This document shows, in pieces, positions 1 through 64,000 of a stretch of DNA of 64,000 nucleotides (the stretch's first letter is position 1; every line of letters starts with the position of its first letter). Position numbers and translations under genes: made by a program. The DNA comes from Klebsormidium nitens (taxonomy: Eukaryota; Plantae; Klebsormidiophyceae): positions 124,001 to 188,000 of the forward strand of contig DF237040.1 in NCBI GenBank assembly GCA_000708835.1, read 5' to 3'. The notes under the pieces are model-generated. The model did no database searches and was not told the DNA's origin. It saw only the letters and a list, made by a program, of their open reading frames with translations.

Positions 1-44
1 TAAAAGCATACCTGACGTCCCTTCTTTCCGTTTTCGCTCTGCAG

Positions 45-97
45 CTGCCGTCAAGAAGGAGGTTGTCGTGGTCAAGAAACCCGGCTATAACAATTAG
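45..97 (+). CDS. Probable terminal coding exon of a gene starting left of the window (..AVKKEVVVVKKPGYNN*)
   Basis: Pyrimidine tract plus GCAG acceptor at 21-44, then a codon-biased frame to TAG at 95-97. Too short to identify. Confidence 0.5.
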
Positions 98-1638
98 CAG
101 CGTAACTACTATGACCCCTGAAAGAGCTTAGTAAGATCAATCACGTGTATTCTCCTTAGACAATGCGGCCCCCGGAATAAATGCTGGTCGTAGAGGAAAC
201 AACTCTACGTTAACCAAGCTGTGAGAAGAGTTTCTGATTATCACCGTTTAGGACAGACTGGGACTGCTGAGTTGGCAGACAGGACGGATTTCGACATGTA
301 GTGACTGCCACTGTGTGACTTTTTGTATAGTCAACTTTGCAGATTGAGAATAATAAGAGAACTGTGACTGTCAGGAGGAAAAAACCTTCTGGCGGGATAG
401 TTTTGTACACTGAGTGGATTTGTTACAAAAACAATCATAACCCAAAGTGTATGTGCACAAGCTAGATCTTTTCCACACAATGGTGTGGATTGTATGTTCG
501 ATTTGATATACACTGCAGTTGAGATGAGGTGAACTATCATACTAGGCTTTCAATATCATCATGATTGATGAAATACACTGATCATATTCGTGCCGATGAC
601 CAATGAACGAGAAGATGTTACATATTTTTAATAGTACATCGACAGGTAATTTTCCGACGCAATTTAGTAAGAAGAGGCATGGCCGTTAGCGCTAAAACTT
701 AATCTCATACTAGTCATGACTCCTTCACTGACTTACTTTTTACAGTAGTATATGTATATGCAATTATTTAATTTTTTGCATGCACGTTTAATTGGATTGA
801 AGTTAGCCCGCGTTCTGGGGAATGAGATGTACGTGGTCGCGCTATAGCTTCATATGATGGCCGGAGCCGTATGACTGGACAAGGACCTTATACTACTTAA
901 CTATATAATCGCTTGCAATATATACTAAACTTGAAAACTGGAATGATCAGAAAAAGATAAATTACATACAGGAAAGCTATAGGTGCGAGCATGCACACCT
1001 TTATATGTATCGATCGTTTGTCGACCTTGTCCATGCAGCGGCGGTCGCCGTTGCAATGTCGTTGTCATGGCAAGGCAATCTGCAACACTTCAATATTCGC
1101 CCGGACATGTCTGCCCCCACCAAATTATGGGGCTGGCAACCAACAATCACTGCATGATGGAGCCCTAGCTAGCTTGGCACGATATTATAAACATACTAAT
1201 ACAAACTCCGGGTGGGTCAAAGCCTCAGCCTGTGAAGACCATGCCAGTGCAGCTATACTAAGGCTTAGCAGGCTGGGAGCTCAGACTAGTGATGGCGACT
1301 TTGAGCGCGCCAGGTGGCTAAAGCAGATTCCAAACAAACATTGGCCGATATCACCTCAAGCCAACCGGCTGCATCCTGCTATAGCCACTCGAGTCCTGAC
1401 ATGTTGCTTTCTGCAAACAGGACTCTGGGAGTCTTGTCATCCCGCCAAGCCACGTAATAAGATTTACAGTCACGACAGATCCTTGCAACCGTGGGCAACT
1501 CGCACTAAGCCATACTGCTATGTTTGAAGCTGTCTGCAATCAACTTGGCCAGTGCTCAACATGCAGTGATCAATCAAGTCAAGGACTCTGTCAAACATTA
1601 TAAGCGAGCTCTCACAACCATGCATAGTCTTCTAATCG

Positions 1639-4600
1639 TCATAGCTCCTCTCGAAGGGAACCTTGACTCTCTCGTCGCCTCTTTTTGAAGTCGCCTACGA
1701 GCTTTTTTGTGAGGTTCAGATAAATCTTAGGACCGTCAGCGCCGTAGTCCTCGAAGGGGGCGCCTCCCGACGTCACCTGCAAGCGACGCACTGATTGAGG
1801 TCCATACGAGATCCTGCTCGTTTTTTTGGAACTCGGGCGTTCCTCTTTGCGCAGTCGACAAACGGAAGTGCGGCAGTCTCTCAAGAGAATGAATCTTCAA
1901 TGCCTACCAGAAAACCTACATGATCACTCGCTCCTGTGAAAGTGTACAAGTATCTGACCGCACGTGGTAGGTACCAACCGAAGCCGGTCCCAAAGGAGAA
2001 TCTTGACCGTTCGGTTAACGCAAAACTTCATGACTCTGCCACATTGTTGCTCGAGGTGCCAGGTTTTGCTCAGGATTATGCTAGCTCAAGCACGCACCAA
2101 TACGCGCCAGAGACTCTCTTTTCTGCCAAGGGCGATGAAACTCGTTTGGAGTCGAAGTCGACTCCCCTACTCTTGCGACTCTTGTTTACCGGCAGGCACG
2201 GTTTACGTGGTGAACAGAAGATGCCGTTCTGATCAGTTGCGGCACTGCTCGGCCGCATACTTCCAAGACCGCTTTAAACAATTTTGCAAGCTTTCCGTTC
2301 ATTTCGGACGAGTCTGCTTCCCCGCTCGCGGAGCGGAGCTTCGTCGAGAGGTCCTTGCAAAGTGGACCGCTTCGATGTAAGGCTTTTGAGTCGGAATTCG
2401 CCGGAGCGAACGAAGGATCAACCAACTCGATGAAAGACAAAGAAAAAGAGGGGATTTAAGAAGGTTTTCCTCCTGCGGGCCGTTCTGGAATTATCTTTAT
2501 CCAGCGACAGCCCAAGTCAAGCACTCACAAATGAGACAAAGACGCCAAGAAAAACATGAAAAAGCCGCGTCTCATACCGACGGCTTGGCTGGCTCAATCT
2601 GCGTGCCCTCCCCCCACTCATTGTAACTCGTAATAGAGATGACGTCAGCGCCCCCGTCAATAGCGTGCCGCCAGGCCCGCTTGTATAGCCGCCCTTCTTC
2701 CCTCGCCCTAGTTGCGCCAGGGTTCCAGGGGCGGATGCGGGTGTCGTTGTAACCGGGCCCAACACTGGCGATGAACAACTGTGGAGTCGAGGGAGAATTG
2801 CTTAACCACCCTTTCTTGAACCTTGGTTAGTTAGTTGTTGGACCGAGATCTTAATTTTGGTGAACTACACGCCTCTAGCTTTGCGAACTGACAATTTCAG
2901 GCCGAAGAGTGAATTCTTTATTGAAAAGAAAGAAGACATGTACATCGTCAACTCATAGGAGTTTAAAAAGCATCGATGCAAACTTGCACGGCAAAAACAA
3001 ATCTGTTTGCTTGGATACAAGAAAGTTCCAAATAAGCAGCTCAACGTGGTCAAAAACGAGTTAACTGATCTGGCAAAACGGAACGAGAAGATGATCTGTG
3101 CAACCCGCAGAATACACAATGCGATTTGCAGAAGCCGGCTTTTCCCCATGTGCTGGATGGAAACACGCACGCATGGCAAACTGCCAACAAGGTGCAGCAC
3201 ACTATTACGAATGCTAACCGAGCATAATCGTTTCGGTTCAGCACGTGGACCCGGGACACATTCCCCAACACTGGCCACGGTCGTCATCAATAGAAGCCAT
3301 GAAAGCTTCGAAGCAAGCTGTCACCGGTTGCATATATTGGTCATTCGCAACATTTAACCGTATTTTACTATATTGACCACTTTTGGTGAGGAGAGTAGGT
3401 TAGAGCTGCCTTCACATGGCACAGGAGTTTCGGGGCCTGATTTGAAGTCTCGGTGAGTAAAATTTAGAAACAAGGAGATTTCTCTGATAGACTTGTGTCG
3501 AGCGTAGGTTTGCCATCAGAGGCTCAATCTTGACACTGGTATGGCCAGCTCCGGACGTTTCCATTTCGGACGTGCAAACCCGAATCCTAAGTCGGACTCG
3601 ATATACCAAGTCTGCGGCTGCTCGAGCGCGTTTTTCACAACGTCTCGTTCGGAGTACGTTCTGGAACGACCTGCGCGCTGCACACGTTAACAACTTGCAC
3701 GAGCGGCTGCAGATTGGAATCAGAAAGTCCGAGATTTGGATTCAGAACTCCCGTCCGAACCAAAAACATCCGTGTTCGGCTGCAGCGGCCTTACCTTTCT
3801 GTTTTCCGTCGCCCATTGGGCCATACGTGGCCAGCTAGACCACGTGGATCCATAAGAAGACCCCTCGCTGGCGAAGTAACTGCAGAAATGCGGAATGGAA
3901 CCCGCGTGAGAAAGATATCACGGAGGTCTAGAGCTGAGAATTCTCAGTTTTCAATTTTCATCGATTTGAGCGGAGTTGTCCGATGGAGGGAACGCAGACG
4001 AAAGCTCGTCATCAAGAGGGTCTCCCCCCTTTAAAATGGTGACCCGATACCAAACAGATCGAAACGACGCAGTAGATATGTCAGTCACCACTTCTGAAAA
4101 AGACTGTTTTACCAAAGGTCAGGTCCGCTACCGAAGAGATGCTCGAATCCACTATGTCCGAGACACACAAGCCAAGGATCGAGTTGAATGAAAGCATCTT
4201 GAGGGGAACACTTGCAAAGAGAAACTAGAGAAACGACTTGGAAGAAAGCTCGACGGCGATATCGTTCGTTCAATCGCTGCGGCCTGCATCACGGGTGCTG
4301 TTCCGAGCAACTTTCACACCTCTTGATGCCGCTCAGCAGGTCGAACCATGTCAAACAGCCTCAGAAACCAACGAAAGCATTCCTAGAGGTTTGCCAGGAT
4401 GATTGTGCTGCCCCAGTCAATTCCGTTCAGGGTGTAGTTTTTCAGTAGAAGCCACGGGGCGCTTCAGCGACTGGCTGCAACCTCGAAGGGATCTGTTTGC
4501 TGGTTGAAAATTTCGAGCGGCTTGACTGAATTGAGAGGTTAAGGGACTTGCGAGAGACCTTCGGTGTGGTCGCCTCGCAACCATCTTCTCATCCGGCAAC

Positions 4601-7600
4601 CTCACCTGTACGCCCCGTCAAACCCTGCGGTCTCCAGCTTCTCCCCGTCGTTGTACTCGAGCCACAGGCCGATGAAAACGCCGTCGAGGCTGGTTCCCCG
4701 CAGCGTGTCATCCCCGTCTTCTTTGAGCACCGCGGCCCACTCCCCCGACGGCGTCAGGTACGAGTCGTAGCTGCCAGACGACAAAAATGACGTCAAATGG
4801 AAGATAACGTCAGTCGCCTGACGACGAGTATGCCCCAGCAGAGAATTGTGGAAAGTTACGTGAGTCGCAGGCCGTTTGTTGGACATTGCGGAGTGTCATG
4901 CAGAAGAGAGGGCAGACGATGGAAAGTCGTACTAATGAGCACTGCCACGCGCTTGCTTGACGGCTGCAAGTGTCAAACGCAAGCGAGACAAAACGAGGTA
5001 ATCGCAAACAGAGATTCACTTCGCACTTGTGGCCTAGTGTCGCTGCTGCAGAGCGAATGAGTGCAATGCGGAAAAAGTCGGAAGGCAGTGCGAAACGGAT
5101 TTCGATCACGCCCCGTCTTTTAAACATCCTTTTCCCTCAACGTTCACGGCTCAAGGTCGAAGGCCGACCCTCTACAGCGCGCAATGATGCCAAACGCTGA
5201 GAATGTGGACTTACACGTAGTACACCGGCTTTCCTTGCCACCGCAGCAGCGCAGGCGATGCCCCAAACCTCTCCATGAGGTATTCCACGTCCGTTCGTAC
5301 GCTCTTGGCGGACCGTCCGACGTACGGCTCCAGGTGGAATGCCAGCTTGACGGTGCCCTGCGCCTCAGCAACTTGGAAAACAATTGGGAGAAGGGCATCT
5401 GTAGACACGCCCTGCATTGGGGGAATAGAAAATTCTTGAGAGGCTGAAAGTAGCGAGAAATGTCGAACCACCGGGAAAGGAAAGAGGGATGCTTGCATCG
5501 TATTGCCGTGCGCCTTGATGGCAAAAACAATTCACAGAAGGGCGTCAATAGAAACAGCCCGTCTTTTTTGCGTTTTTTCTGATAAAGAAGACGACAATCA
5601 TTCTCGAGCTGCAATCAGCAGTCAGAAATAGATTGTTCTCGGGCATGAAATACAAATTACAAGGCCACAGCACGTCGCAATGTTGGAAATTGTCGATGAG
5701 ATGAAAGGAAGTTCTGATAGGAACGGCCTGCGTCCGAGAAAGTGTCGTCTGATTCTCAAAACCCAAATTGAAGATAGGCAGGGACAAGCCGAACCAAACT
5801 GCAGCATCTCCAACATTTTCAGAGAACCACCAGACAGACGCAATGGTCGTCGGAAACGAGACAAGTATAATGCGGTTGGTGTAATCGTGCTTTTTCCAAT
5901 CCTGCAGAGCAGTTATCAGAAAAGTAGTGCAGCTTGCCTGCATGCCGGTTGAGAGCTAACCTGTGGGCTACGTTAAATGCACACTCCTCGCCACAATCGA
6001 CTGCAATCGACAAGAACCATGCCTGTAGTAATTAGCAAAGGTCACCACTTGGGAAGACGTTACCTTAGTAGAAAACAGTGGGCCACTCACTTGGGTATCT
6101 GCGCTCTCCTTACGGTCGCTTTGGCCCCACCAGGAAAGAACCGCCACAGTTACACCTGCAGCAGCCAACTGAGACGACAGTGGTTCGTTCGTCCATTTTC
6201 AAAGTCCGGCAGGTTTGACACTGCACGTAAAGTTGACTCCAGATGGAACTTGAACGGAGGCTACTATATGAGGTCACTGATTTGTGGGCCCTGTCTGAGA
6301 AAATCTCGAGCAGAAATGGACACTTTTCTTGTCGCAATATGTGGGTCGATAATCTCAGAAAGTCAACCAGAGAGGCCTGTTCGTGATCTTTGACCTGGAA
6401 GTACGCTGGAAGCAAGGCCAGAAGACCAGAGCTGTGCATTGTTACAAATCTTAAAGTCATACGCACATCTTGGAACCAGATTTCACCGGAATTCGCCTTA
6501 CAAACACTCACAAGCAGAAGTTTGCCCCACAAGTAGTGCCAAACGTGAGAAAGAATCTAAAAGGCCTACCTCGTCAAACTGCGCTAGAATCACAGCGGGG
6601 TCCCTCGAGCTGTAACAGCCTCTGGCTGGGTAGTAGGTCGAGTGAACGTCTTGTGGAGGTTGAAACTGGAGAAAGGTTTCGAGAGAGTGGTTGAGTAGAG
6701 CAGCTTGACTAAGCACAACTTTTAGTTGGTCCAAAGGTGAAGCAAAGAAGGATTTTCCTAGGCTGTGCTGGCTCTGCAATTGAGCATAACCGAGTTATTC
6801 GAAATATCAAGCAATCAGCTTTGTATGGAAGGAAAATTGCATGCGCAACCTTGCTCACACTCATAGGTTGTCTTGGCGAAACCTGTGATAATTCTCGACC
6901 AGAACACGTGCGACTGAACACGGAGGATATCACTCAAGTCGTCTGATTTTGCCCGCCATTGGCATTTTCAAACTGCTGAAATCTACGTTGTGCAACTCAG
7001 AATTTCAAAGCTCACCGCAGAACAAAGACAAAGCTAATTTTAGTTCTTTTTACCTCTTTGCCCACAGGAAATTGTGCTGACACTTCCTCTCTCCAGTGGG
7101 GTAGGACTTTGTGATTCCAGTGCAAGTAGGCACCGTCATGCTCGGGGTTCCCATACCTGCGCAGATATGCTGTTTACATTGGGTGTGCACGCGTGGAGGG
7201 CCATGACTGATCTCAGTATCCTTTCTGTGTTCACCGATTTATCTATTTCGTTTCAATCTCCAGAAACCAAATGTACAAGCCACATAAATGCGTTTGAACT
7301 GTACATTCTCTGGCATGATCTGATAGCTCTTGGTGTACATGCTCTTTGGAAACAGCCAAAATTGGTGAACATGCTTTCTAGCAAAATCTTCAACAGCTGA
7401 TGAATATGCGCACACCATAGAGTTGCTCTCTTCATGATGTGGTGGCAAGATCAACAAAACGAAAATTCACCACCATCAGCGAATCGTCTGGGGAAGGTTT
7501 TCTGAAGGTGGACTCAACTCTCTTCTATCAAGAAGACAAGGTGTCAATTCCATCGATGAGTGGTACCAGAGAAGACAGATTGTATCCCTGACAATATGTC

Positions 7601-7749
7601 CAGCAAGATACTCACCAGAGGTAGAAGAATGCGTGCACCCTGTGTTCAGACTCAAGCGCACCTGCCTTTGAGATCTTTGCACAGATTCCCTGCATTGCTA
7701 AGCTATGCAAAAGCACAACAGGCAAAATGCGCACCACCATAGGTTGCAT
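1639..7749 (-). CDS. MANEA: GH99 family endo-alpha-1,2-mannosidase/mannanase (MANEA-like), ~398 aa, 9 exons, N-terminal signal peptide
   Basis: complement join(7749..7616,7156..7054,6665..6570,6168..6091,5411..5215,4770..4606,3879..3795,2778..2578,1776..1639) = 1197 nt, all GT-AG, phases consistent. Motifs HAFFYLWYGNP, YLHWNH, YYPARGCYSSRDP, VLSWWG, FHLEPY, YDSYL, GFDGAYSYFAS, SVGPGYNDTRIRPWN, and catalytic SITSYNEWGEGTQIEPA. Confidence 0.93.
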
Positions 7750-8644
7750 CCTGCTAAAGCGAGGCGCAGAGAAGTGACATGCTTGTGAATGACGTGAGCA
7801 TTTTGCCATCGCTGCAGAAACTTGTTTGCACATTCAGTAAAGAGTTGTGGCGCTATTCTGATCTGCGCTCAGCTGAAAGGGCTGGCTTTCAGCTCAGCAA
7901 ACCACCTGCTAGCACCTAACGGATCCGCATGGGAGTTCCCCTTCCCCTGCTTGAGCAAGCAGTGTCCTTCAAGAGCCTTTCGTTCCCATTTCAGTGTCGC
8001 CCTTTCGTTCCTGCTGGCACCAGTGCTTCCTCTCCATGATGCCCTGGGCCTACATAAATTCCAGAACTTGGCAGAAGTGTTGTGTAGAATAGCCCCAGCT
8101 GGATTTTCCAAAGTGAAAACTGGTATCTATTGGTGCATATTCCGGCGACAGATGGTCAGACTCCGAGAGAACGAAGGGATTTTGAAAGGCCCCGTAACCA
8201 GGACTGCGAACGGTCCACCCGTCAATGTAAGCGGGCCAACGGGGACTCGTCGATGGCACTATGCTGGTCGGGGGAGGCAGATGGCTCTGCTTATATACGG
8301 TCCTTTTATGTGGGGGCCATTTGAAATTGTAGCCAGTTGCAGCTGGAAAGCAGAAAAGCACTCCAGAAGTTGCATGAGCAAAAGCTGTTGAACTGATGAT
8401 CGGTGTCAAGACAGGACGTCAATCAGAAGACAGAAGACGAAGGTTTGCGCTGGCAGGGCCTGTTGTAGGCCTCCGAGAAGGAATGGCCTCTTATTGTTGA
8501 ACAGGTCAAGAAAGCTTGCTGCCAATGCGGGTTGGTTCAATAAGTCACAAGTGACTCGAGCGGCCTTGCAATTCACTATCTGCAAGCATCCTATCAAAAG
8601 TTTGACCGGACTGTAGGGCTCTGTAACTCGAGTGGCTGACAACA

Positions 8645-11600
8645 ATGGCGCCGCGTCCACCCCGAAAGATCCCAGAGTTCACGGAGGTCGATTACAAGAC
8701 TAAGGCAGGGGTGGCCTGGAGCCACAACTACCTGAATCAGAAGCCATGGCACCCTATGAGTTACCCCAACCAGCGCCGCAAGTGGATTGCGGAGCAGGAG
8801 CATGCCGTGCGGGAGCAGCAGAAGGGGGTTGCAGCCAAAGAGGTGATTGACTTGGGATCCAAGTGTTCGAAAACTCAATGCTCAAAGGTCCTAATTGTGG
8901 TGCCACCAATTGATCAGGAGTTCATGAATGTTCTCTTCATATTCTCCCGATCGGACTGTTAGCTGCCAGCACTCAGATAGGGGGACAAGAGTGTGAAATG
9001 AGGGTCACCCAAAAAGGGCTGCAGCTTCATCTGTGCACAACGCATCTGCAATGTTCTCCGCCTACTCACCTGCATTTCGTCACCCGTCCTATTAGCTCAC
9101 AAACATCCCTGAAGAGCTCTGGCAGTTGAGTCCGGCATCACATGAAGAGTGGATGCAGAATTCACAAGGGCCGTCTCATCTAGTCCAAATTGGACCTTTG
9201 GTGGACACCTCCTCCTTGATTTGAGCAGAAGTGGGATAAAAGCATGGGCGATGAGTTACATAGCTAATCTTTAGCCGGCTCGCCATGACGCCCACCTGTT
9301 CACTGAACTTGTCCTGGGTTCAATTATCTTCTTTTGTCCGGACCCGCTAGTAGCAAAAGGGTTGGACACTTTCTGAAGGTCCTGTTGATGTGTAGAACTT
9401 AAGTTGCATCACATATACCTGTGAAGAAAGCTGAACTAAACCTGGGAACAGCGATTTTGAGCAATTTGGCGCTCTTAACCCCTTTTTTTGCTGCGTGCAG
9501 TTTGCGGAGGAGCAGGAGTTTTTCAAAGAGGCAGCCTTGCTGAGCGAAAGTGAGCGCAAAAGGGTGAGTCCCTTTACCTGCTGACATTCTTCTAACCAAC
9601 AATGCATGAAATCTGCCTGGCGGAATAACGAGTATTGTTAAATTTTGAATAGAGGGGAGAGGGTAGAGGGGTTTGCTGCCGCGCTCTGTCCATTCTTTGA
9701 GGATTGGTTCCTTTTTGCAACCTTTTATAAAATGCAAGGTCACAACAAAATCGTGCTCTTACAGTTTTGACCAACGGGGCAGACCAAACCGCTCACGTAA
9801 CTGCACCTTGTAATTGAACGAAGTTTGGTCAAGCCCCGTCAGACACCCCTGTGGCCCAGTGCTGACGAGAATGCAGAAAGTTGTTGATATCAGTTTCTTG
9901 TGCTTATACAGTTACAACAGGGTTACAGGCACCAATAAGACCGGAAGAAACATCATGAAAGTGAAATGAGAATATGTTCGCCATTTGTGTAGTCCAACAA
10001 CTGAGTACTCATAGTACAGTCGTTTTGCTTTTCCCTCAGATTGAGCTGGCTCAGGCAGTCAGCTTCATGTACCAGCGCCCCCCAGGGTACAATCCCGACA
10101 TCGACATCAAGCGCCAGGAGAAGCCGGAAGAGAAAGCGGAGGAAGCCAAGAAGCCACGGGCCAAGGACGTCTTTGGCAGGAGCATTGCGACGGGGGAGGA
10201 GTTTGAGGCTCTCAAGGACGCCCCCAAGTGAGTCTAGCGCTCTCGAACATCAAGTGTTATCTCTAAGAGGGGCCTACTTGGTCTGATCTCGCTTGCAGGG
10301 TGCTGTAGCGGCAGGCTTGCATACTACTCTTCCGGAGGCTGCGCTTTGCAGAGGTCTTTGGACGATCTTCAGATCAGCTTTGTCGTCCACTTGTTTTTCA
10401 TCAATCTCCAACTTACAAGCAACGACGAGGAAGGCTCTTGGGAAGTAACGCTTCGCGTAGAACCGGATATTTCTGCTCCGAACCATCTCCTCTATCTGCT
10501 TATCGCTTCTAACACGTCGCTTTCCTTGTCCGTCTCCACGATTGTGATGCACCTGACATCTCGACACCTTTTTGCAGGCTCGAAACTGGCATTGTGGGCA
10601 AGGCCAAGCCGTTCGGCATCGAGATCCGCAACGTCAAGTGCGCGCGCTGCGGTGCGTTCGGACACCAGAGCGGCGAACGCGACTGTCCGCTGCGGGACGT
10701 TCTGATGCCGGGAGAGGCCGAGCGGCAGAAGAGGGAGGATCCGCTCCAAGCAATCCTGAACACAGTACCACAGGAAGCGGTAAGCCTCATCGATTTGCAG
10801 TCGTTTTCAGGTTCGTGTGGTCGCCGCGGGGTGGTGTGTGACTGACGGGATAGTGCCGGTTTGAGCGGACAAGCTTTGAGCACGTTGGGACCTGCCGAGG
10901 TGGTTGTTGCCAACGACCGTGGCCAGCGATCCTGTTACGGCCTTCAGTGTCACGCGGGTACTTGCCCGGCGCTTTTGAGTTCCTGGGGGCTTTGGGATGA
11001 GCAGAGAATTTTTTCTGAGAGCCACGATCTGTATGCACTTTAAGAGGGCCGAACACACTGAAACCTCTCGAGATTGGGGCGTGAAATTTTCAAGAGTGTC
11101 GACTCGGCCTAAGGTCGTTTCGCCTCAGGTGGGAAGGCCGATCTGAGAGGTCGTGCGTCCAGAACCAAAAGGTCAAGGGAGAGGCAGTCTGCTCAGTTCG
11201 CATCTTCAAGTTCCTTTCAAAACTAGGCGAGGCCTTTCATAGAATCGCAATGAAGTGCAGACTTAACATAGCACCTCGTCTGAGGAGCTTCTTTTCGTCA
11301 GACCGGCACGGTATCGACTGTGCTTTTGAAAATGCCGGGATCTGATCGAGCACTTAGTGGACAAGAAGTGATGGAGGAGACTACCCTCTCAAGTAGCGTT
11401 TGTTGAGTGCGCCATTCGTGCTGCACAAACAAATTGCAGGCCTTTTAGAAGCGCGTCATCGGTGCGTAGACCAGTTTCGGCTTCCCCCCTCCTCTTCACA
11501 ATATACCTCAAGCACATCCCTAGCACAGCTCTTTTGCATTCACTCTCCGCTTTTTCTCGGTGACTGACACTCAAGATCACGCTTCCGTTTTGCAGCCCAA

Positions 11601-13062
11601 GTGGACCCTCAAAGACGGCGGACGCAGCCCGCCCCGCGGCGGCTTCGACCCAACCGCTGAGAACCAGCAGATACTGCCGCCGGACGAGATGGAGTGGCAG
11701 ATGGCAGCGGAAGCAGGTAGCGTCATGTTACTTAAGAAAGCTTGTTAACCCTTATTAACTTGTTCCGCCGTTCAACTTGTCTCGGGGAAGTCCGTGTTCC
11801 GTGAGATGTACTGGGGATCGTCATATTTGTTCTGGCATCTCTGCTCTGCGTTTGGCTTTGCCTGATGTTGTCTCTTTGCTGTTCTCGTTCGGTAGCTGAG
11901 ATCAACGTGCAGTCCGGCGTCCGCTTGAGATTCTTACGTCGGCTCTTGCTCCTTCTTGCTGGAAAAGAATTAGGACTGCGGATAAACACGGTCACTCTGT
12001 CCCCTTGTCGATTCCCGCCTGCCCTCAGCGAAACATCCTCGGACGGGCAAGCAGCTCTTCTTTCTGCTGTTCATGCGTTCAGGACAAGCCGCCCTTTTAA
12101 AACAGTCAAGTCACATGAACAATATCTTCGTGCAGATGCTGGCGCGACTGAGATGCAGCCTATAGACGAGAGCATTCTGGCGCAGCTTTCTAAGAGCGAG
12201 CGAAAGGCGCTCTTGCGCGCTTACAACGGTTCCAAAGTCCGCGTGGAAGACAAACGGAAGGAGCGGAAGAAGCGGAAGAAGCACCGAAACAAAAACCGTG
12301 AGTCCAGCGAGAGCAGCGAGGAAAGTTTGGACAGTTCGGACAGTTCGGAGGACAGAAAGAAGCGACGGAAAAGAAGGCGACGAAAGAGGGATGTTACGAG
12401 CAGCGAGAGCGAAGGTAGTTCGGAGTCGGAGGATAGGGAGAGGCAACGGCGGCATAGAAAGAAGGGTTTGGGCTTTGGAGTTTGAGCGTGAACGGAAGCG
12501 TTTGACTGCCAAACGGAAGGAGGAGGATGGACAGACAGGAATGGACCGGAACGATGAGTCGGCGGACGTGTCTCGGGAGTCGATCAGGAACGGGGGGCAG
12601 AAAGGGGAAGCGGTCCAAAAACGAAAGGAGTTGGACGGTCCGGATAGTGGGGGGCGGAGAGATGCGGACGAGGAACGGCGACGTGGGACGGAGAGGCCCG
12701 ACAATGCGGAAGAACGGAGGAAGGAAAGAAAGGAGCGGGCCAATGACGAGAGGTGGGAAAGAAACGGGAGCTCTAAAGATGAGCGCTCACGAGAGCAACA
12801 GGGGCGAATGGAAGATCGATCGGAGGGGAGAAGTGTGAGAAAGGAAGCAAGGGACCGGGGGGAAGGAGATGACCGGGCGAGGGCCCGAGATGGGGATGTT
12901 AGGGGCAGTAGTAAAGATGACAAAAAAGTGACCGAGCCGAAAAATGGCCGAGAACGAGAGCGGGAGAGAGGGTTTGAGCGCGATGATAAAAAGGACAGGA
13001 CAAGGTATGACAAGGAACGGGAAGGCAGAAGGGAAAGGGGGGAAAACAGGCACATGCGCTGA
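8645..13062 (+). CDS. CIR/CWC25 N-terminal domain + CCHC zinc-knuckle protein (ortholog-like of Arabidopsis At4g19190) with Lys/Ser- and Arg/Asp/Glu-rich tail
   Basis: join(8645..8842,9501..9563,10040..10227,10578..10779,11596..11716,12136..). Motifs VDYKTKAGVAWSHNYLNQKPWHPMSYPNQRRKWIAEQ, FMYQRPPGY, KDVFGR, VKCARCGAFGHQSGERDCPL, SPPRGGFDP. Exon 6 stops at 12485 if read through. A 73-nt intron 12466..12538 would join the RE/RD-rich frame ending at 13062 (541 aa). The 3' end is uncertain. Confidence 0.88.
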
Positions 13063-13248
13063 GTTTTTGGTATGATTCCTTGTTCCGGTCACGAGCACTT
13101 ATATCTCAGAATCCATCGCACCCTGTCTGCTGGGTTCTCTATCTGGGCATACCAGCCTTTTCAAAACGTGCGGTGCATTGCATGCCAGAAACTAACAAGC
13201 ACCGTCTTGAACCTCTCTGTCCCCATGTCCATTAGATTGCGGGTTGCA

Positions 13249-13314
13249 TGCTGGTAATAAGGACGGTTGAATTGAAGAGCGTGCCGGTAATAAGGACGGT
13301 TGAATTGAAAAGCG
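13249..13314. repeat. 33-bp tandem duplication (2 copies, 2 mismatches)
   Basis: tgctggtaataaggacggttgaattgaagagcg / tgccggtaataaggacggttgaattgaaaagcg, adjacent with no spacer. Confidence 0.9.
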
Positions 13315-14073
13315 ATAACTGACAATACATGGTTGGGCAACTTGCGAAGGCAGACCAGCAATGTCCATCTCATTATGTTGGTACGCTTGATTATTACCCG
13401 ACATGAGTCCATTTTTGCAGTCAATCATGAGGACTCACAAGAATTGCCGCGTATACTTTGGTACATCGCGTACCACAACCCTGCTTGTGATGACATGGTT
13501 AATTCCTCATCAATATTCTTTGCATGCATCTTGAGGATCTCTCTTGAACTCGATCCGCTCGCTGATATATCTCAGGGTGCAGCGGCCCCCATACAGCATG
13601 TGCACTATATACACTGGGTCGATCCGTGCGATCGATCAGAGCGTCCGAGTTAAACCCGGTGTCATCATATGCAATCACCATGCCGGCCCCATAATTGATT
13701 GCACCGCATATTATCGAGGTATGACGTCCACTGTATACATGAAGCTAGCCCATCTGCAGAGTTTGTCCAAGCATATATATGCACCCTGGCGAAGTTGCCA
13801 TAGCAGAGATGCGATTGCTGCCAGCAAAATAGCCTGGAAGCAATCATAATAGCAGCACAATCTGCATGCTAAAATAAATACGGCTCATTTCTGCATGCTA
13901 GCAACCCCGGCGCAAGCTACAACAGAGCAAAAAGCACGACGACTGGATAAACAACTCATTTTCCAACTTAGTTACAATACTCTTGCATCTATGATTGTTA
14001 TATCTGTACAATTTTCGATCTGAGATCAACCACGCACTCGCACACTCCTTTTACTGATGGAAGTTGCCAACGC

Positions 14074-16488
14074 CTACTCCCCTGAAGTAAACTTCAAGGA
14101 AATCCCATTGACACAATGCCTCTCATCAGTGGGGGTGTCAAACCCTTCGCCCTGCAGCACGAAGAGCGACAAAGCAGTTCAGTAAACAGCACCCTGGGAT
14201 GCAGCAAGTCTTATTCAGAAACCAAAGGTACATTGAATCACAACCGGATGACAATATTTTCAAGAACCAGGACCGGATACCAGTGACAAACGAAACGACA
14301 AAATATGTGTCACATAGCATAGAATGCGATGCGAACATCAGCGTCTGTATGCTTAAAAACGCACTTGGACAACGTTAAACCGGAGAACAGAGGGCGATCG
14401 ATCAAAATGAGCAAGAAATCAGTCTGAAAAAATAGCAAACGCCTACCTTGAAAACGTGCCCCAAATGGCCGCCGCATGCAGTGCAAGTGATCTCGATTCT
14501 CCGGCCGTCTGGGTCAGGCTGCAATAGGGAGGATTCACAGGTCAGCCTTGACTCTGATTCTCAAAACCTGCAGTCTTTCAAAAGCTTTTGCAAGTGTCCA
14601 ACGATGTACAACCCAGCCTATTGGGTTTTCTCAAAAAAAGGAACTTGAAATGGTTTCAAAAAAAGACACTTCAGCCGTCCAAAATCAGGTTTTCTCAGAA
14701 GACGAAACTTGAAAGTATCTCAAAAAGGAAAGCTTCAGCCCTCCAAGATTAGAAGAACTGGATTTGGACTCCAACAATTGCAAGTCGACGTGGTTCGAAG
14801 CAGACCCAGGTTGCTTTTTGGAAGGATGTGTCAAGGATGTGTGACAACTTGCTGTAAGCAATGTCCAGATTAAAGAAACGAAATGGCCTTAAGCTGAAAA
14901 GAATGAAAGTCAGAAGTAAACAAGAAACATAAAGCAGAGCCCGAAAAAAGCGCAGTCACCAGCTTTTACTGCCCTTACCTCCCCTTTTTTGCGGCAGAGC
15001 CCTCCCCCTCCCCTCCCCTTCCCTTCCCTTCCCCCCTCTTCCCCTGTCCCTCATTTGGCTGCCCCACTTCTCAGGTCACCGGCCAGGTTTCTTCCAAGAA
15101 AATCCTCCGCTCCGCAATTACCTTTGTCAAGACTCACTGCTTGATGTAAAAGGTACTCCAGATGTATTCGAAAACAAGGTCAGCAAATACCCTCCCTGAT
15201 CAGCACCTCTTGTCCTAAAGGAAAGTCGAATCGAACTTGAAGCACAATCTGTATCACAATAACTGTCTCAATCGTATTGGGCAATGCTTTCTTTCAAGAA
15301 AAGACAATCACCGGAAAGAACAGTCCCCCATGAACAGCGTCAATCGACTACTGACACTCGATTGGATGACTTCCTCGTTGTTTCCCTCCATATATACCTT
15401 TTATCTAATATACTCTGTTGCGGGCTCAACAAACTGACCCCCAGGTCAATCGTCACTAAGTAACAGCGATTCAGAACAAGGAAAATAAAAAGGAAGGTCC
15501 AACTGATGCTCACGTGTCTGGTGATCGCGCCTGGAAGCCCCTCGTAGAACGCGGGCCAACCGCAGCCGGACTTGAACTTTGTGGTAGACTTGTAGAGGGG
15601 GGTGCCGCAGCCAGCGCACTCATACACACCGTCGTCGTATGTCTTGTCTAGAGGACTGCTGCCAGGATACCTGAAGTAAGCACACGCGCTAACTGTGAGT
15701 AGGTTGGAAACACTTAGCAGGGTAGGCTTGAGAAAATTTGTATGGGGTGAGTGGTACGATATATGTAACACACTAGTAATGATCGTTTATCACCATACTC
15801 AAGGCGCCTATAATGGCAAAACCGGTCATCACAGGCGCTGATCAACTGGTGCGAAGGACGCCACTGAAAATCGAAGGTAGGCCAGAATGAAGGGGCTTCC
15901 CCTGAGCGGCAGCATTTACGCACAAACCACTGTTTGAAAATCAAATATTCCATGGTACCATATCTATGAAGAAAGCTGAACCTGCATGTATTAAAATACT
16001 CCTCACCATACAAAGTGCCATAGACCTGACCTTCGGTCACAATCAACCAAAACCTCTTGCGGATTCGATATGCTGAACGACTGAACGATGCTAGCATTAA
16101 ATCAGCTGCAAACCACACAATGCTGGTCAACTCTCGCGATTTTTGGAGAGGCGGAAAAAGGAAATGCTGAAACCACTCACTCTGTGCCCTTTTGCCTTAG
16201 CACCCGGAACTGCTCAGGGCTCAGAACCGCCCGCCACTCCTGATCCGACTTCTCTACCTTGGTGGCCATTGCGCGGATCCCGCTGACGTCAGCTCGTCTC
16301 AACGTCCTGTTAGCTGGTGCAAATTTTTGAAGGGGGCACCGGCGCAGGCTGCTCAGATCAGCAGAATTGCAAAATGTCTGGATTGGGGCTGCAAAGCGAG
16401 AAACAGAATGATAGCAGCTTCTTGCAGCACAGGCACGCGGCGCGAGGGTTGCGAGAGTGAAAGAGCGGCTCGCGAGAGAGGAAGCCAT
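14074..16488 (-). CDS. MSRB: Peptide methionine sulfoxide reductase B with plastid/organelle transit peptide, ~204 aa, 4 exons
   Basis: complement join(16488..16181,15670..15514,14518..14447,14151..14074). Ser/Ala/Arg-rich N-terminus, then EWRAVLSPEQFRVLRQKGTE, two CxxC zinc motifs (ECAGC, TCTAC), GCGWPAF with resolving Cys, GHLGHVF, and catalytic RHCVN. Confidence 0.96.
15000..15051 (-). repeat. Polypurine/polypyrimidine tract with G-runs (potential G-quadruplex) in MsrB intron 2
   Basis: + strand ccctccccctcccctccccttcccttcccttcccccctcttcccctgtccc; more than four G3+ runs on the transcribed-sense strand. Confidence 0.7.
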
Positions 16489-17005
16489 GCCAGGAATCTG
16501 ATCAGAAACGTGCAGCAGAGTTTGCACTGACAAGGAAGGGAGAAAGAAAGTGAGGAGGAAAGTTCGGGGCTTTTTTGTCCGAAGTCTGAAGATTAGAGCG
16601 CCCAGCCAGGGGACGAACCCGTCATTGACGTGGACACAGCTAGGCTGTCGATATGCGATACATTTGCTGGCCGTCCGATGAGTGCCATGCTTCAAGCGGA
16701 ACTAGGTATTGGGAAGAAAAGACGAAAAGCACCGCGGGCGGTGAAGGAAAAGTTTCTGACCATTACCATGCTGCGTACTAGTTAAAGCTAAATTGGCAGC
16801 CTGCCAGGTGCAGGTGCCCATGTGCTTCATTTGAAACAGAGCAACAACTTGAAGGAGCAGGAGAACTTAGCAAGGACGACGCCACTTACCAGAACATCTG
16901 TCCTTTCACCATATTGCCCCATCAGCCCCTTTGCCTGTAGAAGCATTTTCTTGGGTCCATTGACTTGTTGGGAGCATCTCGCGCACTATAATTACAAGAA
17001 ACAAG

Positions 17006-19806
17006 ATGCCGCCCATTAGGGGGAAAGCAAGGGACGCCGTTGTGAGCATGGAAACGGATGCAAGGGGGGGTCCTGCAGGGCCGTCAAATGCGGAGGGGGG
17101 TGCAGGGCCAGAGTTAAACCTCCCCCCCAAGCCGAAGTTTGCGCCCCTGTCAGCCAAGGAAATGAGCGGAAATAAGGTGGAGTTTAGAAAAATACCGGTG
17201 CCCGCCCATAGGTATACGCCTTTGAAAGAGAACTGGCTGGCAATATATAACCCCATCTATGAGACCATGAAGCTGGACATTCGGATGAATCTGAAGGTGA
17301 GGAGCTCCTGGCCCTTGAATGTCACTAGCAAGAAGATGTCACAGTCTAATGTTTCTCATGTCCGTGTTCTTCAATATTTTGTGCTTCTTACCTTTATGGG
17401 CTTGAGAGCAATTAAAGGCGCTTCTTCTTCATGAAGCGCTGTTGGTAATGGTCTGAAATAAATGGTGGTGGTATTGTCTATTTTATGAAGCATGCTGCTT
17501 GCTCTTCAAAGGCGCCCACTGCTCCCCTTTTCAGTCAAGTGCTTTTCCTCCCTGATTCCTTGGTTGCTGTCGATGTGTTGGTTGCGGCATTCTACCCCGA
17601 CAGACAAGCATATCTGGGCTCCTACCCACCTATTTTGCTCTGCCAGTTCTGCCCTATTTTGACTATTGAGAGTTTCGCGCAAGCATTCTTTCAGCCATTC
17701 GTATGGTCTGTTGGTCTGCACGTTCTTGGGATTCTTCAACTATATTCGCTTTTAGGGTTGGTGAGAGTTTTAGGGTTTGCTATGGTCGTTGACTGCGATC
17801 TTGTGGCATCTGACTGGTCGTGTCAGTATCTCCTCAATAATCTGAGGCTTACCCTTGCTTCGTGAGCATTGGTTCTTGTATGTCGCTGGTAAGATGATGA
17901 CTTGGTCGTTCAATCCGGAGTGGATGTTTTTCTCTGATAGATCTATAACTGCGAGTTCCATATGAACATGAACCTGGGAACTGTGAACGCTGAAACCAAC
18001 AACAAAAAGGGTTAACCCGTCTTTTTCCTTCTTTTGGTTGCTCTCTACCGGTCTACCGGTGTGGTCGTCAAGACTAGCTTCGGCAAAACACTTGCACTGA
18101 GTTTTTTTCCTCGATAAGCTTTTCAAGGGCAGTCGCGGAAGGTGGCGGTTTGAAATTTTGCGAAACATCCGGGAACATGTTCCCTGTTCTTGTGGTTTCT
18201 TTCCTGGTAACTTGATATTTCTTGCAGATTAACCAACTCCAAGCAAGTAATTTTGACTTCTCTGATTCAGGCCCTCTCATTGTTTATCACTGTCTTTACC
18301 TTCAAATCGTTCTTACTATGTCGTTTTGCCTCTAGTTATGGCCTTTCACCAACTTTTCCCCCCCTCTTTCTATCCAGGCAAGGAAGGTGGAGATCAAGAC
18401 GCGAGCAGACACGGCAGACATTTCGGCCCTGCAGCGGGCGGCGGACTTTGTCCAGGCGTTCATCCTGGGCTTTGACGTCGGCGATGCAATCGCACTGCTC
18501 AGGCTCGACGATTTGTATGTGGAGTCGTTCGAGGTGAGCTGGCATCATTTCTCTTCGCTTCTTCATTCTGGCCTTTTCCCCCTCCTTTTTATGTGACCAG
18601 CCAACCTCCCGCAGTTTGTCCGGTTTCCTTCGCAGCTGAGCGTCGATGCAGCCATGAACGTTCTTGTCTGGGTGGCAGATTGAGACTGACGCTCAAGTGA
18701 GTGCAATGCATTTGTCGGTGGAGGCTTTCGGAGCTGCAGCACCGTTGGCCTCATCATGTTTCACGGCAGACGGTGTGAGGATTATGGGGGGCCTTGTGAG
18801 GATTATGGGGGGCCTTGTCGGTGGGGTCTTTTTGAATATCCAAGTTAACTCAGAGCGGGTCCTGCAGTATTAAACGTCCCTATCGATCGGTGGGACTTCC
18901 TTTAGGCCTCCCGTTTCCTGTGGTTCGCATATAGTTCGTATGTGCAACGCTTGCCAGCAACTCTGCCTCAGGGGTAGAAATGCATTCTGTTTAATCCTCG
19001 TTGGCTCTCACGAGATATTCATGAAACGGTGGCCAGCATGCCAGACTAGATCTGCTTTCGAGGCTTGGCGCTTAAACTGTTCTGCTTTGGGTTCTATATC
19101 TGTCTGTAAGCTCTTGCGGCGTATGCTGAGTCTCGTACTTCTGTGCGGGCGTGTTGTTGTCGCTTGCGTTCCACTTCGTTGTCGGCCTGTGGTTAGGTTT
19201 CGAACTTTTATTCTTCCACTGCGGCATGTTCAAATGGACTGCAGTCTTAGCTGTTCTGTAATTCCAGACCCCTTCTTCGGACATCTGAGATGTCATTTGA
19301 AAACATGTTGTTAAAGCCGGCAGACCTCCAATTCATGTAAAAGCACGAGTTGACAGTCAGGCTGTTCTCCGCTCACTTGACGGCCATTCCGGTCATCGAT
19401 GCTGAGAGGTTTGGTCTGTTACGGAGGTTTCATTGCTGTCTTTGAAGGTGTGCTCCTCCACGAGTCTGTTTGACAAAGGCCTACGCATCGTCACGAGTTG
19501 ATCAGGTTTGCTTATGGCATCTTGGGTGATCTCATATTGCAGATCAAGGACGTGAAAACGCTGCGGGGGGAGCACTTATCCCGGGCCATCGGGCGCCTCT
19601 CGGGGAAGAACGGCAGGACCAAGTTTGCGATCGAGAACTCGACTAAGACGAGGGTCGTTCTGGCCGACACTAGAATACACATACTGGGGTCGTTTGCGAA
19701 CATTCGGGTGGCTAGGGATGCGCTATGTAGTCTGATTCTCGGTTCGCCACCCGGGAAAGTGTACTCGAAGCTGAGGGCAGTGTCAGCAAGGCTCTCCGAG
19801 AGATAG
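17006..19806 (+). CDS. PNO1: Pre-rRNA-processing KH-domain protein PNO1/Dim2, ~236 aa, 3 exons
   Basis: join(17006..17296,18378..18533,19543..19806). Motifs FRKIPVPAHRYTPLKENW, LDIRMNLK, ADFVQAFILGFDVGDAIALLRLDDLYVESFE, HLSRAIGRLSGKNGRTKFAIEN, GSPPGKVY. Confidence 0.96.
17750..17778. repeat. Two interstitial TTTTAGGG telomere-like / telo-box motifs in PNO1 intron 1
   Basis: TTTTAGGGTT at 17750-17759 and TTTTAGGGTTT at 17768-17778. Confidence 0.5.
18774..18818. repeat. 21-bp perfect tandem duplication in PNO1 intron 2
   Basis: (tgtgaggattatggggggcct)x2 followed by tgt. Confidence 0.9.
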
Positions 19807-21046
19807 CCGTTGGACATGCGGGTAATGGTGAAAGCGAGTGGAATAGACGGAGTCCAGTGTGTATGTGGACGATCTCCCGGAGTGGAACCTAACAAGTCTA
19901 GGGCGTACATGTCTTTGCAGCTAGAGTGTGTGGCCCGCATGCCACGTGCCAGCCAATCTGACTCTCAATTTCATTGGAATCTGTTTGACAACTCCATATG
20001 TCAAGGTTGGTGCAACTAATAGTCCATGCACGGACCTCAGGAGAGATGGTCCGCACGTTCACAAGTCGGGCAGGGTGCTCTGGCTGTTATATGGTGCTGG
20101 CACCCCACTAGAGCTCTTGCCGCTGCGCGGCCAGACTCGACAGTGGGAGAGTGCCGCCACTAATTATAGGAAGGTACGACATCACTCTGCAGCGGTCATA
20201 TGTTCCAAAACCCTGATCGAACATGGCCCACTTTGTTGGTCTTGAGTCGTTGGACCGTCCAAATAGAACATTTTGAGATGCATGGTTGGACTGCATGCGG
20301 CCAGGCGGTCAAAGCAACATGCAGTTGCATGGAGCGTGGGTGGAGCGATCGGTTCACTCTCAGTGTCTGACGGTGCAGGTCACTTTATACACCATTTTTA
20401 TCATTCTGCCGCAATTCATCAAATTTTGGGCTCCAATTTGCCGCCATGGCGCAAATTTGACTCGGATAGCATCTTGATTACAGAATAAGCGCGGCCGGGC
20501 GGTTTCCTTGCAGCAACTATAGTACCGCGGCCGGCCGTGGCATCTGTAGAGTTGCATGTGTCCGGTCTGGTCGAACACATGGCGGCATGAGCTAGTCAAT
20601 CATGCAAGCATGGCCTAGTGGCGGCAACTCTTGATACTAAATAACTTTTTGAAATTGCCGCACGTACTACATGCGCTATTCAGGGCCCGGCGTAGTGCAC
20701 CTGTCTGCATGCCAGACGTTGTTGCGCAATGTGATATTGATGGTGCATAGTTCAGTACAGAACGTAAGGGGTTTCAGAATCTGTTACACTAAGTGCACAC
20801 CAGACGCCATCATATATGTGTACAAGCGGGACCGACGATAAATTACTAACTCTCGGGGCCTGATTCTCGTTGAGATGTCAACCGTCTTAGAACTGGCACC
20901 TTTCAATTCAACGACAAATGATGCTGAGTTTTGCAATGTGCACCATGTCGAAACCGAGACATCTTTATTGGCAACTCAAACTGTTATAGATTCCATGTTG
21001 AACCTATTCTTGAAGGTTGCTGATGCCTTGAAGGAGCTGCAAGCGC

Positions 21047-23238
21047 TTATCTTCTCTGACATTCTATGACTTCCTGCACTGACAGCTCCCGAGTCTGGCA
21101 CACCCCACAGAAAACAATAGGTCAGTTTTGATTCCACAAGTCTTACAGAGGACTGCACTCGAAGCAATCCTTCTTGGCTCACGAACAATGCTCTTTGATC
21201 TGCTTCAACCCGCTCATTCCAAGACCTAGCAACTCTTTGTACTGTGGCTTTCTCAAGTCGGTCTCGGCGTATAAGATGATGCTTAACTATGCCTATGAAC
21301 TGCCCTCGTGTAATCTGAACAGGCAGTAAACAAGCGCGGGGCCCAGATAAGCCCTTACAGAAGACAACCATGAGAGAGCTCAATCTTACACTTGTGTGCA
21401 TAGACGATAGAATACCTCTTTCAAACCTCTGAAGTCTAACAACCATATTTGTCCAGAATTTGTTGCACTAGATTACGAAGGGCTTTCAAATGCTGGAGTC
21501 ACACACCCCTGAGGCGCCTCTCATGAGCAAAATTTCCACTGGTCGACAATCTCAGTTTTGTAAAAAGTTTATTACTCACCCGGATAAAATGGTAAACCGC
21601 CCGATAGTCTGGCCATTGATTGCGCCTCCGCCCATACCTGGCCGACACCCCTGCTGCCTTCAACGCAGCCTCGATCTCTCCCCTCCTTTCCTTGCGAACT
21701 CCGACTGCTTTCTTTTGCAGGAGAGAGCGCCTCTTGTCCAGACTTTCTAGAGCTTCGATTCTGTTTAGAGTGTAGCTCGGGCTGTGTGTGCAAAACCCAA
21801 GAAACAAGCGGACAAGAGGGAGACTGATCTCCGGCAGCCGCTCCACCCTGTCAAGAACTTCTGGGATCAAAGCCCAGAACGGGGCCGGATCATCACATGC
21901 CTCCATCTCCGCCTCCAATTCCGGGTCCGACTCTGACGAGTACTCCGACTCTGAAGTTGTCTCCAACCCGGACACTGTTCCAACCTCGAATCTCTCTATC
22001 AAAGTGCTAATGCGCTTTTTCACGAGGTCCAGTTCTACCAGCACTTCACACTTCTGCAAAGACTTTGCTAATTCTTGCGTCTTTTCCCCAATCTTACGTA
22101 GACAACACGTGTCATTCTCGTCCCCAGGACCGACAGCCAGTGCATTGGGGCCCAAGTAAACCGCCAACCACGTGAGCTTTGCGCTGGCAGAGAAAGGATC
22201 TATACTCCTCCTAAATGCAAGTTCTGCTCTGTCGTTTTCTACTTTCAAAAAGAAAGTCTCGCACAACAAGTTCATGAGGTCGCTCTTCTCAATCTGGAGG
22301 TCCTCCCCAGACCCCTCAAGCGCCATGACCTCAAGAAAGGACTCTTGTGATCGACTGCCATAGCCTCCCATCATGAGATGGCCGTTTCCACAAACAGAGC
22401 CCTCAACACGAAAGCCTCTTGGGCCAAACGCTGATTCGTCGACCTCCGAGTCGTCCGAATCATCACTTGATGGATAGTACGGATGATTGTAAATGTAATT
22501 GTTCTCAAAGAAAACGTCTTCTAGCAGTTTGAATAACGGCGCCTGGCAATAAGCGCAGCAATCATCCGCTCCCTGTTGCATCAGTTCCTGCTCCTTGGAA
22601 GAAGCCTCCAGATAGGCCTCAGCGCCTGACTTTGCTGCAATTGCGGATGCAGCAAAATCCTGAACAACACCTCGAAACGCAAAGGTGCACGGCTCGTGCC
22701 CAGCCGAGTCGGGATACTCGTGCGCGCAAGGGGAAGTCACAAAGACAACATCGTCCCGAAATGGTTTCCGCAATCGGAGGTCTCGCATGACAGCCGGCCC
22801 TGTCTGAAAGCCGCTAGTCTTTTCTTCAACGTGCCCCACCAGATCCCACCAAGTATTCGTGTAAAATGCTCCCGGCCATGGCTCAGACCCCTTAGTAAAG
22901 TCCTTTAGATTCTCATAGTCGGAAGGAACCAAACCCGCGCAATAGGTTATGACCTTATAAGCTGCCAACCAACCGCCCAAAGGCGGACTGCTGGGGTCGT
23001 CATACCCCATCTGCTTGCACAAAGCAGGCGCCGCATCTAAGCATAGCAGCTTCCATGTGCTCTCCTGCATCACATTGCGCCAGTCTTTGCAGACACACGC
23101 AATGACTGCCACGTGCATAGGGCTAGGTCCCAGCTTGTAGAAGATAGCGCCCAGCAAGTCAGGCCCAAGAGTGGTGATGCCCTGTCTGGTGGCTGGAGAA
23201 TGACCAGGTGCGCTTTGGGCCGTCCGCTTTGGTGCCAT
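21047..23238 (-). CDS. EID1-like F-box protein with acidic tracts and a C-terminal extension, ~605 aa
   Basis: Large exon 23238..21580: F-box LGPDLLGAIFYKL...ACVCKDWR...WKLLC, PPLGGW..YK, PCAH, FRGVVQDF, CAYC, VCGNGH, matching the EID1/EDL family pattern. Strong donor CGG|GTGAGT at 21579 and phase-0 exons 21314..21183 and 21073..21047. The unspliced ORF would instead end at 21499. Confidence 0.75.
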
Positions 23239-24326
23239 TGCTACGAGTATGATTGATGGCTTCCCCCAAATGCTAGTGCCTTGATGGTAGTGGTTGTTAT
23301 AAAACCGCCTTCCTTTGCATGCATGGCACCATTTGACAAGAGAGAGGGACCATCGGAGAGCAGGTACTGATTCTACCGGTCCACCTACTACCCACCCTCC
23401 GTGTGCCGTTTCCTGACGCTCCAAGGACCCAGCACTGGCACGGTGGGCAGGGGCAGCAGCCAAAACGGGTCCGCGTGTTGCGACAATTCCAACGTTCGAG
23501 CTGCCGTGACGTGTTTTCTTGATCACGCAAGGTAGAATCAGTACGCCGCATTCCCAGGCCCGGCATACAAACCCGGAGCAGCTAGGGTGCGCGCTGGTGC
23601 TGCCACTAGGGTCCTAATAATAGGAAGACAGCCCATGAGCCTGCAAGGCTGAAGACAGCCTAGCTGCTTCCAGATTAAATCTGCTGCACATGCAGCCATG
23701 GGCACATCATGGCCGCTCGTGTACTTTGTCCACATTGCCGTGACAGTACAGCATGCACTAAGCCCATCAATATTGAGAGACGTCGGTGGTTGAAATTCAA
23801 AACAAGTGTGCGTTGTACTTTGAAATGGCACACGTTGGTATGTTATATGCGCGCGATCGAACGCTTTGAATTGCCAAATTGTACGATCTCGCCTCCACGG
23901 CACACATGTCATAGTTCTTCCCTAGCTGATTGGGGTCAATGGTTCTTCGGACCTAGGCGGCTTCATAAGCACATCGGCGGGCTAGCTAGTTTGCTTGGCA
24001 TCGTCATAGCTTATGATTGCACGCAAAGGGCCATAGGCTGCAAGCCCTATTGGCCTGCCTGACTGACATCTCGTCTTTGTCACTGCATTAGTGTGGTGGC
24101 GCAAACAAGTACAGACAGTTCAACGCTACAATGTTATACACCAGAATTCTTCACCAAGCAACGACGAATTTTAAACGGCAATATAGAGATCGGAATGTTC
24201 CTGTTTCAGGACTTTATACACAAATGGTAAGCAAGCTTGTTCAACAGCGGGACAAACGGATAGGGTGAACGAGCCTCCAGCTTGAGTTTCCAAACCCCGC
24301 TTATTTCTGGAATTCAAGACGAATCT

Positions 24327-27165
24327 TCACGTGGGACTGGTCATTGCAGCGAGCCGCATTAGTTGCCGTTTATGGTACAGGATGCGCAACTGCTTATACT
24401 TGGGCATGAACTCCGACAACTCGATCCTCCCCCTGAGAAAGTCGTCGTGCAGGTTATCAGACTCCTCGTCTATCTCCTTTGCGGCACCTGTAGGCTCCAG
24501 AAAAGCACTTGTTACTACAGAGTTCGTCAAATGTGTCCTTGGTCGGCACTTTGGAAAACTGGGCGTGACGCAAATTCGATGTGGGTGCACAATTTTGGCC
24601 GTGTCGAACCCCTGGGCATTCTCGCAGTGTATGAATCCACACCAAGGTCACCACCCAAATTCGTGCTGCTCCAGCGCGGACAAGTTTGGCAAAAACGTCT
24701 GTATATTTTTCACGCATCTCCAACAGCATAATCCGGTCCTTACTTGCCCTCTAACACTCCAAGCCTCAAAAAGACAGCGGAGAGAAACAAAGAAGAAGCG
24801 AACGCACGGAACTACTCAGCAAAAGGCCTCTGCGTTCTCACGCAGAACGAAAAGCAGTTTCTATTCCCGGCCTTGCTTCCGCATGGAGTCAGCTGCCACA
24901 GTAAATGACGTACTTAATAAATTCGTCTAGAGGCCAATCCAGTTCACATAAGCAACCCGTAAATGCCTCTCAGAACATAAATGGATCCGTAAAGCTGATG
25001 TAGCTCGAGCGCCCAACAGCGAGCCACTTCGAATGACCGGTGCAGCCGGTCAAACGGTGGCTGGCAAGCTTTGTTTGTTGGCCCGCTTTCGTGAGAACAA
25101 AGAGAAGAAGAATCACAGTGGCCCAGAGCTTTCCTGCAACAACCGTCGAGAGTACAATGATCGTTTGTCTTGCTGTGTCTCACGCTCAAAGCAAACATAA
25201 TAGAGGGAGAAAATGAAAGAAAAGCAAAACAGGCTTTTGCTACAAGTGATCGAATCCTCTATTTAGATTTGTCATTCATCGATGTAGGCGATCCAGCAGG
25301 GACAGCGGCGGGAAGCGCGACGAGATGCCCTCCTCGCAGCGCTGTGCTTCGATCGAAGTTGTAAGAATCAACCGAGAAGGACAGCGCCAGAGATCATAGA
25401 ATTCCATAAACGTCTCACAACTTACGATGTAATCGGTCGAGCAGGGACTGCGGCGAGAAGCGCGACGAGATGGCCTTCTCGCGGCGCTGCGCCTCGTCGA
25501 GCTGTTGCCGCGCGGCGGCGACCTCCGTGGTGCGGATGATGTTGCACTGGTTGCGCAGCTCGCTCACCTCGTTCTCGCGCGCCAGGTTGCGGTGCGCGAG
25601 GTCGAGGTTGCTCGAGCGCAAATCGTCGCGCAACTGAGAAACCAGGAGAAGGCGCGTCAAGATCTTTAGTAAACCGAGCAGACGTGAAGCAGGGTTTGAT
25701 TGGCAAGGAATAGCGCGTCGAAGTGCGGCAGCAACGTCCCAATACTAGCGCGTAGGCCGCCGTGCGACTGGAAATAAACAGGGCAAGTGGAGGCTTCCGC
25801 ACATATCTACAAAGGGTGAATAGTCGGTCAGATGCTGTGTAGTAGCTCCGTGTTGCTAGGGCGGCAAATATCCCATCAGTGGCAAGTGAGGAATTTGACG
25901 ATCTTCAGTTTGACGAATTGCGGAGGTAAAGAGCACATGACTACCCACCTTTTCTGCATGTTTGACGCTCTCGATGCTGCTGAGGAATGCCTTGTACGCG
26001 CTTGGGTCCGTCAGCAGCCGTTGCAACTCCTCCGCACTGCAACGAAGAAACCGGAAAAGTGGGCGTTAATACCAGCCCATTCTCACCGCAGATTGATAGC
26101 GGTGCTCACAGCGTTGCGTCTCCTGAGCGGACGTCCGCCGACTCTTTGAATCCAATCAACTGCGCAGCGTATGAAAGATTGGAAGAACCTGTCGAGACGG
26201 GTTTGTACAAGAAGCCGCATCTCGTCAAGGATTTTGGGCCGTTACGTGAACAAACAACCCTTCTGCAAATCATCTCCTGGCCCGTTCTGTAAGATACGTA
26301 CTTTCAAAGATCCGGGTCGGAGCCGTCATCAAGCGAGTCCATTATGTCACCTGAAAGTTTTCCACACGCAGAGTCTCGTGCAACAACGCACCCTCAAGAA
26401 CTCTGGATCCGGATTCCTTGGAATCGAAAGGGCAGAAAGTTTTCCTACTTCTCAGGAATGATCCGCTCACCTCTTGTCTCTCAACGACGGAAAAGTTGTC
26501 GGTATCCCAGGCATGGGCGACGTGCTCCGGCCGCTGCTCCCTGCTGACCCAGGGGGGCTGCCGATTGGGCTATTGCCAGCTCGAGAGTACCCCCCCGAAC
26601 CACTATACCCGGTATTCCTGGAAAACATGGTCACAGAAACGGGTAAAAAATGTCGAAAAGTGTGACGGGCACCTATTGGCCTTTGAAGGCGGCAACATGC
26701 ACACGCGTCGATGACCGCTTGCTAAGACGGATACGAAAGGGTCCTTCCAGACAGGGCATTCATGCAGAGTCTTTGAACCCAGTGCAGACTGGAAAGTAAA
26801 GCCCGCCTGACCCCTGACGGGATGCAATGTCACCTTTGGATCCGGAAACCGCAAAGCTTTGCAGAAACGGAATAGTCGGTAGCCAACAGTCGTTCAGATC
26901 GACCGACCAAACAGTAACAGGTTACGAACGTAGCAAAAGTTTCTTTGAAATCGTAAGTCCCACCTTCTGCAGCCCTGAAATTTCTGCAGACCGTGCACGT
27001 GATTGCTCTGGAATCAGCACCAAGCGGAGGATGCTTCTCCTCTTCCCCCTGCAGAATCTCCAAGTGTCTTTGCAAAGGAAAGCAGAAGAATTTTTCGGGT
27101 CGTAGAGTGGCTCTTGCGAAAAGTGGTGCAAGTGAGACTCACCCGTAGCCTCCTCTGTATGACAT
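24327..27165 (-). CDS. VPS37: ESCRT-I subunit VPS37 (Mod(r) domain), ~208 aa, 5 coding exons
   Basis: complement join(27165..27143,26617..26471,26036..25949,25633..25426,24487..24327) = 627 nt. Motifs FPSLRDKSAEELQRLLTDPSAY, ELRNQCNIIRTTE, FSPQSLL, IDEESDNL, KYKQLRILYHKR, AAMTS. Further spliced leader exons probably lie upstream. Confidence 0.9.
25276..25350 (-). pseudogene. Degenerate intronic copy of the 3' part of VPS37 exon 4
   Basis: Reads EAQRCEEGISSRFPPLSLLDRLHR* against exon EAQRREKAISSRFSPQSLLDRLH (25495..25426). The donor GT is absent in the copy. Confidence 0.9.
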
Positions 27166-28621
27166 CTTGTTGGCCACCAGCAGATCCACTAACGGCTTCT
27201 GCACAAAGAATTGACAAGATTAGCAATGATGAAAAAGCCCTTCGCAAGGCTCACTCAAAACTTTCGAACCCACAAAAGCTGCTCTATTCGTGATATCCTT
27301 TGTCGAGTCCTCATCAGGAACTTGGATGTGGCAATCAGACGTTGTTCAAAATCCACTGGCCCGGGATACCAGAGCTGCAAGTCATCATCGCCACAGCTGG
27401 ATCAGTCTACGAACTTTGAAAAACGTCAAAATAAGACACAAAGTCATACTTCAGGTCCAGATGTTGGATTTTTGCCAACTGTCGTTCATTACTAGATCTT
27501 TTTGACACATGGTGCCTTTGAGCTGCACGGATGCAGTAACCCCTGCTCTAGATCCCACTTCCTCCGGGCGTCTCAAGTCACGCACAAATGGCGCACCGCT
27601 TGAACGATCAAAGCACCACTTAAGGCAACGTGCTTCACGCCAACAAAAATACACCTCGCATTGCTTATCATTTGACGTCATGCAGATTTCTCTTCAAGTT
27701 ACTCTCTTGCTGAAAAGTGGTGCGGGCGAAAGCAGGTGGAATCTCTGAAGGCACGGTCTGCAACAATACTAAACCCTTTCATGGCATCCTTGTTTAAAAG
27801 AACCTTTGCATGTCCTTGGTGCGCCTGCTTCATTCGGGGCTGACAAGCACACGCCTAACCTTGTTCATCAGTCCGACCAATTCATTGAGAAGTGGGCCAG
27901 AACAAGGGGCATAAGCGGGAAATACGATCATGTCTATGTTTGTGGGCAGGGGGTGGCCCCACTTGTTAAATGGCCAAGTTATCGTACGAACCGCTGCGAT
28001 TGCAAATACACGAAATAGGAGCAGCATTCTTCAAAATTTGAGTTTCAAAATAATCTAGGTATCAAGGGGGAGTGCACAATGAAGCTGCATGGTGCTATTC
28101 TCGCATCCATTGGCGTCGAGTTACTTTCAAAGTTGTGGTGCGCTGCTGAGAGCCAATCGATATCGACTCCATGGAGTGCCATTGCTCAGCTCTGAGCCTC
28201 TGAAAGCCACAAACAAGCAGAGGAAAGATTGGGCAGAATGAGAAAACTTCCGGCGTTCTTGATTGGTCGAAGCTGCACATCCCAGCTCTCATATTTGCAC
28301 CACCGCAAGCTGAACTGGTATTTTACAGCATCCTCGGCAATCCATGACAGAGTAACGATCAAGGAGTCACAACCCACCAGCAAATTTGCAATGTAAATTT
28401 CTTGTCGCCTTGGCTCTGCCTTCTGCCCCACTCAGACTCGAGACTCTGCCCTCAGGGTCAGCCGCTCCAACTCTTGGAATTGTGCTTCTTTCCAAGCTGA
28501 AGATCGACCTTGAAAGCGCCTCCTCCAGCCGACTTTCCCCCCTGTAGAGCTGAACTTGCCATTGCCAGCAATTCTCGAAATTTTGACAAATTGTGAAGAG
28601 TTGCAAGACTCTCGCACTAGC

Positions 28622-28630
28622 AAACCCTAA
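28622..28630 (+). promoter_or_regulatory. Telo-box AAACCCTAA in the divergent VPS37/APC6 promoter
   Basis: Exact AAACCCTAA about 360 bp upstream of the APC6 ATG. A single short motif. Confidence 0.4.
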
Positions 28631-28984
28631 TTCTCTGTTCCTGAGGCTGCTCGACAGCTTGAAACCTTGAGCATATGTTTTTAGGCGCTTGCAACAGTCT
28701 GAAAGTGCACCAGCCCTGAGATTTAAAAGTTGACCAGTAAGTTTCTACAACACTGTCAACAGCACTCCTTCTGGCAATTCAGTCGTCTTAGAATCTGTAG
28801 GAGTGTCTGGTGGTTCTGGAAGCAGAACCTTGCATTGCAGTGCTTAGATCAATCGTTCACACCAAAACGGGTGTTCTTTCAACGCGTGACATTGGGCGGT
28901 AGGATTAGCTGCACACTCAGAATAGTGCGCTCCGTAGGAATTCTCAGCGGTGCGACTCTGCACCCATTGAACCAAAGTGCCACC

Positions 28985-31900
28985 ATGAATTTGGAGAAGC
29001 TGCGATCGGTGGTGCGCGACGCCCTTGGGAAGCACCTCTACTCATCGGCAATCTTCTTTGCTGACAAGCTGGTCACTGTCTCTGGGGCCGCTGCCTCGGA
29101 CGTTTACCTTTTAGCTCAGGTGCACCGAACTTGCACCGGTTCTTTGTGAACACAGTGTGGTTGAGAGAGCGCATGTGTGTTGTAGGACCGCAGGATCACA
29201 AGTAGTAGTTTTGGAGCTCTCTTTGAGCCACGCTTATCAAATCTTGGTTGAAGCTTTGTTTGAAAGACCTCTTTGAAGTGGAGGCAAGGATTCCAAGAGG
29301 TAACTAAGCTGCCCTGGGTGTGGGCATGGGGCCTGATGACTGATTCTTGATGTGGCGCCTTGCACCGGCTGCCAAAGGTGGTTGGCACCGACGGCTGAAT
29401 GCATTCCTGCTTAACCCGGCACATTGATAAGTCTCTCAAGCACTTATTCTGATCAATGATGGGGTCCCCTCACTCCCTTACGAGGCGCTTCTTGTTCCAT
29501 CTCCTCAAGAGTCTGCTTTGGCAATCAATCACTGCCTTTCTATCGGAGGATGCCCTAATGAACCTTCTCACTAGTTGAGTCCTTTGATGTAGATCAGAGT
29601 GATGGCACTTTGAGCTCCACTGCCTTTTGCATTAGATTCCCTCCACCTACATGTTGCTCAATAAGATGCGAACCTGATCACAGGAGTGTTGCCAAAAAGC
29701 TTCAAACCTGGGACTAGATTACGAACAGTAGCCCCCGCAGTTGCAGCTTGCCTCCCATTGCATGCCACTTTGCCCTCCATTGTGGTGCAAGTTTACTTGG
29801 TCTAAGAGCTTTGCTCCATAAATTAGAAAGGATACACATGTTCCCAAACATGGCAGTGAAAACTTTCAAGAGACAATATCCTCCCAACCTGCCCAGGCGT
29901 ACTACCTAAGCAAGCAGTACCAGCGGGCGCTACACTTGCTGCGGCAAGAGCACCTGCTGACGGCTGATGACCGCTTCAAGTACCTGGCTGCCCGATGCCT
30001 GGTGAGATTGCTTGTCTCTGTCTTCGTAAAGTTCAGGGACAGGCGAGAGCATCGAGCACTAATTAGGCCTTGCACCTGTGTTGCCTCGTTTTTGGCCTCC
30101 TAAGAAAGTGAAGCTGAGATTCGGGAAGAAGGCCACCCTGTTCAGACTCTTTGGTTGTGGTGACGGTACATATTTAGACGATGGCTTCAGATGGCTTTGT
30201 TTCACCAAGAACTTCTGAGCTGGAGGAAGAAGGTAAAATTTTCTCATCTGGCTGGAACACTTCTGCGATGTTGAGTCCTCTGTGATGACGGATTCATCTT
30301 TTTCAGCTCCTGCAATGGTGACCGAAGGGAGGTCCAGCCTGATTGTCGATTTGTTTGATGTCATCAACGAAAGTGTTTCACGGCTCAAGAGCCTTCTTTC
30401 TCTATCCACTTGCACTCATTTTACACTGAAAAACCCCCCTGGGACACACGAGAATCCAGCATCACGTCATGGTATGTATCTCTCAGGCGGAGCTGAAAGA
30501 GTGGGACGAGTGCCTGGTGATGCTGGGGGATGACGAGAGCCTGGCCGAGCAAAGCGGCCAAGCCAGCGAGGGGGAAAGCATGGAGCTGAATGGGGAAGGC
30601 AGGGAGATCAACGTAAGGGCTTCAATCAACCCAGTTTTTAAAGTTGAACCGGGTGGGGTTTGTTTGAGACAACATGGCAGTGTGCGGACTACCAAAGTTT
30701 GATCATTTAAGTCGCTGCCGTGCAGTTTGCTTTGGCGTACCCTACGTGCTTGAGTTACGAGCCTTCGAGATTGGGGAACCGTTTGACAGTTGTCCATTCA
30801 AGGGCCAACGCAAGAGCAAAAGCCCAATCCTTCTTTTGTACGCGGTGGCCTCGCCCTGCCAAATCCTTGCCAAATCAGTTTTGTTTGAGCTTGCGCTGTT
30901 TGAGTTTGCGCAAGGAATGCACGAAGATCGAGGTTGCTTGTCTTTCAAGATGCATCTTTACGCCTTGCAGATTGTTGCAGCGAACTGTCTCCTTCGAGGG
31001 CGGGCGTTTGAGGCGCTGGACAATCGGACAAAGGCCCTCTTCTGGTCAGTGTCCCAATCCTTTTCCTTGTGTTCGTCAAGACTCTTTTGTGATGGATACT
31101 TCGAACAGAATACTCGCATGGTGGTTCTGATGTCTCGTAAGTGTAATTGATCTCCCCTGGAACAACTTCCCTCAAACAAAATCAAAGGACGCAAGCGACG
31201 GAGTCATGTGAAAGCCTGCCATGTTGTCCCCTTCTTCCACAATTCACTGGGCACGGTCGACATCGGTTGAATTGTCGCACGTTTGGCGAGATGTACCCAC
31301 TTCTGTGAGCATTACTGGTCTGGTTTCAAACCTGACCACATGCTAAATTCGAGCACTTAGCGAATGTAGCTCACAATCTTCGTTGATGCAAACCTTGACA
31401 GGAAGATTGTTGACGTCATACTGACGGATGTTTTCACCGACTGTGCAGGTACAAGGCGACACTCCGAGCGGATCCGTATTGCTACGAGGTGAGTTTACTG
31501 TGTGTTTCGATAGGTGCCTTGTCGAGTCGTCAAATGGCTGCTCAACTTTCGGAAGCTGCCGTCGAAATCGAAACTTCGATTCTCGAAAGCTGATGAAGCT
31601 GACCCTGTTTCCAGTCAGGCCTGAGCTAGAACGGGTGACAACCGTGCATGCTGTGAAAGTGCTTGAATGTAGAAAGCTAGGACGGTCAGAAAGTCTCGAA
31701 AGATGGAACTCAATGTTCGTGTTCCTCCGCTCTCGCAGGCCTTCGAGCATTTGTTTGACAACCGCATGCTATCGGCGGATGCAGGTGAGACAAGGAACCT
31801 TGCATCCAGGACCCCTCTCATTGTGTGGCTGATTTCCGCTGTGCAAATACCGTCTGCCTTCCATCACGAGCTCAGCTGTTCGCATAGCAATTGACTTGTC

Positions 31901-34900
31901 TAAGCAGTTAGACTGCGTTTCTACCGCGTTTGTTTATGTATCGATTTTCATGATCACTCGGTTTGCTGGATTTTGACGAGAAGCTCGTCCGATCATTGCA
32001 GAAGCGAAACTCTTAGACTCGTTGAAGTTCCCGGCGGAAGACCGGTGGCTGGCGCTGCTTTACCAGTGCAAGAGCGTGAAGGTGTGCTTCGGAACCTCTC
32101 TCGGTTGGCTTCGACCTCGGTTCGACCTAGATCTGATGGGCCTTAGAGCAGCTGAGCCGCTGTCTCGGTTGATTGCGGTGCTCACCCAGAGCTATGTATG
32201 CGTTTCTTAGGACATTCGCCCTGGATCCTCTAGCATCAAATCGATTCGGCAACGAGCAGGCAAGGCAAAGGGTATAGTTCTGCGAAATCATATTGTTCTT
32301 TCGCGCACAGTTGTACATACTTTCTTTTGCTGCAAGGTCTTCATATTTCAATAAGCACGCTTCCTTTGGAAGCGCACTCCGTCTACAGCTGCAGCTGTTT
32401 GAGGAGCGCGCTGCAAGATGGTACAACCTCTTAACCGTGTCCGCTCGAAAGGACCCACCTGTCTTTCTTCATCTGGTCGTCTTTTTGAACAAGTTCTGGT
32501 TTCTGAAAATTTCCTTTCAATCTCAAACTCCGGCCATTCAGCGGCTCGCAGCGGCCATTGAGGAGCGCGCTGCGGAGCTCCAGCGGTCGACACTTTCGAC
32601 CCGATCTCAACACTATTCGCGCTTAACGACTTCGCGATTTACATGTCTGTCCCCATTGTCGCCCTCATTTTACCTTTCCGCAGGAAAAGCGTTCCTTGAT
32701 TACTTCGTTCCCTCTTAACAGTTCGGCCCGCCACTATCTGAAATGTTTCTCGTTCTTTCTGACAGTTTGGCCAGCGGCTGTTTGAGGAGCGCGCCGTGGA
32801 GTTGGAGCGGTCCGCCGATGACGCGCCTAGCACGAGCGGGAGCGACGGGTGGGGGCTGCGGGGCAACGGGGACCTTTTGGCCTGCCGCGCTGATAACCTG
32901 TACCACCGGGCGGAGTACCAGCAGTGCTACGACCTGACGAAAAGGTGACGATTGTCCGACGCCTGACTTACGAGCACCATTTGCACTGACTTCTAGTGTG
33001 CCTGAGGGCTGATACAAGAGCGCAACCAAGCCACTAAAAAGCAGGGGTCTAGTTACAGGTGCTTGAGAAGGCTCGGTCTTGGAAGCGGAGTGTCGGCCAA
33101 ACGATATCCTTTTTCCGAGTGATGGTGCCATCTTCGCCATCCTCTTCGTTCGTTCGACAGAACTTCTCTCTGCCCGCTGGATTGCTTTGACCAGATGATT
33201 CAGTGGCCGGAACAGACTTTCTGGGCCAGGACCTTAGCATAGACATCACCACCTCACAAAGTCTCGAAGCGCCGGGCCCGCGACGGCATGAAGTGATTCT
33301 TCAGTCAGGACCTTCTTCGTCGTCGTCAACGCCTGTGACTCTTCCTGGGGCGTTCGACTCGTACCGAGCGCTTCCGCTTTGGATATTTCCCTCCAAGTGT
33401 TTCTTCGAGGACAGAAGACCTTTGATCTCATGACGTGCATCAGATGCTTTGTGCCAACGGCGAGGCGTAATTTCGAGTCACCCTCAACCCTGCAGCGTAC
33501 TCGAACGGGACCCGTATCACTTGGCGTGCATGCCCGTCCACGTGGCAGCCGCTCTGGAGCTGCGGCGCAAGAACGAGCTGTTTCTGCTCGCGCACAAGCT
33601 GGTGCAGGAGTACCCCCAGAAAGCCGTCGCGTGGTTTGCGGTCGGGGCCTACTACAGCTGCATACGGAACTACGACTCCGCGCGGCGATATTTCGCGTAA
33701 GTCGGGGTTAAGGTTTCAGCCTTTTGGGCTTTGAGATTGTACTGCTCTATGCTGCCGTGCTCGTTTATAGAGCGTGGTTCATTTTCCAAATCTGCAGCTA
33801 TTGTATAGTCAAAAGCGGATCGACGATGAGGGGTTACAACCTTGGCCGCTGTGCCACTGGTTGGTTCTTTGGTACGTCCCCTGATGTCGCCGGCTGAGCC
33901 CGTCACCACAGCTCTCGCTTCAAATTTGATTTTCCGGTCCCGTCCTTAACTTGGTGTGTGTCGCTCTTCAAGCCCTTGTCAAGCTTGGTTTCCTAGTCGT
34001 CCATGTCCTCTCGAGAATTGTTGTCCAGGCTTCTTTGTTGTCGTTATCAATCCCGCTCACGGATCTCATAGCTCACTGTTCTTGCAACGTGGTCCGCTCT
34101 TTGATGGTGCATACCCGTGTGAGCAAAGCCTGCCTTCTGATTGAATGGATACCCGCACCTTTCCTTATAATACCTCTTTATCGGCTGTTTCCTGAGGGCT
34201 CCATTCTGCACTGATGGACGTTTCTGGGTTCACTCCACTGCGCTTGATGGGATTCACATTCCAACCACTCATCAGCTCTCCGAGACCCTGGGGATACGTC
34301 CTCCTCACTTCATTTTACGGTCGTACTTCCTTTGTTGCAAAAGCTTACAATGATGGCCTGGCAAAATAGGGTCACTTGGGGGCCATGGTGTGCATGTGCT
34401 TCGTGTGGCCGAATGAGCCAGTTGTGTTGTTGTTGGCACTGAACGCCCTCGCTCTGGTGGAAACCGAGCACTGAAGTGTGGGTTGAAGTAGGCAGTCGAT
34501 GAGACTCCGCAACGACATGCAAACGTACGAATTCTGAGTCCTGAAGCCTAGATTTCTGAAGATCAAACTCCGTTTTATCTTGGTAAGGATGCCGGTAAGA
34601 CTATCTTCGATGCTAGCGGACGTGTCTGTTAACCACGCTCTGGTGCACGTGGATGTAGGCCGCAATAGGAGTGTGCCTGCGAACCTATTTGGACGGGTTT
34701 ATTTTTATGCTTTTACTGCATCTTTCTGCATCTGATGAATCGATTCTACTTACTTCATTTCTGTCCACGTCCTTCGTGCTCAGCAGTCAGTCTAATCGTG
34801 TAGGCAAAAATCCATTTCGAAGGGCATTGCTGATGTCGTTTCTTGCGACCTAGGCAACAAGTCTAAATGACAAAGGAGGATTTCCGGAAGGCAATGACCG

Positions 34901-37900
34901 ACGGTCACTTTGATGGACCCAGTCACACACTTACACGGGTGTCTGTGTTGATTGCCCTCCAATCCTCGTGAATCCAATCAAACGGTCTCTCTAATCGGAG
35001 TTTCTTATGTTGCCCTCGATCCTTGTGGCACTCTCCGGGCCGCCTCGTTGAGCACCTAGTGATAAGTGCGTGCACCTTGATTTGTTCAAAATCTATAGCT
35101 TCTGTCAATTCCATCTAACCCAAAAGCTTTTGACGGGTCCTTTACACTGATGGTACATTGTGGTGCCATTAGGAGCAGTCTTTGTAATGGTTCTCAAGTT
35201 GCCCCTATTGTATGCGATTCTATCCTCTAACTTTGCTTCCGTTCTTTAGAACTGTGCTCGTCTATTATAATTGTGGTGCGTCGAGCTTCGGGCTTAAGAC
35301 GATCACGACAAGTGCCCCTGGTCGTCCAAGGCCAGGAAATTCATCTCGCAACAACAATCACGGCGTCGATCTTATGACCTTCTTTAAAAAACCTCTGCTC
35401 TAGTCGACGGATGTTTCGCTGTGATTGTCCCCATAGAGTGAATGCAGCATCGGAAGCAGGCAATTGTACAAGTGGCAGAAGTGCGAGCCAATCACTTGTC
35501 ACGCTCGCGGCTCTAGTAGCACCTGCGGTGATTGTACTCGCCTGGCGGTATCGCCATCACAACCAAACAAGAGTCCTTGAAGTCGAAAAGGTGACACGTG
35601 TCAGTTGCTTCAACTAGTAAATATAGTAACCCGTCTCAAGCCATTTTGAAGGTTTGAAGGCGTCTGAAGGCGGCAAATTTTCGAGGGCCGTGAAGATGGT
35701 CTGGGCGACACTGCCAGACAGCGTGTCCTCGAGTCCCTGTGTTCACTCTCGTCTTCAACCAACAGCAATGCGAGCCTGACCGTCTTTACAGATAGCAATC
35801 TCAGATGGAACGCTGAGGGACGAACAGAACTAAGCCGTATTCTGGATTTGTACGCTCGCTCAAAGGAAATACTCGAGGCCTGCAAATATCAGAACGTCCC
35901 GGTCCCCTGTTTTACCTAGCACGGTCGATAGGGTTGTTGCCACTCTGTCTTATGCCTTGTCTTTTGTGTGCCGTCAGTCAATGCGTCTCCTCAGGGCCTG
36001 GCTGTTCAAAAGCAACAGACTTGGCTCCGTTGCCTTTCCTTTAGCAGTTTCTGTCAATTGGACAGTGAAGATGGTGCATGCTGGCGAGACAAGCCAAGCA
36101 TGAGGCTGCACTCCCTGATGCCCGCAGGCTTTGGTGCGCTTCTAGAAAACCAGTGCTGCTTCCAAAGACGCGACTTGGAAGCAGACTGCTTGGGGCGTTG
36201 ATCGAAGGAAGAGACGACCGGTAAAGCCCCGTCGTTTGCACGATAAAAAAACTCGGTCTCTTTTGATTGTGCGTTTGCTGCCGGAAAATAAAGTCATGCC
36301 CAAGAGCTTGGCACTCGGGGCATCGTCAACCTTATGGGTCCTGGTTACGTACTTGAGGTTCTTGGTAAGAGGTACGTTCACGCGGGTCCCTATCGCCTCT
36401 CATTGGCCCACTGATCGGCCCGCTTTGCTGAGGTTGAGACGTCAAACAAAGCAATTTGAGTCCTGCTTTTCGACCTCTAAAGCGCTTCTTGCGCTCTCGG
36501 CGTCGTGCCCTGAGTTATTCCCGTCATCGAGTCATCGCCGCATACTGCGGTCCCCACCAATAGGTTTCCTTCTTTTAATTTGGATCACTTTACAGCAGGA
36601 GCGGATTCACAAGCTTCCAAGCAGATCTTTTGGTGGCATGATGTGCCCACAGTTTCTATCGACCCTGGCCATAATTGGCCAGCACCTCCTTTTCAACGAG
36701 CACTGAGGCCCCACACTTATGTTGGACAGCCCTCCAGTGATAGTCCTGCATTTGCTTGTTGGGACGCATGGAGGCTAAGCGTATCCAAGTTGGTTGACTT
36801 GTCACGCTCTCGCTTTGACAGCCTTTGGAGCACTGAACGCCGGGGCTTGTCACGTGCTTCGTTCTTCCGCAAGGCGTTCAGTGAAAGTCCATGTGCGGAA
36901 AGGCCGTCGGGACGCCAGGCAAAAGATGGCCAGCTGCTTAGCGTGAATCATTGCCAGCTCCGCCCATTGATCGCCCTTCTTTTCGAGGTCATAATCTATG
37001 ACCTGAATGACCATAGAGTCATTTCCGGCAGTGTGATTGCCTCTTGTTGCCTTGAAATCGAACTAGAGGCTCCCCTGATAAGGTGATATTGTTCCCCTCA
37101 ATCGAGTCGAAAATTCTGGTCAGCCTCTTACACTTGTGCGACTATTGCATTTTCAAACGGTCTTTGGGATGTGAAATAGTAAGTGTCAGCCAGTATCCGC
37201 AGACAGGCCTTTCGTCTCCATACGAGGAGATAATTCCCGTTGTGACAACGTTGTGATTTTCAACACTATGATGCACAAATCACATTCTGTTGGGCACAGC
37301 CGAAGCGCTAATCATTACTCGAACGAGGCCTGGAAAGGGAAGATGAAGCACGTCAGTTCGTGTCCAGGCAGCGTGTGTAAATGAAAGCTGGCAACTTTCG
37401 AAGATTGCCTACATTGTGGCCGAGCCTTTGGGAGCAAGAGACGCTTGTATTATCGGGAACGCCACAAAAAACAAAGCGCTCTCTCGCTTTTCCGATTCAA
37501 AAAGACCTGTTGAAACGTTCTTGAAAGCGAGCTCGTCGCTCGGTCTTGCACTTTGTGTCAATCTACATGGAGTGGAGCCCCACAGCTTCAGCAGAAGCCT
37601 TTTCGGAAATGCTAGTCTCACTTCCATCTCTTTTCGCTGAGGAAAGTGGTTTGTTTACTGTATGCGAGACTACTCTCTCCATTGTCGTTCTTGGTCTTTC
37701 GCCTCCGCGTAATACCACCGCGAATCTTTGTCCTGCTCGCTCTGGCTTATGAAAAGAGATCCTTTGTGAATTATTACTGACTGATTCTGGTCAGCGGTAT
37801 TTTGATTAGCTTCAAGATGTCTTTTACGAGAATGGAAACATTCATCTTAGGCATCGCCGATATTTCTGCAAAATTCGATTTCCCAGGGCAATGACGATGT

Positions 37901-40900
37901 AGTTGCTCCAACTAAAGGCTGGAGCGCTTGAACTGGCCTTTCATCTGACAGCCATTCTCCGGGACGTTCAGAAACAGTAAACCTGTAAAGGCCGTCCTTC
38001 ATTATTGGCCTCCTATCAGCCAATTGGAAGGGCGTTCGGGCACGGACAAAGCTCTTCCACACAGGGTATCAGAACCTGTATCTAGCCAGGCTTGCGGTGC
38101 TTGCTCTTGTGAACCAAAGGAGTGACTTCCTGGTTGATGAGCAGGCAGCATCTGTGTGAGGGCAATAAAATTAGATAGTGTCGGCGAAAATGGCGAAAAT
38201 GGTCATGCTCCACTTGTTCGTGAGTGCCCTTGTCTTTGGTCCAAGTTGCCTCCAAATCAGTATCTGCCTGTTCTCTGTGCTTGCTTGATCGACGTTTGAT
38301 GCCCTCAACGATTACCCTAGACATATAAACCTGTGCATTGTAGAAACGCTTCGAAAGGGTCGTTGGCCATTGATTACAGTTTCGTCCTTTGTTTGCTACG
38401 CTGTACTCCGTTTGCTCGACTTCGGCCACTTGTTTTTGATTGGATTCAAGAGAGCAACCCTTCTCCGTCATGCTGTTACGTGTTTGGAATCTCTTGACTG
38501 GACAAGCTTCTAGAGCCTTGTCACTGGACAGTGATGACAGGTATGTGCTGGTCAAAAAAGACCAAGGCGCCATCTTCCCGTCTAACGTTGCGGGCAGAGG
38601 AAAGGTTCAAAGGTGCCACCTGTCGCTTCATCTCTGTACGGAAACTACGTCCTTGGATTGGTGGAGGTTGCAGGTTTTGGAACCGGAGTCCAAGTGTCGT
38701 GTAGATTTCACAATTTTGTGCTTTTTCCCGAACTAAATTTTGAAGGCTTCTTTTCAGCTCCGGTGAACGCCGTTGGGGTGCAACGCTTAGAAACTCGAGA
38801 CCCACGTGGCCATCGGGCGGCATAAGAAGCTCGCTTCAAACCGCCTCCCTAGTGTCACGTTCTTGGCAATCGGTGTACTTGATGGTATTTCGGACGTCTT
38901 TCTGCGTGGATATATTGGCTTCTCGCACTCGCTCATTTTACAAAGCGGCACTTTTATCTGTTCCTGACGCTTGGCCCCCCTTTCAAACAGGATCAACGAG
39001 CCTGGACAGTTCTTTTGCGCCTGCGTGGTTGAACATCTAGAAGCTGAAAGTCGTGTTTTCTAACCATCCGCTTTCCTCTCTCAAATAGGAAATCCACGAG
39101 TCTGGACAGCTCCTTCGCGCCGGCGTGGCTGGGTTTCGGGAACGCGTTCGCCGCTCAGGACGAAAGCGACCAGGCAATGGCGGCATACCGGACTGCAGCT
39201 CGGCTGTTTCCGGGGTAAGGGAGACCGGGCTTCCATTTTCCTTTCGTCTCTTACCCCAACGTGGGCCCAGGATGCGTAAGCTCGGTGACAAGCGTAGTTA
39301 ATAGGTGCGTTCTTCGTTCGATTCCGGAACGCTCTTCCAAGTCCTGCAAAGCGCCGCAGAAGGATGGCAAAAGTATGAACAAGGGCTGAAGATGTGGAGG
39401 AACGAGCTCTCTTGAAGCAAGTTGCCTTGGCCAGAATGCATTTTCACCTCAACTCAGCGGGGCACGTTTCGTAAACTGAATGCTTCGGAACTTTCAACGA
39501 GTTGTAGAGTAGCACCGGCAAAGTTCTTTCAAATTCTAGTGCAGAATTGGGTTCTTTACCGAGCCGCATTGTTTCGTGTCATTATTAGGGATGATCTCAG
39601 ATGTGACCGTCATGAGACTGCCCGTGTGCCCGTCGGTGTGCCCTATCGTTTGGCGAATCGAGCACTCGGCAGAGGTTAGAGAGCACTTGACCAGATTGCT
39701 CCACTCCCGTCAACCCCTCGAATCGTGCTTCCCAAGTCTGCTGAGTGTCACATATCCAGACTGTCGAGCGACGACTATCAATAGCTGAAGGCGCCCTGTA
39801 CTTGTCGTCAGAACAATCTCGACATTTTTAGAATCTTTTAAGCATTGAGTGTCAATCGCCCAAGCAATTTCAGGTTATTGTCGCTTCCAGGTGCCACTGG
39901 CCGGGTTTGTGGAACGGCAACAATTACCAGAAGACGAACGTCCTGACGTCAGCCGAGCAGTTGCTGAAAGATGCCCAAATCCGGAATATTTCAAATCGCA
40001 AAAGCAAAATCCGGTAGTTCGAAAGTCGAGCACGTTGAATGAAAACTCCTTCTCTAGGTGCCACATACCGAGTTTATGCATCGGCATCGAGTACCAGAAG
40101 ACGAACAACCTGAACTTGGCGGAGCTCTGAAGGATGTGCAAACCCCGGCCCTTATTCAAATTGTCATTTCGAAGTTTTTTATGATGCGAGAACCTGAGTA
40201 TTGGTTTTGAACTCCTCCCTCCAGGTGCCACCTACCGAGTCTATGCATCGGCATCGAGTACCAAAAGACGAACAACCTGAACCTAGCGGAGCAGTTTCTG
40301 AAGGACGCCCAAAAGCTGTGCCCCCAGGATCCGCTCATCTACAACGAGCTCGGCGTGCTGTCGTACCGGAACAAGGACCACCGGAAAGCGGAAAGCTGGC
40401 TGCGGAAAGCGCTCTCGCTCGCGCCGGAACCGCTGACCGACGCCTGGGAGGCCACGTGCGTCAACCTGGGGCACGCGCTGCGCAAGCAACGGTGCGGAGT
40501 CGGTCTTGTTGCTTTCTTTTCGTTTCGTTTCGTTCCGTTCCTTTGTGTTCCGTTCCGTTTCTGTTCCGCTGTTTCCCTCGATCCGTTTTTCCTTTAGTTA
40601 TGATGGTACCGGCGGATTTTATTTCCAAACGGGTTCCACATTGAAACGTTGAGAGCCCAGCAAGCATGATGACCAAGCTCTCCTTTCGTGATTTTGGCCT
40701 TTCCTTTTCACTTTCTCTTGTCCTTCTTCGCCAAAGCAATCGACTCAGTACGACAAGGCCCACTTCTGTGGCCTCCGCCCAGAACAGCAGTCTAGTGGAA
40801 AAGGCAGCTCCACCGGGAAGAGCGCCCCGGTGCTTTCTACCGGGCGGAACCTCGTCTAAGAATCCGTCCCTACTTTTTCGCAGAAATTACGCTGAAGCGA

Positions 40901-42467
40901 TCGACTGGTATACGACAAGGCCCTCCCGCGCAACCTTGAGAGAGCTGTCGGGCCTGATTTGTCAGCAGAGAATCTGGTGGTAGTTTGTACCGGGCGTAAA
41001 CATGACGTTACATCGTTCCTTGCCTTTCCGCAGAAAGTACGCCGAAGCAGTCGACTGGTATACGACATGGCCCTCCCGGCGCAACCTCTAGAGGGCTGTT
41101 GATTTGTTTTTTGAGCAAACATTTTCTGATCTATTTCATACCACCAATATCTCGGGCGGCAGTTCCTACCGGCTGTATTACAACAAAACATCGTTCCTTC
41201 GTTTCTGCAGAAAGTATATTGTAGACGGGTATGCGACAAAACCTTCAAAAGGGCCGTTGTTCTTGCATTCTGAGCGGATATTCCGGGTAGTGATTCTGAT
41301 GACAAAACATTGTTCCTTCGTCTCCGCAGAAAATACGCCGAAGCAATTGACTGGTACGATAAGGCTCTGGGCCTGTGTCCCCGCTCCGCCAGCACCTATG
41401 CCGCGCTCGGCTACACGCACCACCTCATGGTGAGCCGTGACGTCACCTTGATGACGTCACGAGGCAGTCACGTGCTTGCATGACCTCAGAATTGGCCCCT
41501 GCAGCGGCCGCTGATTTGTGAGGCGAACGGCCCCACTCGGCGACACAAACGAAGTCAAGAACATGTCGCCGCCTTTTTGGCGGTCAGACCATAGTGTATG
41601 GCTGCTGAACGGAGGCTCGGCTAAAGTCTTCTTTGGCCCGACAAGAGAAGACCACCGGGGTTTGGTAGGCGATTGACTGAATGACGAGTCTCACATTTGC
41701 GAAAAGAAGAAGGCTCTATTGCCTTCTTCTGTTCGCTTTATGGCACGCGGTTGCGTTATTCGCTTTCAAAAAACGATTGATAAAGCTGTCCGCTTCAAGC
41801 CGATGCAGATGCAGGGACTATGCTTGCACTCTTGGCGAGCAAAGCAACAGGGGTTTGTCCGCTGGTTCGCATCTGACGGCCTCTTCAGATTTGCTGAACG
41901 ATTGCAGTTCCTTATTCGTCACGCTTTGACGTCTCGAGAGCCGTTTATACCCGCCTGATGGAGCTGGCTGGATTTTTTTTGAAAGATCTTCTCATAACCT
42001 GAAAACGCTTCTCTACGCGTTGACCCCCTTCTGGTTTGGCAAGCTTTTTGGGAGTTTGGAATGGAGTTCCGCTGACATGGTTGACCAGCTGTTTGGAAAC
42101 GTTCGAAAGCTCCCTTTTTTGACTGCTCTTGTTTTGAACGCAGAAGCGTGTGTGTTGAACGCGGACGCCTCTTGCTTTCGTCATCCTGACATCAGAGCTG
42201 CGGAGCTAGGAGCGTCGTAGTTCTAGTTTTATCTCTTTTTAACGGTTTGCTATGGCTCTAAATTTGAGTTCGTTGCTCCCCTTCTTGCGACCATAGTCAC
42301 AGCTCCTCTTCTTTATTTTCCAGGATCAATTGACTCTTGCGATCGAGTACTACCACAAAGCTCTGGGGCTGAAAGCGGACGACACCTTCACCGCCGAGAT
42401 GCTGACACGCGCGCTCGAGGACGAAGGCGCTCGATTCGGGATGGGCGGGGGAGAAGAATTTCTGTAG
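28985..42467 (+). CDS. APC6: Anaphase-promoting complex subunit 6 (CDC16), TPR protein, ~540 aa, 13 exons
   Basis: join(28985..29119,29897..30001,30487..30612,30971..31044,31449..31488,31739..31784,32002..32081,32766..32944,33496..33696,39089..39214,40225..40491,41330..41429,42324..42467) = 1623 nt, all GT-AG, phases consistent. Motifs HLYSSAIFFADKL, FKYLAARCL, DPYCYEAFE, AWFAVGAYY, QDESDQAMAAYRTAARLFPGCHLP, DPLIYNELGV, VNLGHALRK, YYHKALGLKADDTF. Confidence 0.96.
32390..32600 (+). repeat. Two degenerate copies of the start of APC6 exon 8 in intron 7
   Basis: gaggagcgcgc core at 32401 and 32560, against exon 32784 (cagcggctgtttgaggagcgcgccgtggag). Confidence 0.75.
38981..39031 (+). repeat. 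Duplicated acceptor + first 13 codons of APC6 exon 10
   Basis: aaacag|gatcaacgagcctggacagttcttttgcgcctgcgtggttg against aaatag|gaaatccacgagtctggacagctccttcgcgccggcgtggctg. Confidence 0.9.
39880..40135 (+). repeat. Two degenerate tandem copies of acceptor + 5' part of APC6 exon 11 (167-bp period)
   Basis: AG|GTGCCAC starts at 39891, 40058 and 40225 (the real exon). Confidence 0.92.
40517..40570. repeat. Degenerate (CGTTY)n pentanucleotide microsatellite in APC6 intron 11
   Basis: tttcgtttcgtttcgttccgttcctttgtgttccgttccgtttctgttccg. Confidence 0.75.
40720..41270 (+). repeat. Array of four degenerate copies of acceptor + 5' part of APC6 exon 12
   Basis: GCAG|AAA(T/G)TA starts at 40884, 41034 and 41211, plus a more decayed copy near 40725; the real exon starts at 41330. 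The intron tail acatcgttccttcg..gcag is shared between units. Confidence 0.9.
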
Positions 42468-42767
42468 AACTCAGTTCCAAGCTTCGACACGTTTGCTCTT
42501 GATGGATCTTACAGAGGAAGCAAGGTCGAAGACCCGCGGGTTATGCAGCGGCCACGCAGCATTTTGAAGTGCTTCCGGAAAAACGGTCTGTCAAACCGCG
42601 ATCTTCTCTTCAGGAGTCGATCTCAAATCGGTCGAATCAATCGTCATCATCAACGGCCGGGTCCATCATTTTTGGGCCGAAATCCCGGCCGCCGGGAATG
42701 ATCATTACACTTCTGGCATTGTCTGCTAAGTCCGAAGTCGGTCCGACCCGGAAGTTGAAAGTTTGAA

Positions 42768-43564
42768 GTACCTACCGTGGTCCGTGCCTCCTTATACCGT
42801 AAGCACCAACCTTAGTAGTACCGTACTAACATGCCGGTTGGTCATCAATTAATTCAACGGGCGTGTTGGTACGGTACGCAAGCAGCAAAGTGACGGACCA
42901 GATTAGAAGTGCAACACTCTGGGGCCCCACAGCCGTTGATGCGGGAATGGATAAGCACAACCCACATCCAGATCAGGGCCCAGGCACCTTTTGCCGCTTG
43001 CGGCTCCACAACTTTTGCAATCATTTGCTCACGCGCTTTGCGGTACCCAGAGTCAGTAGCTTACGGTACTGTAGTACTGCACTTCAAGCGGTACTGCAGT
43101 ACTGAATCCTGGTACCACTGACTCCTCCAAGCTCCAGTACTGAGCTACGGTACTTATACCGCGTTGAGCGCTCCCTATCTATGACTAGTTAAAGGTATAT
43201 CTAGATAATAATGTGCCAGCGTACGGACCGTATGTACAGTACCTAATACTACCTAGCACCTAGTACCTATTACCTGGTTCTACCAGGATACCTAGCAAGG
43301 TATTGCTGTGAATGTAATAACTAGCTAGGCACGTACGGTAGTGTGAGTCTGACTCTCAGATTGACACACCTACTGCAGTCAGTACAGGCTGACTTTAGGT
43401 ACCTGTGACGAAGAGCTAGAACCTAGAGCAGGCTCGAGTTTCGACCTACTAGGTAGTACGTGAAAACAGATAAAAGCAAAACCTTCTCTTCACATCCTCA
43501 AAACCGCCTGTTTCCACTATTCGGGTACTCCGGTCTCGCCGCAATTCCGGGCAATTGCCAGTAC
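42768..43564 (+). promoter_or_regulatory. Dense GTAC (SBP-domain / copper-response element core) cluster upstream of the secreted Cys-rich gene
   Basis: 23 GTAC counted in 797 bp against about 3 expected, including four CCGTAC/GTACGG and five CGGTAC. The regulatory meaning is inferred. Confidence 0.65.
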
Positions 43565-43579
43565 CTCCAGCTTTGCGCC

Positions 43580-45746
43580 ATGGCGAGCGTCACGCGCAGT
43601 GCTGTGCTCCTCCTGGCGCTTGTCGCGATGGTCGTGAGCGCAACCGCTGCACGGATGGATCCTGTTCAGGTGAGCAAGGCATACCTTCAAAAGTATCTAC
43701 TTTGAGAGGATTGTGAAGTTTGACGGCGATGCGTGCGGTTTGAACCTTTGCCACATGACTGAATCTGGTCAGCCTTCAACGGAGGCCATTGAGCAGATGC
43801 TTTGATTTTGATTGGCAGCAGACCGGTGCCTGAATCGGTTTTGTCAGTGCAAACACATTTCCTTGATTCGAGGGCGCGCAAAATCAGCTCCTCTCTGAAT
43901 GCGTTTCGTGACCAGATTGACTTATACAACCCGCCCTTACATCTGCATCGACCCCTTGTTACCTACTAACACGTACGAGTAGCCACATTCCCCTTTCTGG
44001 AATGAGTCTGATTGCTGTACAATTGAGCCGAGTTGCATGTTCCTTTGCCAGAGAGTCTGATGACCAAGGATGTTACAGGCCAAACCTCCTCTGGTCAAGT
44101 TTGGATTGGAGATCATAGGGCTCTTGGTTCTGCTAAACTTGGCCACTAACTACATTCATCAGGCTTTGCATTGCTAGTCAAATGCACTGACTTGTTAACT
44201 TCTCAACGTCTTGAGAGCTTGCAGCGACCTTTGGTTGACCTAGTCAAATGCACTGACTTGTTAACTTCTCAATGTCTTGAGAGCTTGCAGCGACCTTGGT
44301 TGACCTAGAAACTTATGTCAAAAGTGTCAAGGGATAGCATTCAAGAAGCTTCTATGCAGGATTAATACTTGCGCATACAGCAACTTCTGTGGATGCAAAA
44401 AGATTTCATGTTTGCTTGATTTTTTGCAGGACGTTGCTGCCTCGGAGGCCAGCCCTGACCTCGAGCAGGTGAGCCAACGATTCCAGGAATTTTTGACTCT
44501 GCCAAGAACAGGAGCTTGTGTTTTAGATGGACGCTTTCTTGGTTTAAAGAACAGGAAAAAGCCCTCTTTCGTACACGAGCCTAGCCCGAAACCTGGCGGT
44601 AGTCATAAGATTCTCTGTTTGTTGAAGTTGGCCCTACCAGTCCTTCCTCCTATTCGTGTGGCTGCTTAGTCTGGTCTGATGATCTGCGTGACTTCCATCT
44701 GTTTGAAGCTTGCAGCACCCCGACCCCAAATCATGTCTATGCAAAAACGAAACTTATTTGGAAAGATGTTCGTTCGGCAGCTCCTTTTGAGCGCGTGTTG
44801 ACTATCCAATCGTTGGTTCTTTGCAGGATGCCTTGGAGCTTCCTGGCCGCTCGCAAATGTATGGCTGTCCGAAGATTGCTTCCAGTTGGTGCCAGGGCAG
44901 AACGGGTGTCTGCAACCCCAACGACACGTGAGTTATCCGGCTCGTCACAGGTTTTTTTTGGCGGTTGACCACAGTCGGTTACGGGCTGTTACAAAGCTGG
45001 TTGACTGTCTAATGACCAGACTCGAGCGGTAACCAGGTTTTAAACATGGCTATAACGCGGTTATTGGTCATTAAAGAACCGGAGGGAAGTTTGGTTATTG
45101 AACCTAATTAGCAGCCAAACCTTCCTGTGCGTGCAGTTTTGGGTCACATCTGGCTCCAAACGGTTCAGAGACTTCGGTCGCACAAGTTGTCACTAAGTCC
45201 AGTTTATTTCTGTAGGCTTTGGAAGATCCTGGGTACGTTCTCTGAGCGCGCCACAATGCTCTACGCACCGGAGTCCTTGCTAGGTTTCGGCTAGGAACTG
45301 CGAATGAGTTGCAGCTGTGCGTGAAGGTTCAACCGACTTGTACTGTCGTCACGCGCTTCCGTCTGACTCCGAGTGTCACTCGGAGTTGTTTTTTCGGTTA
45401 CCAAAAAGCAGAAAATCTCGACTCTTGCCCAAACCGAGGCGAGTAAAGGAGTAGTGTACGGGAACGGAAGAGGTCCAATGAGCTACTTTACGGTCCATGC
45501 CAAACTTCGGCTTACATGACGTGAGGCATACTGACCATAGATACAGCCACTAACAACAGCATTCTGCCCGAAAGCGCTTCGTGGAAAGGAAATAACACAG
45601 GCCGTTGCCATTTTTGCAGTGCGCAATGCAAATGCGGCTCGCCCCCCTGGGTCAAGAAGCCGTGGGAGTGGACCATGGGTCGTCTTTGCGACGCCGGGCT
45701 GAAGTGTCAGGTCAAAGGGCAGGATACAGTTTGTGTCCCTAAGTGA
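43580..45746 (+). CDS. Small secreted cysteine-rich protein, 118 aa (signal peptide + acidic propeptide + 8-Cys domain), family not recognised
   Basis: join(43580..43669,44430..44468,44827..44927,45620..45746) = 357 nt, GT-AG, phases 0/0/2. MASVTRSAVLLLALVAMVVSATAARMDPVQDVAASEASPDLEQDALELPGRSQMYGCPKIASSWCQGRTGVCNPNDTAQCKCGSPPWVKKPWEWTMGRLCDAGLKCQVKGQDTVCVPK*. Mostly missed by the ORF track. Confidence 0.82.
44174..44308. repeat. Near-perfect 66/65-bp tandem duplication in intron 1 of the Cys-rich gene
   Basis: Units start at 44174 and 44240 (ctagtcaaatgcactgacttgttaacttctcaa(c/t)gtcttgagagcttgcagcgacc(t)ttggttgac); one substitution and one indel. Confidence 0.92.
45366..45386. other. Perfect 10-bp inverted repeat with 1-nt loop
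   Basis: actccgagtg-t-cactcggagt. Confidence 0.85.
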
Positions 45747-46514
45747 CTGATTCCAGAAATAAGTTAGGGCTGACGATGATCAGGGTTGACGGGCTCGGCT
45801 TATGATAGACGGCCGGTTCGTGTCGGCTATTATACAGCGAGTGTTGACGTCGCTTCTGGTAGCATTTCGTCACAAGAGCCGTCAACTGTGCAAGCTTGGT
45901 TTGCCACGTGTGCGCCATGCAGTCAGTCAACCATGTTTGTTACGAAGTTAGGGGCTTTGTGTTTCATCCTTCGTCGTCCAGGGCCGTAAAAAATGACGTT
46001 ATTAGCGCCAAGTCTAGCTCATGCGATTCACTACGACCGGACCACTTTAATCAAGTACAAGTGTTCGGCGGCAATGTCTTGATTGAATGTTGATTTGAGC
46101 GCCCTTTGCGTTTGTGACCCCTCAATCCAGATGTGTTTTTAATATGCAAGACTTCCTAACTCTCAAGTTGACGACAGCCTTTAATTACATGCGATTTGCC
46201 ATGCGAGATATCTTCAATCTCTCAGGCAAGAACACGCACCGAGCCTGGCCGTTTAGGATTGGAGGAGGTTTACGCAAGTGACTTGTATTTGACATGGAAA
46301 CGCAAGATGGTCTGTAAACGGTGCCGTCTCGGGCCGGCGATATGTTCTTGCTTGATATCTGATATGTGTCGTGGAAAGTTCACGTACAGCTTGTCAAGTA
46401 GTCTCGAGATCGATTCGGACAGCAGCGCATTCCAACATCACCGTCCATGCAAAGTTTCCCGGACGTCACCGGCTGCAGCTAGATGATCGCGACCTTCTTT
46501 GCGCATCTGTATTC

Positions 46515-46530
46515 TGACACTCGAGTGTCA
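46515..46530. other. Perfect 16-bp palindrome
   Basis: tgacactcgagtgtca. Confidence 0.85.
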
Positions 46531-46608
46531 TGTCTCGACATTAGAAAGAGTGGAAGGATATAGCGCTTGATTTTGCGTGTCAGAAAAAAGAACAAGAGAA
46601 ACTGGATA

Positions 46609-46877
46609 TACCGTAGAGACATTGTCCATTCGCACTAACTTTAATTATTTTTAGGGCTTGCGAAAAAAGTTTTATTACTTTCGACGCAGGTGCGAAAATG
46701 CGGATCAAAAATAATATCTGTAGAAGCTACAAAACCTGCAAAATGAGGCTAAAAATGGTCCAAATTTGGAAAAAGCGAAAATTCTAATAATATCGTCGAT
46801 GCTGGTGCGAAATGACAAAACGTTCATAAATAGATATTCGCACCAAGGTGGTGCGAATGGACAATGTCTCTACGGTA
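46609..46877. mobile_element. MITE, Tc1/mariner-type (265 bp, 46611..46875, TA target-site duplication)
   Basis: TA-CCGTAGAGACATTGTCCATTCGCAC (46609-46635) is the exact reverse complement of GTGCGAATGGACAATGTCTCTACGG-TA (46851-46877). The interior is AT-rich, non-coding and has internal GGTGCGAA / TTCGCAC repeats. Confidence 0.88.
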
Positions 46878-49800
46878 TTCGACTTCAATTATTGCGTTCA
46901 GATCTGCTTTGCCCGGCGCCCTTGGACAAAACACAATGAGCACCTGCGCGATGGTACGTTGGGAGGTGCCCACCTGCCGGCGAAGATCATCCACGGTTGA
47001 TCAATAGAAAACTGCTTTGTAATGTACCTTCTTAAGTCGCACAAGTGCTGAAACCCTCAGAATCGAATTTTTACGGAGTCGTTCTCGGATGACTCACCAA
47101 TGCTTCCGCTCTGCAGTTGTGTAGTATCTGTAGAACATCTTCTTGCCCCCCATTGTCTCTTCCGAGACGCTTGCCCTCAACAAGCGTCAAGTTTTGGGCT
47201 TCGACCGTTGACTTTCTTTTCCATTTCGCAACGGACCGACTGCACCAGCGCGAATCTTCGCCGTCGAGTTGCGAATTCCGAACAGTTTTCCTGACCGGAG
47301 GCAGGATTTTGGTCAGATCAAAGGAGCAAATAACTAGATAAGCAGCTCGATGTTTCGACGTCTCCGAGCAACTCTCCCCCGGCGGATCCCTCTGCCTTAA
47401 TTAAGGCATCTGCTTAGTAAGCGCTGCAATATCCTGCTGCGCGCTCCGCCCACTTACGGCCTGCCACGTGTCACCCTGCCCCTGGGAGCTTGTCCGGGGG
47501 GCTTCTCCCCTGTCTTGGTCATTCCGTGGTACGCAAACAGCTGCCAAAGGCAGCTTAGAGCTTCATATGCGGATGGTGAAAGATGCTGGTATATCAAAGT
47601 TCTCGCTGTACTCCTCTTTTCGAGACTTCCAGGTTCGACTTTGTGCGTGAGAAAAAGAATCGGCAAGGTGGTTGTGACGAAAGCAGAAACTCCGTTTGCC
47701 AGTAGTCGCTCTCTCGATCGCCGTTGTCAATGGAGTCCGCTCACATGAACGTTCCGGCGACTTCTGGCCATTCCGTTTCCGCACGTTTTCCCATTTTGCC
47801 TTGCCTATGTTCTCTCCTCTCAGAGCGTAGGGCCGAACACCGTTCCTTTCCGTGTCGTTCCGTCCTCTCAGACGGGGGACGGAACGGTCAAGTAGCGAGT
47901 GGCGCTTGAGATTGTGGATCCGACACTTGCGAACCTCGTCTAAAATATCTGGTTCCGGTCAGCGCAAGGTATTTCGCCGTCTGGTTTTCTCCTCAGGACT
48001 AGCAAGTAAAATTCTCCTGCCTCAATCGTAGTCGGCTCTCCGTCAGGCAGCCCTTCTTTCCGGCCTCCAAAACGCCCGTTTTGGAATTGATTTTTCTTAA
48101 CCCTGTCGTAAAGCTTTCTAAGTTTGCAGCTTCTAATTTTCGCATGGCAATCGCCCGCAGTTTTCTCGTCCTCAGACTGCGACTACAAAGCAAAGAATGG
48201 CCTATGTAACCCAGGCCCCAATATGTCGAGTCTCCTCTACAAAAGTTCAACTCTTGTATGAAAGCGTGGCTCTTTCTTTTTCAGCCACGTGTCCTGAGGA
48301 CCCAAGCTGTATTTCTTCCGAACTACTTCCGCCTCTGACTTCTGTTCTTAAGGAGGCCGTATCCGAAAGGAAAAATAGTTTCTAAGTGAATCGCAGTCGA
48401 TGTCGAAAGGGCATCTGGTTCTTTACCGCGTACAGAAGCAATCTGGTCAAAAAAGCGCAACATTGATTGTCGAATGAGTGCGTTCCTTGAATAGCAACTG
48501 GCTGAAAGTCAAATCATTTTGAGGATGTAATTACAGCGATGTCTCTCCATTTCTATTGGTATTTCGACAGCAGAGTGATCACGCCAGGATTCTCAGCGAC
48601 TGTCGGACTCGCCAGAGTTTTCAGCCCACCGTCGGGCTTCGGAGCGAGCGGCGTTCGGATCGAGGATGCACGTGGCAAGCAAGTTGCGGGGTTCGAGGAT
48701 CAAGATCTTGAAGAACCGTTTGTATCGAGTCCAGGCAATTAGGACCTAACTTGTAGTCGTGATATTCGAGAAGAAGGAAGGGGATTACTCTCGACAGCTG
48801 GCCTGATTAAAACCCATGCACAGGGCAGCCAAAGAAGGAAGATGACCTAGTAAACGAGTATTCCCTGATACTTTGAAACATTTCTCTAGTAGATTGCGAA
48901 CAAAAGTCAGCACGACAATATATCTCTGCTTTCAAAGACGGCACGGATTCCCCTGGGCGTCTGCGGAATCCTCGAACGGACCTCTTTCGTCGAGAAGTAA
49001 CCTGGAATGTGGGCAAAGACCCACTGGTTGTCTGACGATCACTCACCTCAACAAGGGACTTCTAGACTTTTGGTTGCCAAGAAGCTCATTGGGTGAATTT
49101 TACCTTCCTCTTACCGTCTGAGAAAGGTCTGAGGCAATTAGTGTGTGAGACTACAGAACTTAAGCTGTTCCCTGTGCTAAGTGAATTGAGCGAAGTGTTG
49201 AGACTAGCTGGGCAGTTAGCCGACAATCTTGAGCATATCTTGCTCTGATGCATCTTTTCCGTAGGAAGATAAACGATTCTAGATTCCTAGATACAATCTT
49301 CCAACTTGAACTCCGTCTGCGACCAAAGCTTCCGTTAAGGACAGGGGACATCATTGAAGGCCTTGGGGTTACATAAGTTCCAAACCAAAGTGTCGTTTAA
49401 AATGGTCAGACGGAACGCAGGCAAGAGCATCTTGAAATGAGATCATCTTGCGAAGCTTCAATCATGCTTGGAGGAGAGTTCCCTAGAGACGCGGCAGCTA
49501 AGGTAGCAAGTCTTGCAGTTGTCTAATTTACCGCTTTCTTGCTGGCTTTATCCGGCTGAAACTTTGAAAATCCGTGTGAGCAAGAAGTGGCAGATATGTA
49601 CGAAGTCTCTTGTCGCGATGAAGAACAAAGGTCCAGAGCTCTACGCGGAGAAGCAGTCCGCCCTGGCGCTCTTTTCTCTGAGGGGGTGCAAAGAACCCAA
49701 GAAGGAGAAGCGATAGATGAGGCAGGCGAACAGCCCATAGCACCGTTTTCTTCTCCAGCTAAAAGGAGCGAAGCGTAGCATATGATAAGTAAAACGTCGC

Positions 49801-50071
49801 TTTGGTCTGGAGCTTTGCACAGGTGGTTGATTGAAACTTTGGCCTGGCGAGGGGCAGTCCCTTAGAGGAATCAGATGGCCTTTGCTGCCCTTAAGAAAAA
49901 GTCCAGCCCAAACAGCCCCAATTTCGTCGAGGACAGAATGCAGTTGAAAACCTGAGCCTCAGGCCTGCGAGATCCGGCTGTACGTGGTCAAGCATGAGAA
50001 ATGAGCCCCAACCCCGCCCGCGGTAAAGCAAGGCAATACCCAACTTTTCTGGGCGTCTGAGCTTTTGTAAG

Positions 50072-53000
50072 ATGGGTCCTCCATCACACGGAGGATCTGT
50101 GAGTTTTCGGGTGTTCACACTCTGCCTTCTGGTGGGCTCTTGGCTGGTGGAAAGGGGGGCTGCGCAGTGCATTCCCACCACGGTTGAGGCGAAGGTCCCA
50201 GGTAAGAGGTGTGTCATTCCTTCGCCTTCTGAGATGCAATAGTTGCTTAAGAAAACATGATGTGCGTAAGAAACAGGTCTGCTTTCAAATTCTCAAACCT
50301 TGGTGGGAAAGAAAGTAGAAAATGATAGAAGGACATTCCTGTTGATGGGGGGCTCGTTTTACGGCGATTTTTGCTCACTCGTTCCCGCTTACCTGAGCCC
50401 GTGAAAGGGCCACCAGATCTCTTCTTTTGCCTAACGGAATTCAAAAGCGCACAGGGGTTTCTGCCCGCGAAAGTGAAAGTCGGTCTGTCTGTGAACTTTT
50501 CAGTTCCACTTCTCGCAAGATTGACCTTCCTTCTAGTGAAAGCAAAGTATATGCACCATAAATGTGCCAGAGGTTATTCCAAATCAATCAGCCATCCCGT
50601 TCCGGTTCCGCAGGCCTGGCGGTGCCGTACCTTTCCACGTGCCTGAACGGATCTTATTCGCTCAAGTTTGCTGACGGCGTCTCTTCCCACACCGTGGTCG
50701 TCACAATTCAAAGCCCCACCGGACAGACCGTCTCTATTACAGGTAAAGCTGGTTAGGCCTTCGCTGGACGAAAATCTTTCCTTTAGTCTTAGGGGCCTCT
50801 TATTACTGAGAGCAGCTAAATCGTACCCCTGCCAACGCAGTGAAATAATTCCAAATGGAACACGTGGCTTTATGTTGCTCTGCTTTCCGACCCGCAAGCG
50901 CGTCATGAAGGTTGCAGGTTCACGTAACTGTCTTGCCCCGCACGCGGAAAAAGTGTTGCCGATCTTACTAGAGTACTTTGATCCATCGAAACTCTTCCGC
51001 TAGTCCTCGTCTGACTTTCGTAGCCAGGAGCGTCAGGTCTTGTACGCGAAGATTTTGTTCTCGAATGCGCTCAGAACAAGTCGTCTTCACGAATGTCACC
51101 AGTGCGTATAGCATGAGCGAGCGGTGGGCACACGGTTGCAGCATCGAGAGTGTGGTTTCATCGGTCGCACCGTCTGGGATCTTCTTGCTTTTAAAAAATG
51201 ATTATCGTCGAGACTTTGACCGGTGCCTTCGCATACTTGACCGAAACAAATGAAGGACAATAACAAGCTGCCAACCGAAACTGTCGCCATACACTGGTAC
51301 CACTGAAATCTCTTCTGCAAGGTAATCTGAACAGCCAGATCACAACCCTAACGGTGGGCCAGCCCAACGGGCTCGCCAGCACGTGCCAGGGTTTGGGGAT
51401 CTACGCGCGCTCCGAAACGGCGCCGCTGGCGGGCGCCGCGGCCGCGCTGGTTCTGAAGAGACCCTCCGGGGGTTTGCTCAAGCAGAGCGCGCTCACGGGC
51501 GACGGCGGCCGCACCGCGGTAGCCACGTGTCTTGGCTCGAGCAACCAGTACCAATTGCTTCTGAGTGGCGCAGGTGAGGGAGTTGGGTTATCTGGTCTTG
51601 TTTGTCCACTTTCCGTTTCTGTTCATGTAGTACCTGAACTGGATGAAGAAACAGTTTTCTGCTTGTCGAGATTCACTGAATGCCGAGCTACCCACGATCC
51701 CTCGAACGTGGAGTATTTTCCTAGGCGAATTCGGCTCAGTGCTCGCCTGTCTCATCGAGCTGCCAGGCCCCCTGACTCCTTCGCTTCGCTTCCACGCCCC
51801 CTTCGTTGTAGCCAGAATCGAAAGGCTGGCTTCAAATGAGAAAAACGGAAAGTGTACCCGATGAAAGTGAGCGCAGCGCAGCCGCAGCTCATGAAACAAA
51901 GCAACAAAGCGGTTTCCACGTTCACACCAACAAAATTGAGAGAAAAGCTGTGCGAATGCAGTCGAGGAAAAGAGCAGTCGTTAAGGGGTTCATGACCGGC
52001 AGGTTTGGAGAAAAATAAAACTCTTAGTATTGCTGTGCTCTCAGGATCCGTGTTTCGAGCGACCGTTTAATGATAAACCGCATCCACGAAGGCAACTCCG
52101 AAATCTTTGGTGGGTACGGCGAAAGCCCACCCTACTCTAGGTCTTCCAAAGAAACCCTCAGAACATTTCATCTAATTCAAGTGCACACCAAGCCTAAGCT
52201 ATACATTGCCGTAAAGCTGACAAATTCCCGAAATTTCTCCAGATGCCCCTCTTCCCGGATCAATCTTTGTCCAAGCGTTCCTGACACCCACCGTTTGCAC
52301 GGGCTTAATCTTCGACACGACCCCCGATATTCCGATATCCCTCGTCCCCGGTCAAGCAAGCGTCGTCAAACCCTCCTTTAACCCGCCTCCAAACCCGTCC
52401 GCTAGCGCGGTCAATCTAGGCCCCTCGGGGACGTTTACGGGTCCGGGGTTTACGATAACCCGGCCAATCCAAACCCAGAATCAAACTACGTCCCCAAATT
52501 TGCCCGGTGAACCGACTGCAAACACCGCTAACCCGCCCACTAACCCGGTCATATACCAAAGCACGCCCGGGACGTTTCCCCCGGTCGTCGATCCCAGAAC
52601 AGGACTAGTGACCCCGGGCGGACCGATCCCTGTTGGCACTAACCCGGGCGGTAACCCAAGCAGGGTTACGGGCAGTTCACCAAACCCGGTTCCCGAGGGA
52701 AGTTCTGGTCCGCAAAGCGTTAGCGACTCAAAGGAGAGCAGGAAATGGGTCGCGATCGTGGTTCCGATGCTAGTTATCTGCGTGCTAACGAGCGTAGTCG
52801 GCGGGCTGGTCTTTTTTTTCGGGTTACGGAATGTGCGGAGGACGGTTACGGAGCAAATGGCGGAACTGCGGAACGCTCTGATCGGCCGCAGCCGAAGCGG
52901 CAGTCCGAGGGACTACCGCCAGTTCGCGGTTGCAGCAAACCAGGGAAGGGTTAACGGCGTCAGCTCTCGTTCAGAAAACTTAACCCGGGGCCGTGAGAGG

Positions 53001-56000
53001 GATCCCCCCCAAAACTTCAGCGGCGAATACGACGATCTACGTTGGGGCGCTGCTGACGTGGCAAACCCTGAACTGGGCCGAACCAGATCTGGGTTAAGTC
53101 GGAACCAGTCTGGGTTTGGTCCCGACCACTCCGGGTTCGGTCGAGATGAGAGCGGGTTAAGACAGAACGGATCGTCCTTAGTCCCGCCCAGAAGAGGGGT
53201 TCGACCCCCCAATCAAGAAACGGCTTTCCAAACGGACAGAGAAACCGGTCAGCATCGGAGGCTGGAACGGAACCCTAGCCAGTTGCCGGGAGTTGCGGGA
53301 GCGGGACACGTGGCAGACTCGCGGGGCTTACATGGTCAAGGGTCGGCCAGAACCGTGAGGTTAGACCCTAACGGGGACGGTCAGGTTAGGACGGGGGAAA
53401 GCAGGGGGCGTCTCAGAGAGGGTAGCGCGGAAATGAAGAGGACGCTGACGTTTCCCGCCGCAGAAGAAGGCACGTGTTCTTTGCTCGTTCGCTTCCTTCT
53501 TGTCAGCTTCCTTCAATCAACCCTGGTGTATTCATTTGTAAATGCCAAAGTTTTTGAAGATTTTTCTTGTTGGAAGGTATTTCGAAGCTTCTTATCATCT
53601 CGAACTTTCAAAAGGCAAAAGCTTCTCCTCACTTCGAACATTTGTAACGGCAGAAAAGGCTTAGGAGGGTTCGAAACGTGCTAGGCGGAAGTCCGAGCTG
53701 CAAGTCAAGCATCCATAGGTATCGAAGCTGCGCAACCGCTCCGATTGAGTCGATCTGACTGTGTTCGTTCCCATATCGATCTCTATCAATCCTCCTTCCC
53801 TCTTTCTGGGCCTCGAATGATTCTCCGGCTTAAGATCCTCTCTTTGAAGAGTTTCCAAGTAAGTGGCGATTGCGCAGATTGGTTCAAACCACTATATTAT
53901 CGCCTCAAGGCTGAACGGTCCCCGTCCGAGGGTTCCCGTGTAATGTTTTGGTGCGTCATGTTCCTTCGAACGGTCTGACCGACTTGAGGGCTGACCTTCG
54001 ACTTCGATCCGTTCACCTTTCTGGTTCAAACGGTGAAAGATGGTTTGACGAAGTGTATGCTCTACGATGATGACTCTACACAAGTTTAGAGGGCTTTCAA
54101 AGACCCACGCTGAAGTACTCCGAAATTGGCCTTTTATTGAAGATGGTCTACTCAAAGAGATTGATATCATCCTCTGCGCGCTTCTGTCAAGAAGTTGTCG
54201 TATCGCTTTACACGCTAGGACAGCGAAAACCAGAGTGTCTCAATCCGATTCAAATTGTCGTCGTTTTTACAATCCTCACTTCCCTTGCAGCCATCTCGAA
54301 GCTCTTCAGTTGGGCACGCACCAAACCCGCCGATGCTCCCGAAAGAAGCACAGCGCCGCTCCTCCCAAAAGCAAGAGACCCACTCAGAGTCGGACACGTG
54401 TACGTCCCCAGTCAACCCTCCTGGGGTCAGCGAACCAAACCCCGAACCTCAGCCGGCGACACCGCGGCCGCGGCCGCGGCTCCCAGCGCTGACGTTATGG
54501 GAGCGCGCGCGCAAGAGAACGATCTGGAAGCAGCGCGCCACAGTTTGAGCGACTTGGAAGAGGGGCCTTTGGGCGAGCATCATGGCGGGGGGCTGATCGG
54601 AGGAGCGCATCTGCCCCCCCTTGGGAGAGAAAGGCCGACGTATGCTAATCAAGGGATGGAACGGACTTCCGCTGCCCTGGGCGGAGCGAGCGGAATGGTT
54701 GCTGGGCGAGGGCTGTTCCGGCCGAAGTCGGGGGTTCCGCTTGCCAACCAAGACACGCTCGGAAGAGCGAACAGAAGGGAGCCGGAACGGAGGGACGGAA
54801 GAGTCAGCGATGCGGAGATGGAAGAGGAGCCATTGGGAGATCTGGACGAAGGAAGACAGGGAGTCGTCATACGAGGATTGGGACCGATTGAAGAATCTGG
54901 TTTGAGAAGCGCAGTTCTTGGACCAGGGAAAACCCCGAATAGATGGGAGAAACGTGGGGTGCCGGATAGGAGGAAAAGCGTCGACTCGCAGAGTTTGGGA
55001 TCCACGGTGACCAAACGCGTGTCTGACATCGGAAGACACGTGGGCGGCGAAAAGGGCGCCACGTTGCTGGATAAGGATTGGGCTGTCGCGAAGCAAGAGA
55101 CCGGAGATGGGGCTCCCCAAACCAAGGGTGAGGGTTTACTTTTCGAAACGCAGCGTTTTCGAGAAAACGAGAAGGCTTTCGGCGTCGGATCACGACTGGA
55201 GAAAGAAGCCCGTGATGGAGAAAATAATCTGGGTCAAGCGGAAGGGGTTTCCGGGTTTGCGGAGGCGACCGCGGCCACCCGAGAGGGCTATCGCGTGGAT
55301 GACGTCAGGAATCCGGGTTTAGAAAGAACGTCAGGTCTGCAGTCCAGTGCTGAGGAAAGGAGCGGACGGCGGAATTCCGTTGCGCTGAGCGGGGAGCGTT
55401 TCCGCGGAGTCGTGTACGCTTCTCCGGACCCGGTGAAAGCGGAATCCTTCGACAAGGTGCGCGAGTGGTTCAGCAGGGGGGACCACGGTGAGAGCAATCC
55501 GGGCGGCGCGTTTACCGCGGCGGAATGTTTTGGAGCGGAACGGAACGGTGCGGAACGGACTGGTCTAGAGCGCGACGGAACGCAACGGGAGAAAATGGAG
55601 GCGGGGACCCGAATCAAAGAAGAGGAAAGCCGTTCGAAGCGGCAGGTGGCTTTCGAGAGCGGACGATCGGAGAGGAGAGGACATTCGGACAGGAGGGAGG
55701 TCCGAAACGGAAACGGAATAGGCCGGTACGTTCAGGCGGAACGGAGTCCGCTCGCGAGCAACCAGGACTATTGGGAGAAAGAGAGCCTGCTCTTCGGAAA
55801 GAGGCCCCCTCGGTGGGACGCTTCCCCTTCCAAAGCCGCGCACGTCGCGCAAGTTTCTGAAGGCAGGAACGAGACAATTGCGCGGGGCCCCCAACCCACT
55901 CGCGCAACGTTTCGGGACGACAAGGCATCCGAAAAGGTGGGCGCGAAATCCGGGGAGAGCGGCAGAGCGCGACCAAGTGACACGTGGCAAACAGGGAAGT

Positions 56001-56170
56001 TAACCAGAGGCGGCGGGGATGTGCTGCGCGCGCGGGAGAAGCTGGCGGAGGAACTAGAGGCGGGGGGATGGACCCCCGACCGGGCGGACGTGGAAATGGT
56101 CGACTGCCTGCTCTTTGATCTGCCCGAGATGGTGGCCTCGGTGCAACACCTCCGATCGCAGCTAGAATAG
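50072..56170 (+). CDS. Uncharacterised single-pass type I membrane protein, ~1190-1205 aa
   Basis: join(50072..50201,50614..50742,51322..51573,52243..53469 [or ..53421],54291..56170), all phase-1 junctions. Signal peptide MGPPSHGGSVSFRVFTLCLLVGSWLVERGAA, ~200-aa Cys-containing beta-rich ectodomain, Pro/Thr/Asn stalk, TM KWVAIVVPMLVICVLTSVVGGLVFFFGL, and an ~800-aa disordered tail. Confidence 0.72.
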
Positions 56171-57435
56171 AGTACAACGCGCATGAATCGTAACACTTGC
56201 TACTCGCAAATTTGACATTCAGTCCCTGTTTGGAACAACGTTGATTCTACAAAACTCCAGGCAATCTTGTTCGCTCTATACCGAGTATAACTGTTGCAAA
56301 GACGTTGGTGCTCTTGTCGTCTTCTAGTGCACGATGGATTGCAAAATCAAGGGCGTTGTTTGCCCACCTTACAACGTCTAGAAAGGTGAAACAGTGAGGT
56401 ATATTGGGGTGTATTCTGAGCAACGTCTCGCCGGTGGAAAATTGAGAAGTGTTCGTTTCCAATACAGGACGACAAATTGACTGGTTACTTTAAGCGTATT
56501 TGCGTCAATATGCTGGCTTCTCATTCCGGCTTCTGACTTTCCAGACCTTTCGCTGGTCCAGTGGGGTTACCAAAACAAGCTTGTACATCCCATCCAAACA
56601 GCTGCGTAACGGCTTTGATTCGGACCATTTATGGCTGCCGACTGTCATGACTCAAGATCATCTGTCGTTTTCGTTCGATATTATAAAAGCAATGATTGGT
56701 GTTTGAAAGTAACGAGCGTCTATGGGCTCAGTTATCTCACCCTGTGTACATGTCGGCTTCCTGAACTCAATTTGAGAATCTTAACACGCACGTTCGATTT
56801 CAAAAGCATCTAGTAGCTTGCAGGAAGGACGATTCAGGCGCAAGAGGGCCCTGCACTAATCACGCTAGAGGCCTTGTGATCAAGTCAGATGAGCGCCGGG
56901 CCCCGGCCGGGCAGTCCCAAAACAAATGGCTGATGAGCGGAGTACGTACTATCGGATCGCCGTGTCGACTAGCAGGCCCTGTATTGATTGTATAAGCAGG
57001 GCGGTGTCTTTCAGATGCCTCGGAAGCGCCAAAATTGATATATTTTTGGATGTGCTGAATCGGGCTGAATCATTCATTCCCCATTCATTTATGACACATT
57101 TATGACCCCCGATCGACCACTTGTGATTTGTGTGCATAGATGGCATTCTTTTATCGGGAGCGGCGGCAATCAGGTGTCAAAAACACTTGGACCAAGAAGT
57201 ACATGAAACACTCGTTTGAATCGGCTGGCCAGCTGCTCGTTATCGGCCATTGAACGCCTGGATCCCGCTGGGATACAGTATGATGGCGGTCGTTTTGATT
57301 GATCTTGATTTTGTTTATTATACGTCTATAACTACCCTTCAGCTTCGATGTGTGACAGCCATTCGTGCAACGACCTCCATATGGGAAGCGGCCGACCCGT
57401 TTCCTTGCACAAGCCTGATTCCGAAGGGCGAGCAA

Positions 57436-57467
57436 GTTCCGGCCTTGTTCCGGCCTTGTTCCGGCCT
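57436..57467. repeat. 11-bp tandem repeat x3
   Basis: (gttccggcctt)x2 + gttccggcct. Confidence 0.85.
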
Positions 57468-58493
57468 GAGTCTTGCATTTGCATCCGCCGGAGCCACTGC
57501 AATCGATTGAATACGTCTGGCCTCAAGCTTAGCGCGCGCGCTGGTGCAGTCCGTGACATCAGCAAAAAGCAACAGCTGTCCGTAGGCATATGTATTATGT
57601 ACGAAATATCAGGGGGCAAGGAATATTCTGTTCGCACCGATGAGGCAACTGGTGGCCGGTGACCACCATGCACCAGAGGTACCGGTGACCAATCTCTACT
57701 GCTATATACTAGGTACTTATCAGCTAGATTAGCTAGCTCGATCCCCGGACTGGAGTGGTAGAGTGTCCGGCTTAGAAACGGTGTGTTCAGAATTTGGCAC
57801 AAGAAGAATTTTATAGAAAGCGCGTTTGAGCCTTGCAAGTTGCAGTTGCCATTGGGGAGATTGAGCTCTGAGTCCTGCAACTCTGAGTCTAGGTACTACC
57901 GCGGTATAGGATACGGTACCCTGGAATCTGGATAGGAAGAGACTGCTCGCCTGCATGGGCGTCAATAGGCTGAGGATGCTCGCAGCTCCACAAACAGAGC
58001 TCTGACCCTGTTTTGGGGCGCCCTTCTCTCTTGAGCTGCGCGTCACTCAGCTCCACTCAATTTCACGGCTTCTAAAAAGGGGCAGCGTCCTTAGGCTTTA
58101 AACCCGATTCTTAGGGGTCCCTTAAATAGCATCTACGACCGGCGAGCGGGGGTTTTGCCAGCTTTGTACAGCACTTGCTCTCATTGGGGTGTTTCTAGCA
58201 TGTCATTGGCAAGGAACACCAGACGCTCTTGTCTGTCTGTCGCGGACAGGATCCTGGTCAGCCTGACAAGGGGGCTTCCCATTGAAGGGGCTGCTGAACA
58301 GGTTACTCTGCAGAAAGCTGACTTCAGCTGAAAAGTTAATTCATTCAAGTTAGCCTGAAAGTCTCGCCAGCTCCCTTGCAGTAATGCTGCAAACACCATG
58401 TAGCTGACCGCAACTAGGCGTGTCTCTGCTACAGTGCTAGTGAGAACAAGAATGGGCCGGGGAGCTGCTTTGAGGAACAGTTCTGATAGGAAG

Positions 58494-61400
58494 ATGCCTC
58501 GCTACCGAGGCTCTGGTCTTGCCGTCCTTCTTTTGGCAGTATGTTGTCTAACCGCTGCAGTATCTGGTCAGATTGATGATGGGGCGGCGAGCGAAAAAGT
58601 CAGTCTTCGAGGGGCGAGCAGCCTAACCCTAGAAAAGGACCACGGCCATAAACCAGAGCAACTAGGACAACAGGGAAATTCTCCAGAGTTCCTCACAGAG
58701 GCGCTGTCTGCGGAGGCTGCCTCTAGGGTCCCAAGCATCAACACTGCGAAGGCGCCCCCCCTGAAACCCCGAGTAGCGCCCGTGACGGTAGCCTTTCTGA
58801 CGGTTCTCATGGCTCTTGCAACTGGCCTGGGGTCTGTCCCCTTCTTCTTTCTAGACATGAAGGGGAAGGGTTACGCTGGCATATGCAATGGGATGGCCTG
58901 CGGAGTGATGCTGGCGGCTAGCTTTGGGCTATTGCACGAGGGGGAGGCTTATGGGGGGGCGGAGTGCGTGGTCCTTGGTGTGCTCTTGGGGGGACTGTTC
59001 ATCCTTGCAAGCCAGAAGGTGGGGGAAACACCCTTTTCCTCAGTTTCTTATTCTGCTCAGCGACATTGTTCCGTCGTGTCAGAGGTGTCATTGATGTGCG
59101 TCATGCATGTAGAGGGCACACGGTCGTTCTCTGCCTTAAGGGGCCGAAATGGTGAATGCTGTTGCTGGCTCGGTTGATGGCTGGGGTCAATGGCAGACGC
59201 AGCTCATGCCAGGGAGTGAGGGGGCTTTCTTACTTGGTATGAGAAAGAAAGGCCGAAGTGAGCTAGGGGATCCCTTTCCAACCGCGTTGAGTTTGACCCA
59301 ATTGCAAGTTACTTGCAGCTGCATTGCATGCAGCTGAACGTCAAAATCAGCTCACGTCAGATTTGACTGTTTCCGCATTCAACCACATTCAGCAAGTGTT
59401 CAGTGTCGGATCATTTTTTGAACGTCGGCAGCAGGCACCCCGCAGCAGGAACTTGCATTCGGCTTGCAGCTCTCTCTTGTAGAGGGTAATGGAGTCTTGG
59501 CCCCGGACCCTCTTAAATTCGATGTTTGTGGAAGCGATCACATTTAGTCCCACATCGTCTTTGGAGCCAGTTTTTCAAATGCGTCTCTATCATTGCTTGT
59601 GTTCAAAGCCTGCTTTCCCTAGGCAGGGCGATACTCTCTGGCTGACCTTCGTCAAGCACCTGACACATGTCCGTTCCTTGCAGTATATGGCCCAATTTGG
59701 TGAGGTTAAACTGATGTCACTGGAGGGTGTCAATGCGCACAAGGCCGCCCTCATTGTAGCCATCATGACACTACATGCTTTTGGCGAGGGGGCTGGAGTG
59801 GGGGTTTCATTTGCGGGGCCTCGAGGGCTTCCGCAAGGGCTGCTGGTGACGATCGCCATTGCGGTGAGTCGAAGACCCTTTGCCGACCAGCGGACGTCTG
59901 TCTGTGTGGCAGTGGATGTTCGCTAAAACGGGTTTGGGGAGCTTTTTCCGGTGCGCTCTTGACGTTCTCCACATGGTCATGTATTTCCAAAAGTTCCTTG
60001 TGGAACAATTCCTCTATCTTGAAATGGCTGAGGTCCAGATTCCAGCACGGAAAAGCTGAGGTAAAACACGTGGTTAGTTTGACTTAGTCCAAATACCGTC
60101 CTTTCTGGCTCCTCTTTTCCTTTTGGTAGGCAAGTCTCTCCAGCGCATTGCAGTCGGCATGTCAGATCAAATGTAGCGGTTTTTGTCCCAACTAGCTTAC
60201 AATCTTTGATCTTCTTCCATCAATTCCTTGGCCCATGCATATAACTTCCCAGCTTTCAAGGTGGTGCTCTTACAGTAAACACTTTTTGAGTTTCACCACT
60301 CTCTCAAACTTTGAACTGCATCAGGATCATTTGTCATTCTTCATTTATCTCACCGCGGCTCTCAGATCCGACCTTCAAAGATCACCAAAGTAAATTGCTG
60401 TTCAGCTATTTGAGTTTTGATGTGCCTCAACAGACTTCGACCTGTACTGTGACTCTTTTTCCTCGGCCCCTCGGTTATTTCTATTGTTAGGTCTGTCCAG
60501 CAGCCCTGGTGTGGGGGCGACTCGTTTCCCTTCCTAGTTCCTGCAACTTCCAACACAGAGAGAGCCTAGGTCAGCTCCCTGGCAGATGCAGAACTCTCAC
60601 AAAAGACCTCTTGGCCAACGTAAATACTTCTGTTCTGTGGACCTGTAGTGCACCCTCCCTGTCCTCACGAGCCTACCTTAACCACGCTCATCACAGCGCA
60701 ATCTTTGGAGAAGACCTCTTCCTGGTTTTTCCGAAAGTACACGTCTGGTTTGCGCGTGATTCTATCTACATAGGACGTCAGCGAACTTGAAACCAGTGAC
60801 GTCGTTCCTGATAGATCTTCCAGAAAGTTGTCGTTCTGAAGCCGGACCTCAACCACTGTCAACAAATCCGTAGGTGCACGAGTCTGCCGGCCAGCATGGT
60901 CCTTCTCTTCAGACGCCAACTTGAACTATTCAGTGGAGCCAAAATATTTTGCCCAAAAAGTCCACCCGCATGTAGTAAGTCTCAACAAACACGTCCAGGT
61001 ACACAAGATCTTGGGGTGCCTGACGGTCAGCATGGTCCTCTCCTCGAATGGCTTTAGCAAACCCAATTCATTGGTTTATGACCCCACTAGACCCTTCAGC
61101 AGGTTGACCACTGGAATCCAAATTATCAACCCTCAAGCAGCGTGTCTTCCTCCCGAACCCAAACCTTTACCACTCCCAACAAATCCGTCGCAGGTGCACA
61201 ACATCCCCGAGGGTCTGGCGGTCAGCATGGTCCTCTCCTCGAAGGGCGTCAGCGCACGTCGCGCCATGCTCTGGAGCATCATCACTAGCTTACCGCAGCC
61301 GCTGGTTGCGGTTCCCGCCTACATGTTTGCCGAGACGTTCACCAAGTTCTTGCCGCTGTGCATGGGCTTTGCCGCGGGGTGCATGATATGGATGGTCTTT

Positions 61401-63297
61401 GCGGAGCTGCTGCCAGACAGCCTGGAGGTGGGGCGCCGTTTTCTTAACCCTTTCGAAACTTCAGTTGTGCAGCGTAACCCACCAAGGAACGCATGTTCCG
61501 AGTGACCGATATCATAGGATAATATCATACATTGGTAAATTGATCCAGCCCAAGCAACAATCGGTTTCTTTTGTTTATGTACTGGCGTTTTCTGAAAGAA
61601 TAGAGCAGGGGGCGCTTGCTTCACCCCCTAGTTCCCCTGTTCGGCTTTTTCTGCGACGGGTTCCATTGTCTTCTGTGACGGGATCCCTTCGTTTACGTTC
61701 TGCGTGCTTACGCTCGTCGCCTCTATCGCGTGTTGCTGCTTGCGCTGGCTTTGACGTCAACATCTGGCATCACTGAGCCGGGGAAGTATATCTGTTGGGA
61801 GAAGGCTCTGACGGGTTCCCTTCGTTTGTGCTGGGGTCTTTCGCCGTTGTGTTGTAGCACAGAGGTGCGTGGCGGCTGATCCACGTGGATGGTTTGTGTT
61901 GCATATGTTTCATGAACGGTGCAAGTGCTCGTTCTCAAGGGCTCGACAACCGCAATTGACACCAGCGTAAATCTCGATGTCAAAGCCTGAAATTCTCTTG
62001 ATTGAAAAGATGCTCATATTGAGCAAAGGTTTTGGTCGCCCTTGCTTCGAGGGGTTTGACAGCAAGATTGCTGGGTCGAGCTGTTAATCACGTGTACAGG
62101 ATCGTTCGAGCCAACTCCAGGATCTGCTGCTGATTCCTGCTTAAAAAGTTGTTCTCTTGTTGGAGCTTGTGCATATCTAACATAGGTAAGACGTCCTCAG
62201 CGCCTTACTGATTCGTGGATCGTTCAGCCAATTACACCTTTATTCGTCGCTTCGTGGGAAGCCAACCCCATCGCCAAATCCGCCTCCTTATCATAGGACG
62301 CTTCGTGGAGCAACTCGACCATCGCTTATGGTCGCCCTGACCAGTGCTTATTCTCCTGCAGGAAGCCAGTCCCACGGCAATCGCCGCATCTGCCACCCTC
62401 TCCATCGCTTTCATGGAGGCTCTCAGCTGTTTCATGAAGACGTTGGAGCAAGGCCCTGGTTCTCAGAAGCGCTCCCCTTCCACCCCCCTCCTCTGGTCTC
62501 TTCTCTTTGGTCTCGGTCCCGCTTTCGGAGGTCTTTTGGCCGTTTTTGCGCAGCGCGTCGCAAAGTTTTCGCAAGCCGGGATGATGGGAGGAGCGGCGGG
62601 GCTCATGCTCGCGCTCGGCGCGGCTCGACCAGTACAATTGCTTTTGGGGGATCATCCGCCGTGGCTAAACATGGTTTTGTTTCTAGGGTTAGGCGCGGTT
62701 ACGTTCGGGTTAGTGGGTCACTGGGCCGTCGGGCGGGGCGTGCATAAGAAGACGGACGAGGAAGAGGCGGTGCTCAAGAGTGACGGGAAATTGTTGGACA
62801 CGCCGGTTTCTAAAGCGGCCATGTTAGCGGTGACGGCGATTTTGATCCACGCATGGGTTGAGGGTTTGGTGCTTGGGGTTGCGGCTCGGTTAGCGGAGGG
62901 CAACATCGGTTTGCACATGCTAGCCCCAGTCGTGCTGCATAGCTTGCCCCGGGGGGCGGCAGTGGCCGCCATAATCGGCGCTCTTAGCAAGAGTCCTCGG
63001 GGCGCGTTACTGAGTTCGGCGTTGTCAGGGTTCGCGGGACCGGTTGGAGCCGTTGTGGCGTTAGCACTTGGGATCAGGCGGTTACAGCCGTTGGATGATG
63101 TGATGATGCTTGCGAGCGGAGCAATCATTCTGGGCGCGTGGAAGCACCTGCTGCCAAGGGCTTGGAGGTTAGATGGAAGAAGAACGCTGGCGGGGCTGTT
63201 TGTAGGAGCCGGTTTTGCTGCGATGAGTTTCTGTGGTACGCATCTGTTGTGCGCACACACATTCTTGTGCGTAGCTGCTCCTGATGCAGTGACTTGA
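58494..63297 (+). CDS. ZIP-family (ZupT/GufA-like) metal transporter, At3g08650-like, ~624 aa, 4 exons, signal peptide
   Basis: join(58494..59018,59684..59863,61194..61427,62362..63297); the start could be 58452. Motifs ALATGLGSVPFFF, NGMACGVMLAASF, TLHAFGEGAGVGVSF, AIAVHNIPEGLAV, SLPQPLVAVP, GFAAGCMIWMV, HAWVEGLVLGV, LHSLPRG, APDAVT*. Confidence 0.94.
60862..61060 (+). repeat. Two degenerate copies of acceptor + start of ZIP exon 3
   Basis: AG|GT(G/A)CAC starts at 60874, 60999 and 61194 (the real exon). The 60999 copy reads VHKILGCLTVSMVLSSNG against VHNIPEGLAVSMVLSSKG. Confidence 0.9.
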
Positions 63298-64000
63298 CTT
63301 CGTTTCGGGTTACTAATAGTTGGTGTGGATAGTAATTTTCTTTTTAAATTCGTGAAAGCAAATTTTAACTCAACCTTCTTTTTGAAGTCACCCACCTTGC
63401 TTTGCACAACGGGATTCAACGAAGCCTATGGCCCGATGAATTTTGTGCGATCATTGTGGCTCCGGCCTTCATAATTTCGAGTCTGGCTGCTTCGTTAGTT
63501 GCTGTTTGGGCATTAAGCGACTAGGCAGTATGCCAGGACGGCAGGCCTTGGAGTACCACTAGCGAGTCATTGTGCATTCGATCATGGAAGTGTTTTTCGA
63601 TTGACCTATGATTCGGTTTTGTTTGATCGCAGGCCGCTAGCTCGCGTTACGCCGCTATTCACAAATCTACCTCTGATTGACACGCCTCGCATTGAATACA
63701 ATGTTATCTTAGCAAGCGCCTGGGTCGCGGCCGCCGGGGCGTATCAGTAATTTACTGAAACTTCTTCACACGCATGATAGGATGGAGCGCCCTTGACGGT
63801 GTGTAGCATAACGTATCACACATATATCCGCGCAGCCGCATGGACATTTCTAGCTCAGCAGGCCCCTGTACCGGCGAGTGACCACGGTTGGGCTGACTGC
63901 AATAGGCACAACCGTCAACGTCACCTTGTAATAATATATGGATGTCTGTCGCGGGCAACATGCGTGACCGTAGCTCAGCACACGGATGAGAGCTCTCGTC

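What the first reader, a model, noticed from the sequence alone, without database searches (positions are those of the whole stretch)
42768..43564. GTAC-saturated promoter: candidate copper-deficiency (CRR1/SPL7-type) switch
I counted 23 GTAC in 797 bp against about 3 expected, including four CCGTAC/GTACGG SBP cores. The cluster runs right up to the ATG of the secreted Cys-rich gene, and no other intergenic stretch in the window approaches this density. GTAC is the established core of copper-response elements bound by the SBP-domain factors CRR1 (Chlamydomonas) and SPL7 (Arabidopsis), whose targets carry clustered GTACs. The inference is that this gene is a strongly induced member of a Cu-deficiency (or CRR1-linked hypoxia/Ni) regulon.
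Basis: partly seen in the sequence, partly recalled or inferred. Interest (0 to 1): 0.8.

Follow-up and report, generated by a model that had tools for sequence, protein, structure and literature searches.

The report
GTAC-packed palindromic promoter island
In front of a small secreted, cysteine-rich orphan gene of the alga Klebsormidium nitens lies an 800-base stretch with 23 copies of GTAC, the core site of plant SBP-type (copper-sensing) regulators; the pile-up is real, but its link to copper is untested.

Summary
There are 23 GTAC in window 42768-43564 against about 1.9 expected (Poisson P about 1e-17), and no other 800-bp stretch of the window has more than 7.

The genome is Klebsormidium nitens (DF237040.1). 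The tract lies between the stop of an APC/C TPR-subunit gene (42467) and the ATG (43580) of KFL_000910290. Spliced RNA contigs show that this gene encodes a 118-aa secreted 8-Cys orphan protein. GenBank calls most of the tract an intron, but no RNA joint supports that. At least 43205-43579, holding 10 GTAC, is 5' leader.

GTAC stays enriched after correcting for the tract's own dinucleotides (23 vs 7.6). The flanks favour GTACT, and the SPL7 ChIP motif GTACTRC occurs 6 times against 0.09 expected.

The tract is also generally palindrome-rich, and it holds two strong inverted repeats that control spacers lack.

The best reading (about 0.4) is a homotypic cluster of SBP-factor sites in the promoter and leader. 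Copper specificity is untested. A neutral or structural palindrome island is nearly as likely.

Unchecked scan notes list at least seven similar GTAC islands at other promoters of this genome. I could not sample the rest of the genome or an orthologous spacer.

The parts
42768..43564 (.). GTAC-dense tract: 23 GTAC, TA-rich in a G/C context, palindrome-rich
   Evidence: 23 GTAC seen against 1.9 expected. TA odds ratio 1.46 against 0.57 in the rest of the window. 8-bp palindromes 12 against 3.6 expected.
42818..42877 (.). Block A: inverted repeat with 23-nt arms (42818-42840 and 42855-42877) and a 14-nt spacer. Each outer end carries a double GTAC (GTACCGTAC / GTACGGTAC).
   Evidence: I1, 87% complementary; hairpin z -7.7 with RNA parameters and -6.0 with DNA parameters. 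None of 179 control intergenic windows reaches z <= -4.
43043..43153 (.). Block B: 8 GTAC in 111 bp. CGGTACTG(T/C)AGTACTG occurs twice, 25 bp apart, and CAGTACTG occurs twice. It folds into a 17-bp stem inside an outer stem (43050-43125). It lies about 50-190 bp upstream of the first well-supported transcript contig end.
   Evidence: D1, D3, I3, I4; z -5.5 RNA, -4.1 DNA. In one search, contig X11 folds back on itself at 43103.
43196..43211 (+). TATA-like TATATCTAGATAATAA, just upstream of the 5'-most end of the spliced-gene contig
   Evidence: Read directly from the sequence. The X5 contig joined to the spliced exons ends at 43205. That this is a working TATA box is inferred.
43205..43579 (+). 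Minimum extent of the 5' leader of the Cys-rich gene; holds 10 of the 23 GTAC
   Evidence: Contigs continuous with the spliced exons reach back to 43205 (X5), 43355 (X8) and 43365 (X11). Contigs cannot give a true start site.
43580..45746 (+). Coding region of the secreted 8-Cys, 118-aa orphan protein. Exons: 43580-43669, 44430-44468, 44827-44927, 45620-45746. The 3' UTR runs to about 46040-46116.
   Evidence: Three GT..AG joints seen in 3-4 RNA runs. Translation. The product equals residues 82-199 of GAQ81810.1 / KFL_000910290. No homologue or family was found.
42324..42835 (+). Last coding exon (stop codon ends at 42467) and 3' UTR of the upstream APC/C TPR-subunit gene (ANAPC3 domain, 540 aa). 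Transcript contigs end at about 42650, or at 42835 in one run.
   Evidence: contigs X5, X8, X11; spliced loose end at 42323. (gene call with Pfam ANAPC3/TPR).
42676..43469 (+). 'Intron 1' of the GenBank model KFL_000910290 (GC..AG), which would remove most of the tract; probably a modelling artefact
   Evidence: The model was deduced from P0010 laid on the window. No such joint appears in four RNA runs, while contigs run unspliced across 43469. The donor is GG|GCCGAA and there is no pyrimidine tract; the three real introns have GTGAG...T-rich GCAG. The signal peptide starts at Met82 of the model.

Best explanation
The tract is a cis-regulatory island of KFL_000910290. It is an unusually dense homotypic cluster of GTAC sites spanning the proximal promoter and the 5' leader. 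The sites are of the kind recognised by SBP-domain factors, of which Klebsormidium nitens is reported to have two.

Proposed mechanism: one or both SBP factors occupy many sites at once. Blocks A and B lie upstream of a TATA-like box, and about 10 further sites lie downstream of the start. This would make transcription of the small secreted Cys-rich protein depend steeply on the factor's activity.

Shown here: the enrichment and its specificity to GTAC, the position relative to the transcribed gene, and the flank bias. Inferred: that SBP proteins bind, and that binding activates transcription. Speculative (about 0.15 on its own): that the signal is copper deficiency.
For: - Enrichment: 23 GTAC against 1.9 expected. 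It survives correction for the tract's own dinucleotide content (23 vs 7.6 +/- 2.5), whereas CTAG, GGTA and AGTA do not.
- Uniqueness: it is the only such stretch among six promoter-bearing spacers of the window. It has no copy elsewhere in the window.
- Position: block B (8 GTAC in 111 bp) lies about 50-190 bp upstream of the 5'-most contig end joined to the spliced exons, with a TATA-like box in between.
- Flanks: 18 of 46 half-sites read GTACT. GTACTRC, the motif enriched at SPL7-activated genes (PMC9516184), occurs 6 times against 0.09 expected from the window and about 1.4 expected given 23 GTAC. CCGTAC occurs 4 times.
- Trans factor: K. nitens has two SPL proteins, in groups 2 and 4 (PMC10796333).
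- Precedent: verified SPL7 targets work through GTAC clusters near the start site. Deleting four GTAC in 65 bp abolishes FSD1 induction (PMC4682440).
- Variable expression: the gene's contig depth relative to the neighbouring APC/C gene differs about ten-fold between studies. This is a weak hint that it is regulated.
- Unchecked scan notes place at least seven similar GTAC islands at promoters elsewhere in this genome.
Against: - There are no binding or expression data of any kind for copper or for SBP factors in this alga.
- The density (17 per 500 bp) is 3-4 times that of verified targets.
- Only 6 of 23 sites carry the canonical CGTAC. The overall flank preference is RGTACY.
- Four of the six GTACTRC lie inside one locally duplicated block, so they are not independent.
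- Eight of the twelve 8-bp palindromes are not GTAC-centred. The tract also holds two strong inverted repeats that control spacers lack. This points to a process or function tied to dyad symmetry in general.
- ACCTA/TACCTA words are enriched as well.
- About 10 sites lie in transcribed leader.
- I could not show conservation in any relative.
- The other islands noted by the scan sit at functionally unrelated genes.
Confidence: 0.4

Rival explanations
1. The tract is a palindrome-rich, low-complexity island. It would have been produced by local duplication, slippage and template switching of short TA-centred dyads (GTACTGCA, CAGTACTG, TACCTAG, GGTACC). It may help keep the promoter open or form cruciforms, but it is not read by a GTAC-specific factor, and the GTAC excess is a by-product of how the sequence grew.
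For: - Weak tandem arrays: GTACTGCA x4.8 and TACCTAG x3.7.
- A 25-bp local duplication carries four of the GTAC (D3).
- 8-bp palindromes number 12 against 3.6 expected, and 8 of them are not GTAC-centred. TA odds ratio is 1.46 against 0.57 elsewhere.
- Two inverted repeats reach z <= -5.5, while none of 179 control windows reaches -4.
- The flanks are symmetric (RGTACY) rather than the canonical CGTAC.
- The density is far above what known SBP targets need (PMC4682440).
Against: - GTAC alone stays about 3-fold above the tract's own dinucleotide expectation.
- 18 of the 23 GTAC lie outside the two tandem arrays.
- There is no dominant period (best lag z 2.6).
- The tract lies exactly at a 5' end, and scan notes put its look-alikes at promoters too.
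Confidence: 0.3
2. The tract is the decayed remnant of one or more small foldback or MITE-like elements, or of a dispersed satellite, that happened to insert between the two genes.
For: - Block A is a 60-bp inverted repeat with 23-nt arms, and block B is a nested hairpin.
- This genome carries transposons seeded with arrays of short palindromes (scan notes s1-324298 and s1-332482, unchecked).
Against: - There is no second copy of any part of the tract in 64 kb.
- No terminal repeats or target-site duplications bound the tract.
- No transposase-like ORF is nearby.
- There is no single conserved repeat unit.
Confidence: 0.1
3. GenBank is right. Most of the tract (42676-43469) is a spliced intron of a 199-aa KFL_000910290 whose transcription starts in or before the 3' UTR of the upstream gene, so the GTACs are intronic.
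For: - The deposited model GAQ81810.1 has this structure.
- In one study a contig runs without a break from the upstream gene's last exon through the tract into the gene (X1), so some transcription does cross the tract.
Against: - No 42675-to-43470 joint appears in four runs that all show the other three introns. Contigs run unspliced across 43469.
- The donor is GC with a poor context and there is no pyrimidine tract.
- The extra 81 residues are Arg-rich and have no family. They would bury a canonical signal peptide that starts at Met82, which sits in a good GCCATGG context.
Confidence: 0.05

Closest known systems
GTAC (CuRE) clusters in SPL7-dependent promoters of Arabidopsis (FSD1, COPT2, ZIP2, YSL2, MIR398)
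   Same: Several GTAC cores are concentrated near the start site. The GTACT and GTACTRC flavours are present. An SBP-family factor exists in the organism (PMC4682440, PMC9516184, PMC10796333).
   Different: Verified targets have 4-6 GTAC per 500 bp, or 8 in the FSD1 ChIP peak. This tract has 17 per 500 bp and 23 in all. About 10 sites lie in the 5' leader. The tract is palindrome-rich beyond GTAC and forms strong hairpins. The target is an orphan secreted Cys-rich protein, not a known copper-economy gene. No copper data exist.
Copper response elements bound by CRR1 in Chlamydomonas (CYC6, CPX1, CRD1)
   Same: The GTAC core is recognised by an SBP domain in a green alga (Kropat et al. 2005, cited in PMC10796333; the details are from my own knowledge).
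   Different: One or two CuREs suffice there. I know of no report of islands with dozens of GTAC. Klebsormidium is a streptophyte, and its SPL proteins group with land-plant groups 2 and 4 rather than with CRR1.
Homotypic clusters of transcription-factor binding sites in general
   Same: Many copies of one short core lie in a few hundred bp at a promoter, and part of them arose by local duplication.
   Different: The bound factor is unknown here. The co-enrichment of unrelated palindromes is not a usual feature.
Palindrome arrays of Mutator-like transposons in the same genome (scan notes s1-324298 and s1-332482, unchecked)
   Same: Arrays of short palindromes lie in promoter or intron DNA of K. 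nitens.
   Different: Those are about 20-27 copies of one conserved 17-base palindrome inside a transposon with its own genes. Here there is no single long unit, no transposase and no second copy in the window.

Membership tests
SBP-box / copper-response (CuRE) promoter cluster | Multiple GTAC cores, more than chance | tested here: met
   23 against 1.9 expected, and 23 against 7.6 after shuffling the tract itself.
SBP-box / copper-response (CuRE) promoter cluster | Cores lie in the proximal promoter of a transcribed gene | tested here: inconclusive
   Blocks A and B lie upstream of the 5'-most spliced-gene contig end (43205), but about 10 cores lie in the leader. Contigs cannot fix the start site.
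SBP-box / copper-response (CuRE) promoter cluster | Flanks fit known SBP preferences (CGTAC/CCGTAC, GTACT, GTACTRC) | tested here: inconclusive
   GTACT 18 half-sites, GTACTRC 6, CCGTAC 4. However, only 6 of 23 sites have CGTAC, 4 of the 6 GTACTRC lie in one duplicated block, and the overall preference is RGTACY.
SBP-box / copper-response (CuRE) promoter cluster | The organism encodes an SBP-domain factor of the SPL7/CRR1 type | not tested
   Literature only: two K. nitens SPL proteins, streptophyte-algal members in groups 2 and 4 (PMC10796333). I could not fetch these genes.
SBP-box / copper-response (CuRE) promoter cluster | The SBP domain binds the sites, and mutating GTAC abolishes regulation | not testable with these tools
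   Needs EMSA or DAP-seq and reporter assays.
SBP-box / copper-response (CuRE) promoter cluster | Transcript responds to copper status (or Ni or hypoxia) | not testable with these tools
   No Cu-deficiency RNA-seq of K. nitens was found. The public runs are coded and were available only as contigs.
Satellite / minisatellite | A repeat unit with a defined period | tested here: not met
   TRF finds only two short, weak arrays covering 65 bp. Autocorrelation shows no dominant lag (best z 2.6).
Transposable element / MITE | Further copies, terminal inverted repeats at the borders, target-site duplication | tested here: inconclusive
   There is no copy in the 64-kb window and there are no bounding repeats. 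The rest of the genome could not be searched.
Spliceosomal intron (GenBank model of KFL_000910290) | Splice junction present in RNA; consensus splice signals | tested here: not met
   No 42675/43470 joint appears in four runs that show the gene's other three introns. The donor is GC and there is no pyrimidine tract.

The most novel reading that the evidence does not exclude
Klebsormidium nitens has a class of GTAC-saturated, palindrome-rich promoter islands: this one plus the seven or more noted elsewhere by the scan. They would act as super-clusters of SBP-factor sites. They would define the regulon of one of only two SBP proteins in an early-diverging streptophyte. That would give a direct view of what the SBP/GTAC system controlled before land plants, whether copper economy or something else such as secreted Cys-rich proteins.
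Probability: 0.2. Interest if true: 0.65.

Novelty: new variant of a known kind. Interest (0 to 1): 0.4.

Why it matters
SBP factors and their GTAC core are found only in the green lineage, and SPL7 and CRR1 are the master copper sensors of plants and green algae. Klebsormidium has only two SBP genes. If a handful of very dense GTAC islands mark their targets, the ancestral streptophyte regulon could be read almost directly from the genome and then checked with one DAP-seq and one plus/minus copper RNA-seq experiment.

If the islands instead reflect a palindrome-generating process at promoters, that is a genome-architecture feature not described for this model alga.

In either case the GenBank model of KFL_000910290 needs correcting: the product is a 118-aa secreted protein, and the tract is spacer and leader, not intron.

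Tried and rejected
- Paralogue or orthologue promoters. tblastn of the protein on the window found only the gene itself. The full HMMER search with exon 4 found only the GenBank protein, plus summed weak matches to fn3 repeat proteins that pairwise BLAST shows to be spurious.
- Metagenome scans. The Cys-rich protein found nothing. The upstream gene's last exon found only distant relatives, 55-62% identical and without GTAC islands. A first attempt failed on a size limit.
- A related Klebsormidium species. The Logan contig from SRR23617307 (L002) has a ZIP gene 94% identical at the protein level, but only its exons align, and the contig ends about 7 kb short of the tract. The orthologous spacer could therefore not be compared.
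- Sampling other K. nitens promoters or copper-regulon orthologues (COPT/CTR, FeSOD, CYC6). No tool gave access to the rest of the assembly, and exact look-ups of window ORFs failed.
- Minisatellite reading: rejected.
- ncRNA or miRNA reading: only sub-threshold Rfam matches, MIR1094 at 22 bits against a gathering score of 80.
- Universal feature of this alga's promoters: rejected for this window.
- Protein family and fold. There is no Pfam hit. The AlphaFold2 model has pLDDT 58, and the Atlas model has pLDDT 0.52 with only weak look-alikes among small disulfide-rich carbohydrate-binding domains. I did not run a fold search on so poor a model.

Full report
OBSERVATION

The window holds 172 GTAC, and 23 of them start between 42768 and 43561. 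Outside the tract the rate is 2.36 per kb, so 1.9 are expected in 797 bp (Poisson P = 1.3e-17). No other 800-bp window has more than 7. The last GTAC ends 16 bp before the ATG at 43580.

WHERE IT IS

A window ORF matches "hypothetical protein KFL_000910260 [Klebsormidium nitens]" at 100% identity. Its contig is DF237040.1 of GCA_000708835.1, and window position 1 corresponds to record position 124001. This agrees with the organism named in earlier scan notes.

Public RNA contigs from four studies were laid on 41500-47400. They show two things.
- The upstream gene is a 540-aa APC/C TPR subunit with an ANAPC3 domain. Its last exon starts at about 42324, its stop codon ends at 42467, and its transcript contigs end near 42650, or at 42835 in one run.
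- The downstream gene is spliced at three GT..AG introns. Its exons are 43580-43669, 44430-44468, 44827-44927 and 45620 onward.

The downstream CDS gives a 118-aa protein with an N-terminal signal peptide and 8 Cys. Contigs continuous with these exons reach back to 43205, 43355 and 43365. So at least 43205-43579, with 10 GTAC, is 5' leader. A TATA-like TATATCTAGATAATAA lies at 43196-43211.

Lower-depth contigs also cover the distal part of the tract. In one study a single contig runs from the upstream gene's last exon through the tract. Contigs cannot give a start site or a strand, so the exact start remains open.

THE GENBANK MODEL

The only real match to exon 4 among 1.84 billion representative proteins is GAQ81810.1 (KFL_000910290, 199 aa). 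Its first 81 residues come from a 5' exon at 42543-42675, which lies inside the upstream gene's 3' UTR. That exon is joined across a GC..AG "intron" at 42676-43469, which covers most of the GTAC tract.

I consider this part of the model wrong, for three reasons.
- No such joint is seen in four runs that all show the other three introns, and contigs run unspliced across 43469.
- The donor is GG|GCCGAA and the acceptor has no pyrimidine tract, whereas the three real introns read GTGAG...T-rich GCAG.
- The extension would bury a canonical signal peptide that starts at Met82, in a GCCATGG context.

The tract is therefore spacer plus leader.

ANATOMY

- Specificity. GTAC itself is the enriched word: 23 seen against 7.6 +/- 2.5 after dinucleotide-preserving shuffles of the tract alone (maximum 16 in 1000). 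CTAG, GGTA and AGTA are mostly explained by composition.
- Composition. The tract has an inverted TA bias, with an odds ratio of 1.46 against 0.57 elsewhere.
- Flanks. They are symmetric, RGTACY: a 5' purine in 19 of 23 sites and a 3' pyrimidine in 16 of 23. GTACT accounts for 18 of 46 half-sites. GTACTRC occurs 6 times against 0.09 expected from the window and about 1.4 expected given 23 GTAC, but four of the six lie in one duplicated block. The canonical CGTAC is present at only 6 sites.
- Layout. Block A (42818-42877) is an inverted repeat with double GTACs at both ends. A 165-bp GTAC-free gap follows. Block B (43043-43153) has 8 GTAC in 111 bp and includes a 25-bp duplication of CGGTACTG(T/C)AGTACTG. 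Then come the TATA-like box, a TACCTAG-rich block with 4 GTAC, and scattered sites up to the ATG.
- Periodicity. There is no dominant period.
- Copies. No part of the tract has a copy elsewhere in the window.
- Other motifs. ACCTA/TACCTA words, which resemble MYB-type AC elements (a resemblance from memory, not tested), are also 16-48 times enriched.

The tract is palindrome-rich beyond GTAC. There are twelve 8-bp palindromes against 3.6 expected, and eight of them are not GTAC-centred. Blocks A and B fold into hairpins far stronger than shuffled controls.
- Block A: z -7.7 with RNA parameters and -6.0 with DNA parameters.
- Block B: z -5.5 with RNA parameters and -4.1 with DNA parameters.

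Of 179 100-nt windows from six other intergenic spacers, none reached z <= -4. One RNA contig even folds back on itself at 43103.

IS IT A GENERAL PROPERTY OF THIS ALGA'S PROMOTERS?

Not in this window. Using the GenBank gene calls, the five other promoter-bearing spacers have 0 to 6.4 GTAC per kb, against 20.7 per kb here. The mild maximum, 7 GTAC in 1.09 kb, lies upstream of the F-box gene.

Earlier scan notes list at least seven other dense GTAC islands elsewhere in this genome. All were described as promoter or divergent-promoter spacers, next to unrelated genes: PrmA/ARM, NADAR/DnaJ, a Cache-like gene, a secreted beta-propeller and a Cys-rich pair. These notes are unchecked and I could not fetch the sequences. 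Taken as a lead, they suggest a recurrent, promoter-associated class rather than a one-off.

COMPARISON WITH WHAT IS KNOWN

- SBP domains bind a GTAC core (PMC10796333).
- SPL7 targets carry 4-6 GTAC within 500 bp, and deleting four GTAC in 65 bp abolishes FSD1 induction (PMC4682440).
- The FSD1 ChIP peak has eight GTAC cores, and GTACTRC is the best-supported SPL7 motif in vivo (PMC9516184).
- K. nitens is reported to have two SPL proteins. Streptophyte-algal SPLs fall in groups 2 and 4, and group 4 has the C4 zinc-finger signature that I know as the SPL7 type (PMC10796333).

But the density here is 3-4 times that of any verified target I found. The flanks are only partly canonical. No copper data exist for this alga.

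THE TARGET GENE

The protein is an orphan.
- Word search: no hit.
- Pfam: no hit.
- Full HMMER search: no real hit. The fn3-repeat matches are sums of weak repeats and are spurious.
- Models are of low confidence: AlphaFold2 pLDDT 58 and Atlas pLDDT 0.52, with only weak look-alikes among small disulfide-rich carbohydrate-binding domains.

Nothing links it to copper.

VERDICT

The feature is real and striking. My best reading, at about 0.4, is a homotypic cluster of SBP-type sites acting as the promoter and leader control region of KFL_000910290. Copper specificity on its own is about 0.15.

Nearly as likely, at about 0.3, is a palindrome-rich low-complexity island whose GTAC excess reflects how it grew rather than a GTAC-reading factor. 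A TE or foldback remnant is about 0.1, and the GenBank intron reading about 0.05.

The decisive computations are a genome-wide island census, a check of copper-regulon orthologues and a comparison of the orthologous spacer. None could be run here, because the tools gave no access to the rest of the assembly. The one related-species contig I reached stops about 7 kb short of the tract, and the metagenome scans found nothing close.

Noticed in passing
window 42543-43469: The GenBank model of KFL_000910290 (GAQ81810.1, 199 aa) probably has a false 5' exon inside the neighbouring gene's 3' UTR and a false GC..AG intron. RNA supports a 118-aa secreted protein starting at 43580.
   Followed up: yes
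window 43663-44223, 44444-44724 and 45083-45467: Contigs inside all three introns of the Cys-rich gene have depths similar to, or above, the spliced-exon contig in some runs. The spacer downstream (46228-47400) has none. This suggests substantial intron retention, or other transcripts in the introns, rather than DNA contamination.
   Followed up: no
window 44174-44308: A 66-bp tandem repeat, 2.1 copies, 97% identical, lies inside intron 1 of the Cys-rich gene.
   Followed up: no
window 43311-43316: A minimal start-stop upstream ORF (ATGTAA) lies in the 5' leader. Two further upstream ATGs (43211, 43231) lie near the likely start region.
   Followed up: no
window 23239-24326: The spacer upstream of the F-box/EID2_C gene KFL_000910260 has a mild GTAC excess (7 in 1.09 kb, 6.4 per kb), the second highest in the window.
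   Followed up: partly
window 57599-57919: A short stretch shares the tract's vocabulary (TAGGTAC, CTAG, GCTAGC, GGTACC; 5 GTAC in about 320 bp). It lies upstream of an ORF that starts near 58434, and its left edge (57447-57639) aligns partly with the related species contig L002.
   Followed up: partly
window 60921-63297; L002 7347-8565: Two ZIP-family (PF02535) coding stretches lie here, with no GTAC cluster upstream. In the related Klebsormidium contig, a unit of about 100 bp that matches window 61155-61254 is repeated at least five times.
   Followed up: no
window 12001-13000 and 54137-56170: Two stretches have strong purine skew and high GC, with long ORFs on both strands and no Pfam match. 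The second lies inside an annotated 1207-aa gene of unknown function.
   Followed up: no

Follow-up and report, generated by a model that had tools for sequence, protein, structure and literature searches.

A small four-exon gene of the alga Klebsormidium nitens that probably encodes a secreted, disulfide-rich and tryptophan-rich peptide

Which secreted peptide systems predate land plants is a question addressed through streptophyte algae such as Klebsormidium. The subject here is a short gene on scaffold DF237040.1 of the K. nitens assembly GCA_000708835.1. The gene lies within the 64,000-nucleotide stretch of DNA that we analysed as a whole (the window; scaffold coordinate equals window coordinate plus 124000), directly downstream of a dense group of GTAC tetranucleotides. 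The original prediction described its product as an unrecognised secreted peptide with eight cysteines and read the GTAC sites as a promoter, proposing a role in scavenging or sparing extracellular copper or, failing that, an antimicrobial or signalling function. We consider here whether the gene is real, where its protein begins, what the protein may be and whether anything in it points to copper. The features concerned are as follows, in window coordinates.

42543 to 42675, plus strand: additional coding exon at the 5' end of the model deposited as GAQ81810.1, with donor G/GCCGAA (a GC donor); probably spurious
42768 to 43564, no strand: GTAC island of 23 sites, between the APC6 stop and the start codon at 43580
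43580 to 43669, plus strand: exon 1, start codon within gcgccATGg; encodes the signal peptide (residues 1-24) and the beginning of the acidic spacer
44430 to 44468, plus strand: exon 2, 39 nt, phase 0/0; acidic spacer; acceptor ttttttgcag, donor gtgagc
44827 to 44927, plus strand: exon 3, 101 nt; completes the spacer with LPGR and carries cysteines 1-3 of the domain
45620 to 45746, plus strand: exon 4, 127 nt including TGA; CxC pair, Trp/Pro/Lys loop and a predicted C-terminal disulfide-stapled beta-hairpin

The four exons were joined by a local script, from which frame, cysteine spacing, charge and composition were derived. Together they form a coding sequence of 357 nt that specifies 118 amino acids and a TGA stop, and all three introns are GT-AG, with GTGAGC or GTGAGT donors and T-rich acceptors ending in TTGCAG. 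On recomputation the exon structure, the frame, the signal peptide, the acidic spacer ending in LPGR and the domain of about 67 residues all agreed exactly with what had been proposed, as did the spacing of the eight cysteines and the Trp/Pro/Lys loop when read from the joined exons. The hydrophobic core of the signal peptide reaches an 11-residue Kyte-Doolittle maximum of 3.4 at residues 9-19 and is followed by a small and neutral c-region (S-A-T-A-A), features from which the product is predicted to be secreted. An acidic spacer of 27 residues (25-51) follows and closes with LPGR at residue 51; we know of no cleavage consensus corresponding to LPGR. The putative mature domain beyond it has 67 residues and a pI of 8.9, and contains 8 Cys, 4 Trp (6%), 1 Tyr, 7 Lys, 6 Pro, 2 Met and 0 His. 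Its cysteines stand at positions 57, 65, 72, 80, 82, 100, 106 and 115 of the 118-residue product (spacing 7-6-7-1-17-5-8) and its tryptophans at 64, 87, 92 and 94, with a single N-x-T sequon in the product at N75. The charge profile over signal peptide, spacer and mature domain is +1 / -5 / +5. Since the number of cysteines is even, they would probably form four disulfides in a secreted protein.

The exons carry the local coding signature, because their third-position GC (GC3 0.69, overall GC 61%) matches that of the last exon of the neighbouring conserved APC6 gene (GC3 0.70) and exceeds the GC of the introns (45-49%). This neighbour, an APC6/ANAPC3-TPR gene, lies upstream on the same strand and has its stop codon at 42465-42467, whilst the GenBank annotation places no gene within 3 kb downstream of the peptide gene. 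We conclude that a small gene for a secreted, disulfide-rich and Trp-rich peptide is probably real. Within its first intron, at 44174-44308, a 66-bp unit is tandemly duplicated (2.1 copies, 97% match), an arrangement that suggests no function.

The protein is not new to the databases, where it is deposited as a singleton hypothetical protein (KFL_000910290, GAQ81810.1, A0A1Y1HT57) of 199 amino acids, with entries in GenBank, UniProt and EukProt and alone in its own 90% cluster. The C-terminal 118 residues of GAQ81810.1 are those of the four-exon model, with the same three junctions, and are preceded by an N-terminal extension of 81 residues. Part of the extension is encoded by the extra 5' exon listed above, which begins 76 nt past the APC6 stop, and the remainder is read through the leader of the shorter model (43470-43579) from an acceptor at 43468-43469. 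We regard the extension as probably an annotation artefact because it depends on a GC donor, shows no codon-position bias (GC1-3 of 0.53/0.47/0.53, where the core has a GC3 of 0.69), leaves only the 76-nt gap to APC6 and buries the signal peptide. No other ATG occurs in the 265 nt of leader that precede the one at 43580, whose surroundings (gcgccATGg) are Kozak-like. We therefore prefer the 118-residue model with good, though not complete, confidence, and the true start is likely to be residue 82 of GAQ81810.1, a correction that turns an odd 199-residue protein into a classic secreted pre-pro-peptide. That the longer form is right after all, its hydrophobic stretch serving as an internal membrane anchor behind an 81-residue basic N-terminus and the GTAC island being intron 1, fits its deposition in three collections and a frame open through the leader from 43457, but seems to us a most improbable outcome in view of the weak donor, the proximity to the upstream stop, the unbiased extension and the optimal ATG and signal peptide at residue 82.

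Relatives were sought with single exons and then with residues 82-199 of GAQ81810.1. None was found among 1.84 billion representative proteins or in 5.8 billion clusters, nor in the JGI metagenomes, Pfam or the PDB. This result carries the caveat that a 41-residue query must score about 40 bits to stand out from 1.8 billion proteins, and relatives below some 40-45% identity would be missed. Exhaustive HMMER searching of the 1.84 billion representatives with exon 4 returned the 199-residue GAQ81810.1, 100% identical over the exon, and three others. The latter are giant proteins of 2018-3261 residues built of fn3, Ig or unknown repeats and are not homologues; their E-values (1e-28 to 1e-5) are an artefact, because chance matches of 2-8 bits (CDAGLSC in an fn3 repeat; PPxWxxKP...LxC at the start of an Ig I-set domain) are summed over 11-19 near-identical repeats. 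These values would be a trap for anyone taking the HMMER table at face value. Word-index searches yielded nothing for exon 4 (candidates of 23-72 residues), and with residues 82-199 of GAQ81810.1 they retrieved no protein but GAQ81810.1 (candidates of 110-348 residues); in these searches the first half of the domain, from exon 3, was thus compared with proteins of the latter length range. A PDB sequence search gave a single 12-bit chance row, and JGI metagenome contigs scanned with a degenerate pattern gave no match. Pfam scans at E<=10 with exons 1, 3 and 4 and with the full deposited protein identified no family, apart from a meaningless DUF3123 match to the signal peptide.

Within the 64-kb window, tblastn with each exon detected no paralogue. 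An open stretch on the minus strand at 9119-9193 (...CEFC...SCDAGLNCQ...) shares 7 of 8 residues with CDAGLKCQ of exon 4 (tblastn E of 0.005 without composition correction), and we treat this as probably a chance match since stop codons flank it. The K. nitens gene is best explained as single-copy and lineage-restricted.

The description of the peptide as unrecognised has thus held, with no Pfam family at E<=10, no PDB sequence match and no true homologue in the protein and metagenome searches. So has the observation that it shows no defensin, LTP, hevein or snakin pattern, these frameworks being missing from the sequence and unmatched in Pfam. The arrangement of nsLTP/8CM proteins, puroindolines included (C...C...CC...CxC...C...C), is not found, there being no adjacent CC; nor are the CS-alpha-beta defensin (CxxxC ... 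CxC), hevein (CC plus a Gly/aromatic motif) or snakin/GASA (twelve Cys) patterns. The first six cysteines loosely resemble an EGF framework, with no EGF-type Pfam match at E<=10 and EGF rows in Foldseek only at E>7.

Structure prediction was similarly uninformative as to family. AlphaFold2 (AF2) modelling of GAQ81810.1 without an alignment gave pLDDT values of 33-57 across the domain, the signal-peptide helix alone being confident, and the VIA-align rows for this model concern that helix alone. Exon 4 modelled separately reached a pLDDT of 64, and its value was 72-78 in a predicted hairpin formed by exon residues 27-32/35-40. These low-confidence models place beta-hairpins in the regions of C72-C82 and C106-C115, and the mature domain is probably all-beta. 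The exon 4 model had no significant Foldseek match and nothing at Z>=2 in VIA-align; the noise rows from Foldseek (spider knottins, EGF domains, MIT1, Dkk1) have only a Cys-stapled hairpin in common. An ESM Atlas model of residues 133-199 of GAQ81810.1 had a mean pLDDT of 0.52, and its nearest structural clusters included fungal CBM1-domain proteins (TM 0.61/0.54), GH18+CBM19 proteins, CBM14 proteins and Myxococcota hypothetical proteins, with cluster TM scores of 0.5-0.64 over about 55 residues that have little meaning at such a length. As a lead, these neighbours may point towards small disulfide-rich binding modules. The structural check suggested alongside the original prediction has therefore returned low-confidence models and no significant match to any family. 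The weak resemblance to colipase and prokineticin folds that had been suspected reduces to the short CxxGLxC hairpin, the profiles being unmatched and MIT1 and Dkk1 appearing as noise at E>6.

The reading we prefer, tentatively and at rather less than even confidence, is that of a secreted host-defence-type peptide that binds surfaces. The pre-pro layout of host-defence peptides is present, with a signal peptide, an anionic piece, a cationic Cys-rich part and an even number of cysteines (8). In the precursors of alpha-defensins and thionins, the charge of an anionic pro-piece exactly balances that of the cationic Cys-rich mature peptide, and peptides of the indolicidin type as well as puroindolines bind membranes by Trp/Pro/Lys-rich loops. 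With its Trp, Pro and Lys residues, the loop from C82 to C100 is reminiscent of these membrane-interface motifs and also of the aromatic platforms of carbohydrate-binding modules (CBMs). By this analogy, the signal peptide would direct the product into the secretory route and the acidic spacer (-5) would neutralise the cationic domain (+5) until export or trimming. Once outside the cell, the product would act as a stable host-defence-type peptide that attaches to surfaces, its exposed cationic Trp/Pro/Lys loop and other aromatic residues docking on the envelope of a microbe or on a surface of polysaccharide. The antimicrobial or signalling role offered as a fallback in the original prediction is plausible by analogy, and it is the balance of -5 and +5 between spacer and mature domain that favours it. 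Set against the defence reading are the moderate cationic charge (+5 over 67 residues), the want of a recognised cleavage consensus at LPGR, the singleton status of the gene, and fold models of low confidence with no structural match.

Were the aromatic residues instead to stack on polysaccharide, the domain might be a carbohydrate-binding, wall-associated module resembling CBM1, CBM14 or CBM19 that tethers to, or modifies, the alga's own wall or that of a microbe. We consider this unlikely, whilst acknowledging that several features are compatible with it: the Atlas neighbours named above, the presence of 4 Trp and 1 Tyr in 67 residues, and a C-terminal C-x5-C-Q-V-x6-C layout like the end of CBM1. 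However, the Pfam CBM_1, CBM_14, CBM_19 and hevein profiles are unmatched at E<=10, the aromatic pair typical of the CBM1 C-terminus is absent, and the AF2 models gave no CBM match; the Atlas neighbours themselves come from a model with a pLDDT of 0.52 and from TM values that are uninformative on some 55 residues.

It is also conceivable that nothing functional is encoded here, the gene being a product of ab initio prediction, or a young reading frame not under selection, that resembles a secreted peptide by chance. This reading, which we judge rather unlikely, draws on the status of the gene as a singleton with no relative found, on a deposited model that is CDS-only with a doubtful 5' end, and on the finding of no transcript-derived copy of the product in protein collections, itself weak evidence as the coverage of this alga by those collections is not established. 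Three strongly canonical introns across which the frame is kept argue the other way, as do a GC3 of 0.69 against an intron GC of 0.45-0.49, a bias equal to that of the conserved neighbour, and the combination of a textbook signal peptide, an even Cys count and balanced charges. We found no paper naming the gene, and it is missing both from a list of genes differentially expressed under high light (PMC9121098) and from the supplements of a K. nitens RNA-seq paper (PMC5873896).

A third alternative takes the same layout of pre-, pro- and mature parts, with the Cys-rich part at the C-terminus, as that of a secreted signalling ligand comparable to EPF, RALF or LURE. A secretory protease would then cleave the pro-peptide, and a receptor kinase would perceive the Cys-rich product. 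Receptor kinases are numerous in K. nitens, which counts in favour of this reading. Ligand families of this kind are usually multigene and conserved, though, and here no paralogues or orthologues were found; moreover there is no recognised processing site and no Pfam match to EPF, RALF, Stig1 or other plant peptide families. A signalling ligand is, in our estimation, quite unlikely, somewhat more so than a non-functional frame.

The two remaining readings turn on the GTAC island. The pile-up upstream of the coding start is present as originally described and is extreme for the window, with 23 sites in 797 bp where the density in the remainder of the window predicts about 1.9 (Poisson P ~1e-17). 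The densest 400 bp, from 43001, hold 15 sites, and elsewhere in the window no 400-bp stretch has more than 5. About 6 of the 23 sites have C at position -1 on one strand, and some of the island consists of small palindromes (CAGTACTG, GGTACC) and a TACCTAG microrepeat. It is a putative promoter and leader in the 118-residue model, but part of intron 1 in the 199-residue model.

Two further observations were made in this region. At 42818-42877, some 350 nt past the APC6 stop, lies an inverted repeat with 23-nt arms that are 87% complementary, a 14-nt loop and four GTAC sites (GTACCGTAC / GTACGGTAC). An Rfam scan of 41000-48000 detected no copper-regulated miRNA or other RNA; its one sub-threshold miRNA-family match, to the MIR1094 precursor at 43058-43113 on the plus strand, falls on GTACTG repeats (22 bits where the gathering score is 80, E of 0.56) and is most likely a low-complexity artefact.

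The more ambitious of the two readings would make the 67-residue domain the sole known member of a new disulfide-rich fold and have the island read by SBP-type or LEAFY-type factors on an environmental cue. We think this improbable; if it were true, a streptophyte alga would possess a lineage-specific extracellular defence or metal-status peptide.

The other is the copper role proposed at the outset, in which SBP factors of the CRR1/SPL7 type would act on the island to induce the peptide under copper deficiency, and the peptide would scavenge or spare extracellular copper. This draws on a real, window-extreme GTAC island directly upstream, and on the fact that K. nitens has two SPL genes and that SBP domains require the GTAC core (PMC10796333). 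However, every SBP-domain factor has GTAC as its core site, not the copper-responsive ones alone (PMC10796333), the island is in part a low-complexity palindromic repeat, and in the deposited model it is intronic. The product itself lends the proposal no backing: its mature domain has no His and only two Met, we found no copper-ligand motif and no Met-rich motif in the sequence of that domain, and the eight cysteines, being even in number in a secreted protein, are probably oxidised. Judged by this composition, the product is most probably not a copper-binding protein, and we regard the copper reading as a whole as very improbable. The practical outcome for now is a corrected gene model for one uncharacterised singleton gene, with a copper link that its product does not support.

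It remains to set the peptide beside the systems that it most resembles. With the copper-deficiency targets of CRR1/SPL7 it shares multiple upstream GTAC cores, 23 of them in its putative promoter; its product, by contrast, has no metal-ligand motif. The colipase, prokineticin (MIT1) and Dickkopf C-terminal domains share with it the short CxxGLxC motif and a Cys-closed hairpin, but these families have ten cysteines and five disulfides in another framework, where the present product has eight cysteines. The Colipase, Colipase_C, Prokineticin and Dickkopf_N profiles gave no match at E<=10 with exon 3, exon 4 or whole GAQ81810.1, and MIT1 (1imt) and Dkk1 (3s8v_X) were retrieved with the low-confidence exon 4 model at Foldseek E-values of 6.9 and 9.2 over 18-20 columns. 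The likeness to CBM1, CBM14 and CBM19 extends to size, predicted beta-hairpins, aromatic residues, a staple of the form C-x5-C ... C near the C-terminus and structural neighbours of low confidence, whereas these small modules have 4-6 cysteines against eight here and the CBM1 loop is of about 10 residues against the 17-residue Trp loop; for CBM1, the missing terminal aromatic pair and the absent Pfam CBM_1 match at E<=10 are further differences. No sequence or Cys-framework match connects the product to defensins, thionins, hevein, snakins or LTP/puroindolines, and it has neither a CC nor a CxxxC motif. What it does share with puroindolines and indolicidin is a Trp/Pro/Lys-rich stretch, predicted to be exposed, and with precursors of the alpha-defensin and thionin type a small size, a signal peptide, a charge-cancelling anionic pro-region and a disulfide-rich cationic part.
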